From: Macrostomum lignano
Taxonomy: Eukaryota
Length of the DNA stretch: 64,000 nucleotides
Assembly (NCBI GenBank): GCA_002269645.1
Contig: NIVC01001103.1
Coordinates: 1-64,000 of the forward strand
Direction of reading: 5' to 3'
Made by a program: the position numbers and the translations under genes. Below, one piece after another: positions 1-64,000 of this stretch. Below the pieces are notes generated by a model, which saw nothing but the letters and a program-made list of their open reading frames with translations, made no database searches and was not told where the DNA came from. Within the stretch, counting starts at the first letter, position 1. Every line of letters begins with the position of its first letter.

Positions 1-635
1 AAATATTTATTACTATTTATATCCCAATTTATTCTATTCTATTGGAAGAGGATTTATTCTATCTCTATATAAAAAGACAATATAAAATTAGACTTATTTA
101 GACACAGCTAAGAGATAAGGGAATATATTTTTCTTGGTTAGAATATATAGCAATATTTTTATATCGCTTATAAGAACCACTTTGCAGCTCATTTTGAATG
201 GATTCTGGAATAAAAAATAAGCAATATATTAGTGTATAGTAATATAACAAGTCATAAAATAGAAAAAATCCTATGGTTCTTCATCCTGTGGGCTGTGACT
301 GCAGTGGGGTTGCGTGACCATTTTTGGAGGGTTGCAGCACCAAGAAACGTGTGAGTATGTCATACTTAGACTTGCTTTTTAAAGAACCAAAATATTAGTG
401 TTGTTTATTTTTCAATGCCTAATTACTCATAAATCTTGTAGTCTTAGGTCAATGAGTTAGTGATATATTTATTTTCAGTTTGTAAGTTTGTCATTTTTTT
501 AATAAATTACCTTCACAATGGATAAGATTGACAGAATTCACATAAGATAGATAAGATAAGATAAGATAAGGCATAAGATAGATTAGTGGTATTGGCATTG
601 ATAAAGGCTGGCTTTTGTATTTTTAAAGACAGGCA

Positions 636-800
636 TTTGCATTGGTAATGGCTGGTATTTGCATTGGTAATGGCTGGTATTTGCATTGGTAATGGCTGGT
701 ATTTGCATTGGTAATGGCTGGTATTTACATTGGTAATGGCTGGTATTTGTATTTGTAATGGCAAGCATTTGCATTGGTTATGGCTGGTATTTGCATTTGT
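636..800. repeat. 22-bp minisatellite (TTGCATTGGTAATGGCTGGTAT)n
   Basis: Unit recurs at 661, 683 etc.; about 7 copies with degenerate edges; a short (GATAA)n tract lies at ~546-580. Confidence 0.9.
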
Positions 801-945
801 AAGACTGACATTGGAATCAGATTGGTGGCATTGGCATTAGCAATGGCTGCATTGACATTTATTGGCAATTGCTTCTAAAAAAACTGGGTGCCAGAATGAT
901 GGAGCCTTGCCGCATGACAGACCCGTATCGCTCAATTTCAGGTAA

Positions 946-5950
<5,005 letters not shown>

Positions 5951-6389
5951 CACTGTTGACCTGCCCGACTGCGTTTGATAGACAAAGTAAAGCAGGACTA
6001 TTCCATGTCTAATGCATTGCCGCCATTGACCGCCTGTCTTTAATTTCCTCTTCTGTTGTCAACTTGGGGCTTCCTTTGTTAGTCTTTGTTTTACTGTGGC
6101 GTGTAAAAGAGTCCGTGAAATTGCTTTGGTTTGTTTGAAATTCCAATCATAATCATTTATTTGAATTTGCGCCTATTTTGTTATCGAATTTTTGGTGACT
6201 GATTATATTTAATTGTACCGTATAATTCGTTCGAATCGCGCTGCTTGGAAGTCCAGCATGTCCTAACTATACTACTCGCTGATGTTTCTGATTATGCGCC
6301 AGATGTTTTCATACCTGAAGCATATGCGTTAAGTACTAGCTCCAAATAATCTTATTTTCCAAATAATCTTACAATTTCTGCGGAAAATG

Positions 6390-7135
6390 GCACTTGATGC
6401 TGGAAATGGCATTATTGATGCGGGAAATGGCACTATTGGTGCTATAAATAGCATTATTGATCCGGGAAGTAACACTATTGATGCTGGAGATGGCACTATT
6501 GATGCTGGAAATGGCACTATTGATGCTGGAAATGGCACTATTGATGCTGGAAATGGCACTATTGATGCTAGAAATAACACTATTGATGCTGGAAATGACA
6601 CTATTGATGCTGGAAATGACACTATTGATGCTGGAAATGACACTATTGATGCTGGAAATGACACTATTGATGCTGGAAATGACACTATTGATGCTGGAAA
6701 TGGAACTATTGATGCGGGTAGTAACACTATTGATGCGGGAAATGGCACTATTGATGCTGGAAATGGAACTATTGATGCGGGTAGTAACACTATTGATGCG
6801 GGAAATGGCACTATTGATGCTGGAAATGGAACTATTGATGCGGGTAGTAACACTATTGATGCGGGAAATGGCACTATTGATGCTGGAAATGGAACTATTG
6901 ATGCGGGTAGTAACACTATTGATGCGGGAAATGGCACTATTGATGCTGGAAATGGAACTATTGATGCGGGTAGTAACACTATTGATGCGGGAAATGGCAC
7001 TATTGATGCTGGAAATGGAACTATTGATGCGGGTAGTAACACTATTGATGCGGGAAATGGCACTATTGATGCTGGAAATGGAACTATTGATGCGGGTAGT
7101 AACACTATTGATGCGGGAAATGGCACTGTTAATGT
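6390..7135. repeat. 21-bp minisatellite (ACTATTGATGCTGGAAATGGC)n with a 63-bp higher-order unit
   Basis: About 35 units; from ~6690 a three-unit block repeats; reading frames are open on both strands. Confidence 0.92.
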
Positions 7136-7934
7136 GGGAATGACGGGAAATAGCACACCAATAATCTTGCCTCCCTTATTGCCTTCTGTTGGCTTATATA
7201 TTTCACTGTCCCCCTGTCTCTGCTAGCGTTCATTTTAATATGTAGGAAGGATCCTCAGATTTAAGTAATTTGAAATCATTTTAGTTGACTCTGTGTTCTT
7301 TTTTGCTCCTTGCATTTTAAAAATATCAATTTTTTCATTTAATTGAACTAGTTTTTTGCTATTTGTTTTTTTGTCTTATTTAGGTGTGCGATGCTACTTA
7401 AATCAGTAGTGCGTATTGTCTCGGTAAATTTATTGTACTAAATAAAATATTAGAACTAGATAGATAGAAACTATTAATGCAAATAAAAGCTATAAGTTTA
7501 AAAACAGTCTAATTTGGTTAATAAGATTATTAAAATACATTTAAACTACCTGCAATATAAAAATATGCATATGTATTTGGTGTCTTTTCAAGCTCTCTAA
7601 ACACATTGTAAAGCTGCCCAGATGTGTTTTTATTTCTATCGATTTGTCAGTCTATCTGTGGTGATTTTTAATTTAATTTTGATTTTACTCTTTCTGCTCT
7701 CTGTAATTGTCTTCTGCTTTTGTGTTTTCGGCTGTCGGATAACAATAAATGATTGATTTGTGTTGTACTTTATAAATTCTATCTGTAGCGATTAATAAAA
7801 CTGCAAATTACCTTGGGACTTTGCTGGCTTCGACGCGCGACTTCTGTGCAGTTCTTTGTTTCTTTTTGAAGCTCAACTTTCTGCTCAGAAGTGACCTTTA
7901 TGCAGTTTCCTAATCCCTTATCTAAGCTTAATCA

Positions 7935-9200
7935 TCTACTCTCTCCAATTCTACCCGATTGTTTATCCCTCTGTCCTTCACTCTCCCCAGTTCTACCCGA
8001 TTGTTTATCCCTCTGTCCATCACTCTCCCCAGTTCTACCCGATTGTTTATCCCTCTGTCCCCCACTCTCTCCCCAGTTCTACCCGATTGTTTATCCCTCT
8101 GTCCCCCACTCTCTCCCCAGTTCTACCCGATTGTTTATCCCTCTGTCCCTCACTCTCTCCCCAGTTCTACCTGATTGTTTATCCCTCTGTCCCTCACTCT
8201 CTCCCCAGTACTACCCGATTGTTTATCCCTCTGTCCCTCACTCTCTTCCCAGTTCTTCCCGATTGTTTATCCCTCTGTCCCTCACTCTCTCCCCAGTTCT
8301 TCCCGATTGTTTATCCCTCTGTCCCCCACTCTCTCCCCAGTTCTACCCGATTGTTTATCCCTCTGTCCCCCACTCTCCCCAGTTCTACCCGATTGTTTAT
8401 TCCTCTGTCCCCCACTCTCTCCCCAGTTCTACCCGATTGTTTATCCCTCTGTCCCTCACTCTCCCCAGTTCTACCCGATTGTTTATCCCTCTGTCCCTCA
8501 CTCTCTCCCCAGTTCTACCCGATTGTTTATCCCTCTGTCCCCCACTCTCCCCAGTTCTACCCGATTGTTTATCCCTCTGTCCCCCACTCTCTCCCCAGTT
8601 CTTCCCGATTGTTTATCCCTCTGTCCCCCACTCTCTCCCCAGTTCTACCCGATTGTTTATCCCTCTGTCCCTCACTCTCTCCCCAGTTCTTCCCGATTGT
8701 TTATCCCTCTGTCCCTCACTCTCTCCCCAGTTCTACCCGATTGTTTATCCCTCTGTCCCCCACTCTCTCCCCAGTTCTGCCCGATTGTTTATCCCTCTGT
8801 CCCTCACTCTCTCCCCAGTTCTGCCCGATTGTTTATCCCTCTGTCCCTCACTCTCTCCCCAGTTCTGCCCGATTGTTTATCCCTCTGTCCCTCACTCTCT
8901 CCCCAGTTCTACCCGATTGTTTATCCCTCTGTCCCCCACTCTCCCCAGTTCTACCCGATTGTTTATCCCTCTGTCCCCCACTCTCCCCAGTTCTACCCGA
9001 TTGTTTATCCCTCTGTCCCTCACTCTCTCCCCAGTTCTACCCGATTGTTTATCCCTCTGTCCCTCACTGTGCCCAGTTCTACCCGAGTTCTATCCCGGTT
9101 GTTTATCCCTCTGGCCCCCACTCTCTCCCCAGTTCTACCCGATTGTTTATCCCTCTGTCCCTCACTCTCTCCCCAGTTCTACCCGATTGTTTATCCCTCT
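7935..9200. repeat. 42/44-bp pyrimidine-rich minisatellite upstream of POP5
   Basis: Unit CTCTCCCCAGTTCTACCCGATTGTTTATCCCTCTGTCCCTCACT, period 44 (8101 to 8145); source of the three long low-complexity + ORFs. Confidence 0.93.
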
Positions 9201-9238
9201 TTACTCCTTAATAACACTGAGTTCGCTACGGACTCCAG

Positions 9239-9652
9239 GTGCGCAAGAAGTACCGCTACCTGACCTGCGAGTTGGTGGCCGAGAATCGGCAGGCCGCAGC
9301 TCAGGCTGGCGAAGGCGAGCTGATTGCGGCTGTCCGAGAATCCGTGCTGACGCTGCACGGAGCCCTCGGCCTTGGCCGGGTTGTGAACCGACTCAAACTG
9401 GTGGACTGGAGCCGCGACACCGGCGTCCTGGTGCTCCGAGTGAGCCGCGACACGCATCGCTACCTGGCCTCCGCTCTGCCCTTCGTGAAGTCATTGCACG
9501 GCTCCCGGGTTGCCATAGCAACTCTGCACTGCAGCGGCACAGTCAGATGCGCGGCCAAATTTCTAACCCGATTCTATTCGGCCGATTCGACTGTTCGAAA
9601 GCAGAAAATATTGGCTAGCAGTTTAGCTAAGCTGGGCGCTAAGCCTATCTGA
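9239..9652 (+). CDS. POP5: RNase P/MRP subunit POP5 (no encoded ATG; frame starts GTG directly after a CAG acceptor)
   Basis: VRKKYRYLTCELV...HGALG...TGVLVLRVSR...LASALPFV...TLHCSGTVRCAAKFL matches the POP5 pattern MVRFKxRY...SALPF...TLHVGGTIR (recalled from memory). Acceptor AG at 9237-9238. Confidence 0.88.
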   Translation: MRKKYRYLTCELVAENRQAAAQAGEGELIAAVRESVLTLHGALGLGRVVNRLKLVDWSRDTGVLVLRVSRDTHRYLASALPFVKSLHGSRVAIATLHCSGTVRCAAKFLTRFYSADSTVRKQKILASSLAKLGAKPI

Positions 9653-9871
9653 TTGCTGGATGCAATTATATGGATTCTTTTAGTGCATTTTTGTCGTTGT
9701 CTAATCCAATTTTCTAAATATATACACTACGGACCACGGGTCTAAAAATGTTTGCTACGAGGCAAATTTTAAATTTTTTTCAACCTGTTTCTTGTATTAA
9801 CTAAGCGTGTCTATAAAACAAGGAATGGAGCAGATCTTTTAGACTGTAGCATAGAGGACATACAAGTGTTT

Positions 9872-10087
9872 GTAGCCTGGTGGTTACAGTGGGGTCGGAG
9901 GTTCGATTCTCGACCCACTTGGGAACAATTTGTGTCCTTGCAGCAAGACACTGAACTCTGCATTGCTTCAGTTCCCCTAGCTGTAAAATGGGTGCCAGCA
10001 TTAGCTGGGGTAATTGAGGGTGTGTGGCAACCCCCAATCCTTGGACTGAACAGCCGTACGCAGCCTTCAGATATTATTTATTATTAT
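9872..10087 (+). mobile_element. tRNA-derived CORE-type SINE
   Basis: A-box-like TAGCCTGGTGG and B-box GGTTCGATTCT, then GTGTCCTTGCAGCAAGACACTGAACTC...CTGTAAAATGGG resembling the MIR/CORE domain; AT-rich tail. Confidence 0.65.
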
Positions 10088-10209
10088 AGAGCACACGCTT
10101 AGTATCTATAATAGCATCGGGATTTTTCTCGCAAAAGTGAGACTTCATAAAATTTTCCTAGATTCAGATAGTGTCCTATTGATTATTTGCTTCAGCGACA
10201 GCAGTCGCC

Positions 10210-11685
10210 ATGGCAACAAGAGCTACTCAACCGGATGATGCGGCGCGGATGACTCTAGCCGAATGCAACGAATTGCTATTGAGCATCGAGCAGCAGCAGC
10301 AGTCGGACTCCAGTGACTCAGCCCTGCGGCTGCTCCGGGCTGCCAGATCGATGGCCGCTCTGTGCGGCGAGTTCCGAAGTCAGCTGGTTGTTGATGACAC
10401 CTTGGCTGAGCGCTTCCTAGCCGCGGTTGTACAAAGCGCAGAACGCTGTCCTGCTCAGCAGCCCGACGCATCCGTGACCGCGTCTGTAGCCATTCAGACG
10501 GTGTACAACGCCTGCGCCTTTGACTCCTTGGACAGTGTTGAAAGATCGTCGGGGAGTCGGCTAGCTGGTCACGTGACTGACTGGCTGAGCAGCCTGTGCC
10601 GGCTTGTGCTGTCTCTGCAGCAGCGAGATCGCGACCGTCCAGCCGCCTGTCTCAGCCTGCTGCTGGTGCTGCTGAGCTCCAGCCGGTCCGGCTCCCAATG
10701 CCTGGCTGCCAATCCGGCTGCGGAGGAACAGGCTGCGGTCTTTGTTCGTCAGGAGCTGCTGACAGTCTGCGGAGTGGAAGAGGATAGCGGCAGCTGCGCA
10801 GGAGACCGGCTGTTGGCTCTGCGCGAGCTTCTTGGCACTGACTGCGGCTCCCGCCTGCTGATGCCGGAGCTGCGCCTGTCCGAAATGCAGCCGGCGCCAG
10901 CTGCTCAGGACTGCTTGGCCCAGCTGCTCCACTTGGCTGTACAGTCCCAGCCGGAGCCGCCTCCCCTGTCCAGAGCCGCCTGGCGCCGCCTGCTTGAGCA
11001 CCTGAGAAGCTACGCCAGCCAGCTGCTGTGCACAGTTCGAGCCGATCCGGTTAGCCTGGAGTCCGGCTCCGCTCTGTTCTTCTGCGCCTGCGATCTGCTG
11101 GGCCGACCGTTGGCCAATTGGCAAGCTGGTCAGACTCATGATGATGATGATGATGATGATGTAGCGTCCAGCCTCCGCCGGGATCTGGGCCTGGCCCGCC
11201 TGGCTTGCCAGCTGTTGCGCTGCGCCGACTTGGCCGGCCGCGCCAACCCTGCCGGTCCGTTCGCAGTCGACCGGCGCCGCCTTTTATCGTCGTCGTCGCA
11301 GTCGGACGCCGATCCGGTCTACGAAGCGGCGCTGTCGCATCCGGGAGCGGCATTGAAAACCGCTCTGGTCCGCTTCCTGGCCAATGCCGCCTACTCCAAT
11401 CCGCCATTTCAGTTGGCAATAGTGAAAGAAGGCGGCCTACCGGAGCTGTTGAACTGCTTAGCTTTAGACGATAAGAATCCCTGTTTGAGGCAGTGGGCCG
11501 CTTTGGCTATAAGAAATCTGTGCCAGGATTGCCCCGAGGCGCGGGACCTGCTGCGCCGGCTGAGACCGCTGGGTGATGGCGCCGACAACCTCAGCTCGGA
11601 CAGTCGGGGACTGCTGGACGAATGCTGCGGCACTCGACAGATTACTGTGCGAAATGGCCGAGTTGTGCCTGTGGATGAGGATTGA
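10210..11685 (+). CDS. ATXN10: Ataxin-10 homolog, intronless, 491 aa
   Basis: C-terminal ataxin-10 domain: LKTALVRFLANAAY...GGLPELLNCLALDDKNPCLRQWAALAIRNL; helical, Leu-rich body; TTCAG acceptor 14 nt before the ATG. Confidence 0.85.
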   Translation: MATRATQPDDAARMTLAECNELLLSIEQQQQSDSSDSALRLLRAARSMAALCGEFRSQLVVDDTLAERFLAAVVQSAERCPAQQPDASVTASVAIQTVYNACAFDSLDSVERSSGSRLAGHVTDWLSSLCRLVLSLQQRDRDRPAACLSLLLVLLSSSRSGSQCLAANPAAEEQAAVFVRQELLTVCGVEEDSGSCAGDRLLALRELLGTDCGSRLLMPELRLSEMQPAPAAQDCLAQLLHLAVQSQPEPPPLSRAAWRRLLEHLRSYASQLLCTVRADPVSLESGSALFFCACDLLGRPLANWQAGQTHDDDDDDDVASSLRRDLGLARLACQLLRCADLAGRANPAGPFAVDRRRLLSSSSQSDADPVYEAALSHPGAALKTALVRFLANAAYSNPPFQLAIVKEGGLPELLNCLALDDKNPCLRQWAALAIRNLCQDCPEARDLLRRLRPLGDGADNLSSDSRGLLDECCGTRQITVRNGRVVPVDED

Positions 11686-11714
11686 GGCTGCTACGAGTCT
11701 GTTTCATGCTGAGC

Positions 11715-13045
11715 TGAGGCTGGGGACTGGAGATGAAGCTGGGGACTGAAGATGGAGCTAGGGACTGAGGATGAAGCTAGGGACTAAAGATGGAGCTAGG
11801 GACTGAAGATAAAGCTGGGGACTGAGGATGAAGCTAGGGACTAAAGATGGAGCTAGGGAGTGAAGATGGATCTAGGGACTGAAGATAAAGCTGGGGACTG
11901 AAGATGGAGCTAGGGACTGAGGATGAAGCTAGGGACTAAAGATGGAGCTAGGGACTGAAGATAAAGCTGGGGACTGAGGATGAAGCTAGGGACTAAAGAT
12001 GGAGCTAGGGAGTGAAGATGGATCTAGGGACTGAAGATAAAGCTGGGGACTGAGGATGAAGCTGGGGACTGAGGATGAAGCTAGGGACTGAAGATGGATC
12101 TGGGGACTGAAGATGAAGCTGGGGACTGAGGATGAAGCTAGGGACTAAAGATGAAGCTAGGGAGTGAAGATGGATCTAGGGACTGAAGATAAAGCTGGGG
12201 ACTGAGGATGAAGCTGGGGACTGAGGATGAAGCTAGGGACTGAAGATGGATCTGGGGACTGAAGATGAAGCTGGGGACTGAAGATAAAGCTGGGGACTGA
12301 AGATGGATCTGGGGACTGGAGATGGAGCTGGGGACCGAAGATGGATCTGGGGACTGAAGATGGAGCTAGGGACTGAAGATGGAGCTGGGGACTGAAGATG
12401 GATCTGGGGACCGAAGATGGAGCTGGGGACTGAAGATGGAGATAGGGACTGGGGATGAAGCTAGGGACTAAAGATGGAGCTAGGGACTGAAGATAAAGCT
12501 GGGGACTGAGGATGAAGCTAGGGACTAAAGATGAAGCTAGGGAGTGAAGATGGATCTAGGGACTGAAGATAAAGCTGGGGACTGAGGATGAAGCTAGGGA
12601 CTAAAGATGAAGCTAGGGACTGAAGATGGATCTGGGGACTGAAGATGAAGCTGGGGACTGAAGATAAAGCTGGGAACTGAAGATGGAGCTAGGGACTGAA
12701 GATAAAGCTGGGGACTGAAGATGGATCTGGGGACTGGAGATGGAGCTGGGGACCGAAGATGGATCTGGGGACTGAAGATGGAGCTAGGGACTGAAGATGG
12801 AGCTGGGGACTGAAGATGGATCTGGGGACCGAAGATGGAGCTGGGGACTGAAGATGGAGATAGGGACTGGAGATGGAGATGGGGACTGAAGATGGAGATA
12901 GGGACTGGAGATGGGGATTGGAGATGGAGATGGGGACTGGAGATGGAGATGGGGACTGGAGATGGGGATTGGAGATGGAGATGGGGACTGGAGATGGAGC
13001 TGGGGACTGAGGATGAAGCTAGGGAGTGAAGATGGAGATGGGGAC
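11715..13045. repeat. 19-bp minisatellite (GGGGACTGAAGATGGAGCT)n directly after the ATXN10 stop
   Basis: Period 19 (12361 to 12380); begins about 30 nt after the TGA. Confidence 0.92.
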
Positions 13046-13399
13046 TGGAGCTGCAGACGTCCTCAAACGCTTCTGATTAGCTTCTTGTAGCCAATACTGA
13101 GTCTTATCTGAGAATTGTATTTAAAATTGAGCTTAGTTTAAGTGCTATTGTTGTTAATATGTTTTGTTTCATAAATACAGGTAAATATAAGAATACTTTT
13201 TTTGCAGTTGTTTTGCATTTTTCGTTTAATTTTTTTTACCTCATGCGTCGGTACTAGTAGCTAGTTATGAGTATTTAGATTAACCTGAGCACCAATTCAG
13301 CTAGCAGATTAGCAGCCTTTGATTTTCGTCTAAATTAAATTACAAGTTGGACAATGCTGAGCCCGATACTTAATTAGTGGCAATATACACTTCAGCGCC

Positions 13400-16031
13400 A
13401 TGAGCTACAAGGAGCGCGAGCACTTGAACCGGCTGATTATCAGCCAGCTATACTATGATGGCCACCAGTCCATAGCCGTGAAGCTCAACAGCCTGGTGAA
13501 TGACAAATCCGTGCCCTGCGGCCCGTCCAGCCGCCTGCTGAACCTGGTCCGCACCGGCCTGTCCCTGGAGGAGGAGGAGAAAGAGAAAGCCATGCACGAT
13601 GCCAATGCTGTTGAACCGGGCACCGGTATCGATTTGGAAATCGAGTCCGAGACCGTAGCCAAGTCGCCTGAGGCTGCTCTGTACGAAACCTGTTACGTCA
13701 CTTCGCACAAAGCGCCGTGCCGTTCGGCCGCCTTCAGCCCGAGCGGCCAGCTGGTCTGCACGGGATCCACCGATGCCAGCATTAAAATCTTGGACATTGA
13801 ACGGATGCTGCTGAAAGGCATGGGCGGAGACGACGGCTCCAGCGAGTCGCACCCGGTGATTCGCACTCTGTACGATCACACGGAGGAGGTCACCTGTCTG
13901 GAGTTCCACCCGGATCCGCGGCTCACCCTGCTGGCCTCCGCGTCCAAGGACTACTATGTGAAACTGTTCGACTATTCCAATCCGTCTGTGAAGAAAGCGC
14001 AGAGAAGTCTGAGAGAGGCTTCACCGGTTAGTTTGCCCGCCTGTTGCTGGGGGGTTGTTGCTTTTTGCAAGCAAGCTGCAAGCTTCTTATTGTCAAATAG
14101 CCTCTAACTGTTTGTTTGCAATAAGTTCGAACTTGTAAAGTTTCGAGCTTGCGATAATCCGAGCTTGTGATAATCCGAGCTTGTGATAATCCGAGCATGG
14201 GATAATTCGAGCTTGTGATAATCCGAGCTTGTGATAATCCAAGCTTGTGATATCCGAGCTTGTGATAATTCGAGCTTGTGATAATCCGAGCATGGGATAA
14301 TCCGAGCTTGTGATAATCCGAGCATGGGATAATTCGAGCTTGTGATAATCCAACCTTGTGATAATCCAACCTTGTGATAATCCAACCTTGTGATAATCCA
14401 ACCTTGTGATAATCCAACCTTGTGATAATCCAACCTTGTGATAATCCAACCTTGTGATAATCCGAGCTTGTGATAATCCAACCTGCGATAATCCGAGCTT
14501 GTAAAATAGTATCAAGGTCAAGCTCTAATTAGCAGTTTTAAGGTCCCCTTAATCAATGACAAAGTTTTGTTAATATGAAACAAAAGATCCGTTAGAAATC
14601 CTGAGAAAGGCGTGAAAACAACTTTTCGAACTCGACTTCTGAGATGCTTCTGAAAGCGCTTCATCCCGTGCGGCTTCCATTGGCAGGTTCGAACCTTCTG
14701 CTTTCACCCAAGCGGCAACTACATGATTGTCGGCTGCGACCAGCCAACCCTGCGCGTTTACGACGTGTCCACTGGCCAGTGCTTTGTGAGCTGCAATCCC
14801 AACGATCAGCACACTCGGGCGCTCACCATGCTGCGCTGGGCCGGCTCCGGCCAGTACTACTGCTCAGCGTCCAAGGACGGCTGTCTGAAACTCTGGGACG
14901 GCGTTTCCGGCCGTTGCGTGGCCAATTTTGAACGGGCCCACGATGGATACGAAGTCTGCTCCGCTGTGTTCTCCAGGAATGGTGGGAGATAGCTCACTTT
15001 TGTGTGTTAAACTCCCAGCTTCCCAGATCCTCAGTTGCTGGGCCAGCCTCCCAGATCCTCAGTTGCTGGGCCAGCCTCCCAGATCCTCAGTTGCTGGGCC
15101 AGCCTCCCAGATCCTCAGTTGCTGGGCCAGCCTCCCAGATCCTCAGTTGCTGGGTCAGCCTCCCAGATCCTCAGTTACTGGGCCACCAGCCTCCCAGATC
15201 CTCAGTTGCTGGGCCAGCCTCTCAGATCCTCAGTTGCTGGGCCAGCCTCCCAGATCCTCAGTTGCTGGGCCAGCCTCTCAGATCCTTAGTTGCTGGGCCA
15301 GCCTCCCAGATCCTCAGTTGCTGGGCCAGCCTCCCAGATCCTCAGTTGCTGGGCCAGCCTCCCAGATCCTCAGTTGCTGGGCCAGCCTCCCAGATACTCA
15401 GTTGCTGGGCCAGCCTCCCAGATCCTCAGTTGCTGGGCCAGCCTCCCAGAGTGTCAGTTGCTAGGCCAGCCTCCCAGATCCCCAGTTGCTGGGCCAGCCT
15501 CCCAGATCCTCAGTTGCTGGGCCAGCCTCCCAGATCCTCAGTTGCTGGGCCAGCCTCCCAGATCCCCAGTTGCTGGGCCAGCCTCCCAGATCCCCAGTTG
15601 CTGGGCCAGCCTCCCAGATCCTCAGTTGCTGGGCCACCACCAGCCAAAGCAGAGTATTAAAACTCAGTTCATCCCGCTCCCACGCAGGCAAGTACATCCT
15701 CAGCTCCGGCAAGGACTCACAGGTGAAGCTGTGGGAGCTGAGCACCGGCCGGCCCCTCATCACCTACACGGGAGCCGGGGCCAGTGGCCGGCAGAGCCAT
15801 CGAACCAATGCCGTGTTCAACCACACCGAGGACTTCGTGATGTTCCCGGACGAGGCCACCAAGTCGCTCTGCTGCTGGGATTCTCGGAGCGCCGATCGCC
15901 AGAGACTGCTGGCCCTGTCGCACAACGGAGTGGTCCGGTTCATGACTCACTCCACCACCATGCCCGCCTTTATCAGCTGCTCGGACGATCATAGGGCTCG
16001 ATTCTGGTACAAGAAGGCCCTGACCGAGTGA
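13400..16031 (+). CDS. CSTF1: Cleavage stimulation factor 50 kDa subunit (WD40), 3 exons
   Basis: Exons 13400-14026, 14687-14981, 15688-16031 (GT-AG, phases compatible). Motifs: [56 protein letters not shown]. Confidence 0.95.
14150..14492. repeat. 16-bp minisatellite (ATAATCCGAGCTTGTG)n in CSTF1 intron 1
   Basis: Direct tandem units with CCGAG/CCAAC variants. Confidence 0.9.
15012..15632. repeat. 28-bp minisatellite (CTCCCAGATCCTCAGTTGCTGGGCCAGC)n in CSTF1 intron 2
   Basis: About 22 near-identical units filling almost the whole intron. Confidence 0.93.
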
Positions 16032-16166
16032 TTGATGATCTCGTTTGAATTCAACCAGTTCAGCGTTTCTAAACGTTTTCTTGTACATCGTTTGTCAGTT
16101 ATACATTTGCAAACCTGTTCTGTTTGTGCTCGAATAATTAAAACTGACAGTCTCTTTGCACTACTG

Positions 16167-16172
16167 AATAAA
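16167..16172 (+). promoter_or_regulatory. Candidate polyadenylation signal for CSTF1
   Basis: AATAAA 136 nt after the stop; an opposite-strand AATAAA at 16442-16447 could serve the convergent cytochrome b5 gene. Confidence 0.45.
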
Positions 16173-16698
16173 GAAGGCAGTTAGTAGTACAATTAGTTAT
16201 ATAATAAACGACTTAAGTTACGGAAGTAATTTTCTTTTCGTACTACTTAAACGGTTTGCAACAGTAGTATAATTAATTGGTTAACCATTTCGTTTAATTT
16301 TTTTCAGTACGAGTACTCTGCACATGGCGACTATAAATAAACAAAAAAAGTAATAATTCTTTGTCTGTGCTGTCGCATTTGTCTGTCGCCACGAATTTAA
16401 ATGCGCGAAAGCTGTTGTTGAATTGCTTTTGTTGTTGTTTGTTTATTATTGCTTGCAGAAGAAAAGTTAAAATATCAGTGGCAGTTGGCACCGGTCGCCG
16501 ATCTCGCGGTTGAATTGTCAATTAAAATACTTATTTTCGCTGAATCTAAATGTGAACAAAAAAGATAAATTTGAGAGTGCAAATACATCCATCAAGCAAT
16601 TGAAATGAAATATGAATAAGCGATTTAAAAGTACTAAATGTACTTTAAACGGGATGAGTAGCAGGAATCAATAGGTTTGCTGTTTGCACATTCCGAAG

Positions 16699-17198
16699 TC
16701 AGTTGATTGATTCACTGCACGTGAGCTTCCGAGCTGGCAGGCGGCCGACCAGATAGTTGGCCAGCTGCTGCCTGGCGGCTCCGCTGTGCCCGGTGTCCTT
16801 GAATGCCTCCGTGCAGTCCGCGCCGGCGTTCTCTAGCAGCACTTCCGCTCCACCCGGGTGCTGTTGAGTTTTTTAATTCAAAGAAAATAATTTTAATCTT
16901 TGAGCTACTTAAGCTACTTTAAGTAGATTAAATGCGTAATGAGAAAATTTCCTAATTCAAAAGTCAAAGGAGATCTGCAAACCTGCTTGAGAAATTCGGT
17001 CACGTCGTACACCAGATTGTCGATCACTATCCAGCAGCTTTCGCTGTTGGCATGCCAACTGACCTGCTCGCGGCTGTAGACTGGCAGATCGTCTATCGCC
17101 GCAGTCTCCGCTGCCGATGCCACCGCCTCGGACGCGGAAGCGACACTGTTGGCCTTCTCCACAACTAGAATTGTAGAAACGCAATAGCAAGTCTCCAT
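16699..17198 (-). CDS. Cytochrome b5-like heme protein, 125 aa, 2 exons, no C-terminal membrane anchor
   Basis: Exons 17198-16983 and 16860-16699; YSREQV..H...SCWIVIDNLVYDVTEFLKQ|HPGGAEVLLENAGADCTEAFKDTGHS contains both heme-ligand His motifs. Confidence 0.9.
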
Positions 17199-18064
17199 GG
17201 ACGAATTGGGTTCGAATTTTACTGGGTTTGCTTCGGTAAAGTTTCCAGGCGTTTTCAATAGAAGACACGGGAGAGAATATATAAATGCGTTGGCGTATTT
17301 AAAGGGTCGCCTTTTGTCTGCTTTCGGACTGGATAAATCTGGCCAGCACAGAACAGCATGCGGCCAGACTGTGCCCCGCCTGCTGACTGGTTCGCAGACG
17401 GAATCTTCTGTCCTAGCCGGTTCGGCTCGTCTTATCGACTCCGCTGGGGCGGGACACGCCTACCGCGTATAAATAAGATCACGTGACCTGAAGGCCGCGC
17501 GCCCGCCACCCCAAACTAGGCATGTACACGCACATGTACGTGCAGGCGAGCCAGTTGGACAATATAACGAAATGGGACTACAGTTGAACAGCTTTTCCAA
17601 AGCACTAACAAAGGTCGACTCAATTACACCAAGGCGCTATTTAACAGCTGTCATTTTGATTGAATTCTCTCAATAATAATTATTTATACTACTAACTTTA
17701 TTACTGTATTTATTGAACTCCTGACAAAATAGAGTGGCATTGATAATCTCTGTACAAGCTAGTCATTAAACCACAAATACATTAAATATATGCATAAGCA
17801 AACAATGATTTGAAATGTGCAAAATGGTTAGGCGGACAAAAGTGAGCAGAAAAACTCGCTTTTATTTTAGCTATCTATACTACTCGAACATATTCTCTAA
17901 GGAAATGCAATGCGCTACATAGGTCACATTCTACTTTTTATAGCCTGGGGAAATAAATGATATTAAGCGGCCATTCCGGAATGCAGGTTGCCCCAATATT
18001 GACAAAAACGATCATAAATTACGTGTAAAAATGCTGAGATAACCTGCAAATTCTCCCAACTTAT

Positions 18065-18695
18065 CTGTCAGCAATATTACCAATCACCTGTCACTGATAT
18101 TACCAATCACCTGTCACTGATATTACCAATCACCTGTCACTGATATTACCAATCACCTGTCACTGATATTACCAATCACCTGTCACTGATATTACCAATC
18201 ACCTGTCACCAATATTACCAATCACCTGTCACCAATATTACCAATCACCTGTCACCAATATTACCAATCACTTGTCACTGATATTACCAATCACCTGTCA
18301 CTGATATTACCAATCACCTGTCACTGATATTACCAATCACCTGTCACTGATATTACCAATCACCTGTCACCAATATTACCAATCACCTGTCACTGATATT
18401 ACCAATCACCTGTCACTGATATTACCAATCACCTGTCACTGATATTACCAATCACCTGTCACTGATATTACCAATCACCTGTCACTGATATTACCAATCA
18501 CCTGTCACTAATATTACCAATCAACTGTCACTAATATTACCAATCACCTGTCACTGATATTACCAATCACCTGTCACTGATATTACCAATCACCTGTCAC
18601 CAATATTACCAATCACCTGTCACTAATATTACCAATCACCTGTCACTGATATTACCAATCACCTGTCACTGATATTACCAATCACCTGTCACTAA
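18065..18695. repeat. 23-bp minisatellite (CACCTGTCACTGATATTACCAAT)n
   Basis: Period 23 (18121 to 18144); lies between CHP1 and cytochrome b5. Confidence 0.93.
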
Positions 18696-19551
18696 CAGTC
18701 ACAGAATTTTGAGAGCATAAAGTGCAAAAAACCAATCGATAACAGAAGCAGCAAACATAGATAGGATTAGCATGCGTTATTAATAAAAAATAGAAAAAAG
18801 CTTTCCTTTAAACTGAGACTCTTGAAATATAACAGAAATATACATAAATAATATTAATGAGTAAACATTGGCGCATGTAAATTTGCTTCAGTTGCGAGTG
18901 AATGCTAAAAAAATACAACAAACTACAATTATGTGGGCAAGGCTGACAGGAGGACACGTGCATCTTACAAGAGCAGAAAATAATATGGAAAACATTTATA
19001 TTAGTCAGAGTATCAGATATACTTCGGGAGACAAAGACGGCACGGGGCTCGCGCGCAAATAAACTAATTCAGCTGCAAAGTGAATTAATCTACTTCTAGT
19101 AGTTAGAATAGCAATTAGTTACATTTTTTTAATCCCACAAGTAAATAAAAATCTAATCTGATCTTTAAGTTAAACGAAATAATTTGGAAGCCGATTTTTT
19201 TCTGTTTAAAAAACTGGTTTCGAACAAACGTTATAGTCCATTTTCGAAAATTGTGTTAAAATCGATCGGCCTTTACAAAAAAACCAGTTCTAAAATTAGC
19301 CTTCGAAAGCCCCGTTTTAAAAATCGGCCTTCAAAATCCTGTTTTACAATAGAGCTTTAAAACAATTTTTAAATGGGCTTCGAAAAAACAGTTTTAAACT
19401 CGGCCTTCAAAAACCAGTTTTTTTAAAAATCGATCTTTAAAAATCGTTTTCGACCTCGGCTTTTAAAAAGCATGAATAATTTTTAAAAAATCGGCCTCCA
19501 AATTTTCTCAACTGTTTGGATTAGTGATAAACTAAGCTACTAATCCGATAG

Positions 19552-21190
19552 TCAGCTCAGAAAGCAAATAGACAGCTGGTGGTCGGAAACATTTCGCATC
19601 GCGTGCTCAAACGCGGGAAAATCGATGGAATCGATCTTTCCACCTGACGGCATCTCGGCGACTCCGTTGGCGGCCGCGTAGTCCAGCGCGGCCTCGTGAA
19701 CAATCCGCCTGGCGATGGACAGCACCTGATCTGGCCGGCCGTGCCTGCCAAGCAGCTCCTCCAGCATCCGGTGCACCTCATCAACGCTGATCACGCCGTC
19801 CCGATCCAGATCGTACATGTCGAATAGGAATCGCAGTTTCGCTTCCCGACGATTAATTGAAGTTGGCCGGCCCTCGTCCACTGGCCGGAATGTGGCCAGA
19901 AACTTCACAAACTCTAGAAAGTTGATCTCGTTCCGATCGCGGAAGAATGCGTCAAGCAGGAACTGGCTGACCGGGTTCACGTACAGCTCCGGGATGCGCT
20001 CCAGGTCCTCGCGGCGCAGGCTGCCCTCGCTCTGCTTGTCCAGTGCGATGAAACGGCTGTAGAGACGCTGGAGCTGCTCTTTGCTTACTGCCGATGGCGG
20101 GGCGGGGAGTGGCGAGAGTGAGGTGGATTGTGATGTGGAATGGGAGGTGGAGTGTGGGGTGGAGTGTAGGGTGGAGTGTGAGATGGAGTGTGAGGTGGAG
20201 TGTGAGGTGGAGTGAGGTGGAGTGAGGTAAAGTGAGGTGGAGTGAGGTGGAGTGAGGTGGAGTGAGGTGGAGTGAGGTAAAGTGAGGTGGAGTGAGGTGG
20301 AGTGAGGTGGAGTGAGGTAAAGTGAGGTGGAGTGAGGTGGAGTGGGGTGGAGTGAGGTGGAGTGAGGTAAAGTGAGGTGGAGTGAGGTTGAGTGAGGTGG
20401 AGTGAGGTAAAGTGAGGTAAAGTGAGGTGGAGTGAGGTGGAGTGAGGTGGAGTGAGGTGGAGTGAGGTGGAGTGAGGTAAAGTGAGGTGGAGTGAGGTGG
20501 AGTGAGGTAAAGTGAGGTAAAGTGAGGTGGAGTGAGGTGAAGTGAGGTGGAGTGAGGTGGAGTGAGGTGAAGTGTAGGGTAGAGTGTGAGGTGGAGAGTA
20601 AGGTCGAGTGTGAGGTGGAGAGTAGGATGGAGTGTACGGTGGTGTGAAATGGAGCAGGAGGTAGTGTCAGTACCAGGTAGTGTCAGAGTGTCAGGTAGAG
20701 TGTCAGGTAGTGTCAGAGTGTCAGGTAGAGCGTCAGGTAGTGTCAGTTAGAGTATCAGAGTGTCAGGTAGAGTGTCAGGTAGTGTCAGTTGGAGTGTCAG
20801 GTAGAGTGTCAGAGTGTCAGGTAGAGTGTCAGGTAGTGTCAGTTGGAGTGTCAGGTAGAGTGTCAGAGTGTCAGGTAGAGTGTCAGGTAGTGTTAGTTAG
20901 AGTATCAGAGTGTCAGGTAGAGTGTCAGGTAGAGTGTCAGGTAGTGTCAGAGTGTCAGGTAGAGTGCCAGGTAGTACCAGAAAGAGTGTCAGGTAGTACC
21001 AGGTAGGTGTCAGGTAGTCAGGTAAAGTGTCAGTTAGTGTCAGGTAGAGGGTCAGGTAGACTACCAGGTAGTGCTCAAGGTAAAGATAAAATTGCACAGA
21101 AAGGCCGCATAAGCACAACTCACAGCCGGTCTCCTCTTGTATATCCTTGATCTGGTTCTCATCCGGAATAAGAGACGACACGGAGCCCAT
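19552..21190 (-). CDS. CHP1: Calcineurin B homologous protein (EF-hand, N-myristoylation MG start), 200 aa, 2 exons
   Basis: Exons 21190-21124 and 20087-19552; MGS...IQEETG|LSKEQLQRLYSRF..LD...IPEL.VNP...KLRFLFDMYDLDRDGVIS. Confidence 0.85.
20110..21075. repeat. Two adjacent simple repeats in the CHP1 intron: (GTGGAGTGAG)n and degenerate GTGTCAGGTAGA-type
   Basis: 10-bp array at ~20110-20640; 9-12-bp TGTCAG-based array at ~20660-21075. Confidence 0.88.
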
Positions 21191-22009
21191 TGGAGACGGT
21201 CAGGCGAGCAGAAATGATAAATATGAATATGAATAGCATGGATTTTGCAGAGGAATCTATTGAGTACAAAGCCTTAGTAAAACTGTTTATAAAGCTATTA
21301 GAAATGAGTCAATTTCAACACGGAGAATCTGTGCAACATAAAAAAGCGGAATCTAGTCTTCGATTTTGTCAATCAAAAATATTTATTAAATTAAAAAAAA
21401 ATTGAAAACAACAAGACTGAAAACCTGTCTGAGCAGCATCGTACTCGTACCTATTTAAGATAATTATGAAACTCCATGAGAAATAAAAAAACTTAACTGA
21501 TAAAAAATGACAGGAAGATAATCACACATTCTTAATACTACAAGTAGTGCGTGTAAAATAGAGAGCTATTAGGTGTTAGGCAAGCAAAAGCGGAGCCACA
21601 AAAATCCAAACAGATTGCATTAAAATTTTCCTTCATAGCAGCATAGTCGTGAAAAAGGTGCCATGAGGGTGCACCCTGTTCAATAACAACATTAGAATAG
21701 ACAACAGTCCGTGAAATACACTCACCAATATTTACTACTGACAGCAACAACTTGAGTATATAAATCACTAATAGAGAATAAAACTATTATTAAGCAACTC
21801 GAAACTAAGATGACAGAATTGCCAAAAAAACTATAAAGCGTACCAGAACAATGAGAAAGAATGAGTAGGTTTCGTTGTTAGAATCACAGAATTTGACTTG
21901 TGAAACCAGGGGATTGATCTGTCAGACTTGACGATATCTTGTGTAGAATTATGTAATTTATTGACTGAGTAAATCTGTAAATCATGTGGCGGACTGCGGA
22001 CCAAACAGA

Positions 22010-22370
22010 GGAGGCCAAAAGAGGAGAGTTGACAAGTCGGAAGAAGAGACGAGGAGAGATGAAAGCAGGGGAGGTGGAGAGAGAGAAGATGAGATAAAGG
22101 GAGAGAGAAGAAACGAAGGGAGAGAGAGGAGATAAATGGAGAGGGAGAAGAGGGGCTGAAAGGAGAAAGAGGAGATGAAGGGAGTGGAGGAGATGAAGGG
22201 AGTGGAGGAGATGAAGGGAGTGGAGGAGATGAAGGGAGAAGAGATGAGGGAAGGGGAAGAGATGAAGGGAGTAGAGAAGATGTAGGGAGTGGAGGAGATG
22301 AAGGGAGTAAGGGAGTAGAGGAGACGAAGGGAGGGGAGGAGATGAGGGGAAGGGAGATGAAGAAGTGTAA
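22010..22370. repeat. GA-rich low-complexity tract (GGAGGAGATGAAGGGAGT-like)
   Basis: Almost purely purine on the + strand; a few 18-bp tandem copies. Confidence 0.75.
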
Positions 22371-22472
22371 AAGCTTGGGTGCAGACAAGAATCCCATCCG
22401 AAATAACAGGCAACAACAAGATGCAGAAAGCGGGCAAGCCACGGCGGATAAGCTAATTGCTATGCATCGCCG

Positions 22473-25400
22473 CTAGCTTCTCTGTCCGACGCCGCCTCCA
22501 CCATTGTCGTCGTTGATCGCATCCCTGGAGTCGTTCTCGCCGGCGTCTTCATCAGCAGGGGGAGCGGCGGCGGGCCCAGCCGGGCAGGCCAGCAGCTGGC
22601 AGGGGTGCAGAGCGGCCAGGCCAGCCAGGGCGGCGCCCACAGCATAGGCGGGCCGGTGATCGTCCAGCCTGAGAGACAGGCGCAGCAGGGGATACTGCAG
22701 CCAGGCAAATCCGGCCCCGGACAGGCTCACTAATCCGTACAGCCGGCCGAACTGTCCGGCCGGGAATGCGTCCAACAGTAGGCAGGGGAGCAGGGCGAAT
22801 AGCAGAGAACGGTAGGCAACTAGTAAGGCGAATTGCGGAACCAGAGGCAGCGGCGGCGAGGCCAGGCCGAGGCAGCAGACGGCGCAGCCGGTGCCGCACT
22901 GGGCAAGCAGCGGCCAGGCCAGGCTCCGGGGCGCCGGCCGCGGTCCGAGACGGCGAGCCGCCCGCAGGCCGAGGGCGACGGCGAATGCGGCTGGCAAGCC
23001 GGCGAACATGAGCGCGCCGAGCAGGCTGAGCTGCCTGACATTGGGGGCGGGGAAAGGAAATAATAATAATTACTAAATCAACTCTCATTTAACAGCATTC
23101 ATCTGTCACTCCTCAGTTAACAGCATTCATCTGTCACTCCTCATTTAACAGCATTCATCTGTCACTCCTCATTTAACAGCATTCATCTGTCACTCCTCAG
23201 TTAACAGCATTCATCTTGATCTATCACTCCCCAGTTAACAGTATTCATCTTGATCTATCACTCCTCAGTAAACAGCATTCATCTATCACTCCTCAGTAAA
23301 CAGCATTCATCTATCACTCCTCAGTTAACAGCATTCATCTGTCACTCCTCAGTTAACAGCATTCATCTGTCACTCCTCAGTTAACAGCATTCATCTGTCA
23401 CTCCTCAGTTAACAGCATTCATCTGTCACTCCTCAGTTAACAGCATTCATCTGTCACTCCTCAGTTAACAGCATTCATCTATCACTCCTCAGTTAACAGC
23501 ATTCATCTGTCACTCCTCAGTTAACAGCATTCATCTATCACTCCTCAGTTAACAGCATTCATCTGTCACTCCTCAGTTAACAGTATTAATCTTGATCTAT
23601 CACTCCTCAGTTAACAGCATTAATCTGTCACTCCTCAGTTAACAGCATTCATCTTGATCTATCACTCCTCAGTTAACAGCATTCATCTTGATCTATCACT
23701 CCTCAGTTAACAGTATTCATCTTGATCTATCACTCCTCAGTTAACAGCATTCATCTTGATCTATCACTCCTCAGTTAACAGCATTCATCTTGATCTATCA
23801 CTCCTCAGTTAACAGTATTCATCTTGATCTATCACTCCTCAGTTAACAGTATTCATCTTGATCTATCACTCCTCAGTTAACAGCATTAATCTTGATCTAT
23901 CACTCCTCAGTTAACAGTATTCATCTTGATCTATCACTCCTCAGTTAACAGCATTAATCTTGATCTATCACTCCTCAGTTAACAGCATTAATCTGTCACT
24001 CCTCAGTTAACAGTATTCATCTTGATCTATCACTCCTCAGTTAACAGCATTAATCTTGATCTATCACTCCTCAGTTAACAGCATTAATCTTGATCTATCA
24101 CTCCTCAGTTAACAGTATTCATCTTGATCTATCACTCCTCAGTTAACAGCATTAATCTTGATCTATCACTCCTCAGTTAACAGTATTCATCTTGATCTAT
24201 CACTCCTCAGTTAACAGCATTAATCTTGATCTATCACTCCTCAGTTAACAGCATTCATCTTGATCTATCACTCCTCAGTTAACAGCATTCATCTTGATCT
24301 ATCACTCCTCAGTTAACAGCATTCATCTTGATCTATCACTCCTCAGTTAACAGTATTCATCTTGATCTATCACTCCTCAGTTAACAGCATTCATCTTGAT
24401 CTATCACTCCTCAGTTAACAGTATTCATCTTGATCTATCACTCCTCAGTTAACAGTATTCATCTTGATCTATCACTCCTCAGTTAACAGTATTCATCTTG
24501 ATCTATCACTCCTCAGTTAACAGCATTAATCTTGATCTATCACTCCTCAGTTAACAGTATTCATCTTGATCTATCACTCCTCAGTTAACAGAATTAATCT
24601 TGATCTATCACTCCTCAGTTAACAGCATTAATCTGTCACTCCTCAGTTAACAGTATTCATCTTGATCTATCACTCCTCAGTTAACAGCATTAATCTTGAT
24701 CTATCACTCCTCAGTTAACAGTATTCATCTTGATCTATCACTCCTCAGTTAACAGCATTCATCTTGATCTATCACTCCTCAGTTAACAGCATTAATCTTG
24801 ATCTATCACTCCTCAGTTAACAGTATTCATCTTGATCTATCACTCCCCATTTAACAGTATTCATCTTGATCTATCACTCCTCAGTTAACAGCATTAATCT
24901 TGATCTATCACTCCTCAGTTAACAGTATTCATCTTGATCTATCACTCCTCAGTTAACAGCATTCATCTTGATCTATCACTCCTCAGTTAACAGCATTAAT
25001 CTTGATCTATCACTCCTCAGTTAACAGTATTCATCTTGATCTATCACTCCCCATTTAACAGTATTCATCTTGATCTATCACTCCTCAGTTAACAGCATTA
25101 ATCTTGATCTATCACTCCTCAGTTAACAGTATTCATCTTGATCTATCACTCCTCAGTTAACAGCATTAATCTTGATCTATCACTCCTCAGTTAACAGCAT
25201 TAATCTTGATCTATCACTCCTCAGTTAACAGTATTCATCTTGATCTATCACTCCTCAGTTAACAGCATTAATCTTGATCTATCACTCCTCAGTTAACAGT
25301 ATTCATCTTGATCTATCACTCCTCAGTTAACAGCATTCATCTTGATCTATCACTCCTCAGTTAACAGCATTCATCTTGATCTATCACTCCTCAGTTAACA

Positions 25401-27686
25401 GCATTCATCTTGATCTATCACTCCTCAGTTAACAGCATTCATCTTGATTTATCACTCCTCAGTTAACAGTATTCATCTTGATCTATCACTCCTCAGTTAA
25501 CAGTATTCATCTTGATCTATCACTCCTCAGTTAACAGTATTCATCTTGATCTATCACTCCTCAGTTAACAGCATTCATCTTGATCTATCACTCCTCAGTT
25601 AACAGTATTCATCTTGATCTATCACTCCTCAGTTAACAGTATTCATCTTGATCTATCACTCCTCAGTTAACAGCATTCATCTTGATCTATCACTCCTCAG
25701 TTAACAGCATTCATCTTGATCTATCACTCCTCAGTTAACAGTATTCATCTTGATCTATCACTCCTCAGTTAACAGTATTCATCTTGATCTATCACTCCTC
25801 AGTTAACAGCATTCATCTTGATCTATCACTCCCCAGTTAACAGTATTCATCTTGATCTATCACTCCTCAGTTAACAGCATTCATCTTGATCTATCACTCC
25901 TCAGTTAACAGCATTCATCTTGATCTATCACTCCCCAGTTAACAGTATTCATCTTGATCTATCACTCCTCAGTTAACAGTATTCATCTTGATCTATCACT
26001 CCTCAGTTAACAGTATTCATCTTGATCTATCACTCCTCAGTTAACAGTATTCATCTTGATCTATCACTCCTCAGTTAACAGCATTCATCTTGATCTATCA
26101 CTCCTCAGTTAACAGTATTCATCTTGATCTATCACTCCTCAGTTAACAGTATTCATCTTGATCTATCACTCCTCAGTTAACAGCATTCATCTTGATCTAT
26201 CACTCCCCAGTTAACAGTATTCATCTTGATCTATCACTCCTCAGTTAACAGTATTCATCTTGATCTATCACTCCTCAGTTAACAGTATTCATCTTGATCT
26301 ATCACTCCCTAGTTAACAGTATTCATCTTGATCTATCACTCCTCAGTTAACAGTATTCATCTTGATCTATCACTCCCCAGTTAACAGTATTCATCTTGAT
26401 CTATCACTCCCCAGTTAACAGCATTCATCTTGATCTATCACTCCTCAGTTAACAGTATTCATCTTGATCTATCACTCCCCAGTTAACAGCATTCATCTTG
26501 ATCTATCACTCCTCAGTTAACAGCATTCATCTTGATCTATCACTCCTCAGTTAACAGCATTCATCTTGATCTATCACTCCTCAGTTAACAGTATTCATCT
26601 TGATCTATCACTCCTCAGTTAACAGTATTCATCTTGATCTATCACTCCTCAGTTAACAGCAATGGGAAAATTCCCTCAGCAATTTTATCCTTTCTTCCTT
26701 CTTAGCAAGCAGTTTTCTTAGAAAGTTTCCCAGGCTGACAACCTTCATTCTCAAACGCACCTGTAAGCTTCTCCAGGCACCCCGTTAGCAGCCAACTGAG
26801 CCAGCAGCGGAGCGTGCGACAGGCACAGCAAAAACACCAACAGGGAGGCCATTGCCCAGGCCAGATGGCTGATGTACAGCCGACTGCAAAGGGTCATAGC
26901 CAGAGTCGGTTCACTGGAGAAGCCAGCTGAAGCGGCAGTAGAGTTGCAGCCACCAGCCGCTGTCCGGGGCGGCCTGGGATCGAGCCTGGCTAACAGGCCA
27001 GTCAGACAGAGGCTTATTATTGCAACAGCAGCGCCCAGACTGACAAAGGCGGCGGCTCGATAGCGGCTGGACTGTGCCGGACCGCCTGCGGCCAGGCACA
27101 GATTCAGCACCAGAGTTGGCACAAGGGCGCTGGAATCGAACGCGCCAGACACTGAGCACACTAATAAGCTGGAGCCGCGGCGCATCAAGCCGCCGATGGA
27201 TAGACAGGTTACCATGGAGACGGCGCTGGAGACACCCCAGAGGATGGCGCCGGCGTAGAGAGCGGCGTTGCCGGCTGGCGACGGAGCGGCCAGGCCGAAG
27301 CAGAGGCAGCAGGCCAGGGCGGCCGCGGCGCCAGCCAGGCGGCAGGGCAGGCGGCCCAGCCGGTCCAGCAGGAGGCCGGCAACAAAGCAGGCCACCATGT
27401 GGACGCCAACACCGATCGAGTGCACCAGAGCGAATCTGGCCTCGCCTTCGGCCGGGCAAGCCGCCTCTGCTTCAACCGTCTGCACAGCCGCCACAACCGC
27501 ATCGCTGACTGTGGCGTTGCAGCCAAAAAAGCCTTCGCGTTGTAGAATAGCCTGCCAGCTGGGCAAATTGACAAAGAAGCCGCTATAGATGAGAGTCTCG
27601 CCGACTGCTAAACTGGCGCATAGGATGGCAGCGCCAGGCTTCAGCTGGTACTGCTGCTGCTGCTGTTGATGATGCCGTTGTCTCAC
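22473..27686 (-). CDS. SLC43-family (LAT3/LAT4/SLC43A3-like) MFS transporter, 2 exons, about 495 aa, no encoded ATG
   Basis: Exons 27686-26761 and 23034-22473 (phase 2 join). Motifs: ETLIYSGFFVNLPSW..IL.REGFF, GLLLDRLG, SGAFDSSALV, FPAGQFGRLYGL; many hydrophobic segments. Frame starts GTG directly after TTGCAG. Confidence 0.8.
23085..26660. repeat. 34-bp minisatellite (TTAACAGCATTCATCTTGATCTATCACTCCTCAG)n with a 28-bp variant, SLC43 intron
   Basis: About 3.6 kb array occupying about 95% of the intron; 28-bp units dominate the low-coordinate end. Confidence 0.95.
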
Positions 27687-29019
27687 CTGCAATCAGATAC
27701 GTGTTATAAAGATTTACAATAAAAACGATAGTTACCCTACTTATAGTAGCTTTTTGCAGTCAGGTAGGGTTTTACGACAAAAACGCTGTTTACCCTACTT
27801 ACAGTGGTTTTCGACAATCTGCTAAGGTTTTACACTAAAATACGCTATTTACCCTACTTATAGTAGATTTTCAACAATTCAAAAAGCGCTACTTATTTCA
27901 CAAATTATATAAAATTTAACACTAAAACGTTTCCTTTTCCTATAACATGTTTCTCTTGGCAAATCTACGGGAAAAGTTATCCTTACATGCAATAACTAAT
28001 ACAATAGCAAAAAACGCTATATAACCTACTTGCAGTAGATTTCGTCAACTAAATAAACTAAGCCATTTTAACACTGTTATTTTCTTATCCAAATTTGAAA
28101 ATTATCTAAGTTAGGCCTCGGATTTCTGTGCGCCAATTCGACTAACAGGTTTTGGGGCGAGGTAGGAATAACAGACAGGTGCCAGTTTAGAGACTGTTAT
28201 CGAGGAGACCGCCTCAACCTATGTAATAAGGCTATGCTCTCAAATGCAGTCAAATCATAGTAGATTTCTCACTGGCATGACGAACAGATCTCTAGAGAAA
28301 TTTCAGACTTAGCCTCGCCCTAAAAATGTCTGCTATTAAAAAATAAGCTTGCATCACAAAGCAAATAAAAAAGACTTGACAAATCTGCTGGCAAAACTTA
28401 ATCAAACAATTTGTACGTGTCAATACAATATGCGCTTATAATTAGATAAAAAGAAACCAGCCAAGATGCAAGACATTTGCAAATAGAAATCAACAAAGTA
28501 GTTAAATAGATTAATATAAAAATTATTATAAACAAGAATAGCAGACGGCACAGCTATTAGTCCGCGTTGCAGCGGCAAATGTGGATGAATTTCATTGGAA
28601 AAAATCACAGTTAAAAATGGCTCAATTAAACTTAATAAACACCATTAGATATGACTCTTTCATATCTTTTGAACTACTCAAAATTTAAAATATATACTAT
28701 AATAAAATGTTACAGAAAAAACTGTAGAAGGAACTACAGATCAACAGATTTGTTGTACATTAAATCCCATAATTTAATTCAACTTGCATGCCTAAAACAG
28801 TACAGGCTATAATAGAAGCAAACAGTAAAACTTTACTAAACTCGTATTGGCCTCTGCAATGCTAAGAAGGGAATGTAAGTTTAAAGCAGCGACACCTGTC
28901 TAATATGGAGAAAAATCTGTTTTATCAATAGCGAAAGCATGCAACCATAGCTAGTTGAGTAGGGAATGTCTAACTAGAAATACTGACAGTAAGTACTTGC
29001 ATTAGGCTTATATGGACTG

Positions 29020-29900
29020 GCGCCACAATCACACAGAACTCATCCTGTGAACTAGCGCCACAATCATACAGGTCTCATTCTGTGAACTGGCGCATTAATC
29101 ACACAGGCCTCATTCTGTGAACTGGCGCATTAATCACACAGGTCTCATTCTGTGAACTAGCGCCACAATCACACAGGTCTCATTATGTGAACTAGCGCCA
29201 CAATCACACAGGTCTCATTCTGTGAACTGGCGCATTAATCACACAGGCCTCATTCTGTGAACTGGCGCATTAATCACACAGGTCTCATTCTGTGAACTAG
29301 CGCCACAATCACACAGGCCTCATTCTGTGAACTAGCGCCACAATCACACAGGCCTCATTCTGTGAACTAGCGCCACAATCACACAGGTCTCATTCTGTGA
29401 ACTGGCGCATTAATCACACAGGCCTCATTCTGTGAACTGGCGCATTAATCACACAGGCCTCATTCTGTGAACTGGCGCATTAATCACACAGGTCTCATTC
29501 TGTGAACTAGCGCCACAATCACACAGGTCTCATTATGTGAACTAGCGCCACAATCACACAGGTCTCATTCTGTGAACTGGCGCATTAATCACACAGGCCT
29601 CATCCTGTGAATTAGCGCAATAATCACACAGGTCTCATTCTGTGAACTAGCGCCACAATCACACAGGTCTCATTCTGTGAACTGGCGCATTTATCACACA
29701 GGCCTCATCCTGTGAATTAGTGCAATAATCACACAGGTCTCATTCTGTGAACTAGCGCCACAATCACACAGGTCTCATTATGTGAACTAGCGCCACAATC
29801 ACACAGGTCTTATTATGTGAACTAGCGCCACAATCACACAGGTCTCATTCTGTGAACTGGCGCATTAATCACACAGGTCTCATACTGTGAAGTGGCGCTA
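29020..29900. repeat. 35-bp minisatellite (GCGCCACAATCACACAGGTCTCATTCTGTGAACTA)n
   Basis: Period 35 (29161 to 29196); two interleaved variants. Confidence 0.93.
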
Positions 29901-30419
29901 TAACCAATTATCTTTGAATATATGAAGCCTCAATATAAGCTAGAACTGAAAAATCTAATCGATAACAGGTGAAAATTGAAGACTGACACACCGATTGAGC
30001 ATTTAAACAATGTCAGAATAATTATAGTAATACACGAATAATAATAAAATGCAGATGACATTAAGAACAGTGCGTCTATGCAAAGCCGGAACACAAAGCG
30101 ACCAACAGGAAGCCAGTATATGCAGTGCAAATATGCAAAAGGATTTTAAGTTAGTTGAAAAATTAAATGGTTGATTATCTAGTTGAAAAGAAGAAATTCA
30201 CAGCCTAATCTCAACAATAATCATAACTTATGCTTATCTATTTCTACCAATAGTACATAAAATATTATTAATTATATGATAATCATTACAACACAGCCTG
30301 GAATAGTTGGCACAATTTCTGATACACCTCGCACACTAGTACTGTATATTCACGTATTCACTCTCAGTAAGGCACTGCTGGTTTAGAGTGAGCCTGTCAC
30401 ATCCAGAGACAGTGTCAAT

Positions 30420-31445
30420 CAAGAATTAATCTAAAGTCAATCTAGAGCCCATCAAGAGTCAATCTAGAGCCAATCGAGAGCCAATATATAGTCAATCTAG
30501 AGCCAATATTTAGTCAATCTAGAGCCAATATAGAGCCAATCTAGAGTCAATCTAGAGCCAATATAGAGTCCATCTAGAGTCTATCTAAAGTCAATCTAAA
30601 GTCAATCTAAAGTCAATCTAGAGCCAATATATAGTCAATCTAGAGTCAATATAGAGCCAATATAGAGCCAATCTAGAGCCAATCTAGAGTCAATCTAGAG
30701 CCAATCTAGAGCCAATCTAGAGCCAATATATAGTCAATCTAGAGCCAATATAGAGCCAATCTAGAGTCAATATAGAGCCAATCTAGAGCCAATCTAGAGT
30801 CAATCTAGAGCCAATCTAGAGCCAATCGAGAGCCAATATATAGTCAATCTAGAGCCAATATAGAGCCAATCTAGAGTCAATCTAGAGCCAATATAGAGTC
30901 CATCTAGAGTCTATCTAAAGTCAATCTAAAGTCAATCTAAAGTCAATCTAGAGCCAATATTTAGTCAATCTAGAGTCAATATAGAGCCAATATAGAGCCA
31001 ATCTAGAGCCAATCTAGAGCCAATCTAGAGCCAATCTAGAGTCAATCTAGAGCCAATCTAGAGCCAATCTAGAGTCAATATATAGCCAATATAGAGCCAA
31101 TCTAGAGCCAATCTAGAGTCAATATATAGCCAATATAGAGCCAATCTAGAGTCAATATATAGCCAATATAGAGCCAATCTAGAGTCAATATATAGCCAAT
31201 ATATAGCCAATATAGAGCCAATCTAGAGCCAATATAGAGCCAATCTAGAGCCAATCTAGAGTCAATATAGAGCCAATCTAGAGTCAATATAGAGACAATA
31301 TAGAGTCAATCTAAAGTCAATCTAAAGCCACTATATAGCCAATCTAAAGTCAATCTAGAGCCAATCTAGAGTCAATCTAGAGCCAATCTAGAGTCAATCT
31401 AGAGTCAATCTAGAGTCAATCTAGAGTCAATCTAGAGTCAATCTA
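30420..31445. repeat. 11-bp minisatellite (AATCTAGAGCC/AATCTAGAGTC)n
   Basis: About 1 kb of tandem 11-mers with internal block duplications. Confidence 0.92.
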
Positions 31446-31602
31446 CAGGAGAGATATTAATAATAGAGTCAATCTATTATTAATATAAAGAACTAAAAGT
31501 TGGAGCATAAAAATGAATTGCTACAGCGAGAGTTGCATTAAAAGAAGAAAAACGCAAGATATTGGAAATCTACACTATTAATAACTGACATGCCTCCAAG
31601 CC

Positions 31603-34600
31603 TTAGGCGGAGGACAACAAGCTCAGGTCGTCAACAGTGGCGCCAAGATTAACGTAGGCCTGCTTTCTCAAGTGCTGCTGCTGCAGGCCGGCATGCATGC
31701 TGACAGGCTCAACCGAGGAGTGATGCCGCTGCACAGAAGCCGCAGTGTCGCCGCCAACGCCGCCCGTTGCCGCACCCGAAGACGACGAGTCAGCGATGGA
31801 ACCGCCGGCCTCCTGAGAGCTCAGCAGGCCCGTCAGAAGTGGCAGGCTCAGATTTAAAAACTCGCCGCTGCTCCCGCCGCCGCCGCCGCCGCCGCCCCGC
31901 AGTCGGAGCCGATCCTTCAAAGCGGCAACTTCGGGCAGCAGAGGCAACGAAGCGCTGATTGCTTGCTGCTGCTGCAGACGTTCAGCTGATTCCAACTGCT
32001 GCTTTTGGGACTGCTGCAATTGCTGCTGCTGCTGCTGTTGAAAAGCCATCTCTGCAACCACTGCGCCAGTGTCGGACACTCCGTAGCCGTAGCCGTAGCC
32101 GAAATCGTAGCCATATCCGTAGCCAAATCCTGCATCATCGCCGTTGCCTTCTGCCGCTGCCTCCTCTTTAACACTAGCAGCCTGTCGAGTTTGATTCAAA
32201 TATAAATTGAAACTTTCATCCGACTGCTCCAAGCCGACTGATGCCGAGGGTCGGGCGGCTGCTGTGGCGACGGCGCCAGTTTGACTCGATATCCGCCTGC
32301 CAGGCACTACCAGCATCTCTTGATGAGGCGTCATCTCGTCTGCTTCAACCGCTCGTCTAGTACTACTGGCGTACATCTGCGACAGTAGCTGATACCTGTG
32401 CAGCTCTTTGCACAGCCACAGAGTGTACTCAGCCTGAGTAGTAGTGGAGAATCCCATTAGTAGTGGCCGGCCACCTTTGGGCAAAATCTCTAGGCGTTTT
32501 CTCTGCAATAGGGTGGGAAAATGAGCGTTCAGTTATATTATCAGTTGAGCTATGATGCACTTTCCTCATTTATGCAGTTTTCCATCTATCATTTAGTTTC
32601 CCCAACTATGCTGTAGTTTCCCTAACTATGATGTAGTTTCCCCAACTATGCTGTAGTTTCCACAACTATGCTGTAGTTTCCCTAACTATGCTGTAGTTTC
32701 CCCAACTATGCTGTAGTTTCCACAACTATGCTGTAGTTTCCCTAACTATGCTGTAGTTTCCCCAACTATGCTGCAGTTTACCCAACTATGCTGTAGTTTC
32801 CCTAACTATGCTGTAGTTTCCCCAACTATGCTGCAGTTTCCCCAACTATGCTGTAGTTTCTCTAACTATGATGCAGTTTCCCATCTATGATGCAGTTTTC
32901 CCATCTATGATGCAGTTTTCCCATCTATGATGCAGTTTTCCCATCTATGATGCAGTTTCTCCAACTATGCTGTAGTTTCCCATCTATGCTGTAGTTTCCC
33001 CATCTATGTTGTAGTTTCCCCATCTATGTTGTAGTTTCCCCATCTATGCTGTAGTTTCCCCATCTATGTTGTAGTTTCCCCATCTATGCTGCAGTTTCTC
33101 CATCTATGCTGCAGTTTCTCCATCTATGCTGCAGTTTCTCCATCTATGCTGCAGTTTCTCCATCTATGATGCAGTTTCTCCATCTATGCAGCAGTTTGCC
33201 CAACATTAACTTAGTCGTGTGCACGAAAATTAGCCAGGGGTTTGTCGTGATATTCACAGCCATGTGGCCCAGCCCCCAAGGCACAGGGAGTGTACATGCC
33301 TGACGATTAGACAGTCAGGGCCGCTGTGCACCCTGTGTGAGCGTGTGCTCATAACTGCTTGCCTCCTCGCTGGAGGCGGGCCGACCGTCGCCTTTGATTT
33401 GCGGCAGCGCCCAAAACCCGCCTGCGACTAACCAAAATCAGCTATTAATAGAGAGAACACCTAGTACTAAACAGAAATTGCGCAGTGAATGGTCATTAGC
33501 AGCGGAACTGTGTGCAAGGCCTCGAAAATAATTCTCTTTATAATATTTTACATTAGAAATGTATATTTGGCCCTACCGCTGACTAATGGATTGCTCAAGG
33601 CGTACTTGAGCAATTCCTAAGGGTCTAGGAATATTGCTCACAAAGAAAACACAAATGGGGTGCGATTACTCTTAGTCAGAATGCTCAAACTGGGACTGAA
33701 TAGGTAATAGTCAGCAGCAACTGCAGTACAATTGCCATCCAGACTACTTGAGAGTTTAAGACGCACAAGCCAGGAATGCAGGACAAAATCCATGGCATTA
33801 ATTAATTATACGTCTGGGACTATTTCACTAGAAGCTTGACTGTCTGCGATTAAATCCCATTTTTATTGCCTAATCCCTTTGTCTGTCTATTGTTTAGGAC
33901 TACGTGGACTTAGAATCAATAGCAGCATTTGCTTCACAATGTCAATACTAGAAGGAAAAACTTTAAGAGAAACAAATGAGCGTTCTTTATTATATTAGCA
34001 ACACACCTGGATAGATTAGCAATCCGCCCGGCTAGACTAGCAATCCACCCGAATAGATTAGCAATCCACCCGAATAGATTAGCAATCCACCTAGATAGAT
34101 TAGCAAATAGCAATCCACCTAGATAAATTAGCAATCCACTTGGATAGATTAGCAAATAGCAATCCACCAAGATAAATTAGCAATCCACTTGGATAGATTA
34201 TCAATCCACCTGGATAGATTAGCAATCCACCTGGATAGATTAGCAATCCACCTGGATGGATTAGCGATTCACCATTATAGATTAGCAATCCACCTAGATA
34301 GATTAGCAATCTACTTGGATAGATTAGCAATCCATCTAGGGCTAGATTAGTAATCCATCTAGGGCTAGATTAGTAATCCATCTAGGGCTAGATTAGCAAT
34401 CCATCTAGGGCTAGATTAGTAATCCATCTAGGGCTAGATTAGTAATCCATCTAGGGCTAGATTAGTAATCCATCTAGGGCTAGATTAGCAATCCATTTAG
34501 GGCTAGATTAGCAATCCATCTAGAGCTAGATTAGCAATCCATCTAGGGCTAGATTAGTAATCCATCTAGGGCTAGATTAGCAATCCATTTAGGGCTAGAT

Positions 34601-37600
34601 TAGTAATCCATCTAGGGCTAGATTAGCAATCCATCTAGGGCTAGATTAGCAATCCATCTAGGGCTAGATTAGCAATCCATCTAGGGCTAGATTAGCAATC
34701 CATCTAGGGCTAGATTAGCAATCCATCTAGGGCTAGATTAGCAATCCATCTAGGGCTAGATTAGCAATCCATCTAGGGCTAGATTAGCAATCCATCTAGG
34801 GCTAGATTAGCAATCCGCTCACCTGGCATCGCAGGCGGACAATATCTGCCCAGGGCAGGGTGGAGGCGTGCACCATGAAGACGTGAATGAGATTCCTGGG
34901 CTCGTACAGCGATATGCCAACCGGTCCGATGCCCAGAAACAGGGAGCCGTCGTTATTTGCTGGGCCTTTCTCCATCACCTTAACGATGTGCTGATTGTGG
35001 GCGATGTTTTGCATCTCCGAGGCTAGCCGGATGTAGCGGAACACAGCTTCCGATTGCGTCATCAGCTCCAGTGAAGCGTGCTGAGTTGGCAGGTGCTGCA
35101 GCAGCCAGTCAGCGCCGTAGCGTTCGATGAGCTGCGAATGATTGGGCAGATTGGCTTGTGATAGGTGCTGGATTTAATATTCTCGCTTTCATACGGACTT
35201 AAAACTAATTCACAGACACAGACCTGAAGCTTCACCGGCTCTGCACGAATTCACAGACACAGACCTGAAGCTTCACAGGCTCTGCACTAATTCACAGACA
35301 CAGACCTGAAGCTTCACGTGTTCTGCACGAATTCACAGACACAGACCTGAAGCTTCACAGGCTCTGCACTAATTCACAGACACAGACCTGAAGCTTCACA
35401 GGCTCTGCACGAATTCACAGACACAGACCTGAAGCTTCACCGGCTCTGCACTAATTCACAGGCACAGACCTGAAGCTTCACAGGCTCTGCACGAATTCAC
35501 AGACACAGACCTGAGGCTTCACGGGCTCTGAAATAATTCACAGACACAGACTTGAAGCTTCAAGTGTTCTGCACTAATTCACAGGCACAGACCTGAAGCT
35601 TCACGTGTTCTGCACTAATTCACAGACACAGAAGGCATGAAGCTTCACGGTCTCTGCACTAATTCACAGGCACAGACCTGAAGCTTCACGTGTTCTGTAC
35701 TAATTCACAGGCACAGACCTGAAGCTTCACGGTCTCTGCACGAATTCACAGACACAGACCTGAGGCTTCACGGGCTCTAAAATAATTCACAGACACAGAC
35801 TTGAAGCTTCAAGTGTTCTGCACTAATTCACAGGCACAGACCTGAAGCTTCACGTGTTCTGCACTAATTCACAGACACAGAAGGCATGAAGCTTCACGGT
35901 CTCTGCACTAATTCACAGACACAGACCTGAAGCTTCACGTGTTCTGCACTAATTCACAGACACAGAAGGCATGAAGCTTCACGGTCTCTGCACTAATTCA
36001 CAGGCACAGACCTGAAGCTTCACGTGTTCTGCACTAATTCACAGACACAGAAGGCATGAAGCTTCACGGTCTCTGCACTAATTCACAGACACAGACCTGA
36101 AGCTTCACGTGTTCTGTACTAATTCACAGGCACAGACCTGAAGCTTCACGGTCTCTGCACGAATTCACAGACACAGACCTGAAGCTTCACGTGTTCTGCA
36201 CTAATTCACAGGCACAGACCTGAAGCTTCACGGGCTCTGCACTAATTCACATGCACAGACCTGAAGCTTCACGGTCTCTGCACTAATTCACAGGCACAAA
36301 CCTGAAGCTTCACCGGCTCTGCACTAATTCACAGGCACAGACCTGAAGCTTCACCGGCTCTGCACTAATTCACAGGCACAGACCTGAAGCTTCACCGGCT
36401 CTGCACTAATTCACAGGCACAGACCTGAAGCTTCACAGGCTCTGCACTAATTCACAGACACAGACCTGAAGCTTCACCGGCTCTGCACTAATTCACAGGC
36501 ACAGACCTGAAGCTTCACAGGCTCTGCACGAATTCACAGACACAGACCTGAGGCTTCACGGGCTCTGAAATAATTCACAGACACAGACTTGAAGCTTCAA
36601 GTGTTCTGCACTAATTCACAGGCACAGACCTGAAGCTTCACAGGCTCTGCACGAATTCACAGACACAGACCTGAAGCTTTACCGGCTCTGCACTAATTCA
36701 CAGGCACAGACCTGAAGCTTCACAGGCTCTGCACTAATTCACAGACCCAAACCTGAAGCTTCACCGGCTCTGCACTAATTCACAGGCACAGACCTGAAGC
36801 TTCACAGGCTCTGCACGAATTCACAGACACAGACCTGAGGCTTCACGGGCTCTGAAATAATTCACAGACACAGACTTGAAGCTTCAAGTGTTCTGCACTA
36901 ATTCACAGGCACAGACCTGAAGCTTCACGTGTTCTGCACTAATTCACAGACACAGAAGGCATGAAGCTTCACGGTCTCTGCACTAATTCACAGGCACAGA
37001 CCTGAAGCTTCACGTGTTCTGTACTAATTCACAGGCACAGACCTGAAGCTTCACGGTCTCTGCACGAATTCACAGACACAGACCTGAGGCTTCACGGGCT
37101 CTGAAATAATTCACAGACACAGACTTGAAGCTTCAAGTGTTCTGCACTAATTCACAGGCACAGACCTGAAGCTTCACGTGTTCTGCACTAATTCACAGAC
37201 ACAGAAGGCATGAAGCTTCACGGTCTCTGCACGAATTCACAGACACAGACCTGAAGCTTCACGTGTTCTGCACTAATTCACAGGCACAGACCTGAAGCTT
37301 CACGGTCTCTGCACGAATTCACAGACACAGACCTGAAGCTTCACGTGTTCTGCACTAATTCACAGGCACAGACCTGAAGCTTCACGGGCTCTGCACTAAT
37401 TCACATGCACAGACCTGAAGCTTCACGGGCTCTGCACTAATTCACAGGCACAGACCTGAAGCTTCACCGGCTCTGCACTAATTCACAAGCACAGACCTGA
37501 AGCTTCACAGGCTCTGCACTAATTCACAGACACAGACCTGAAGCTTCACCGGCTCTGCACTAATTCACAGGCACAGACCTAAAGCTTCAAGTGTTCTGCA

Positions 37601-40600
37601 CTAATTCACAGGCACAGACCTGAGGCTTCACGGGCTCTGAAATAATTCACAGACACAGACTTGAAGCTTCAAGTGTTCTGCACTAATTCACAGGCACAGA
37701 CCTGAAGCTTCACGTGTTCTGCACTAATTCACAGACACAGAAGGCATGAAGCTTCACGGTCTCTGCACTAATTCACAGGCACAGACCTGAAGCTTCACGT
37801 GTTCTGTACTAATTCACAGGCACAGACCTGAAGCTTCACGGTCTCTGCACGAATTCACAGACACAGACCTGAGGCTTCACGGGCTCTGAAATAATTCACA
37901 GACACAGACCTGAAGCTTCACGGCTCTGCACTAATTCACAGGCACAGACCTGAAGCTTCACGTGTTCTGCACTAATTCACAGACGCAGAAGGCATGAAGC
38001 TTCACGGTCTCTGCACTAATTCACAGGCACAGACCTGAAGCTTCACGTGTTCTGTACTAATTCACAGGCACAGACCTGAAGCTTCACGGTCTCTGCACGA
38101 ATTCACAGACACAGAAGGCATGAAGCTTCACGGTCTCTGCACTAATTCACAGACACAGACCTGAAGCTTCACGTGTTCTGCACTAATTCACAGACACAGA
38201 AGGCATGAAGCTTCACGGTCTCTGCACTAATTCACAGACACAGACCTGAAGCTTCACGTGTTCTGCACTAATTCACAGACACAGAAGGCATGAAGCTTCA
38301 CGGTCTCTGCACTAATTCACAGGCACAGACCTGAAGCTTCACGTGTTCTGCACTAATTCACAGACACAGAAGGCATGAAGCTTCACGGTCTCTGAACTAA
38401 TTCACAGGCACAGACCTGAAGCTTCACGTGTTCTGTACTAATTCACAGGCACAGACCTGAAGCTTCACGGTCTCTGCACGAATTCACAGACACAGACCTG
38501 AGGCTTCACGGGCTCTGAAATAATTCACAGACACAGACTTGAAGCTTCAAGTGTTCTGCACTAATTCACAGGCACAGACCTGAAGCTTCACGTGTTCTGC
38601 ACTAATTCACAGACACAGAAGGCATGAAGCTTCACGGTCTCTGCACTAATTCACAGACACAGACCTGAAGCTTCACGTGTTCTGCACTAATTCACAGACA
38701 CAGAAGGCATGAAGCTTCACGGGCTCTGCACTAATTCACATGCACAGACCTGAAGCTTTACGGGCTCTGCACTAATTCACAGGCACAGACCTGAAGCTTC
38801 ACCGGCTCTGCACTAATTCACAGGCACAGACCTGAAGCTTCACCGGCTCTGCACTAATTCACAGGCACAGACCTGAAGCTTCACGGTCTCTGCACTAATT
38901 CACAGGCACTGGCCTGAAGCTTCACGGTCTCTGAACTAATTCAAAGACACAGACCTGAAGCTTCACAGGTTCTGCACTAATTCACAGACACAGAAGGCAT
39001 GAAGCTTCACTGGCTCTGCACTAATTCACAGGCACAGACCTGAAGCTTCACAGGCTCTGCACTAATTCACAGGCACAGACTTGAAGCTTCACGGTCTCTG
39101 CACTAATTCACAGGCACAGAAGGCATGAAGCTTCACCGGCTCTGCACTAATTCACAGGCACAGACCTGAAGCTTCACAGGCTCTGCACTAATTCACAGGC
39201 ACAGACCTGAAGCTTCACGTGTTCTGCACTAATTCACAGACACAGAAGGCATGAAGCTTCACGGTCTCTGCACGAATTCACAGACACAGACCTGAAGCTT
39301 CACGTGTTCTGCACTAATTCACAGGCACAGACCTGAAGCTTCACGGTCTCTGCACGAATTCACAGACACAGACCTGAAGCTTCACGTGTTCTGCACTAAT
39401 TCACAGGCACAGACCTGAAGCTTCACGGGCTCTGCACTAATTCACATGCACAGACCTGAAGCTTCACGGGCTCTGCACTAATTCACAGGCACAGACCTGA
39501 AGCTTCACCGGCTCTGCACTAATTCACAAGCACAGACCTGAAGCTTCACAGGCTCTGCACTAATTCACAGACACAGACCTGAAGCTTCACCGGCTCTGCA
39601 CTAATTCACAGGCACAGACCTAAAGCTTCAAGTGTTCTGCACTAATTCACAGGCACAGACCTGAGGCTTCACGGGCTCTGAAATAATTCACAGACACAGA
39701 CTTGAAGCTTCAAGTGTTCTGCACTAATTCACAGGCACAGACCTGAAGCTTCACGTGTTCTGCACTAATTCACAGACACAGAAGGCATGAAGCTTCACGG
39801 TCTCTGCACTAATTCACAGGCACAGACCTGAAGCTTCACGTGTTCTGTACTAATTCACAGGCACAGACCTGAAGCTTCACGGTCTCTGCACGAATTCACA
39901 GACACAGACCTGAGGCTTCACGGGCTCTGAAATAATTCACAGACACAGACCTGAAGCTTCACGGGCTCTGCACTAATTCACAGGCACAGACCTGAAGCTT
40001 CACGTGTTCTGCACTAATTCACAGACGCAGAAGGCATGAAGCTTCACGGTCTCTGCACTAATTCACAGGCACAGACCTGAAGCTTCACGTGTTCTGTACT
40101 AATTCACAGGCACAGACCTGAAGCTTCACGGTCTCTGCACGAATTCACAGACACAGAAGGCATGAAGCTTCACGGTCTCTGCACTAATTCACAGACACAG
40201 ACCTGAAGCTTCACGTGTTCTGCACTAATTCACAGACACAGAAGGCATGAAGCTTCACGGTCTCTGCACTAATTCACAGACACAGACCTGAAGCTTCACG
40301 TGTTCTGCACTAATTCACAGACACAGAAGGCATGAAGCTTCACGGTCTCTGCACTAATTCACAGGCACAGACCTGAAGCTTCACGTGTTCTGCACTAATT
40401 CACAGACACAGAAGGCATGAAGCTTCACGGTCTCTGAACTAATTCACAGGCACAGACCTGAAGCTTCACGTGTTCTGTACTAATTCACAGGCACAGACCT
40501 GAAGCTTCACGGTCTCTGCACGAATTCACAGACACAGACCTGAGGCTTCACGGGCTCTGAAATAATTCACAGACACAGACTTGAAGCTTCAAGTGTTCTG

Positions 40601-42909
40601 CACTAATTCACAGGCACAGACCTGAAGCTTCACGTGTTCTGCACTAATTCACAGACACAGAAGGCATGAAGCTTCACGGTCTCTGCACTAATTCACAGAC
40701 ACAGACCTGAAGCTTCACGTGTTCTGCACTAATTCACAGACACAGAAGGCATGAAGCTTCACGGGCTCTGCACTAATTCACATGCACAGACCTGAAGCTT
40801 TACGGGCTCTGCACTAATTCACAGGCACAGACCTGAAGCTTCACCGGCTCTGCACTAATTCACAGGCACAGACCTGAAGCTTCACCGGCTCTGCACTAAT
40901 TCACAGGCACAGACCTGAAGCTTCACGGTCTCTGCACTAATTCACAGGCACTGGCCTGAAGCTTCACGGTCTCTGAACTAATTCAAAGACACAGACCTGA
41001 AGCTTCACAGGTTCTGCACTAATTCACAGACACAGAAGGCATGAAGCTTCACTGGCTCTGCACTAATTCACAGGCACAGACCTGAAGCTTCACAGGCTCT
41101 GCACTAATTCACAGGCACAGACTTGAAGCTTCACGGTCTCTGCACTAATTCACAGGCACAGAAGGCATGAAGCTTCACCGGCTCTGCACTAATTCACAGG
41201 CACAGACCTGAAGCTTCACAGGCTCTGCACTAATTCACAGGCACAGACCTGAAGCTTCACGGTCTCTGCACGAATTCACAGACACAGACCTGAAGCTTCA
41301 CGTGTTCTGCACTAATTCACAGGCACAGACCTGAAGCTTCACGGGCTCTGCACTAATTCACAGGCACAGACTTGAAGCTTCACCGGCTCTGCACTAATTC
41401 ACAGGCACAGACCTGAAGCTTCACGGGCTCTGCACTAATTCACAGGCACAGACCTGTAACTTCACCGGCTCTGCACTAATTCACAGGCACAGACCTGAAG
41501 CTTCACGGTCTCTGCACTAATTCACAGACACAGGCCTGAAGCTTCACAAGCTCTGCAATAATTCACAGACACAGACCTGAAGCTTCACGGTCTCTGAACT
41601 AATTCACAGACACAGACCTGAAGCTTCACGGTCTCTGCACTAATTCACAGACACAGACCTGAAGCTTCATGTGTTCTGTACTAATTCACAGGCACAGACC
41701 TGAAGCTTCACGTGTTCTGCACTAATTCACAGACACAGAAGGCATGAAGCTTCACGGTCTCTGCACTAATTCACAGACACACACCTGAAGCTTCATGTGT
41801 TCTGTACTAATTCACAGACACAGACCTGAAGCTTCACGGTCTCTGAACTAATTCACAGACACAGACCTGAAGCTTCACGTGTTCTGCACTAATTCACAGA
41901 CACAGAAGGCATGAAGCTTCACGGTCTCTGCACTAATTCACAGACACAGACCTGAAGCTTCATGTGTTCTGCACTAATTCACAGGCACAGACCTGAAGCT
42001 TTACCGGCTCTGCACGAATTCACAGACACAGACCTGAAGCTTCACGTGTTCTGCACTAATTCACAGGCACAGACCTGAAGCTTCACGGTCTCTGCACTAA
42101 TTCACAGGCACTAATTCACAGGCACAGACCTGAAGCTTCACGGTCTCTGCACTAATTCACAGGCACAGACCTGAAGTTTTACTAAAACCATTTCAAGGCT
42201 CAAAATAAATTCACACATTGGAAACTTGACCAGTTTATCTGACACTTACCCACAGTGGACAGTACTTCTGCACATTGAAATACGGCTCTTTAGTGGTGCC
42301 CAGATCTGTCCTATAGCTGCCGTAATCAGCTTGCAGCGAGAATGCAATCAACTGGAATATTGTAGACTCATTTAGCAGCATATTGTAGCGAAGTACATTC
42401 TCACGTATCTGCAGATAATAATACATCTTGGCCGCCTTCTCTGGCAGCGCATTGGTTCTAACGTAGAATTTCACTCTAAAGTACACTCGGTTATTAGTGT
42501 ACTGCTCGTAGCTGGCCGCACTGGCTTCGTTCGGGTCGATGGCGGTCAGATCTCCATTGCTGGCAGCCGCCTGGCGCTTCCCTTTGCCAGATCCCAGTCT
42601 GCTATGGAAGGCGCTGTTCTTCTTTAGCAGGTCTTTGAACTTCACCCTATCGACTCGGGTCTCGTGGCGCAGGAACAAATAAAAGGAGTGCATTCGCACC
42701 GCAATGCCAAACATTGACGACTCGCGAATGTCCTTCTGTTCGCATACTTTATCGAATATTTCGCCTATAGTGGTGCGCTTATCGTAGGATAAAAACACAT
42801 TCTCGCCGCTGACCAGCGATACGCACAGCAGCTTCTTGTCACGCGGACTCTGATAAAATCTGCTGCTGCTGTCCTGCGATTGCGAAGCTGCGGACGACCG
42901 ACCAGACAT
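31603..42909 (-). CDS. FRMD6: FERM-domain protein of the Expanded/FRMD6 group, 3 exons, about 634 aa
   Basis: Exons 42909-42250, 35167-34823, 32502-31603 (all phase 0, GT-AG). Motifs: YFRVKFYV, YYYLQIRENVL, FQLIAFSLQADYG, YGADWLLQHLPTQH...SEAVFRYIRLA, LPWADIVRL, resembling FRMD6/Expanded FERM lobes. Subfamily assignment is from remembered motifs only. Confidence 0.72.
32570..33200. repeat. 20-bp minisatellite (TTTCCCCAACTATGCTGTAG)n in FERM intron 2
   Basis: Period 20 (32701 to 32721). Confidence 0.92.
33990..34815. repeat. 21/23-bp minisatellite (GATTAGCAATCCATCTAGGGCTA)n in FERM intron 2
   Basis: Period 23 (34681 to 34704); runs to within a few nt of the donor at 34822. Confidence 0.92.
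35205..42180. repeat. ~7 kb 41-bp satellite (CACAGACCTGAAGCTTCACGGTCTCTGCACTAATTCACAGG)n in FERM intron 1
   Basis: Period 41 with 43-bp variants; a HindIII site in almost every unit; contains a ~2.04 kb tandem block duplication. Confidence 0.96.
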
Positions 42910-44034
42910 TCTACTCTGGCGTGGCCCGACTGGCCAGCAGAACCAGTGGAGGTGGGTGGGTTAATTGCCAGGATGTACTTTAATAAGGCCAAAAAAACTG
43001 CTTGTCTATTTACAGTGCAGTCTATCAACTATTTGGTCAAAACTCAAACTGATGGCCAATTGTGATAATGAATTTAATTTAGGGATAGAACATGATCCTA
43101 ATCCCAAAATACAAGGATACTAGAAAAAAATGGGATCATTAATCCTGCCTGACCACAAAATTTTATACTATATCTAACTGTTAATTTATTCACAAAAAAA
43201 TCTATATTCAAACTCTTTTTAAAGAAATTTGCTTAGGATTTGCTTGTAGCAATTTGTTAACATTTAAGCATTTTACTTATGACTAAAAGTATTATTTAAT
43301 TGATCATATGTATAAGCCAAGTAATTAATAGATAAAAAGCTTTATTTAAAAGATAAAAATAATAAGCCTATGGATACATCTAATTTAAAAAATTTGGTTA
43401 TTGCTGCTATGTGCTTTGTTAAAACTATAAAAAGCAATTAAAAATTATTTAAATATTTTTTGACAAAAAACAAGATTAAAATCTTTTGACTATTTTTATT
43501 TACATCAATGTTTTTAATGCAAACATGTCTAGTCAAAAACAAATATAATTTGTGCATATGTATATAATAATATAACAAAAATGCTAGAAAGTAATAATTT
43601 TAAATAGAAAGTATAGCAGTCATTTTTTATTATTGCTAAAACAAAAAGTTTTTTTAAAGTTCAAATATAAAAGTACTTATTTAATTCTTTTATTTGTACC
43701 TGGCAATTTTTTCAATGTAATCTATAGTTTAAATAAAAGAAGCTTTTAATATATTTTTACCTTTTTATATTAAAAATATAACATAAAAATTACTTCTATA
43801 TCATATGTTGCATTGGCGCTATATATAATTTAATGTAAATTTTTGGTAAAGTACATTTGTAATGATAAAGATAATGATTGATTGCATTGTTCATGAGCAG
43901 CATGCAAAAGTATAAGTACTTATGGAACACCCCTTGTATGATTTTGCCTCTATGCCTCTATGCTACAATCTTTGCGCTATCACACCACTGTCATGATGTA
44001 CTGTCAGCAGGCTGCAGGAGGCATTTTTGTAAGA

Positions 44035-44600
44035 AATAGAACTTTCCAATCTGCATTGGCATAGTCTATGGCAAGCACATTCAAATAAGCTGTCCATCCT
44101 GCAGTGAGTCACAGTTCTACAACTACATGGGCTACTTCAATCTAATTTTACTAGCTGTTGTAAACCATGACTATTGTTTTCTCATGGTTGATATAAAAAA
44201 TTGCAGTTTGTAGAATGATAGCACATAATTCTATAATTTAAACTTTGGAATTCAACTAGAATCTAGAACATTTCCATGACTTGAACCAAAGCCATTAGCT
44301 GTTGGTGATAGATATATACCACATGTGCTCATTGGAGATGAGGGTTTCCCTCTATGAGACTACTTGATGAGACTATTCCTGGGCTGAAACCTAAGCAATG
44401 AAAAGACTATCTTCAATTACTGACTGAGTTCAGGCAGAAGAGTTGTTGAGAATGCTTTTGGAATTCTGGCACAGAAATGGCAAATTTTCCAGAGACCTAT
44501 TTAGCTCAGCCCAACAATAGCTGGTTGTAAAGGTGGCCCATATGCTACATAATTTTGTTCTAATTTACTAGGCTTCTGGACAGGAGTCCACAATTGCTGA
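44035..44600 (+). pseudogene. Decayed PIF/Harbinger (HARBI1-like DDE) transposase
   Basis: Reads *NFPICIGIVYGKHIQISCP..SESQFYNYMGYF..ILLAVV...FLMVDI ... [49 protein letters not shown] ... MLHNFV; in-frame stops at 44355, 44385, 44421. Confidence 0.85.
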
Positions 44601-45397
44601 AGAGCTGCTACAACAAATAGTCAGAAGTACATTTGCTGCAGGCAATATTGGCAGCTGGCATGGCAATGTCTAATAGTCAACAAAGGACACACAAGCCAGT
44701 TTTTAGAATTTTTCAGGTTAGATAAGTGTTACATGCCATGGCAAATGCAAAAGTATTCATCAAGAGTGACAATTTGAATCTTTCTCCTATGGACCATAAG
44801 AATCATGAGAATCATTGTTGCATAACAATTATTATTAGTAGCAATGGTTGATAATGACATGATAATGATTTAATAATAAATATAGATAATTTCTTTAACC
44901 AAGAACTTCAGAGTTGGTTGAATATTTAATTGCAATGTATTATTCCAGTTTCATTTTCCTAGAAATCCACAATTGCTATATTTTTTTCCAACAATGTTTT
45001 GCTTATCTAGCTTTTAGAGTACCTTTGCTTATCCAAGCTTACTAAAAAGTAAAATACTACACTTGGGATTGCTGATTTTATTAGACCAAAGTTTACCAAA
45101 GATTAACTTTTGTACTCTTTTGTGTTTTTCTTCATTTATCCAGAATTTGAATTTGCTATATCATTAATCCTATTTAGCATGTTGCCCAAAATTCTAGGCA
45201 TAGCAGATGTACATATTTATTAAAATTACTAATTAAAAATATACAAAATTTAGAGACTTACAAAAGAGAAAAATACTACTCAAACATAATCCACAAAAAT
45301 GCCAGTCTCTTGAAATTTAAATGATGAGTCTTTTTAATATTTCATTAAATAGACTCTATACTTAAGTTGCTAAGTCAAAGGTAGCATGCTTGGGCGC

Positions 45398-45545
45398 AAC
45401 CTAGGGATTTACCCGGCCGTTTCTATTGGCAACACACACATTTAAGTCACTATTGGACGGAATAGTAGTCACGTGACTGCTCTCAGCCAATAGCGACTTA
45501 CATGTGTATGTTGCCAATAGAAACGGCCGGGTGAATCCCTAGGTT
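45398..45545. mobile_element. 148-bp foldback element (MITE-like hairpin)
   Basis: Arms AACCTAGGGATTTACCCGGCCGTTTCTATTGGCAAC... and ...GTTGCCAATAGAAACGGCCGGGTGAATCCCTAGGTT; no clear TSD. Confidence 0.7.
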
Positions 45546-45849
45546 ATGCATGTATGAAAGGTAGTCACGGCTGGTTGCAAGGGCCACTTCAATTAGATCC
45601 TGGCCATTGATTGAATGCTGCTGATTTTGTATTCCTCAAATTTGTTGATAAATGCAAACAGTCTCAAAATTTTAAGTTGCATCTAGGAGCTTTGTGGACG
45701 ACTTAGGCACCAAATTTTGCCACAACCATGCAACCAAACAAGGCACTTTTATTATCAGCCTCTTGACTTGCCTTGACTAGAACTTTGGTCAGCTATTCAT
45801 CTATTGACTTGTGTCTATTAGAACTGTTTTCTTGCAGGTTGATGTCTTT

Positions 45850-46320
45850 TTTATGGATATGATTCATTTTGCTTCATTAAGATATCTTGGGACACCTGAA
45901 TTATGTTAGACTCCCTCTGGAATCTGTCATCTTTGGAATCATCTACAGACAACCCATTGGTTGCCTCCTTAGTGCAGCTGCTATCCAAAAAGTTGCAGCA
46001 GTTAAACAGTGGCCACTTGGAGTTATACATTTCCTGGCTCCCTATGTTGCTTTTGACTTTTTGTTGACATTTGGCCTTTTCACAACTGTAGCAATCACAA
46101 ATGCCGCCACTTCCTTACCATAGATTCTTGAGCTTGAACCCATCTCTTCTAGCTGTCTTCACCCTTCTAGGCAAGTTGAATGCTTTCCCACACTTCATCC
46201 TTCTTCTTTGAATTTTGATAATTAGGATGGTGAAAGTTGTACAAACAGGATTCTCTTGAACCTTCAATACTAGCAGCTCTAATGGCAACCAACAAGCTTG
46301 TTCCTTCTATTTGCACTGGC
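45850..46320 (-). pseudogene. Decayed MADF/Myb-SANT-like ORF, probably ORF2 of the Harbinger element
   Basis: The - strand reads CLYNFHHPNYQNSKKKDEVWESI...KRW...YNSKWPLFNCCNFLD, with stops and frameshifts. Confidence 0.65.
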
Positions 46321-47027
46321 TTATGTTGTTCTACTCAGTCTCAAGTGATAAAAAATAATAAAATAGCTAATAATTAATAACTTGACTTGTATGCTAACCA
46401 ATCAATTTCTATGTAATAGCCAGACTAAAGGGAGGGTTATTCAAATAGAGTTTTGAGTTAAATTTTATATATCTAATCACTCTTTGTATTGTTTGTTGTA
46501 TAAGAGAAAAGGCAGTTAATATGCAGTGCTTTTGTTGATCAATTGGCCTTTGTGTGATTATCTTTTGGCTCATTCCATATAAGCATGGTCATAACATGAC
46601 AGGCTATTTTTACTTATAAAATGAAATCTAATAATAGAATATACTAAACCAATATTTCTAGTAAAAGACTACTCGTATTTTGACAAGAAACTATGTTTAT
46701 ATAGTTTCATATAGATATCATCAATGTATGGATGCTATTAAACATTGAATGGCATTTATGGTCATAACAACAGGTCTTATAAAATTTTTCATTTTTGATA
46801 TTTGCAATACATTTTTTAATTTGACTAAGAACATCTTCAGAAATCATACTCTTTTATTAGAATATGTAAATTCATAAAGGCAACAAAGATACAAAAGAAA
46901 AGGCAGCCTTATGGTTGTAAAATTATGGTCATAACATATTTTTCTGTCAATTCAATAACTTTGAGGTACCCATATTATAAAAATATTATATGATGGCTAA
47001 TGCTTTTATTTGATTATGCAAGTACTA

Positions 47028-47582
47028 CGAGGGGTGTCCCAAAAGTTGGTGCACTTTCTTCACTACAGCCTTTTCTGACTGATCAGAAATTTGTATCAGT
47101 TAACAAGAAATCAGTTAACTTATTTGTATCAGTTAATGATCTGCCCATTAAAATGACTTTCTGTTTATTTCTGCATCTGCTGGCATTCTTGAGATTGATA
47201 CCCTTGCTGATGCCATTGCCGATGGCAGAAGTGTGCAGCGCAGTGGTGACTATGTAGAGAAGCCTCAGGACAATGTTAATGATTAACTTTTAACTGTTCT
47301 TTTCTCAGCTTTCATGTTGCAGATGTTTTATTGATTTGTTGAATGTTTCTTTGTTTTGTGCATCAGGTACAAAGCTTTGGTCTATGGCAATTTGTAAAAG
47401 TAGCACAGGGGGCGGGGCATAAAAATGCTCATATCTCAAGAATGCCAGCAGATACTGAAACAAACAGAAAGTCATTTTAATGGGCAGATAATTCTCTTGT
47501 TAACTGATACAAAATTAATATTTCTGATTGGTCAGAAAAGGCTATAGTGAAGAAAGTGCACCGACTTTTGGGACACCCCTTG
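47028..47582. mobile_element. Tc1/mariner-like MITE with long (~165 bp) TIRs
   Basis: TA|CGAGGGGTGTCCCAAAAG...CTTTTGGGACACCCCTTG|TA; TA flanks at 47026-47027 and 47583-47584; inner arms CTGCCCATTAAAATGAC...CATTCTTGAGAT are mirrored. Confidence 0.85.
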
Positions 47583-49365
47583 TATAAGTTTATCTATAGT
47601 TTGTTTCAACCCTCTGAAGCTTTCTATTTGTTTTTAAAATGTGCACAAAGTTAATGATGTCTTTTGCTTAGAAAAAAGTCCAACTTTTTACAAAAATGGA
47701 TTTTTGCCAATTGATAACATACTTATTCAACATTTTACCATTCATTTGTTCTTAGATTGTATATATTACACATTTAAAACATTTGGCAAAAAAATTGGCT
47801 GATAAGGCAATGGCAAGCAAAAAGATTGACTTTTTTCTATTTTCCAAATATGTTTATCTTATCTGGAATGAGCCTTTTTGTCACTAAATTTGAATTTTTG
47901 AAAGTTGGCTTAAATTTCAATTGCTTACCTCAAAATTTAGCAACTCTGTATGATAAATGAGTCATGTGATTTCATCTCTAATTTAATTGCAGTGTAAAGC
48001 TGCCTTAAATCCTTTAAAAGTCATAATTCCTACTTAAAATAGTTTCTAGATTAATTTCTTAAAGTCAAAAAAATTGAACAAACAAGATTTAACAATTGTT
48101 TTATTTATACATTGTAATTGAAATGCATTGCTTATTCAGTGGAATTTTTTCTGCATTTAACTAACTAATTGAAGAATAAAATAATATATAATTCAATTTA
48201 AAGATCACCCTATCATTTTTTATATTCTTAAGCTGATTCAATGTAGAATTCAATGTAGAATTTAATGAGCACTTGCATTTCTTATACTAAACTCAATTGG
48301 AGCTCTTGTCTTAAGGCAATTTAGGCATTTTTCAAACATTCAAACAATAAAAATATAGTTTTTAGTATGTAGAATAAAAGTCACATGTTTCAAGCAGTAA
48401 TAACTTAACCATGTCTATGTTTTAAAAAATTAGAGTCACTTAAAAAGGCTTTGGCCATAAGCCATGGCCTTTGGCCCTAGGCATGCTATATCAGCCAACT
48501 AAGCAATTGTGAAATAGCCAGAGTTAGGCCTATACTGCCATTCTAACAAACTCTCATTCTTATTGCAGGCTGCAGGTGCTTGCACGTTGCACTAACCTCT
48601 CAGGCCACTGCTGCCTATCCCTCCCATCTGTTCTGTGAATGTGAGTGTGTATATGCAAGGGGGCCTCCCTTCTGTATCCTAATATTTATACAGTTATAAG
48701 TAATAAGAAGAGAGAAAGAGCATGAAAAAATACTAAAAAATAAGTAATATGTGATATTGTATCAATAATGACTTAGTTAGGCCTATATTCAATAAGTTAA
48801 AAACATTGATTCTATTAGTATTTGGATTCCACATGCGAAATTTTAACTATACACATGGGATACAACTAATACACTTCTAATACTAATGTTAGGCTTATAA
48901 TACATAAGCCTAATATTAGGCCTATTAACTTTGTAAGCTTAAGTACTGAGCTAGAAGTAGGGTCTACCGTATTTTAATTGGAATAGTACAGATAAAAACT
49001 GCTGGGCATGCCTATTGCGTTTAACAATCAGATATATATCAATCGATACACTTCCGGTCCAATAAAAGCAAAACAGCAGATTCAACTATAACCGGCTATC
49101 CGGTTATCCGTAACCGCCGCCACCTACGCTTTTTTATTTAATTCTCAATTGTTTCTACGAAACGAAGCCAACTTAAAATGTTTTCATTTTACGTAGACTA
49201 TAACAAAAAATATTTTTAAAAACCATCCCAGTGTACTGAAATTATAAGTTTTTAGAGAGATTGGAAAATGGGTTAATCATCTGCACTTAAAAGACATTCA
49301 GATACAATATAAATAGCCGAAATACATTAACAAAATGCAGGGTAAAATTTATATTCAATTATTGG

Positions 49366-49693
49366 CCGGGGCGTCGCCACCGGGGGGACATTATCCCCCT
49401 GGGGGGATAATCCATGGGGGAAATGCCCATGCTTTGTCCCCCCACCCAACCCTGTGGTGACCCGTTGTGGAAATCAATAATTTTGCTTCACGGGCGACAA
49501 AATACATGTATGGCGCCTGCGGTAGGAAAATGAGTGCCTGCGGCGCCAAAATGAGTGCTAAAATGAGTGCTAACATGAGTGCCTGCAGCGCTAAAGAGTA
49601 CCTGCGGCGCGAAAATGAGTGTCTGCGGCACTAAAATGAGTGTCTGCGGCACCAAAATGAGGCCGACAACACCAATTCATGGCGATGCCCCTG
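49366..49693. mobile_element. Putative hAT-like MITE with an internal ~20-bp repeat (AAAATGAGTGCCTGCGGCGC)
   Basis: Ends CCGGGGCGTCGCCA / TGGCGATGCCCCTG; imperfect 8-bp flanks ATTATTGG / ATTATTTT. Confidence 0.5.
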
Positions 49694-51452
49694 ATTATTT
49701 GATCGATATTAACACTCACTCAAGTTCGGGATTCAAGCATTGTTAACGAATTCTTGCTGATATCGCCATCGGTAACTGAAAACAGAGGGATACTTTTTTC
49801 TCTACAAACATTAGATTGTTACGATATACTGTAATCATGCATACAATCATGCATAGCTTAAACTGATTTGATACTTACAATCGAGTGCTCTGAGCTTTTC
49901 TGCATGCCATGCCTACAAATATCACTTCTATCTACGATATTTTTTCTATTTAATCGCACTTGATCGAAAAAACCCTTTTCCCTAAACTTTTGTTCATTCA
50001 GTTACATATATTTCATTTTGATGTACAGTACACATGCATGTATTAGTTGCACATTTACATGTAATGCTGTAGCTAAGCTATAACAGTTGCCCACTTTGCT
50101 TATGAATTTATCTATACGCTCGCCACTCGTATTTACGGTAAGTGGGTGGGTGGATCCTTTCTCAATTCATGCATGAGTACGACAGGTCATGCCAATACAT
50201 GCCATGCTTTGTCGGCTATTCAATTTGATTTTACAAAGCAAACAGATCGCCTTAGTTATGCGGTAGCAATGCAAAATTTGCTCATCAAACACTGCTTTTT
50301 TCGGAACAAAAAAGCCGAGAAAATAAAAAGACCACGCGCGGTCAATCAAACGACTGAGAAATTCACATGGCCTCAAAAGTTTGCTTTTTACCAGTATATG
50401 CACACTGTTAGGCGCAATATCAGATTTCATTCGCTTTTCATGCGTACAGCTCTTCGAAAAAGAACGCTATAGCGACGCTACTGCATATGATTTTGAGCAA
50501 CATGAGAAAACAGCAAGCATATAATCGCTGGTTTATAAAATAAAAGTCATTTGCGTGCCAATTTTAATCTACCGAGAACATTTAATATTGCTATAAAAAA
50601 GCGTTATGTTACTGAGTTCGTAGCTTTCATGTAGCTACATGTACCTACTTCATGAAGGTTTTGCAGTTTCTATAGCTAACTGGCATAGCTATATGGTAAC
50701 TAAGTAATTTTGTACTCAAAAAAATTCATGCACGCAATACATGTAATGCATAGCGCGCCAGTGGCGAAGCTAAACAACAAAGATTAATTTACGCGCGCCC
50801 CCGCACAGCCCAGCAGGTGAAAATTTGTCCCCCGACAAAATAAGCGACGAGTGTAGAAGCAATCTCTTAGCTCTGAGTATAGTACCCAGCTGCTGCATAG
50901 GCAAAGAGGGGTTTGCTTTGAAGAAGACCCACCGAAAACGGCCTCATTCATGAGCCTTAATTCTCTCTACCTGCGAGCTGCACCATTGTCTATTTTATTC
51001 CATCAAAAACACTCGAGCTGTTGTTTTGCTCCGAATAGAAAGCCCCCCCCCCGGACTCTTCCAGCCCGTCAAAACTCGGTCTGAGTTCGATGGTACTAAA
51101 CAGTTTATAACGCAATATGCTTTTATTAACAAAAGTGCTTCATTTCAGAGTAGCCTTCTGCATCACGCATGCTGTTCGTGTTCTTCTTTTTTGTTTTAAC
51201 GGCCGCGCCTTGATCATCTCATGCCTAATTGTTTTAATAAAGACAACAGTGTCTACAGTAGTGTAATGTAGCCTCCTCACAAGCACACTGTCTAATTTCA
51301 AAGGTCACCTAGTTTGGTGCTGGTGCATCGGCGAAGCAAGCAAAATCTGGTATAGAGACAACAAAACTATCTAGTGAATTTTTATTAGCGCCTTATTTTA
51401 GTTCATCAATCTCACCGATATCTTACCTGCTGGACTTTAAATTCCAGATGAA

Positions 51453-51456
<4 letters not shown>

Positions 51457-51487
<31 letters not shown>
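51457..51487. repeat. (GT)n microsatellite
   Basis: About 15 dinucleotide copies. Confidence 0.9.
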
Positions 51488-51489
<2 letters not shown>

Positions 51490-52767
51490 GTGCACTTACA
51501 AGTTTGCCGAGCAAAGTTCCGGGGAAATTTCCTATAGGTTGTTCTCATCATGCCTACAGCATGCAGTGTCCACCGAATTGATCCGTGGCGAAAATCCAGG
51601 TATGCAAAACAGCATCTTTCTGAAAGCCGTTTAGAACGGCTTTAACTAATCTTACGAACATGTTGATGACCTCGGAAAAAATGTACAAGCCTTATTCATT
51701 TGGAGCCCAAACAGCAAACAAAAACAACAAGGCGGGGCAACAGAGTACAGTTCACAGATGAAGTATTGGGAATTTAGTGCTAAAAAACTGAAAACTTCCC
51801 ATCTCGTCAATGCATTTTGCAGCGAAAACGCGGCCTCCAGTCCTTCTACGATCGTATAGTAGTCCATGGTGTGAATTATTCAAACATGAACGGCATAGCT
51901 GCAAAAAGCTACAGTGCATGCATTTCCTAAAGTTTATCATTTTTTCTCTTTCACAACTCCTTATCGTTAACTTTAGCGCCACTTTCAAGTGCACATATAG
52001 AGATTTTTCAACTGCTCAATCGTAGGTTATATAGATTTCGGCTGCTATAGGAATTCGCCTTATGAGCCCTAGAGAGGGTCGCGCAGACTTGGGCCACAAG
52101 TCGAGCCGCAGGTTCAAGCTATGCTTCAACTTATCTGTGAGTTATTATATTCTATTTTTTTCTGTCCCGTAAATGAAACCCAAAAAACCAGCTCAGCCCT
52201 AACTCAGAGAGAAGAGAGCGAGATTTCGAAATAAGACAGCAATAGGCGAAAGAACTAGCTGCCTTAGCCAATTACCTGCTGTTACCTGTGAATGTCTCAC
52301 TCGCTGAATGCCCCGGCCAGCCTAAAATAGCACTCCAACCGAAGGCGTCTCTTGTCTGTCGTTTCTTTCTTTCTTTCTCAAAAATCTTCCATCTTGCCAC
52401 ATCTCTCTCTCTCTCTCCGCCGCATCAATTCTCTCTCTCAGGTGTTGCTTTTATTTCCACTGTTGCTCAGTTTCTTAAGTCTGTGACTCTCCGCTACTTA
52501 CGCGAATAATCGGCCCTGACAGAAAAAAGGATACTGCAGCATCCAGCTGCTGCCTAAACAAATTAATTTCTCAGGGGCCTCCACCGGCAGACGAGCGCCA
52601 TAAAAGCGAAGCTGTCGGCGTGCAAGCCTAGCCATCCTAACGGAGCCATTTCATTCAACACTGCATATAGGTGAGTCCATATATACCATCTTTTTGAAGT
52701 GGTTCATCAGTCTAAACGTGAGTATTCACTTATCCAAATTCCTAAACAACACCTTGCAGCATTCGGC

Positions 52768-55700
52768 ATGGACTCGGGCTGCTACACGGATCCAGAAAGG
52801 GAGAGCAGCGGCAGCAGCGGCCGCTCCTTCTCGGCGTCTTCGAAGGCCAACGATCCTAAATCACAAACTTCTCCCAAGCAGGTAGTTCTGGAGGAGGTGG
52901 TGGCCGAGGAGTACCAGCCGACGGTCGAGGAGCAGTTGGAGTACGCTGTCACGATAGGCATCGATCCGGAGTCCGAGCCGGAGCTGATGCACCTTGCTGC
53001 TGAGGGCCTGAAAGCCGCCCTGCCACCAAATTGGCGACCAGTACAGGTGTCTAATGGCGGCGACGATCTAGTGTACTATTTCAACTTTCAGACTGGCCAG
53101 TCAACTTGGGAGCATCCGCGCGACGAGCACTTCCGCCAGTTAGTAGTTCAAGAGAGGGCCCGACTGCGCACTCGTCGGTCCCACAGGAGTGGCCGAGGCG
53201 TTGTGCGATTTCAGGAGGACCCGGCGGCGGAGTGCGCTCGGCGAAGCCGCGCAGCCGAGGAAGAGAAAGTGGCAGCCGCGATGCGAATGGAACTGCAGTC
53301 TCGGCTGGCAGCTGAGGAAGCGGAGCTCCGAGCGGAGATGAGGGCGCGAGTGGCGGCTGAGGAGGCTAAACTGAGGACGGAGCTGCAAGCTCAGATGGAA
53401 ACGGAACGAAGATCGCTACTACAGAAGCTTGAGCAGGAAGCTGAGGACTTACGTGAGGAGCAGCGACGCCTGCTGGAGCTAGAGACGGCGGAGAGGCGGG
53501 TGGAGGCGATGGCGCAGCTCACAGAGCTCCGAGCAGAGGTTGAGCAGCTGAAGAGGACAAAGGCGACGGCAATTCGGCATGAGCAGACGGTGCAGTCGGA
53601 AGAGACTCAATCGAAGCCGCGATGCCCGCGATTCCGGATGCCCCAGCGTTGCGTGTCAGTGGACGAATCCGCTGTCACAAGCGCTGATAACCGCGACCGC
53701 AGCGACATTGACGAAGATCTGGACGACCGCAGCAGCGGTAGCCGCGGCGGCGGGCTTAGTGTTGACGCTATCGGCCGCGCAAGAAGCTTTCTCAGCCGGC
53801 ACCTGTCGTCGGAGCGCGGCTTTGTGAAGCCAAACCCGCCTGAACCCGTTGCTGGGGCGTCTAGGAAGCGACCGCAGCTGCGTGCCAGTCGCGCCTCGCG
53901 CAGGGCGTCACCTTCCAACGGCTCCGAGTACTCCGTAGAAGGCTCGCTAGACACGGCGCGGATGGAGGTAGCTTATCCGGATGTCGCCTCAATGGTCGGT
54001 GCTGGCGCAGAGCATGACCGCAGGGAGACTGGGCAAGAGGCGTCCGCCGCCCTGGCGGCAGAACTGATGAAGCTGCGCTGCAACAGTTTGCCGAGTCTGG
54101 CTGCTCGTTTGGAGAACGAGGAGACAACCTGCTCAGAGTCAAGGTGAGATTACCTGTTCTGAACACCTAACCATACTATCATCCATGATTTTAACCGTTT
54201 ATCTATTGTGCAGCATGTTACCACTTATTTAATTGAAATTCAGCTTGATTTGCGACTTTCATACACTCATCAAAATTAAAATCAAGGAAAAGGGCAATGT
54301 TGCGCTAGAATTCTGAGGGACAGGACGGCGGGAAATCCAGAATCAACCACATCGCCGACCAACTCCCGGGTTTCTAAGACTGCTCTCTCTCTCTTTCTCT
54401 TTCATTCTTTCGCTCTTGGCAGAGCCATATTGTTCTATAATAGCTCGTAGCTGTAGCTACTAATTGCTAGCCAGCCCCGGCTTCTTCCGCTCCTGCCTCC
54501 TTTTCCAAAGCACAGGGGGTGGGTGTTGTGCCGCACCCATCTTTCTCAAAACAAAGCCAGCCCCCCATCTTCTTTCTTTTTTACGTAGCTCAAATTCACA
54601 GAATAGGCAGGAGAATGGAGCGAGTGGAAAGCGCGGGGGCGATGGCCGGCCAGTGCTAGGGGTGAATTGAAGCCAAGCACACAGTGGTTCAGTATTCAAA
54701 GATGGGCACGCATTCTGTGAGTGAGCGTAGCCAAGTAGACTCTCAGTGGGCTTCTATGCTCGTAGATCTTTTGGTCTCTTGTTTACTCGTCGGGTCCACA
54801 ATGACTAGTATGCATTAAGCAGGTTTGGGTCATTCCAGCCAGGAGGAACAAGCGGGCTTGAAAATGTTGCAGTATGGTTTGAGGCTTGAATGTCCGGGCG
54901 ATTGACACGGAATGGCGATTGACCAACGGTTGGAAGGTTGATGGTCTGTATGAAGGGCACGGAGGGTTTGATAATCCGTGCGGAGGACACGGGAGGGTTG
55001 ATGGTCGGTGCGGAGGGCACGGAAGGGTTGATGGTCGGTGCGGAGCGCACGGAAGGGTTGATGGTCGGTGCGGAGGGCACGGAAGGGTTGATGGTCGGTG
55101 CGGAGGGCACGGAAGGGTTGATGGTCGGTGCGGAGGGCACGGAAGGGTTGATGGTCGGTGCGGAGCGCACGGAAGGGTTGATGGTCGGTGCGGAGGGCAC
55201 GGAAGGGTTGATGGTCGGTGCGGAGCGCACGGAAGGGTTGATGGTCGGTGCGGAGGGCACGGAAGGGTTGATGGTCGGTGCGGAGCGCACGGAAGGGTTG
55301 ATGGTCGGTGCGGAGCGCACGGAAGGGTTGATGGTCGGTGCGGAGCGCACGGAAGGGTTGATGGTCGGTGCGGAGGGCACGGAAGGGTTGATGGTCGGTG
55401 CGGAGGACACGGAAGGGTTGATGGTCTGTAGGAATGGCACGGAAGGGTTGATGGTCTGTAGGAATGGCACGGAAGGGTTGATGGTCCGTACGGAGGGCGC
55501 AAAAGACGCGTATTTTTTGCGAGCCATGTTAAAAAATCAACCTTGAGAGCGGAAAAACTTCTAAAATGTACTCATAGTAGCCTTGAATTCATAGAAAACA
55601 ACACTGGAAACAGTCGAGTTGAACAGAATTTTCCCAACACTACTCAATCATATCTCCATCTCCAGCGAGCAGCAGCCGAAGGCTAAGCAGGACCGACAGT

Positions 55701-55957
55701 CCTCTGCTGCCAGGCAGCAAAGGCCCGCAGCACAGGCGCAGGCTGCTTCGGCGAATCCGCCAAATCCGAGGCGGCACCGCATCGACTGGAGGAAAGTTGG
55801 AGAGAAATCGGATTGTCCGCCGCAGCAGCAACAGCAGCAGCAGCAGCAGCAATCCACAGAGAGCAAGCTCGCTCAGCACAGAGCCTGGCTGTACAACTAC
55901 GCCAGGTTGAACGGACTGCCTCCGTCTGGAAGCAAACCGCTGACACCTCAGGCCTAG
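52768..55957 (+). CDS. CEP164: CEP164-like WW-domain/coiled-coil protein, about 555 aa, 2 coding exons
   Basis: Exons 52768-54143 and 55666-55957 (phase 2). LEE....YQPTVEEQLEYA..IGIDP..EPELM.LA.EG..A.LP.NW......YYFNF.TGQSTWEHP.DEHFR.LV.QER is the CEP164 N-terminus. A likely 5'UTR intron spans 52671-52759. May be a short paralog. Confidence 0.75.
54935..55495. repeat. 30-bp minisatellite (GGAAGGGTTGATGGTCGGTGCGGAGGGCAC)n in the CEP164-like intron
   Basis: Period 30; stop-free in several frames, which creates four spurious ORFs. Confidence 0.93.
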
Positions 55958-56566
55958 AAACACTAAAAAGCTAAAAAAGCCATTTGGAATCGAAACTTAG
56001 CAAAACCCATCGTGCTCAAACAAAGCTGCTCAGGCCGTAGTAGAAGATGACATCTTTTTATTTGGATCGTTGCTGTTCGGATTATATTTTCGTTTCGAAC
56101 TTTCGTCTTTCATTTCTAGCCATATAAAAACACGTTGTTCATTAGTTCCGTTTCAGCCGAAAGCTGGACTTTGAAGTTATTTTATAATTATCTATGTTTT
56201 AACTTTTTTCTAGGAAACTTATTGTTGCTCAGATTTTTTCTTAGAAAAATTGAATAGGTGTTAAATTAATACTTGGTTGACATGAATAGCTAACTGCTAT
56301 GCTTCCAGTACTACATTCCAGCATCCATATTTTGATTTTTTGTTTGGCCGCTTCATTTAAGAAGCTTCTTAGTTTTATTATTTATTGGATTCTACTATCT
56401 GCTTCATGTAAAGCAATTGCTGCATCGATGCTCGCTGCTATTTCAATTATTTCTAAATAAAGCCACAACAGAATTAATTGATTTGCTAATTTCTAGTTAT
56501 CAGTTACACAGTTGCAACCCGTCTTCTAAATTACTGCTAAGAGGGCGCAGCGTATGCCTACAACAC

Positions 56567-57012
<446 letters not shown>

Positions 57013-58002
57013 ATATTATAACATTTTCTGTAGTAAGCTCGGTGCGGATAATATGTCGCTTGGACGCTGGAGTGTTCCGTCAGTTTCTCGCTTGTCGACG
57101 ATCTTGAAGGCTTGCTTGAAAGCAGGGGAACGTGCGCGGCGTCAGATTCCTTGTCTCAGCTTTGTATGGCTAGCGCAGGAGGCCTCGACCACCGACCAGT
57201 TCGGAAATAGGTCGTGCAAACCCTGGGGCCAACAATATTCAGTAGAGGCGCAATAATTCACTTCACAAACAACCAATAGAGGCTAATTCCACTCAAGCTA
57301 CTATCAGTAGGCAGAATCTTCTTTAACGAACATTTTACGTACTTCACTTGAGTTAAATTTGGAATTCTGACTTTTGCGCATAGTTTAGGGTCAGTCAACT
57401 GAGTGACTGCAGGTAAGAAGTGAAGGCTTTTTGACTAAGGCTTCCAATCCACGATTTTCTTGCTTAGTACTAGTACCTGAACAAACAAGGACTGTTGACT
57501 TGGGCCTTGCAGTTGAGGCGCTTTCTCTCCTGCTGCTTCATTCGCACATTCCTGAGAATGTCAAATTAGTCAACACTAATAATGAAGTTCTCGCCATAAC
57601 AACTCCATCAAAATCAGATTTGCGACTAGAAAGGACTTTGAACCAACATGCTAACAAGTGTCTCATTGCTGTCAACCTCGAAGTCATAGCCGATTTAAAG
57701 GACACTGCTGGGACCGCATCGCATTGACTGTGCAGGGGATAGAGAGGACTTTTTCGAGAGTGGAGTGTATTCCCAGATAATACACAGGTACATGTGCTTG
57801 CTCCCTTTTGGCCTGAAATGTGTCAACTCGTCGGCAGTCTCTTCCTCTAGGCAATAGCGAGTACTGCACTAAAGTACATGTCTGGCGGTCGGCTTGGATG
57901 ACAGGTTAATTGACTCGGAACTGCACTGCTTTAAATCCACTGCGACTTTCTTTTCAATAATTGTTCACTATTAAACTTCTGCCTCGAATTCAGCACATAA
58001 AA

Positions 58003-58805
58003 CAACAACAACAACAAATTACGCCCCAGGGTCGATGTTGGGCGTCACAGGTCGCGCCTCAGAGCACGGGATCGGAGAAAGGCCGGTCCACCGGCCTGGT
58101 CGGGGGCGCCAGCATCGGCCAGCAGGCAGTCCGGATACCGCCGAGTGCGCGCCTGCCCCCGCCGGAAGGGCGCCGGGAGCGCAAGCAGCAGCGTCTCCTG
58201 CGCCGGCTCGGGGCAGTACGCCTCAGCGCGGATGAGGTGGCCTGCCAGCTGGAGCCGCCGGCGGCGGAGCAGATCGCTGGGGCGGGCCAGGCGAGCTCGG
58301 GCGTACAGCGCCACGTTGGTGACATGCTCGCCGCCGCCGATCTTGAAGGCAGCGCGCAGCAGGCCGGCGTGCGCTGCGTCGACCTGTCGCTCGAGCGTCT
58401 CCGTCAGCGTCCATGTTTCAGCGTTGTAGAGCAGGACGGTCTCGATCACCGCCTGGAACAACGCCGAGCGCTGGCGGTCTGGCAGGGCCGCAGAGTGCAG
58501 GACGGTCCTCATGGAGTTGAAGGCCGCCCAAGCGAGTCCACGGCGACGCCTCAGGTCGTCGAAGGCGTCAGGTACCAAACCACCGAGGTATACGAACTGC
58601 TGAACACGCGGCAGCAGCGTCGCCTGCCCATCGGCGCCTCGGCAGTAGATGTCGGCTTGGATGTTGGTGGGCATGGTGAGCACGACGGTCTTTTGCGTGT
58701 TGATCACCAGGCCGACGCTCGCAGCAACGCCAACCAGACGGTCCAGCTGACGTTGGGGGCCCTCGACGGTTGAGGACAGCAGGGCGAGATCATCGGCGAG
58801 AACAC
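58003..58805 (-). mobile_element. 5'-truncated RTE-clade non-LTR retrotransposon (3' part of the RT ORF)
   Basis: ADDLALL...FVYLG...AWAAF......VLLYNAETWTLT...LLR....LAGHLIR, uninterrupted to the stop at 58045; (TTG)n tail; 12-bp TSD CAGCACATAAAA at 57991-58002 and 58806-58817. Confidence 0.9.
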
Positions 58806-60013
58806 CAGCACATAAAAGCAAGTAATTAAAAGTGCGAATACTAGTTTGCAACTGAGCAAAAGGTCAAACATAAGGTGCACCCGATAGAACAGGTCAAGAA
58901 GGCCTTTGACTCAACTGATCAAAGATTGATAAATAATAAAAATGCACTTTTAAATCATAAAAACTGCCTACGAGATGGTAACTTCTTAGCACAAAACTAG
59001 CAAAAATAGATCCCTAAGAACAAGTAGAAGATGTCATAGAAAATGAAAAAATAAGTCCCAGAATAAATACAAGGTAAAGAGGAAAAACTCAGAACTAGCC
59101 TACTGATAAAAGTAGAAGAGAAGGATATGAAAGCCTAGGTGGAATTCTAAGATTGCAAAAAGAGTAATAAATAATCAAAGCTTTACAATTATCTTGACCA
59201 GTTGAGAACGGCTTGGGCAAAACTGTACTCTTTCCTCTATAGAAAATCAATAATTAGTTCGTAAATTCTTACTGAGAGAAGTAAAGAGATAAAGAGGGAT
59301 AGAAAGAGAGAGACAGAGAGTACTCACAACTCTATCTCTCTGCTCAATCTAACTCGTCTTCACCTCGACTCATCCAGGTAAAAAGGCGGTGCCAAGATGA
59401 CGAGAAGCGTAGAGAAGAGATTGGGGAGGGCAGCGGGGAGGCGGTTGTTTGTGGGATCTGCAGGCTCTACAGCGGAGAGGATACAGCTGACTGGGGAGTT
59501 GACTGTTGAGCAGAGCGGGACGGGAATCCCGCAGATTAGCGGAGTGACTGTAGCGGAGATACGACTATACGGGCTATACAGGACAGTGAGCTCACAGCTC
59601 TGGCAACCTGAGAGATCGTTGGTCCAACTGCTCAACCCAAACTATAGGTCGGGCAGTATATTGAATAGCTAAGCCATGCTCAACTGCCTATCTCTGGCAG
59701 TATATATTAAGGATCAGATTCTCAACTAATCTGGAGCGTTAGAGTTAATTCTGAATCTTCCGCGAAACCATGAGCTACACGAACTACAACACTGTAACTA
59801 TGGTGATCAATGTCGTTTGCATTCTCTAGTATGCTTCTGTGTTCTATACTGATTTGCATTTGCAAATATTACAATACACTGTCCGTCACTCTAATTAATT
59901 AACTTACCCCTTTCCGACCAAAGTCGGAAAGCGCTAATGAAAGCCTCAAGGTTAAAATAGTCAGCGTTACCTGATTGTAAGAGACAAAATTGTTCTCGAC
60001 TGACGCCCAACAG

Positions 60014-60466
60014 GAGCAGCCGGCCTACGGCCAGTACACGAATCCCGTGATGCACCAGCCCGCAATCGTCGGTCAGCCAGTGGTGGTCACGCAGCCGATG
60101 TACACAACCACTGGAACAGCCAGCAGCGCCCAAGAGAAGGACTGGAACAGCGGCCTGTGCGGTTGTTGCGAGGACGTCTCCTCTTGCCTGTGCGTGTGGT
60201 GCTGCAGGCCCTGCTACCTCTGCTTCAGCCTGTCGCCTCGCATGGGTGAGCACTGCTGCACGCCGGTCTGTCTGAGCTGCGTTGACCCGTCCGGCTCTGC
60301 TCTGACTGTGCTAGTCTACCGCACTAAACTGCGAGCCAGGTACAACATTCGAGGCTGGGTGATCAACGATTGCTGCTGCTCAGTTTGCTGCGGCGCTCTG
60401 GTTGCCTGCCAGATTAAGAGAGAGCTGGACCACCTGGAGTCCTCGCTGGGTCGGCCGCCATTCTGA
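60014..60466 (+). CDS. PLAC8/cornifelin-family Cys-rich protein
   Basis: VVVTQP...DWNSGLCGCCEDVSSCLCVWCCRPC...RMGEHCC...YRTKLRARYNIRG..INDCC..CCGALVACQIKREL. Acceptor CTGAC...CAG at 60011-60013; tentative first exon 59770-59793 (MSYTNYNT). Confidence 0.88.
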   Translation, partial: EQPAYGQYTNPVMHQPAIVGQPVVVTQPMYTTTGTASSAQEKDWNSGLCGCCEDVSSCLCVWCCRPCYLCFSLSPRMGEHCCTPVCLSCVDPSGSALTVLVYRTKLRARYNIRGWVINDCCCSVCCGALVACQIKRELDHLESSLGRPPF

Positions 60467-60519
60467 GTTGGCTTTGTATTGGGGGCTTTGAAGTTTCTGA
60501 CATCCTGGTGTGAGCCGTG

Positions 60520-61262
60520 GGGATTTGTAGTGTTTGACATCCTATTAGTGTGAGCTATGAGGATTTGTAGTGTTTGACATCCTATTAGTGTGAGCTATGG
60601 GGATTTGTAGTGTTTGACATCCTATTAGTGTGAGCAATGGGGATTTGTAGTGTTTGACATCCTATTAGTGTGAGCTGTGGGGATTTGTAGTGTTTGACAT
60701 CCTATTAGTGTGAGCTGTGGGGATTTGTAGTGTTTGACATCCTATTAGTGTGAGCTATGGGGATTTGTAGTGTTTGACATCCTATTAGTGTGAGCTATGG
60801 GGATTTGTAGTGTTTGACATCCTATTAGTGTGAGCTATGGGGATTTGTAGTGTTTGACATCCTATTAGTGTGAGCTATGGGGATTTGTAGTGTTTGACAT
60901 CCTATTAGTGTGAGCTGTGGGGATTTGTAGTGTTTGACATCCTATTAGTGTGAGCTGTGGGGATTTGTAGTGTTTGACATCCTATTAGTGTGAGCTATGG
61001 GGATTTGTAGTGTTTGACATCCTATTAGTGTGAGCTATGGGGATTTGTAGTGTTTGACATCCTATTAGTGTGAGCTATGGGGATTTGTAGTGTTTGACAT
61101 CCTATTAGTGTGAGCTATGGGGATTTGTAGTGTTTGACATCCTATTAGTGTGAGCTATGAGGATTTGTAGTGTTTGACATCCTATTAGTGTGAGCTATGG
61201 GGATTTGTAGTGTTTGACATCCTATTAGTGTGAGCTGTGGGGATTTGTAGTGTTTGACATCC
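60520..61262. repeat. 40-bp minisatellite (GGGATTTGTAGTGTTTGACATCCTATTAGTGTGAGCTATG)n just after the PLAC8-like stop
   Basis: Period 40; about 18 near-identical copies. Confidence 0.94.
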
Positions 61263-62579
61263 CAGTGCGAGTCGAAGACTTCTTAAAGGAAGTATAGCTA
61301 CAGGTATTTAATTGGCCTATGAGGAAAGTTAATCAGGTTTTTCATTACTTTCGTAACCTGAAAGCTTTATTTCTGAGTGCTTAGTTTTTGTCGTGATGAC
61401 TACTGAATACAGCATATCTGTCCGCATGAGAATATTTAGTAGGAGAACTTTCTCTGACTCATTAAGGATTCAGATTGTTAGATAAACACAGAAATTGTTC
61501 GTGGTAATAGTTCCAGAAAATGTGTCTTAGGCTATACTCTGGAAACTCTCGTTTCTATGCTGAGTTTGAGAAAATTTATTTATAAACTCGATGAATACTT
61601 GGTCTTACGAGTAATCCAGGAAATCATATTTTTAAGCTTGAGCAACAGTTCCAGCTAAGATTTAGCAGTTTCTCAATTGCGTCCAATCTGTCAACAAGAT
61701 TTAATGTTACACGCGCGATGAAAGTCCTTTATGTTGATTTTTCCTTAAAAAAATTTTCACGTTCATGTTTAACCAGACTTTGATATGGTCTATTCGGTGC
61801 AACCGTATGCTTATCTTCTAGAAGCTGCGTGAAAAAGTGCATGATTGAGCAATTCGTCAGCTAGCTTTCAGTTTAATTCCCGACTTGGACACTTCTTTAT
61901 TTTTTAATTATTCAACTGAGAAAGTATGTACGATTGAAAAATCTGGGAAAAATTAAACAAATTATTTCGCGGCTAGGCAAAACTAAGTCGCGCATCGTGC
62001 CGGCAAGCTGATGATGATGATGCCAGTTGATGAACTCCTGGAGCATGCACTGTTCAGCATTCCGCAGGGCACCTTGACGAGCGCTTCGCTTTACGAAGTT
62101 TCTCATTTTTTTTCGAAGAACATCGATTTTTCTTAGAAATGAGCCGGGGAGGGTAAGGAGCGTGTACATTAGTCGTATACCGCTAATGCATTTCTCGATC
62201 AAATCTCGACCGAATTTGTCTATGGCGTAACCCCATTCAGCGCTATGTGTTCTCTATAGAGCATACCGAATGCACTGGCGATAGATACACCGGCCTCCAG
62301 CTCATTTCTAAGAAAATCGAGTGTGGGGTCCTTCTACTTCACTTGAGACGATCGTTTACATTCTATAGCCTAATAAGATACAATGCGCTAGGAAAGGAAG
62401 TAAGCAAATGTTCACCCAGTGTCATAATCTATTTAATCAACCCAAATCGTTGGACTGGTTGGACGAGTTATATCGGACCAGCAATTGGAGCAACAACCGT
62501 GGCATCTGCATTAACAACAACAGCGGCTTCGGCAGCTACATCTAATGGAACAACAACAGCGGCATATGAAGGTATCTAC

Positions 62580-62940
62580 TATTGAATCCTCTGCATCCTC
62601 AGCGCGATTCGTTAGGCTAGATGATGCAGAATTAAAAGCGGAACTGGGCCTCCGCTATTCCAGACAACACGCGTCGCAAAGAACCATTGGCCCTTAATGT
62701 GTTCAACGAGTGGCGAAATGCGCGCCAGAACGCAGTTTTTCGAGGAGAAACCAAAGGACTTCTTGTCTCCAAACCGATCAAAGAATTGAGTTGAGGCGAT
62801 TGGAACAATCTTCTGAGGCGATTCTTCTTCGAGGTGCGCAAACACGATGGGAGCAAGTACAACGCGTCAAGCCATCGAGGGCACTACTGTCTTTGGTTCA
62901 ACTGACGAACCTCGTCCATCCAAGAAGAGGAAGACATGGG
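62580..62940 (+). mobile_element. Crypton-like (tyrosine-recombinase DNA transposon / ZMYM-KCTD1-QRICH1-type) N-terminal fragment, frameshifted
   Basis: ARFVRLDDAELKAEL, then after a frameshift IPDNTRRKEPLALNVFNEWR...KELS*GDWNNLLRRFFFEVRKHDGSKYNASS; catalytic domain not seen. Confidence 0.6.
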
Positions 62941-64000
62941 AGTGACTATCTACATCTATACCATCAATAATGTGATGAACTTTCGGACAATTGTTAGCCA
63001 TGCTTAACTTCTTGTTGCACTTTTGCATTCATGTCGTTTCTGTGAAACGAGTTAAATTAAATAGTCTTAGTAGGTTAAGCATACTTTACAGTTAAAGTAT
63101 CGTACATGTACAACTTCGGGCATCGGAATGTCAGGTCCTTCCTGCCAGAGCACCTATCCATTTTAGCGTAATAGTTGTGTTTTAAGGGTTCCAAGCTACA
63201 CTACTGAAAGTAGATACACGATTTCTATATACCATGCATCTATGACGAAATTAATAAATGCACGACCAATTTAATATAACCATCATATTCATATTCCTCT
63301 AAAACGTAACTGTAGATTCGAAATCGGAACAAGTTTACTCAGCATTCAATATCTCTAATAAGCCATATAGCTACTTATCAGTCATAAATCACTTACAGAA
63401 GAGTCTCTGACAGTAGAATCGCGATTCTTTCGCGAGTCGTCTCAGTTTTCAATTGCATGCAGAACACTTACTTGCCGATAGAGTCCATGTCGGCAGGCGG
63501 GCTGGTAGAGTGTTTGCACTGTGCAAACCAGACTGCTTCACTATCGACGCGTCTCCCATCGTCAGGGCTGGATTGAACCGGGAACAGTACTCGGTTGCCA
63601 TGACTACGGAGGTAAAATAAAACATCTCGAAGCATTTTACATTGGACTGAGAACAAACACAGTTCGATCAATACAGCAAACGCACCATAGAGTTAAAAAG
63701 AAAGTAATGCTGCGGTTTGGAAATTCTTGATTTTCTGATTCGTCGAAGAACCAATGCAAGAGGCTGCTACTTTCTAGAGGGTAGAGACGTCACAGAACAT
63801 TAGCTCGTAGTAACCTGGCATTTAATAAATCTGATGGTAAGTACATTTGAGAAGGTGCGCAATATGCTTGCTTTTAACAGCTGTTCTGCACCGTAGATCG
63901 GCTGATTCGAAAGCTCTGCTTTGAATAACCATCACAGGTGGACCATTTTTGTAAGCCGCCGACAATGTTAGAGATGCCGGAGCTGAAGCGCATTCTGCAC

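What the first reader, a model, noticed from the sequence alone, without database searches (positions are those of the whole stretch)
27560..27720. Second ATG-less gene: SLC43-like transporter also starts GTG directly after an acceptor
Seen on the - strand: ...TCTGATTGCAG|GTG AGA CAA CGG CAT. The frame from 27686 gives about 495 aa with TM1 about 20 residues in, close to full SLC43 length, and its first in-frame ATG lies past TM1. Two ATG|GT strings exist upstream (plus-strand ACCAT at 28641 and 28944), but both have poor donor consensus (GTGTTT, GTTGCA). Inference: the same SL-AUG mechanism as POP5. Two cases among ten genes would suggest it is common here.
Basis: partly seen in the sequence, partly recalled or inferred. 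Interest (0 to 1): 0.7.

Follow-up and report, generated by a model that had tools for sequence, protein, structure and literature searches.

The report
Flatworm transporter gene borrowing spliced-leader start codon
A Macrostomum lignano membrane-transporter gene has no start codon of its own ahead of its first membrane helix and almost certainly takes its ATG from the trans-spliced leader RNA, a trick already documented in flatworms, so this is a sound but ordinary case.

Summary
On the minus strand TTGCAG|GTGAGACAACGGCAT sits at 27692-27672. From 27686 a two-exon ORF of 495 aa runs to the stop at 22473. An in-frame TGA lies three codons upstream of 27686. The first in-frame ATG is codon 97, inside TM2.

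The window is Macrostomum lignano (NIVC01001103.1:1-64000). Its spliced leader ends in ATG. The protein is SLC43-like, with ENBT1/SLC43A3 as the best PDB match.

Support for a leader-supplied start codon:
- Homologues' initiator Met aligns 16 residues inside this N-terminus.
- The three genomic copies show 12 synonymous against 3 non-synonymous changes.
- All three GenBank proteins are 'partial'.
- A 35%-identical paralogue has the same TTGCAG, phase-0, ATG-less layout, and its annotated 5' end sits at that acceptor. POP5 in this window does too.
- No credible upstream ATG exon exists.

Two caveats apply. The annotated 5' ends fall inside the CAG run and fit a junction at 27660|27659, also in frame, rather than 27687|27686. 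One copy has the acceptor mutated to CTG. No reads were available.

Initiation from the leader AUG is known in flatworms (Cheng 2006) and has been noted for Macrostomum. This is a new member of a known kind, of low to moderate interest.

The parts
27687..27692 (-). TTGCAG, candidate SL trans-splice acceptor (AG at 27688-27687). It matches the published M. lignano SL-acceptor motif [T/C]TNCAG and is in phase 0 with the ORF.
   Evidence: Sequence; motif from PMC8629364; frame. Conserved in L002 (the window) and L003, but CTG in L001.
27693..27695 (-). In-frame TGA that closes the reading frame three codons upstream of the exon start.
   Evidence: the ORF list starts at TTG 27692, just after this stop.
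26761..27686 (-). Exon 1 (926 nt) if spliced at 27687|27686. It encodes VRQRHHQQQQQQYQLKPG, then TM1 to about TM7, and ends at donor TACAG|GTGCGT.
   Evidence: matches PAA72218.1 from residue 11.
27651..27668 (-). CAA(CAG)5 run encoding polyQ. Each CAG is an AG in phase 0 with the ORF. The annotated CDS start is 27656, and the junction that best fits the three GenBank models is 27660|27659 (SL|CAGCAGCAGTAC).
   Evidence: The copy L003 carries an in-frame 6-nt deletion here.
27570..27632 (-). TM1 (about AAILCASLAVGETLIYSGFFV), holding the family-conserved E and G residues.
   Evidence: Hydropathy; alignment A1; ENBT1 alignment.
27396..27398 (-). First in-frame ATG (codon 97), inside TM2. A protein started here would lack TM1 and part of TM2.
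27351..27377 (-). GLLLDRLGR, the MFS motif-A-like loop between TM2 and TM3. G, D and G are invariant in alignment A1.
23035..26760 (-). Single intron (GT..AG, 3726 nt), almost wholly a 34-bp minisatellite (23101-26661, about 108 copies). It is 1063 nt in L001 and 961 nt in L003.
22473..23034 (-). Exon 2 (562 nt including stop TAG 22475-22473).
27713..27878 (-). 58-bp tandem repeat (2.8 copies) ending 27 nt upstream of the acceptor, inside the presumed outron.
28272..28280 (-). ATGCCA|GTGAGA, the only upstream phase-0 ATG-to-donor candidate with a consensus GT[AG]AG donor. Rejected because the ATG is GTG in copy L003.

Best explanation
The gene is a two-exon SLC43-like major-facilitator transporter of Macrostomum lignano (BOX15_Mlig032414g1). 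Its genomic sequence holds no initiator ATG ahead of TM1.

Proposed mechanism: the pre-mRNA is trans-spliced to the 35-nt spliced leader (...TTATTGCATG) at an AG in phase 0 with the ORF. The leader's terminal AUG then becomes codon 1.
- Splicing at TTGCAG| (27687|27686) gives M-VRQRHHQQQQQQYQLKPG-TM1, 496 aa.
- Splicing inside the CAG run (best fit 27660|27659) gives M-QQQYQLKPG-TM1, 487 aa.
Either product is a complete 12-TM-type transporter.

Shown here: the sequence anatomy, the frame, the completeness of the N-terminus relative to homologues, purifying selection, and the same layout in a paralogue and in POP5.

Inferred, not shown: that SL is actually added to this mRNA, which AG is used, and that ribosomes start at the SL AUG.
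For: 1. Organism and leader. The exon-1 protein is 100% identical to M. lignano PAA58371, PAA72218 and PAA56626. The window equals NIVC01001103.1:1-64000. The M. lignano SL is CGGTCTCTTACTGCGAAGACTCAATTTATTGCATG, and 30-39% of genes are trans-spliced.

2. Acceptor. TTGCAG matches the top SL-acceptor motif [T/C]TNCAG and is in phase 0. Only about 0.08 such in-frame motifs are expected by chance in that stretch.

3. A start codon is needed and missing. There is a TGA three codons upstream, and the first ATG is codon 97, in TM2.

4. The N-terminus is complete. In a search of 1.84 billion proteins, many full-length homologues align their residues 7-20 to query residues 11-20. In alignment A1 their initiator Met aligns to K17 of the SL-started protein. 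ENBT1/SLC43A3 residue 18 aligns to residue 30.

5. The gene is functional. L002 against L003 shows 12 synonymous and 3 non-synonymous codon changes plus an in-frame 6-nt CAG indel. The CDS is about 1% divergent against 4.5% in the 700 nt upstream.

6. All three GenBank models are 5'-partial. The annotation pipeline trims the SL, cuts transcripts at SL sites and then calls ORFs, which is what an SL-AUG gene would look like.

7. Paralogue. Mlig002832g1 and Mlig015998g1 (35% identical) have cccattgcag|TGCTGGGAG: the same hexamer, phase 0, and first Met after TM1. Their annotated proteins start CWEPK or WEPK, that is, at the acceptor or 3 nt after it.

8. POP5 in the same window. ACTCCAG|GTGCGCAAGAAG lies at 9238|9239. 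The annotated proteins start VRKKYRYL or RKKYRYL, and the Rpp14 Pfam model begins at residue 6.

9. No upstream ATG exon. Only one phase-0 ATG...GT[AG]AG candidate exists in 3.9 kb, against 2.1 +/- 1.8 expected by chance, and its ATG is absent in L003. The only 100-nt upstream window reaching 50% G+C (at about 29402) lies inside the 35-bp minisatellite, whereas the coding exons are about 65-70% G+C.

10. Eight of the first nine AGs between 27687 and TM1 are in frame with the SL AUG.

11. Precedent. The SL AUG serves as initiator in Schistosoma mansoni (Cheng et al. 2006, as cited). The Macrostomum SL ATG is called a translation start codon in PMC10468722.
Against: No SL-containing read, cDNA or peptide for this gene could be examined.

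The GenBank CDS starts are 30 nt (L001, L002) and 21 nt (L003) downstream of TTGCAG|, not at it. If SL reads had peaked at 27686, the pipeline would be expected to start the model there, as it does for POP5 and the paralogue.

The CAG-run site has no pyrimidine tract. In L003 the corresponding position follows CAA, not AG, so that model needs cross-mapping of reads from other copies to be explained.

Copy L001 has TTGCTG at the acceptor, so the site is not strictly conserved.

The repeat-adjusted distance to the upstream FERM gene is about 1.85 kb. That exceeds the 1-kb operon threshold used for this species, so operon membership gives no support.

CAG|GTGAGA also resembles a donor site.
Confidence: 0.72

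Rival explanations
1. A cis-spliced 5' exon with its own ATG lies somewhere in the 3.9 kb between the FERM gene and 27686. It joins the TTGCAG acceptor in phase 0, and the current annotation simply misses it.
For: CAG acceptors serve both cis- and trans-splicing. The annotated 5' ends of this gene are incomplete or odd. One candidate, ATGCCA|GTGAGA at 28278-28272, has a consensus donor and a purine at -3.
Against: That candidate's ATG is GTG in L003, a copy that is under purifying selection. The number of consensus candidates (1) is below chance (2.1 +/- 1.8), and upstream G+C stays below 0.5 outside a minisatellite. Homologues need no further N-terminal residues. None of the three GenBank models, nor the paralogue's, carries an upstream exon.
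Confidence: 0.08
2. The mRNA is not trans-spliced in a productive way. Translation starts at a near-cognate codon in the genome (TTG 27692, GTG 27686, or CTG in copy L001), or the SL AUG is not the codon used.
For: TTG and GTG lie in frame at the 5' edge of the ORF. The L001 change CAG>CTG creates an in-frame CTG. Non-AUG initiation is documented in SL organisms.
Against: Near-cognate initiation is inefficient and rarely the only start. This organism has a ready AUG donor that is used in the same way by POP5 and by the paralogue. An unspliced leader would carry many upstream ATGs from the repeat-rich outron.
Confidence: 0.07
3. Translation starts at the first genomic ATG (codon 97), or the locus is a decaying or non-functional copy. 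The ATG-less N-terminus would then have no functional meaning.
For: Pfam sees only sub-threshold MFS matches. The protein is compositionally extreme, rich in Ala, Leu and Gly. One copy has lost the acceptor AG. The annotated 5' ends suggest low coverage.
Against: Codons 1-96 carry 3 differences between L003 and the other two copies (2 non-synonymous, 1 synonymous). Over the whole CDS the ratio is 12 synonymous to 3 non-synonymous, and all three ORFs are intact. TM1 with the family-conserved E31 and G37 lies upstream of Met97. A Met97 product would lack TM1 and half of TM2 of an MFS fold. The indel in the CAG run is in frame.
Confidence: 0.06
4. The transporter exons are 3' exons of the upstream FERM gene, either as a fusion or read-through transcript.
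For: Same strand, and synteny is conserved in all three copies.
Against: The FERM ORF ends in a stop at about 31603 and is annotated as a separate 630-633 aa protein in every copy. The in-frame TGA at 27695-27693 does not bear on this, but no FERM exon with a phase-0 donor is annotated to join here. SLC43 homologues start at this N-terminus.
Confidence: 0.02

Closest known systems
[quoted passage not shown]
   Same: The SL ends in AUG. The acceptor lies in phase with a conserved ORF that has no AUG of its own before essential N-terminal sequence. The genomic frame is closed just upstream.
   Different: The species is a free-living macrostomid, not a trematode. Here the case rests on sequence and annotation only, with no cDNA or translation assay. 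A run of CAG codons also offers several alternative in-frame acceptors.
POP5 (Rpp14/Pop5 family) gene in the same window, 9239-9652 (+)
   Same: A [C/T]TNCAG acceptor is followed directly by GTG in phase 0. There is no ATG. The GenBank protein is 5'-partial and starts at the acceptor (VRKKYRYL) or 3 nt after it (RKKYRYL).
   Different: For POP5 the annotated 5' end coincides with the acceptor, and MVR.. recreates the usual family N-terminus. For the transporter the annotated ends lie 21-30 nt further in, within the CAG run.
M. lignano paralogue BOX15_Mlig002832g1 / Mlig015998g1 (SLC43-like, 35% identical)
   Same: Identical TTGCAG hexamer, phase 0, a 9-to-14-residue tail before TM1, first Met in TM2, a 5'-partial annotation, and tandem repeats filling the upstream spacer.
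   Different: There is no polyQ run, and the annotated start is at the acceptor itself. The protein has a longer central loop (570-576 aa).
SLC43 family (ENBT1/SLC43A3, LAT4/SLC43A2)
   Same: Best solved-structure relatives are 9l38_A (E=1.3e-11) and 9jbs_A (E=0.013). It has MFS-type hydrophobic segments, the G-x-x-x-D-R-x-G loop after TM2 and a long central loop.
   Different: Identity to animal homologues is only about 22-31%. Pfam MFS_1 is below threshold. The substrate is unknown.
slORFs: ORFs created by start codons within spliced leaders (slORFfinder, PMC9851317)
   Same: The SL supplies the initiation codon to the recipient mRNA.
   Different: Those were defined from ribosome footprints in nematodes, Oikopleura and trypanosomes, mostly with near-cognate codons. 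No such data exist here.

Membership tests
SL-AUG-initiated flatworm mRNAs (Cheng et al. 2006) | The organism's spliced leader ends in AUG | tested here: met
   Organism identified as M. lignano. The published SL is ...TTATTGCATG. PMC10468722 calls the ATG a start codon.
SL-AUG-initiated flatworm mRNAs (Cheng et al. 2006) | The mRNA is trans-spliced to SL at the proposed acceptor | not testable with these tools
   No read or cDNA data were accessible. Indirect evidence only: the motif matches, but the annotated 5' ends lie in the CAG run. The SL sequence is absent from the window, as expected.
SL-AUG-initiated flatworm mRNAs (Cheng et al. 2006) | The SL AUG is in frame with the conserved ORF | tested here: met
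   Phase 0 at 27687|27686 and at every CAG, TACCAG and CTGAAG AG down to 27639.
SL-AUG-initiated flatworm mRNAs (Cheng et al. 2006) | No genomic AUG upstream of essential conserved N-terminal sequence, and the frame is closed upstream | tested here: met
   TGA at 27695-27693; first ATG at codon 97 in TM2; homologues' Met aligns at residue 17.
SL-AUG-initiated flatworm mRNAs (Cheng et al. 2006) | No alternative cis-spliced ATG-bearing 5' exon | tested here: inconclusive
   The scan found one consensus candidate, not conserved in L003. Non-consensus donors cannot be excluded without RNA data.
SL-AUG-initiated flatworm mRNAs (Cheng et al. 2006) | Translation actually initiates at the SL AUG | not testable with these tools
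   This needs ribosome profiling, N-terminal proteomics or a reporter assay.
SLC43 transporters (MFS) | Significant sequence similarity to SLC43 members, better than to other MFS families | tested here: met
   The only significant PDB hits are ENBT1/SLC43A3 (1.3e-11) and LAT4/SLC43A2 (0.013). 116 homologues were found in the 1.84-billion-protein library. No reciprocal search was done.
SLC43 transporters (MFS) | 12-TM MFS architecture with a motif-A-like loop between TM2 and TM3 | tested here: inconclusive
   Hydropathy shows about 11-12 hydrophobic segments, and GLLLDRLGR is conserved. Pfam MFS_1 scores 20.6 bits, below the 33.4 cut-off. No structure was predicted.
SLC43 transporters (MFS) | Transport of nucleobases or neutral amino acids | not testable with these tools
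   This needs an uptake assay.

The most novel reading that the evidence does not exclude
The polyQ-coding CAG run just inside the exon may act as a ladder of alternative SL acceptors, all in frame. The gene would then keep a leader-supplied start codon even when the primary TTGCAG acceptor is lost, as in copy L001, and would make N-terminal length isoforms. The GenBank 5' ends (QQQY and QQY) would be the trace of such a site at 27660|27659. More broadly, SL-AUG genes may be selected to keep every nearby AG in frame; here 8 of 9 are.
Probability: 0.2. Interest if true: 0.45.

Novelty: new member of a known kind. Interest (0 to 1): 0.27.

Why it matters
It matters mainly for annotation. In M. 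lignano the published pipeline trims the whole SL, ATG included. Genes that depend on the SL AUG therefore end up in GenBank as 'partial' proteins without a start. This window holds two such genes, POP5 and this transporter, and the transporter's paralogue is a third. Adding the SL ATG back at phase-0 SL sites would complete many gene models.

Biologically, it extends a mechanism shown in schistosomes to an early-branching free-living flatworm and to a membrane transporter. That fits the conserved terminal AUG of flatworm leaders. It opens no new question.

Tried and rejected
1. Rfam scan of the window: no hit. SL sequence search in the window: no hit. The SL gene is elsewhere in the genome.

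2. Looked for transcript-derived proteins carrying the SL Met (MVRQRHH.. or MQQQY..). The 90% cluster holds only the three GenBank partial proteins, so there is no independent transcript evidence.

3. Searched papers and supplements for Mlig032414, Mlig011329 and Mlig034476: nothing found.

4. First assumed a fixed off-by-one rule, with annotated transcripts starting at exon base +1, based on four genes. Cluster members then showed that copies start at +0 or +3, so I replaced the rule with '+0 to +3'.

5. Took the FERM gene's 5' end as a clean SL-acceptor example. Only copy L001 has CAG there; the window and L003 have CTG. It is therefore a weak calibrator.

6. Considered CAG|GTGAGA as a donor with a 27-nt intron ending in the CAG run. 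Rejected: the intron is too short, and because 27 is a multiple of 3 the upstream frame still meets the TGA.

7. Considered the out-of-frame acceptor GTGAG| (27682). It gives a 33-codon dead-end ORF and has the disfavoured G at -3.

8. Operon membership with FERM: the repeat-adjusted spacer of about 1.85 kb is above the published 1-kb threshold, so this is uninformative.
Full report
**What is there**

On the minus strand the sequence reads ...gtatctgattgcag|GTGAGACAACGGCATCATCAACAGCAGCAGCAGCAGTACCAGCTGAAGCCTGGC.... The AG is at 27688-27687, so the exon would start at 27686.

From 27686 the frame is open for 926 nt to a donor TACAG|GTGCGT at 26761|26760. It resumes after AATGTCAG| at 23034 and ends at TAG 22475-22473. 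The product is 495 aa.

The single intron (23035-26760) is almost entirely a 34-bp minisatellite of about 108 copies.

Three codons upstream of 27686 there is an in-frame TGA (27695-27693). The ORF lister accordingly starts the frame at TTG 27692.

The first in-frame ATG is codon 97 (27398-27396).

**Whose genome, and which gene**

The exon-1 translation is 100% identical to three GenBank proteins of Macrostomum lignano: PAA72218.1 (BOX15_Mlig032414g1), PAA58371.1 (Mlig011329g1) and PAA56626.1 (Mlig034476g4). All three are labelled 'partial'.

Their contigs give three paralogous loci, L001 to L003, with the same gene order: FERM, transporter, EF-hand, then CSTF1-like WD40. L002 is the window itself, NIVC01001103.1:1-64000.

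Pfam gives only sub-threshold MFS matches. The only significant solved-structure relatives are ENBT1/SLC43A3 (E=1.3e-11) and LAT4/SLC43A2 (E=0.013). An exhaustive HMMER search finds 116 relatives. 'SLC43-like' is therefore right.

**Why a start codon is missing**

- In alignment A1, full-length homologues begin with Met at the column of K17 of the conceptual protein M+VRQRHH... The conserved TM1 residues (E31, G37) follow.
- ENBT1 residue 18 aligns to residue 30.
- Many library homologues align their residues 7-20 to query residues 11-20.

Exon 1 therefore already encodes the whole family N-terminus plus a 16-residue tail. Met97, by contrast, lies in TM2 just before the invariant G-x-x-x-D-R-x-G loop. 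A Met97 product would lack TM1.

The gene is not decaying.
- L002 against L003 shows 12 synonymous and 3 non-synonymous codon differences.
- The CAG-run indel is in frame.
- The CDS is about 1% divergent, against about 4.5% plus indels in the 700 nt upstream.

**Why the spliced leader is the likely source**

The M. lignano SL is CGGTCTCTTACTGCGAAGACTCAATTTATTGCATG. Between 30% and 39% of genes receive it, and the top motif at SL acceptors is [T/C]TNCAG (PMC8629364, PMC5730564).

TTGCAG fits that motif and is in phase 0. From the motif's frequency in the window, only 0.08 in-frame copies are expected in the 22 codons available.

The annotation pipeline trims the SL, ATG included, cuts transcripts at SL-read peaks and then calls ORFs. 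A gene that relies on the SL AUG would thus come out as a 5'-partial protein, which is the case for all three copies.

Two independent parallels support this.

1. POP5 in this same window has ACTCCAG|GTGCGCAAGAAG at 9238|9239. The Rpp14/Pop5 Pfam model begins at residue 6. The GenBank proteins start VRKKYRYL (the window's contig) or RKKYRYL (another copy).

2. A 35%-identical, hence old, SLC43-like paralogue (Mlig002832g1 / Mlig015998g1) has cccattgcag|TGCTGGGAGCC. This is the same hexamer in phase 0, with the first Met in TM2. Its annotated proteins start CWEPK or WEPK.

In both cases the annotated 5' end sits at the acceptor or 3 nt after it. That is what an SL-read-defined boundary would give.

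Use of the SL AUG as initiator is established for Schistosoma mansoni (Cheng et al. 2006, as cited). There the SL AUG is in frame in 28% of trans-spliced mRNAs, and more than 40 cDNAs need it. The Macrostomum SL ATG has been called a translation start codon (PMC10468722).

**Rivals**

An upstream cis-spliced ATG exon is the main rival. I scanned 27687-31602 for every ATG-initiated open stretch ending in a phase-0 GT.
- There are 45 in all, but only one has the species' GT[AG]AG donor: ATGCCA|GTGAGA at 28278-28272. Block shuffles give 2.1 +/- 1.8.
- In L003 that ATG is GTG.
- Upstream G+C stays below 0.5 except within a minisatellite, whereas the coding exons are about 65-70% G+C.

Fusion with FERM exons has no support. 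The FERM ORF stops at about 31603 and is a separate model in all copies.

Near-cognate initiation (TTG, GTG) cannot be excluded. It is less economical, given that the organism has a ready AUG donor.

**What does not fit neatly**

1. The GenBank CDSs of this gene do not begin at 27686. They begin inside the CAG run: CAGCAGCAG|CAGCAGTAC (QQY...) in L001 and L002, and CATCATCAA|CAGCAGCAGTAC (QQQY...) in L003.

POP5 and the paralogue show that copies of one gene are annotated from the acceptor +0 or +3. Read that way, QQQY and QQY match a single mature 5' junction, SL|CAGCAGCAGTAC. In the window that is AG 27661-27660 with the exon starting at 27659.

This site is also in frame and would give M-QQQYQLKPG.... 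It has no pyrimidine tract. In L003 it is preceded by CAA, so the L003 model would have to come from reads of the other copies.

Possibly both sites are used and the pipeline kept the downstream one. Possibly the CAG-run site belongs to L001.

2. L001 has TTGCTG in place of TTGCAG. With the tree ((L001,L002),L003), CAG is ancestral and L001 lost it. In L001 the next good acceptors would be the in-frame CAGs.

Eight of the first nine AGs between 27687 and TM1 are in frame with the SL AUG. The exception, GTGAG|, has the disfavoured G at -3. Counting the CAG run as one event, 4 of 5 in frame has P of about 0.045, which is suggestive only.

**Verdict**

The interpretation, an SL-supplied AUG, is the best explanation, at about 0.72 when both candidate acceptors are counted together.

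The mechanism is known in flatworms and has been anticipated for Macrostomum. This is a new member of a known kind. Its main use is in correcting 'partial' gene models.

Noticed in passing
window 9221-9652 (+): POP5 (Rpp14/Pop5, Pfam E=1.9e-23) has no ATG. The acceptor ACTCCAG|GTGCGCAAG lies at 9238|9239 in phase 0. GenBank copies start VRKKYRYL or RKKYRYL, so the SL ATG would recreate MVRKKYRYL.
   Followed up: partly
window 42933-42945 (-); L001 915-925; L003 1894-1904: The annotated 5' end of the FERM gene follows ttctgCAGg in L001 but ttctgCTGg in the window and in L003. This is the same A/T difference in a GC[A/T]GG context as at the transporter acceptor, where L001 is the copy with CTG. 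Both changes map to the L001 lineage. They could be real gain or loss of acceptors, or an assembly artefact.
   Followed up: partly
window 13388-13402 (+): The CSTF1-like WD40 gene has ACTTCAG|CGCCATGAGC. Its own ATG lies 5 nt after the SL acceptor, so the SL AUG would sit 8 nt upstream of the real ATG (A to A) and out of frame with it. In FERM the SL AUG opens an 8-codon ORF ending in TAG just before the real ATG. How ribosomes bypass the SL AUG in such genes is not addressed here.
   Followed up: no
window 23101-26661: A 34-bp minisatellite of about 108 copies (93% matches) fills the transporter's only intron. Intron length is 3726 nt here, against 1063 nt in L001 and 961 nt in L003.
   Followed up: partly
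window 27713-27878; L004 5700-5960: Tandem repeats run almost up to the SL acceptor in both SLC43-like paralogues. Here it is a 58-bp unit ending 27 nt upstream of the acceptor. In L004 it is a unit of about 21 bp (cagtagaatctgcagatcccgg) ending about 40 nt upstream. Other minisatellites lie in the spacer at 29016-29898 (35 bp) and 30428-31445 (11 bp).
   Followed up: no
window 27639-27688 (-): Eight of the nine AG dinucleotides between the TTGCAG acceptor and TM1 are in frame with an SL-supplied ATG. The only out-of-frame one is GTGAG|.
   Followed up: yes
window 946-4964 (+), 10183-11682 (+), 59981-60463 (+): Other genes seen in passing: a cation-efflux (ZnT/SLC30-like) gene with a His-rich loop, an ataxin-10 homologue on a 500-codon open frame, and a PLAC8-family gene (Pfam).
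   Followed up: partly
window 58048-58863 (-): A 272-codon G+C-rich open frame whose motifs look to me like a reverse-transcriptase fragment (..LADDLALL..). Pfam gave no hit at E<=0.001, so it remains unidentified.
   Followed up: partly
window 7870-9200 (+) and 12000-13080 (-), 14900-15700 (+), 54800-55570: Long G+C-rich minisatellite arrays give spurious ORFs hundreds of codons long in several frames. They lie in introns or spacers next to POP5, CSTF1 and other genes and could mislead ORF-based gene calls.
   Followed up: no
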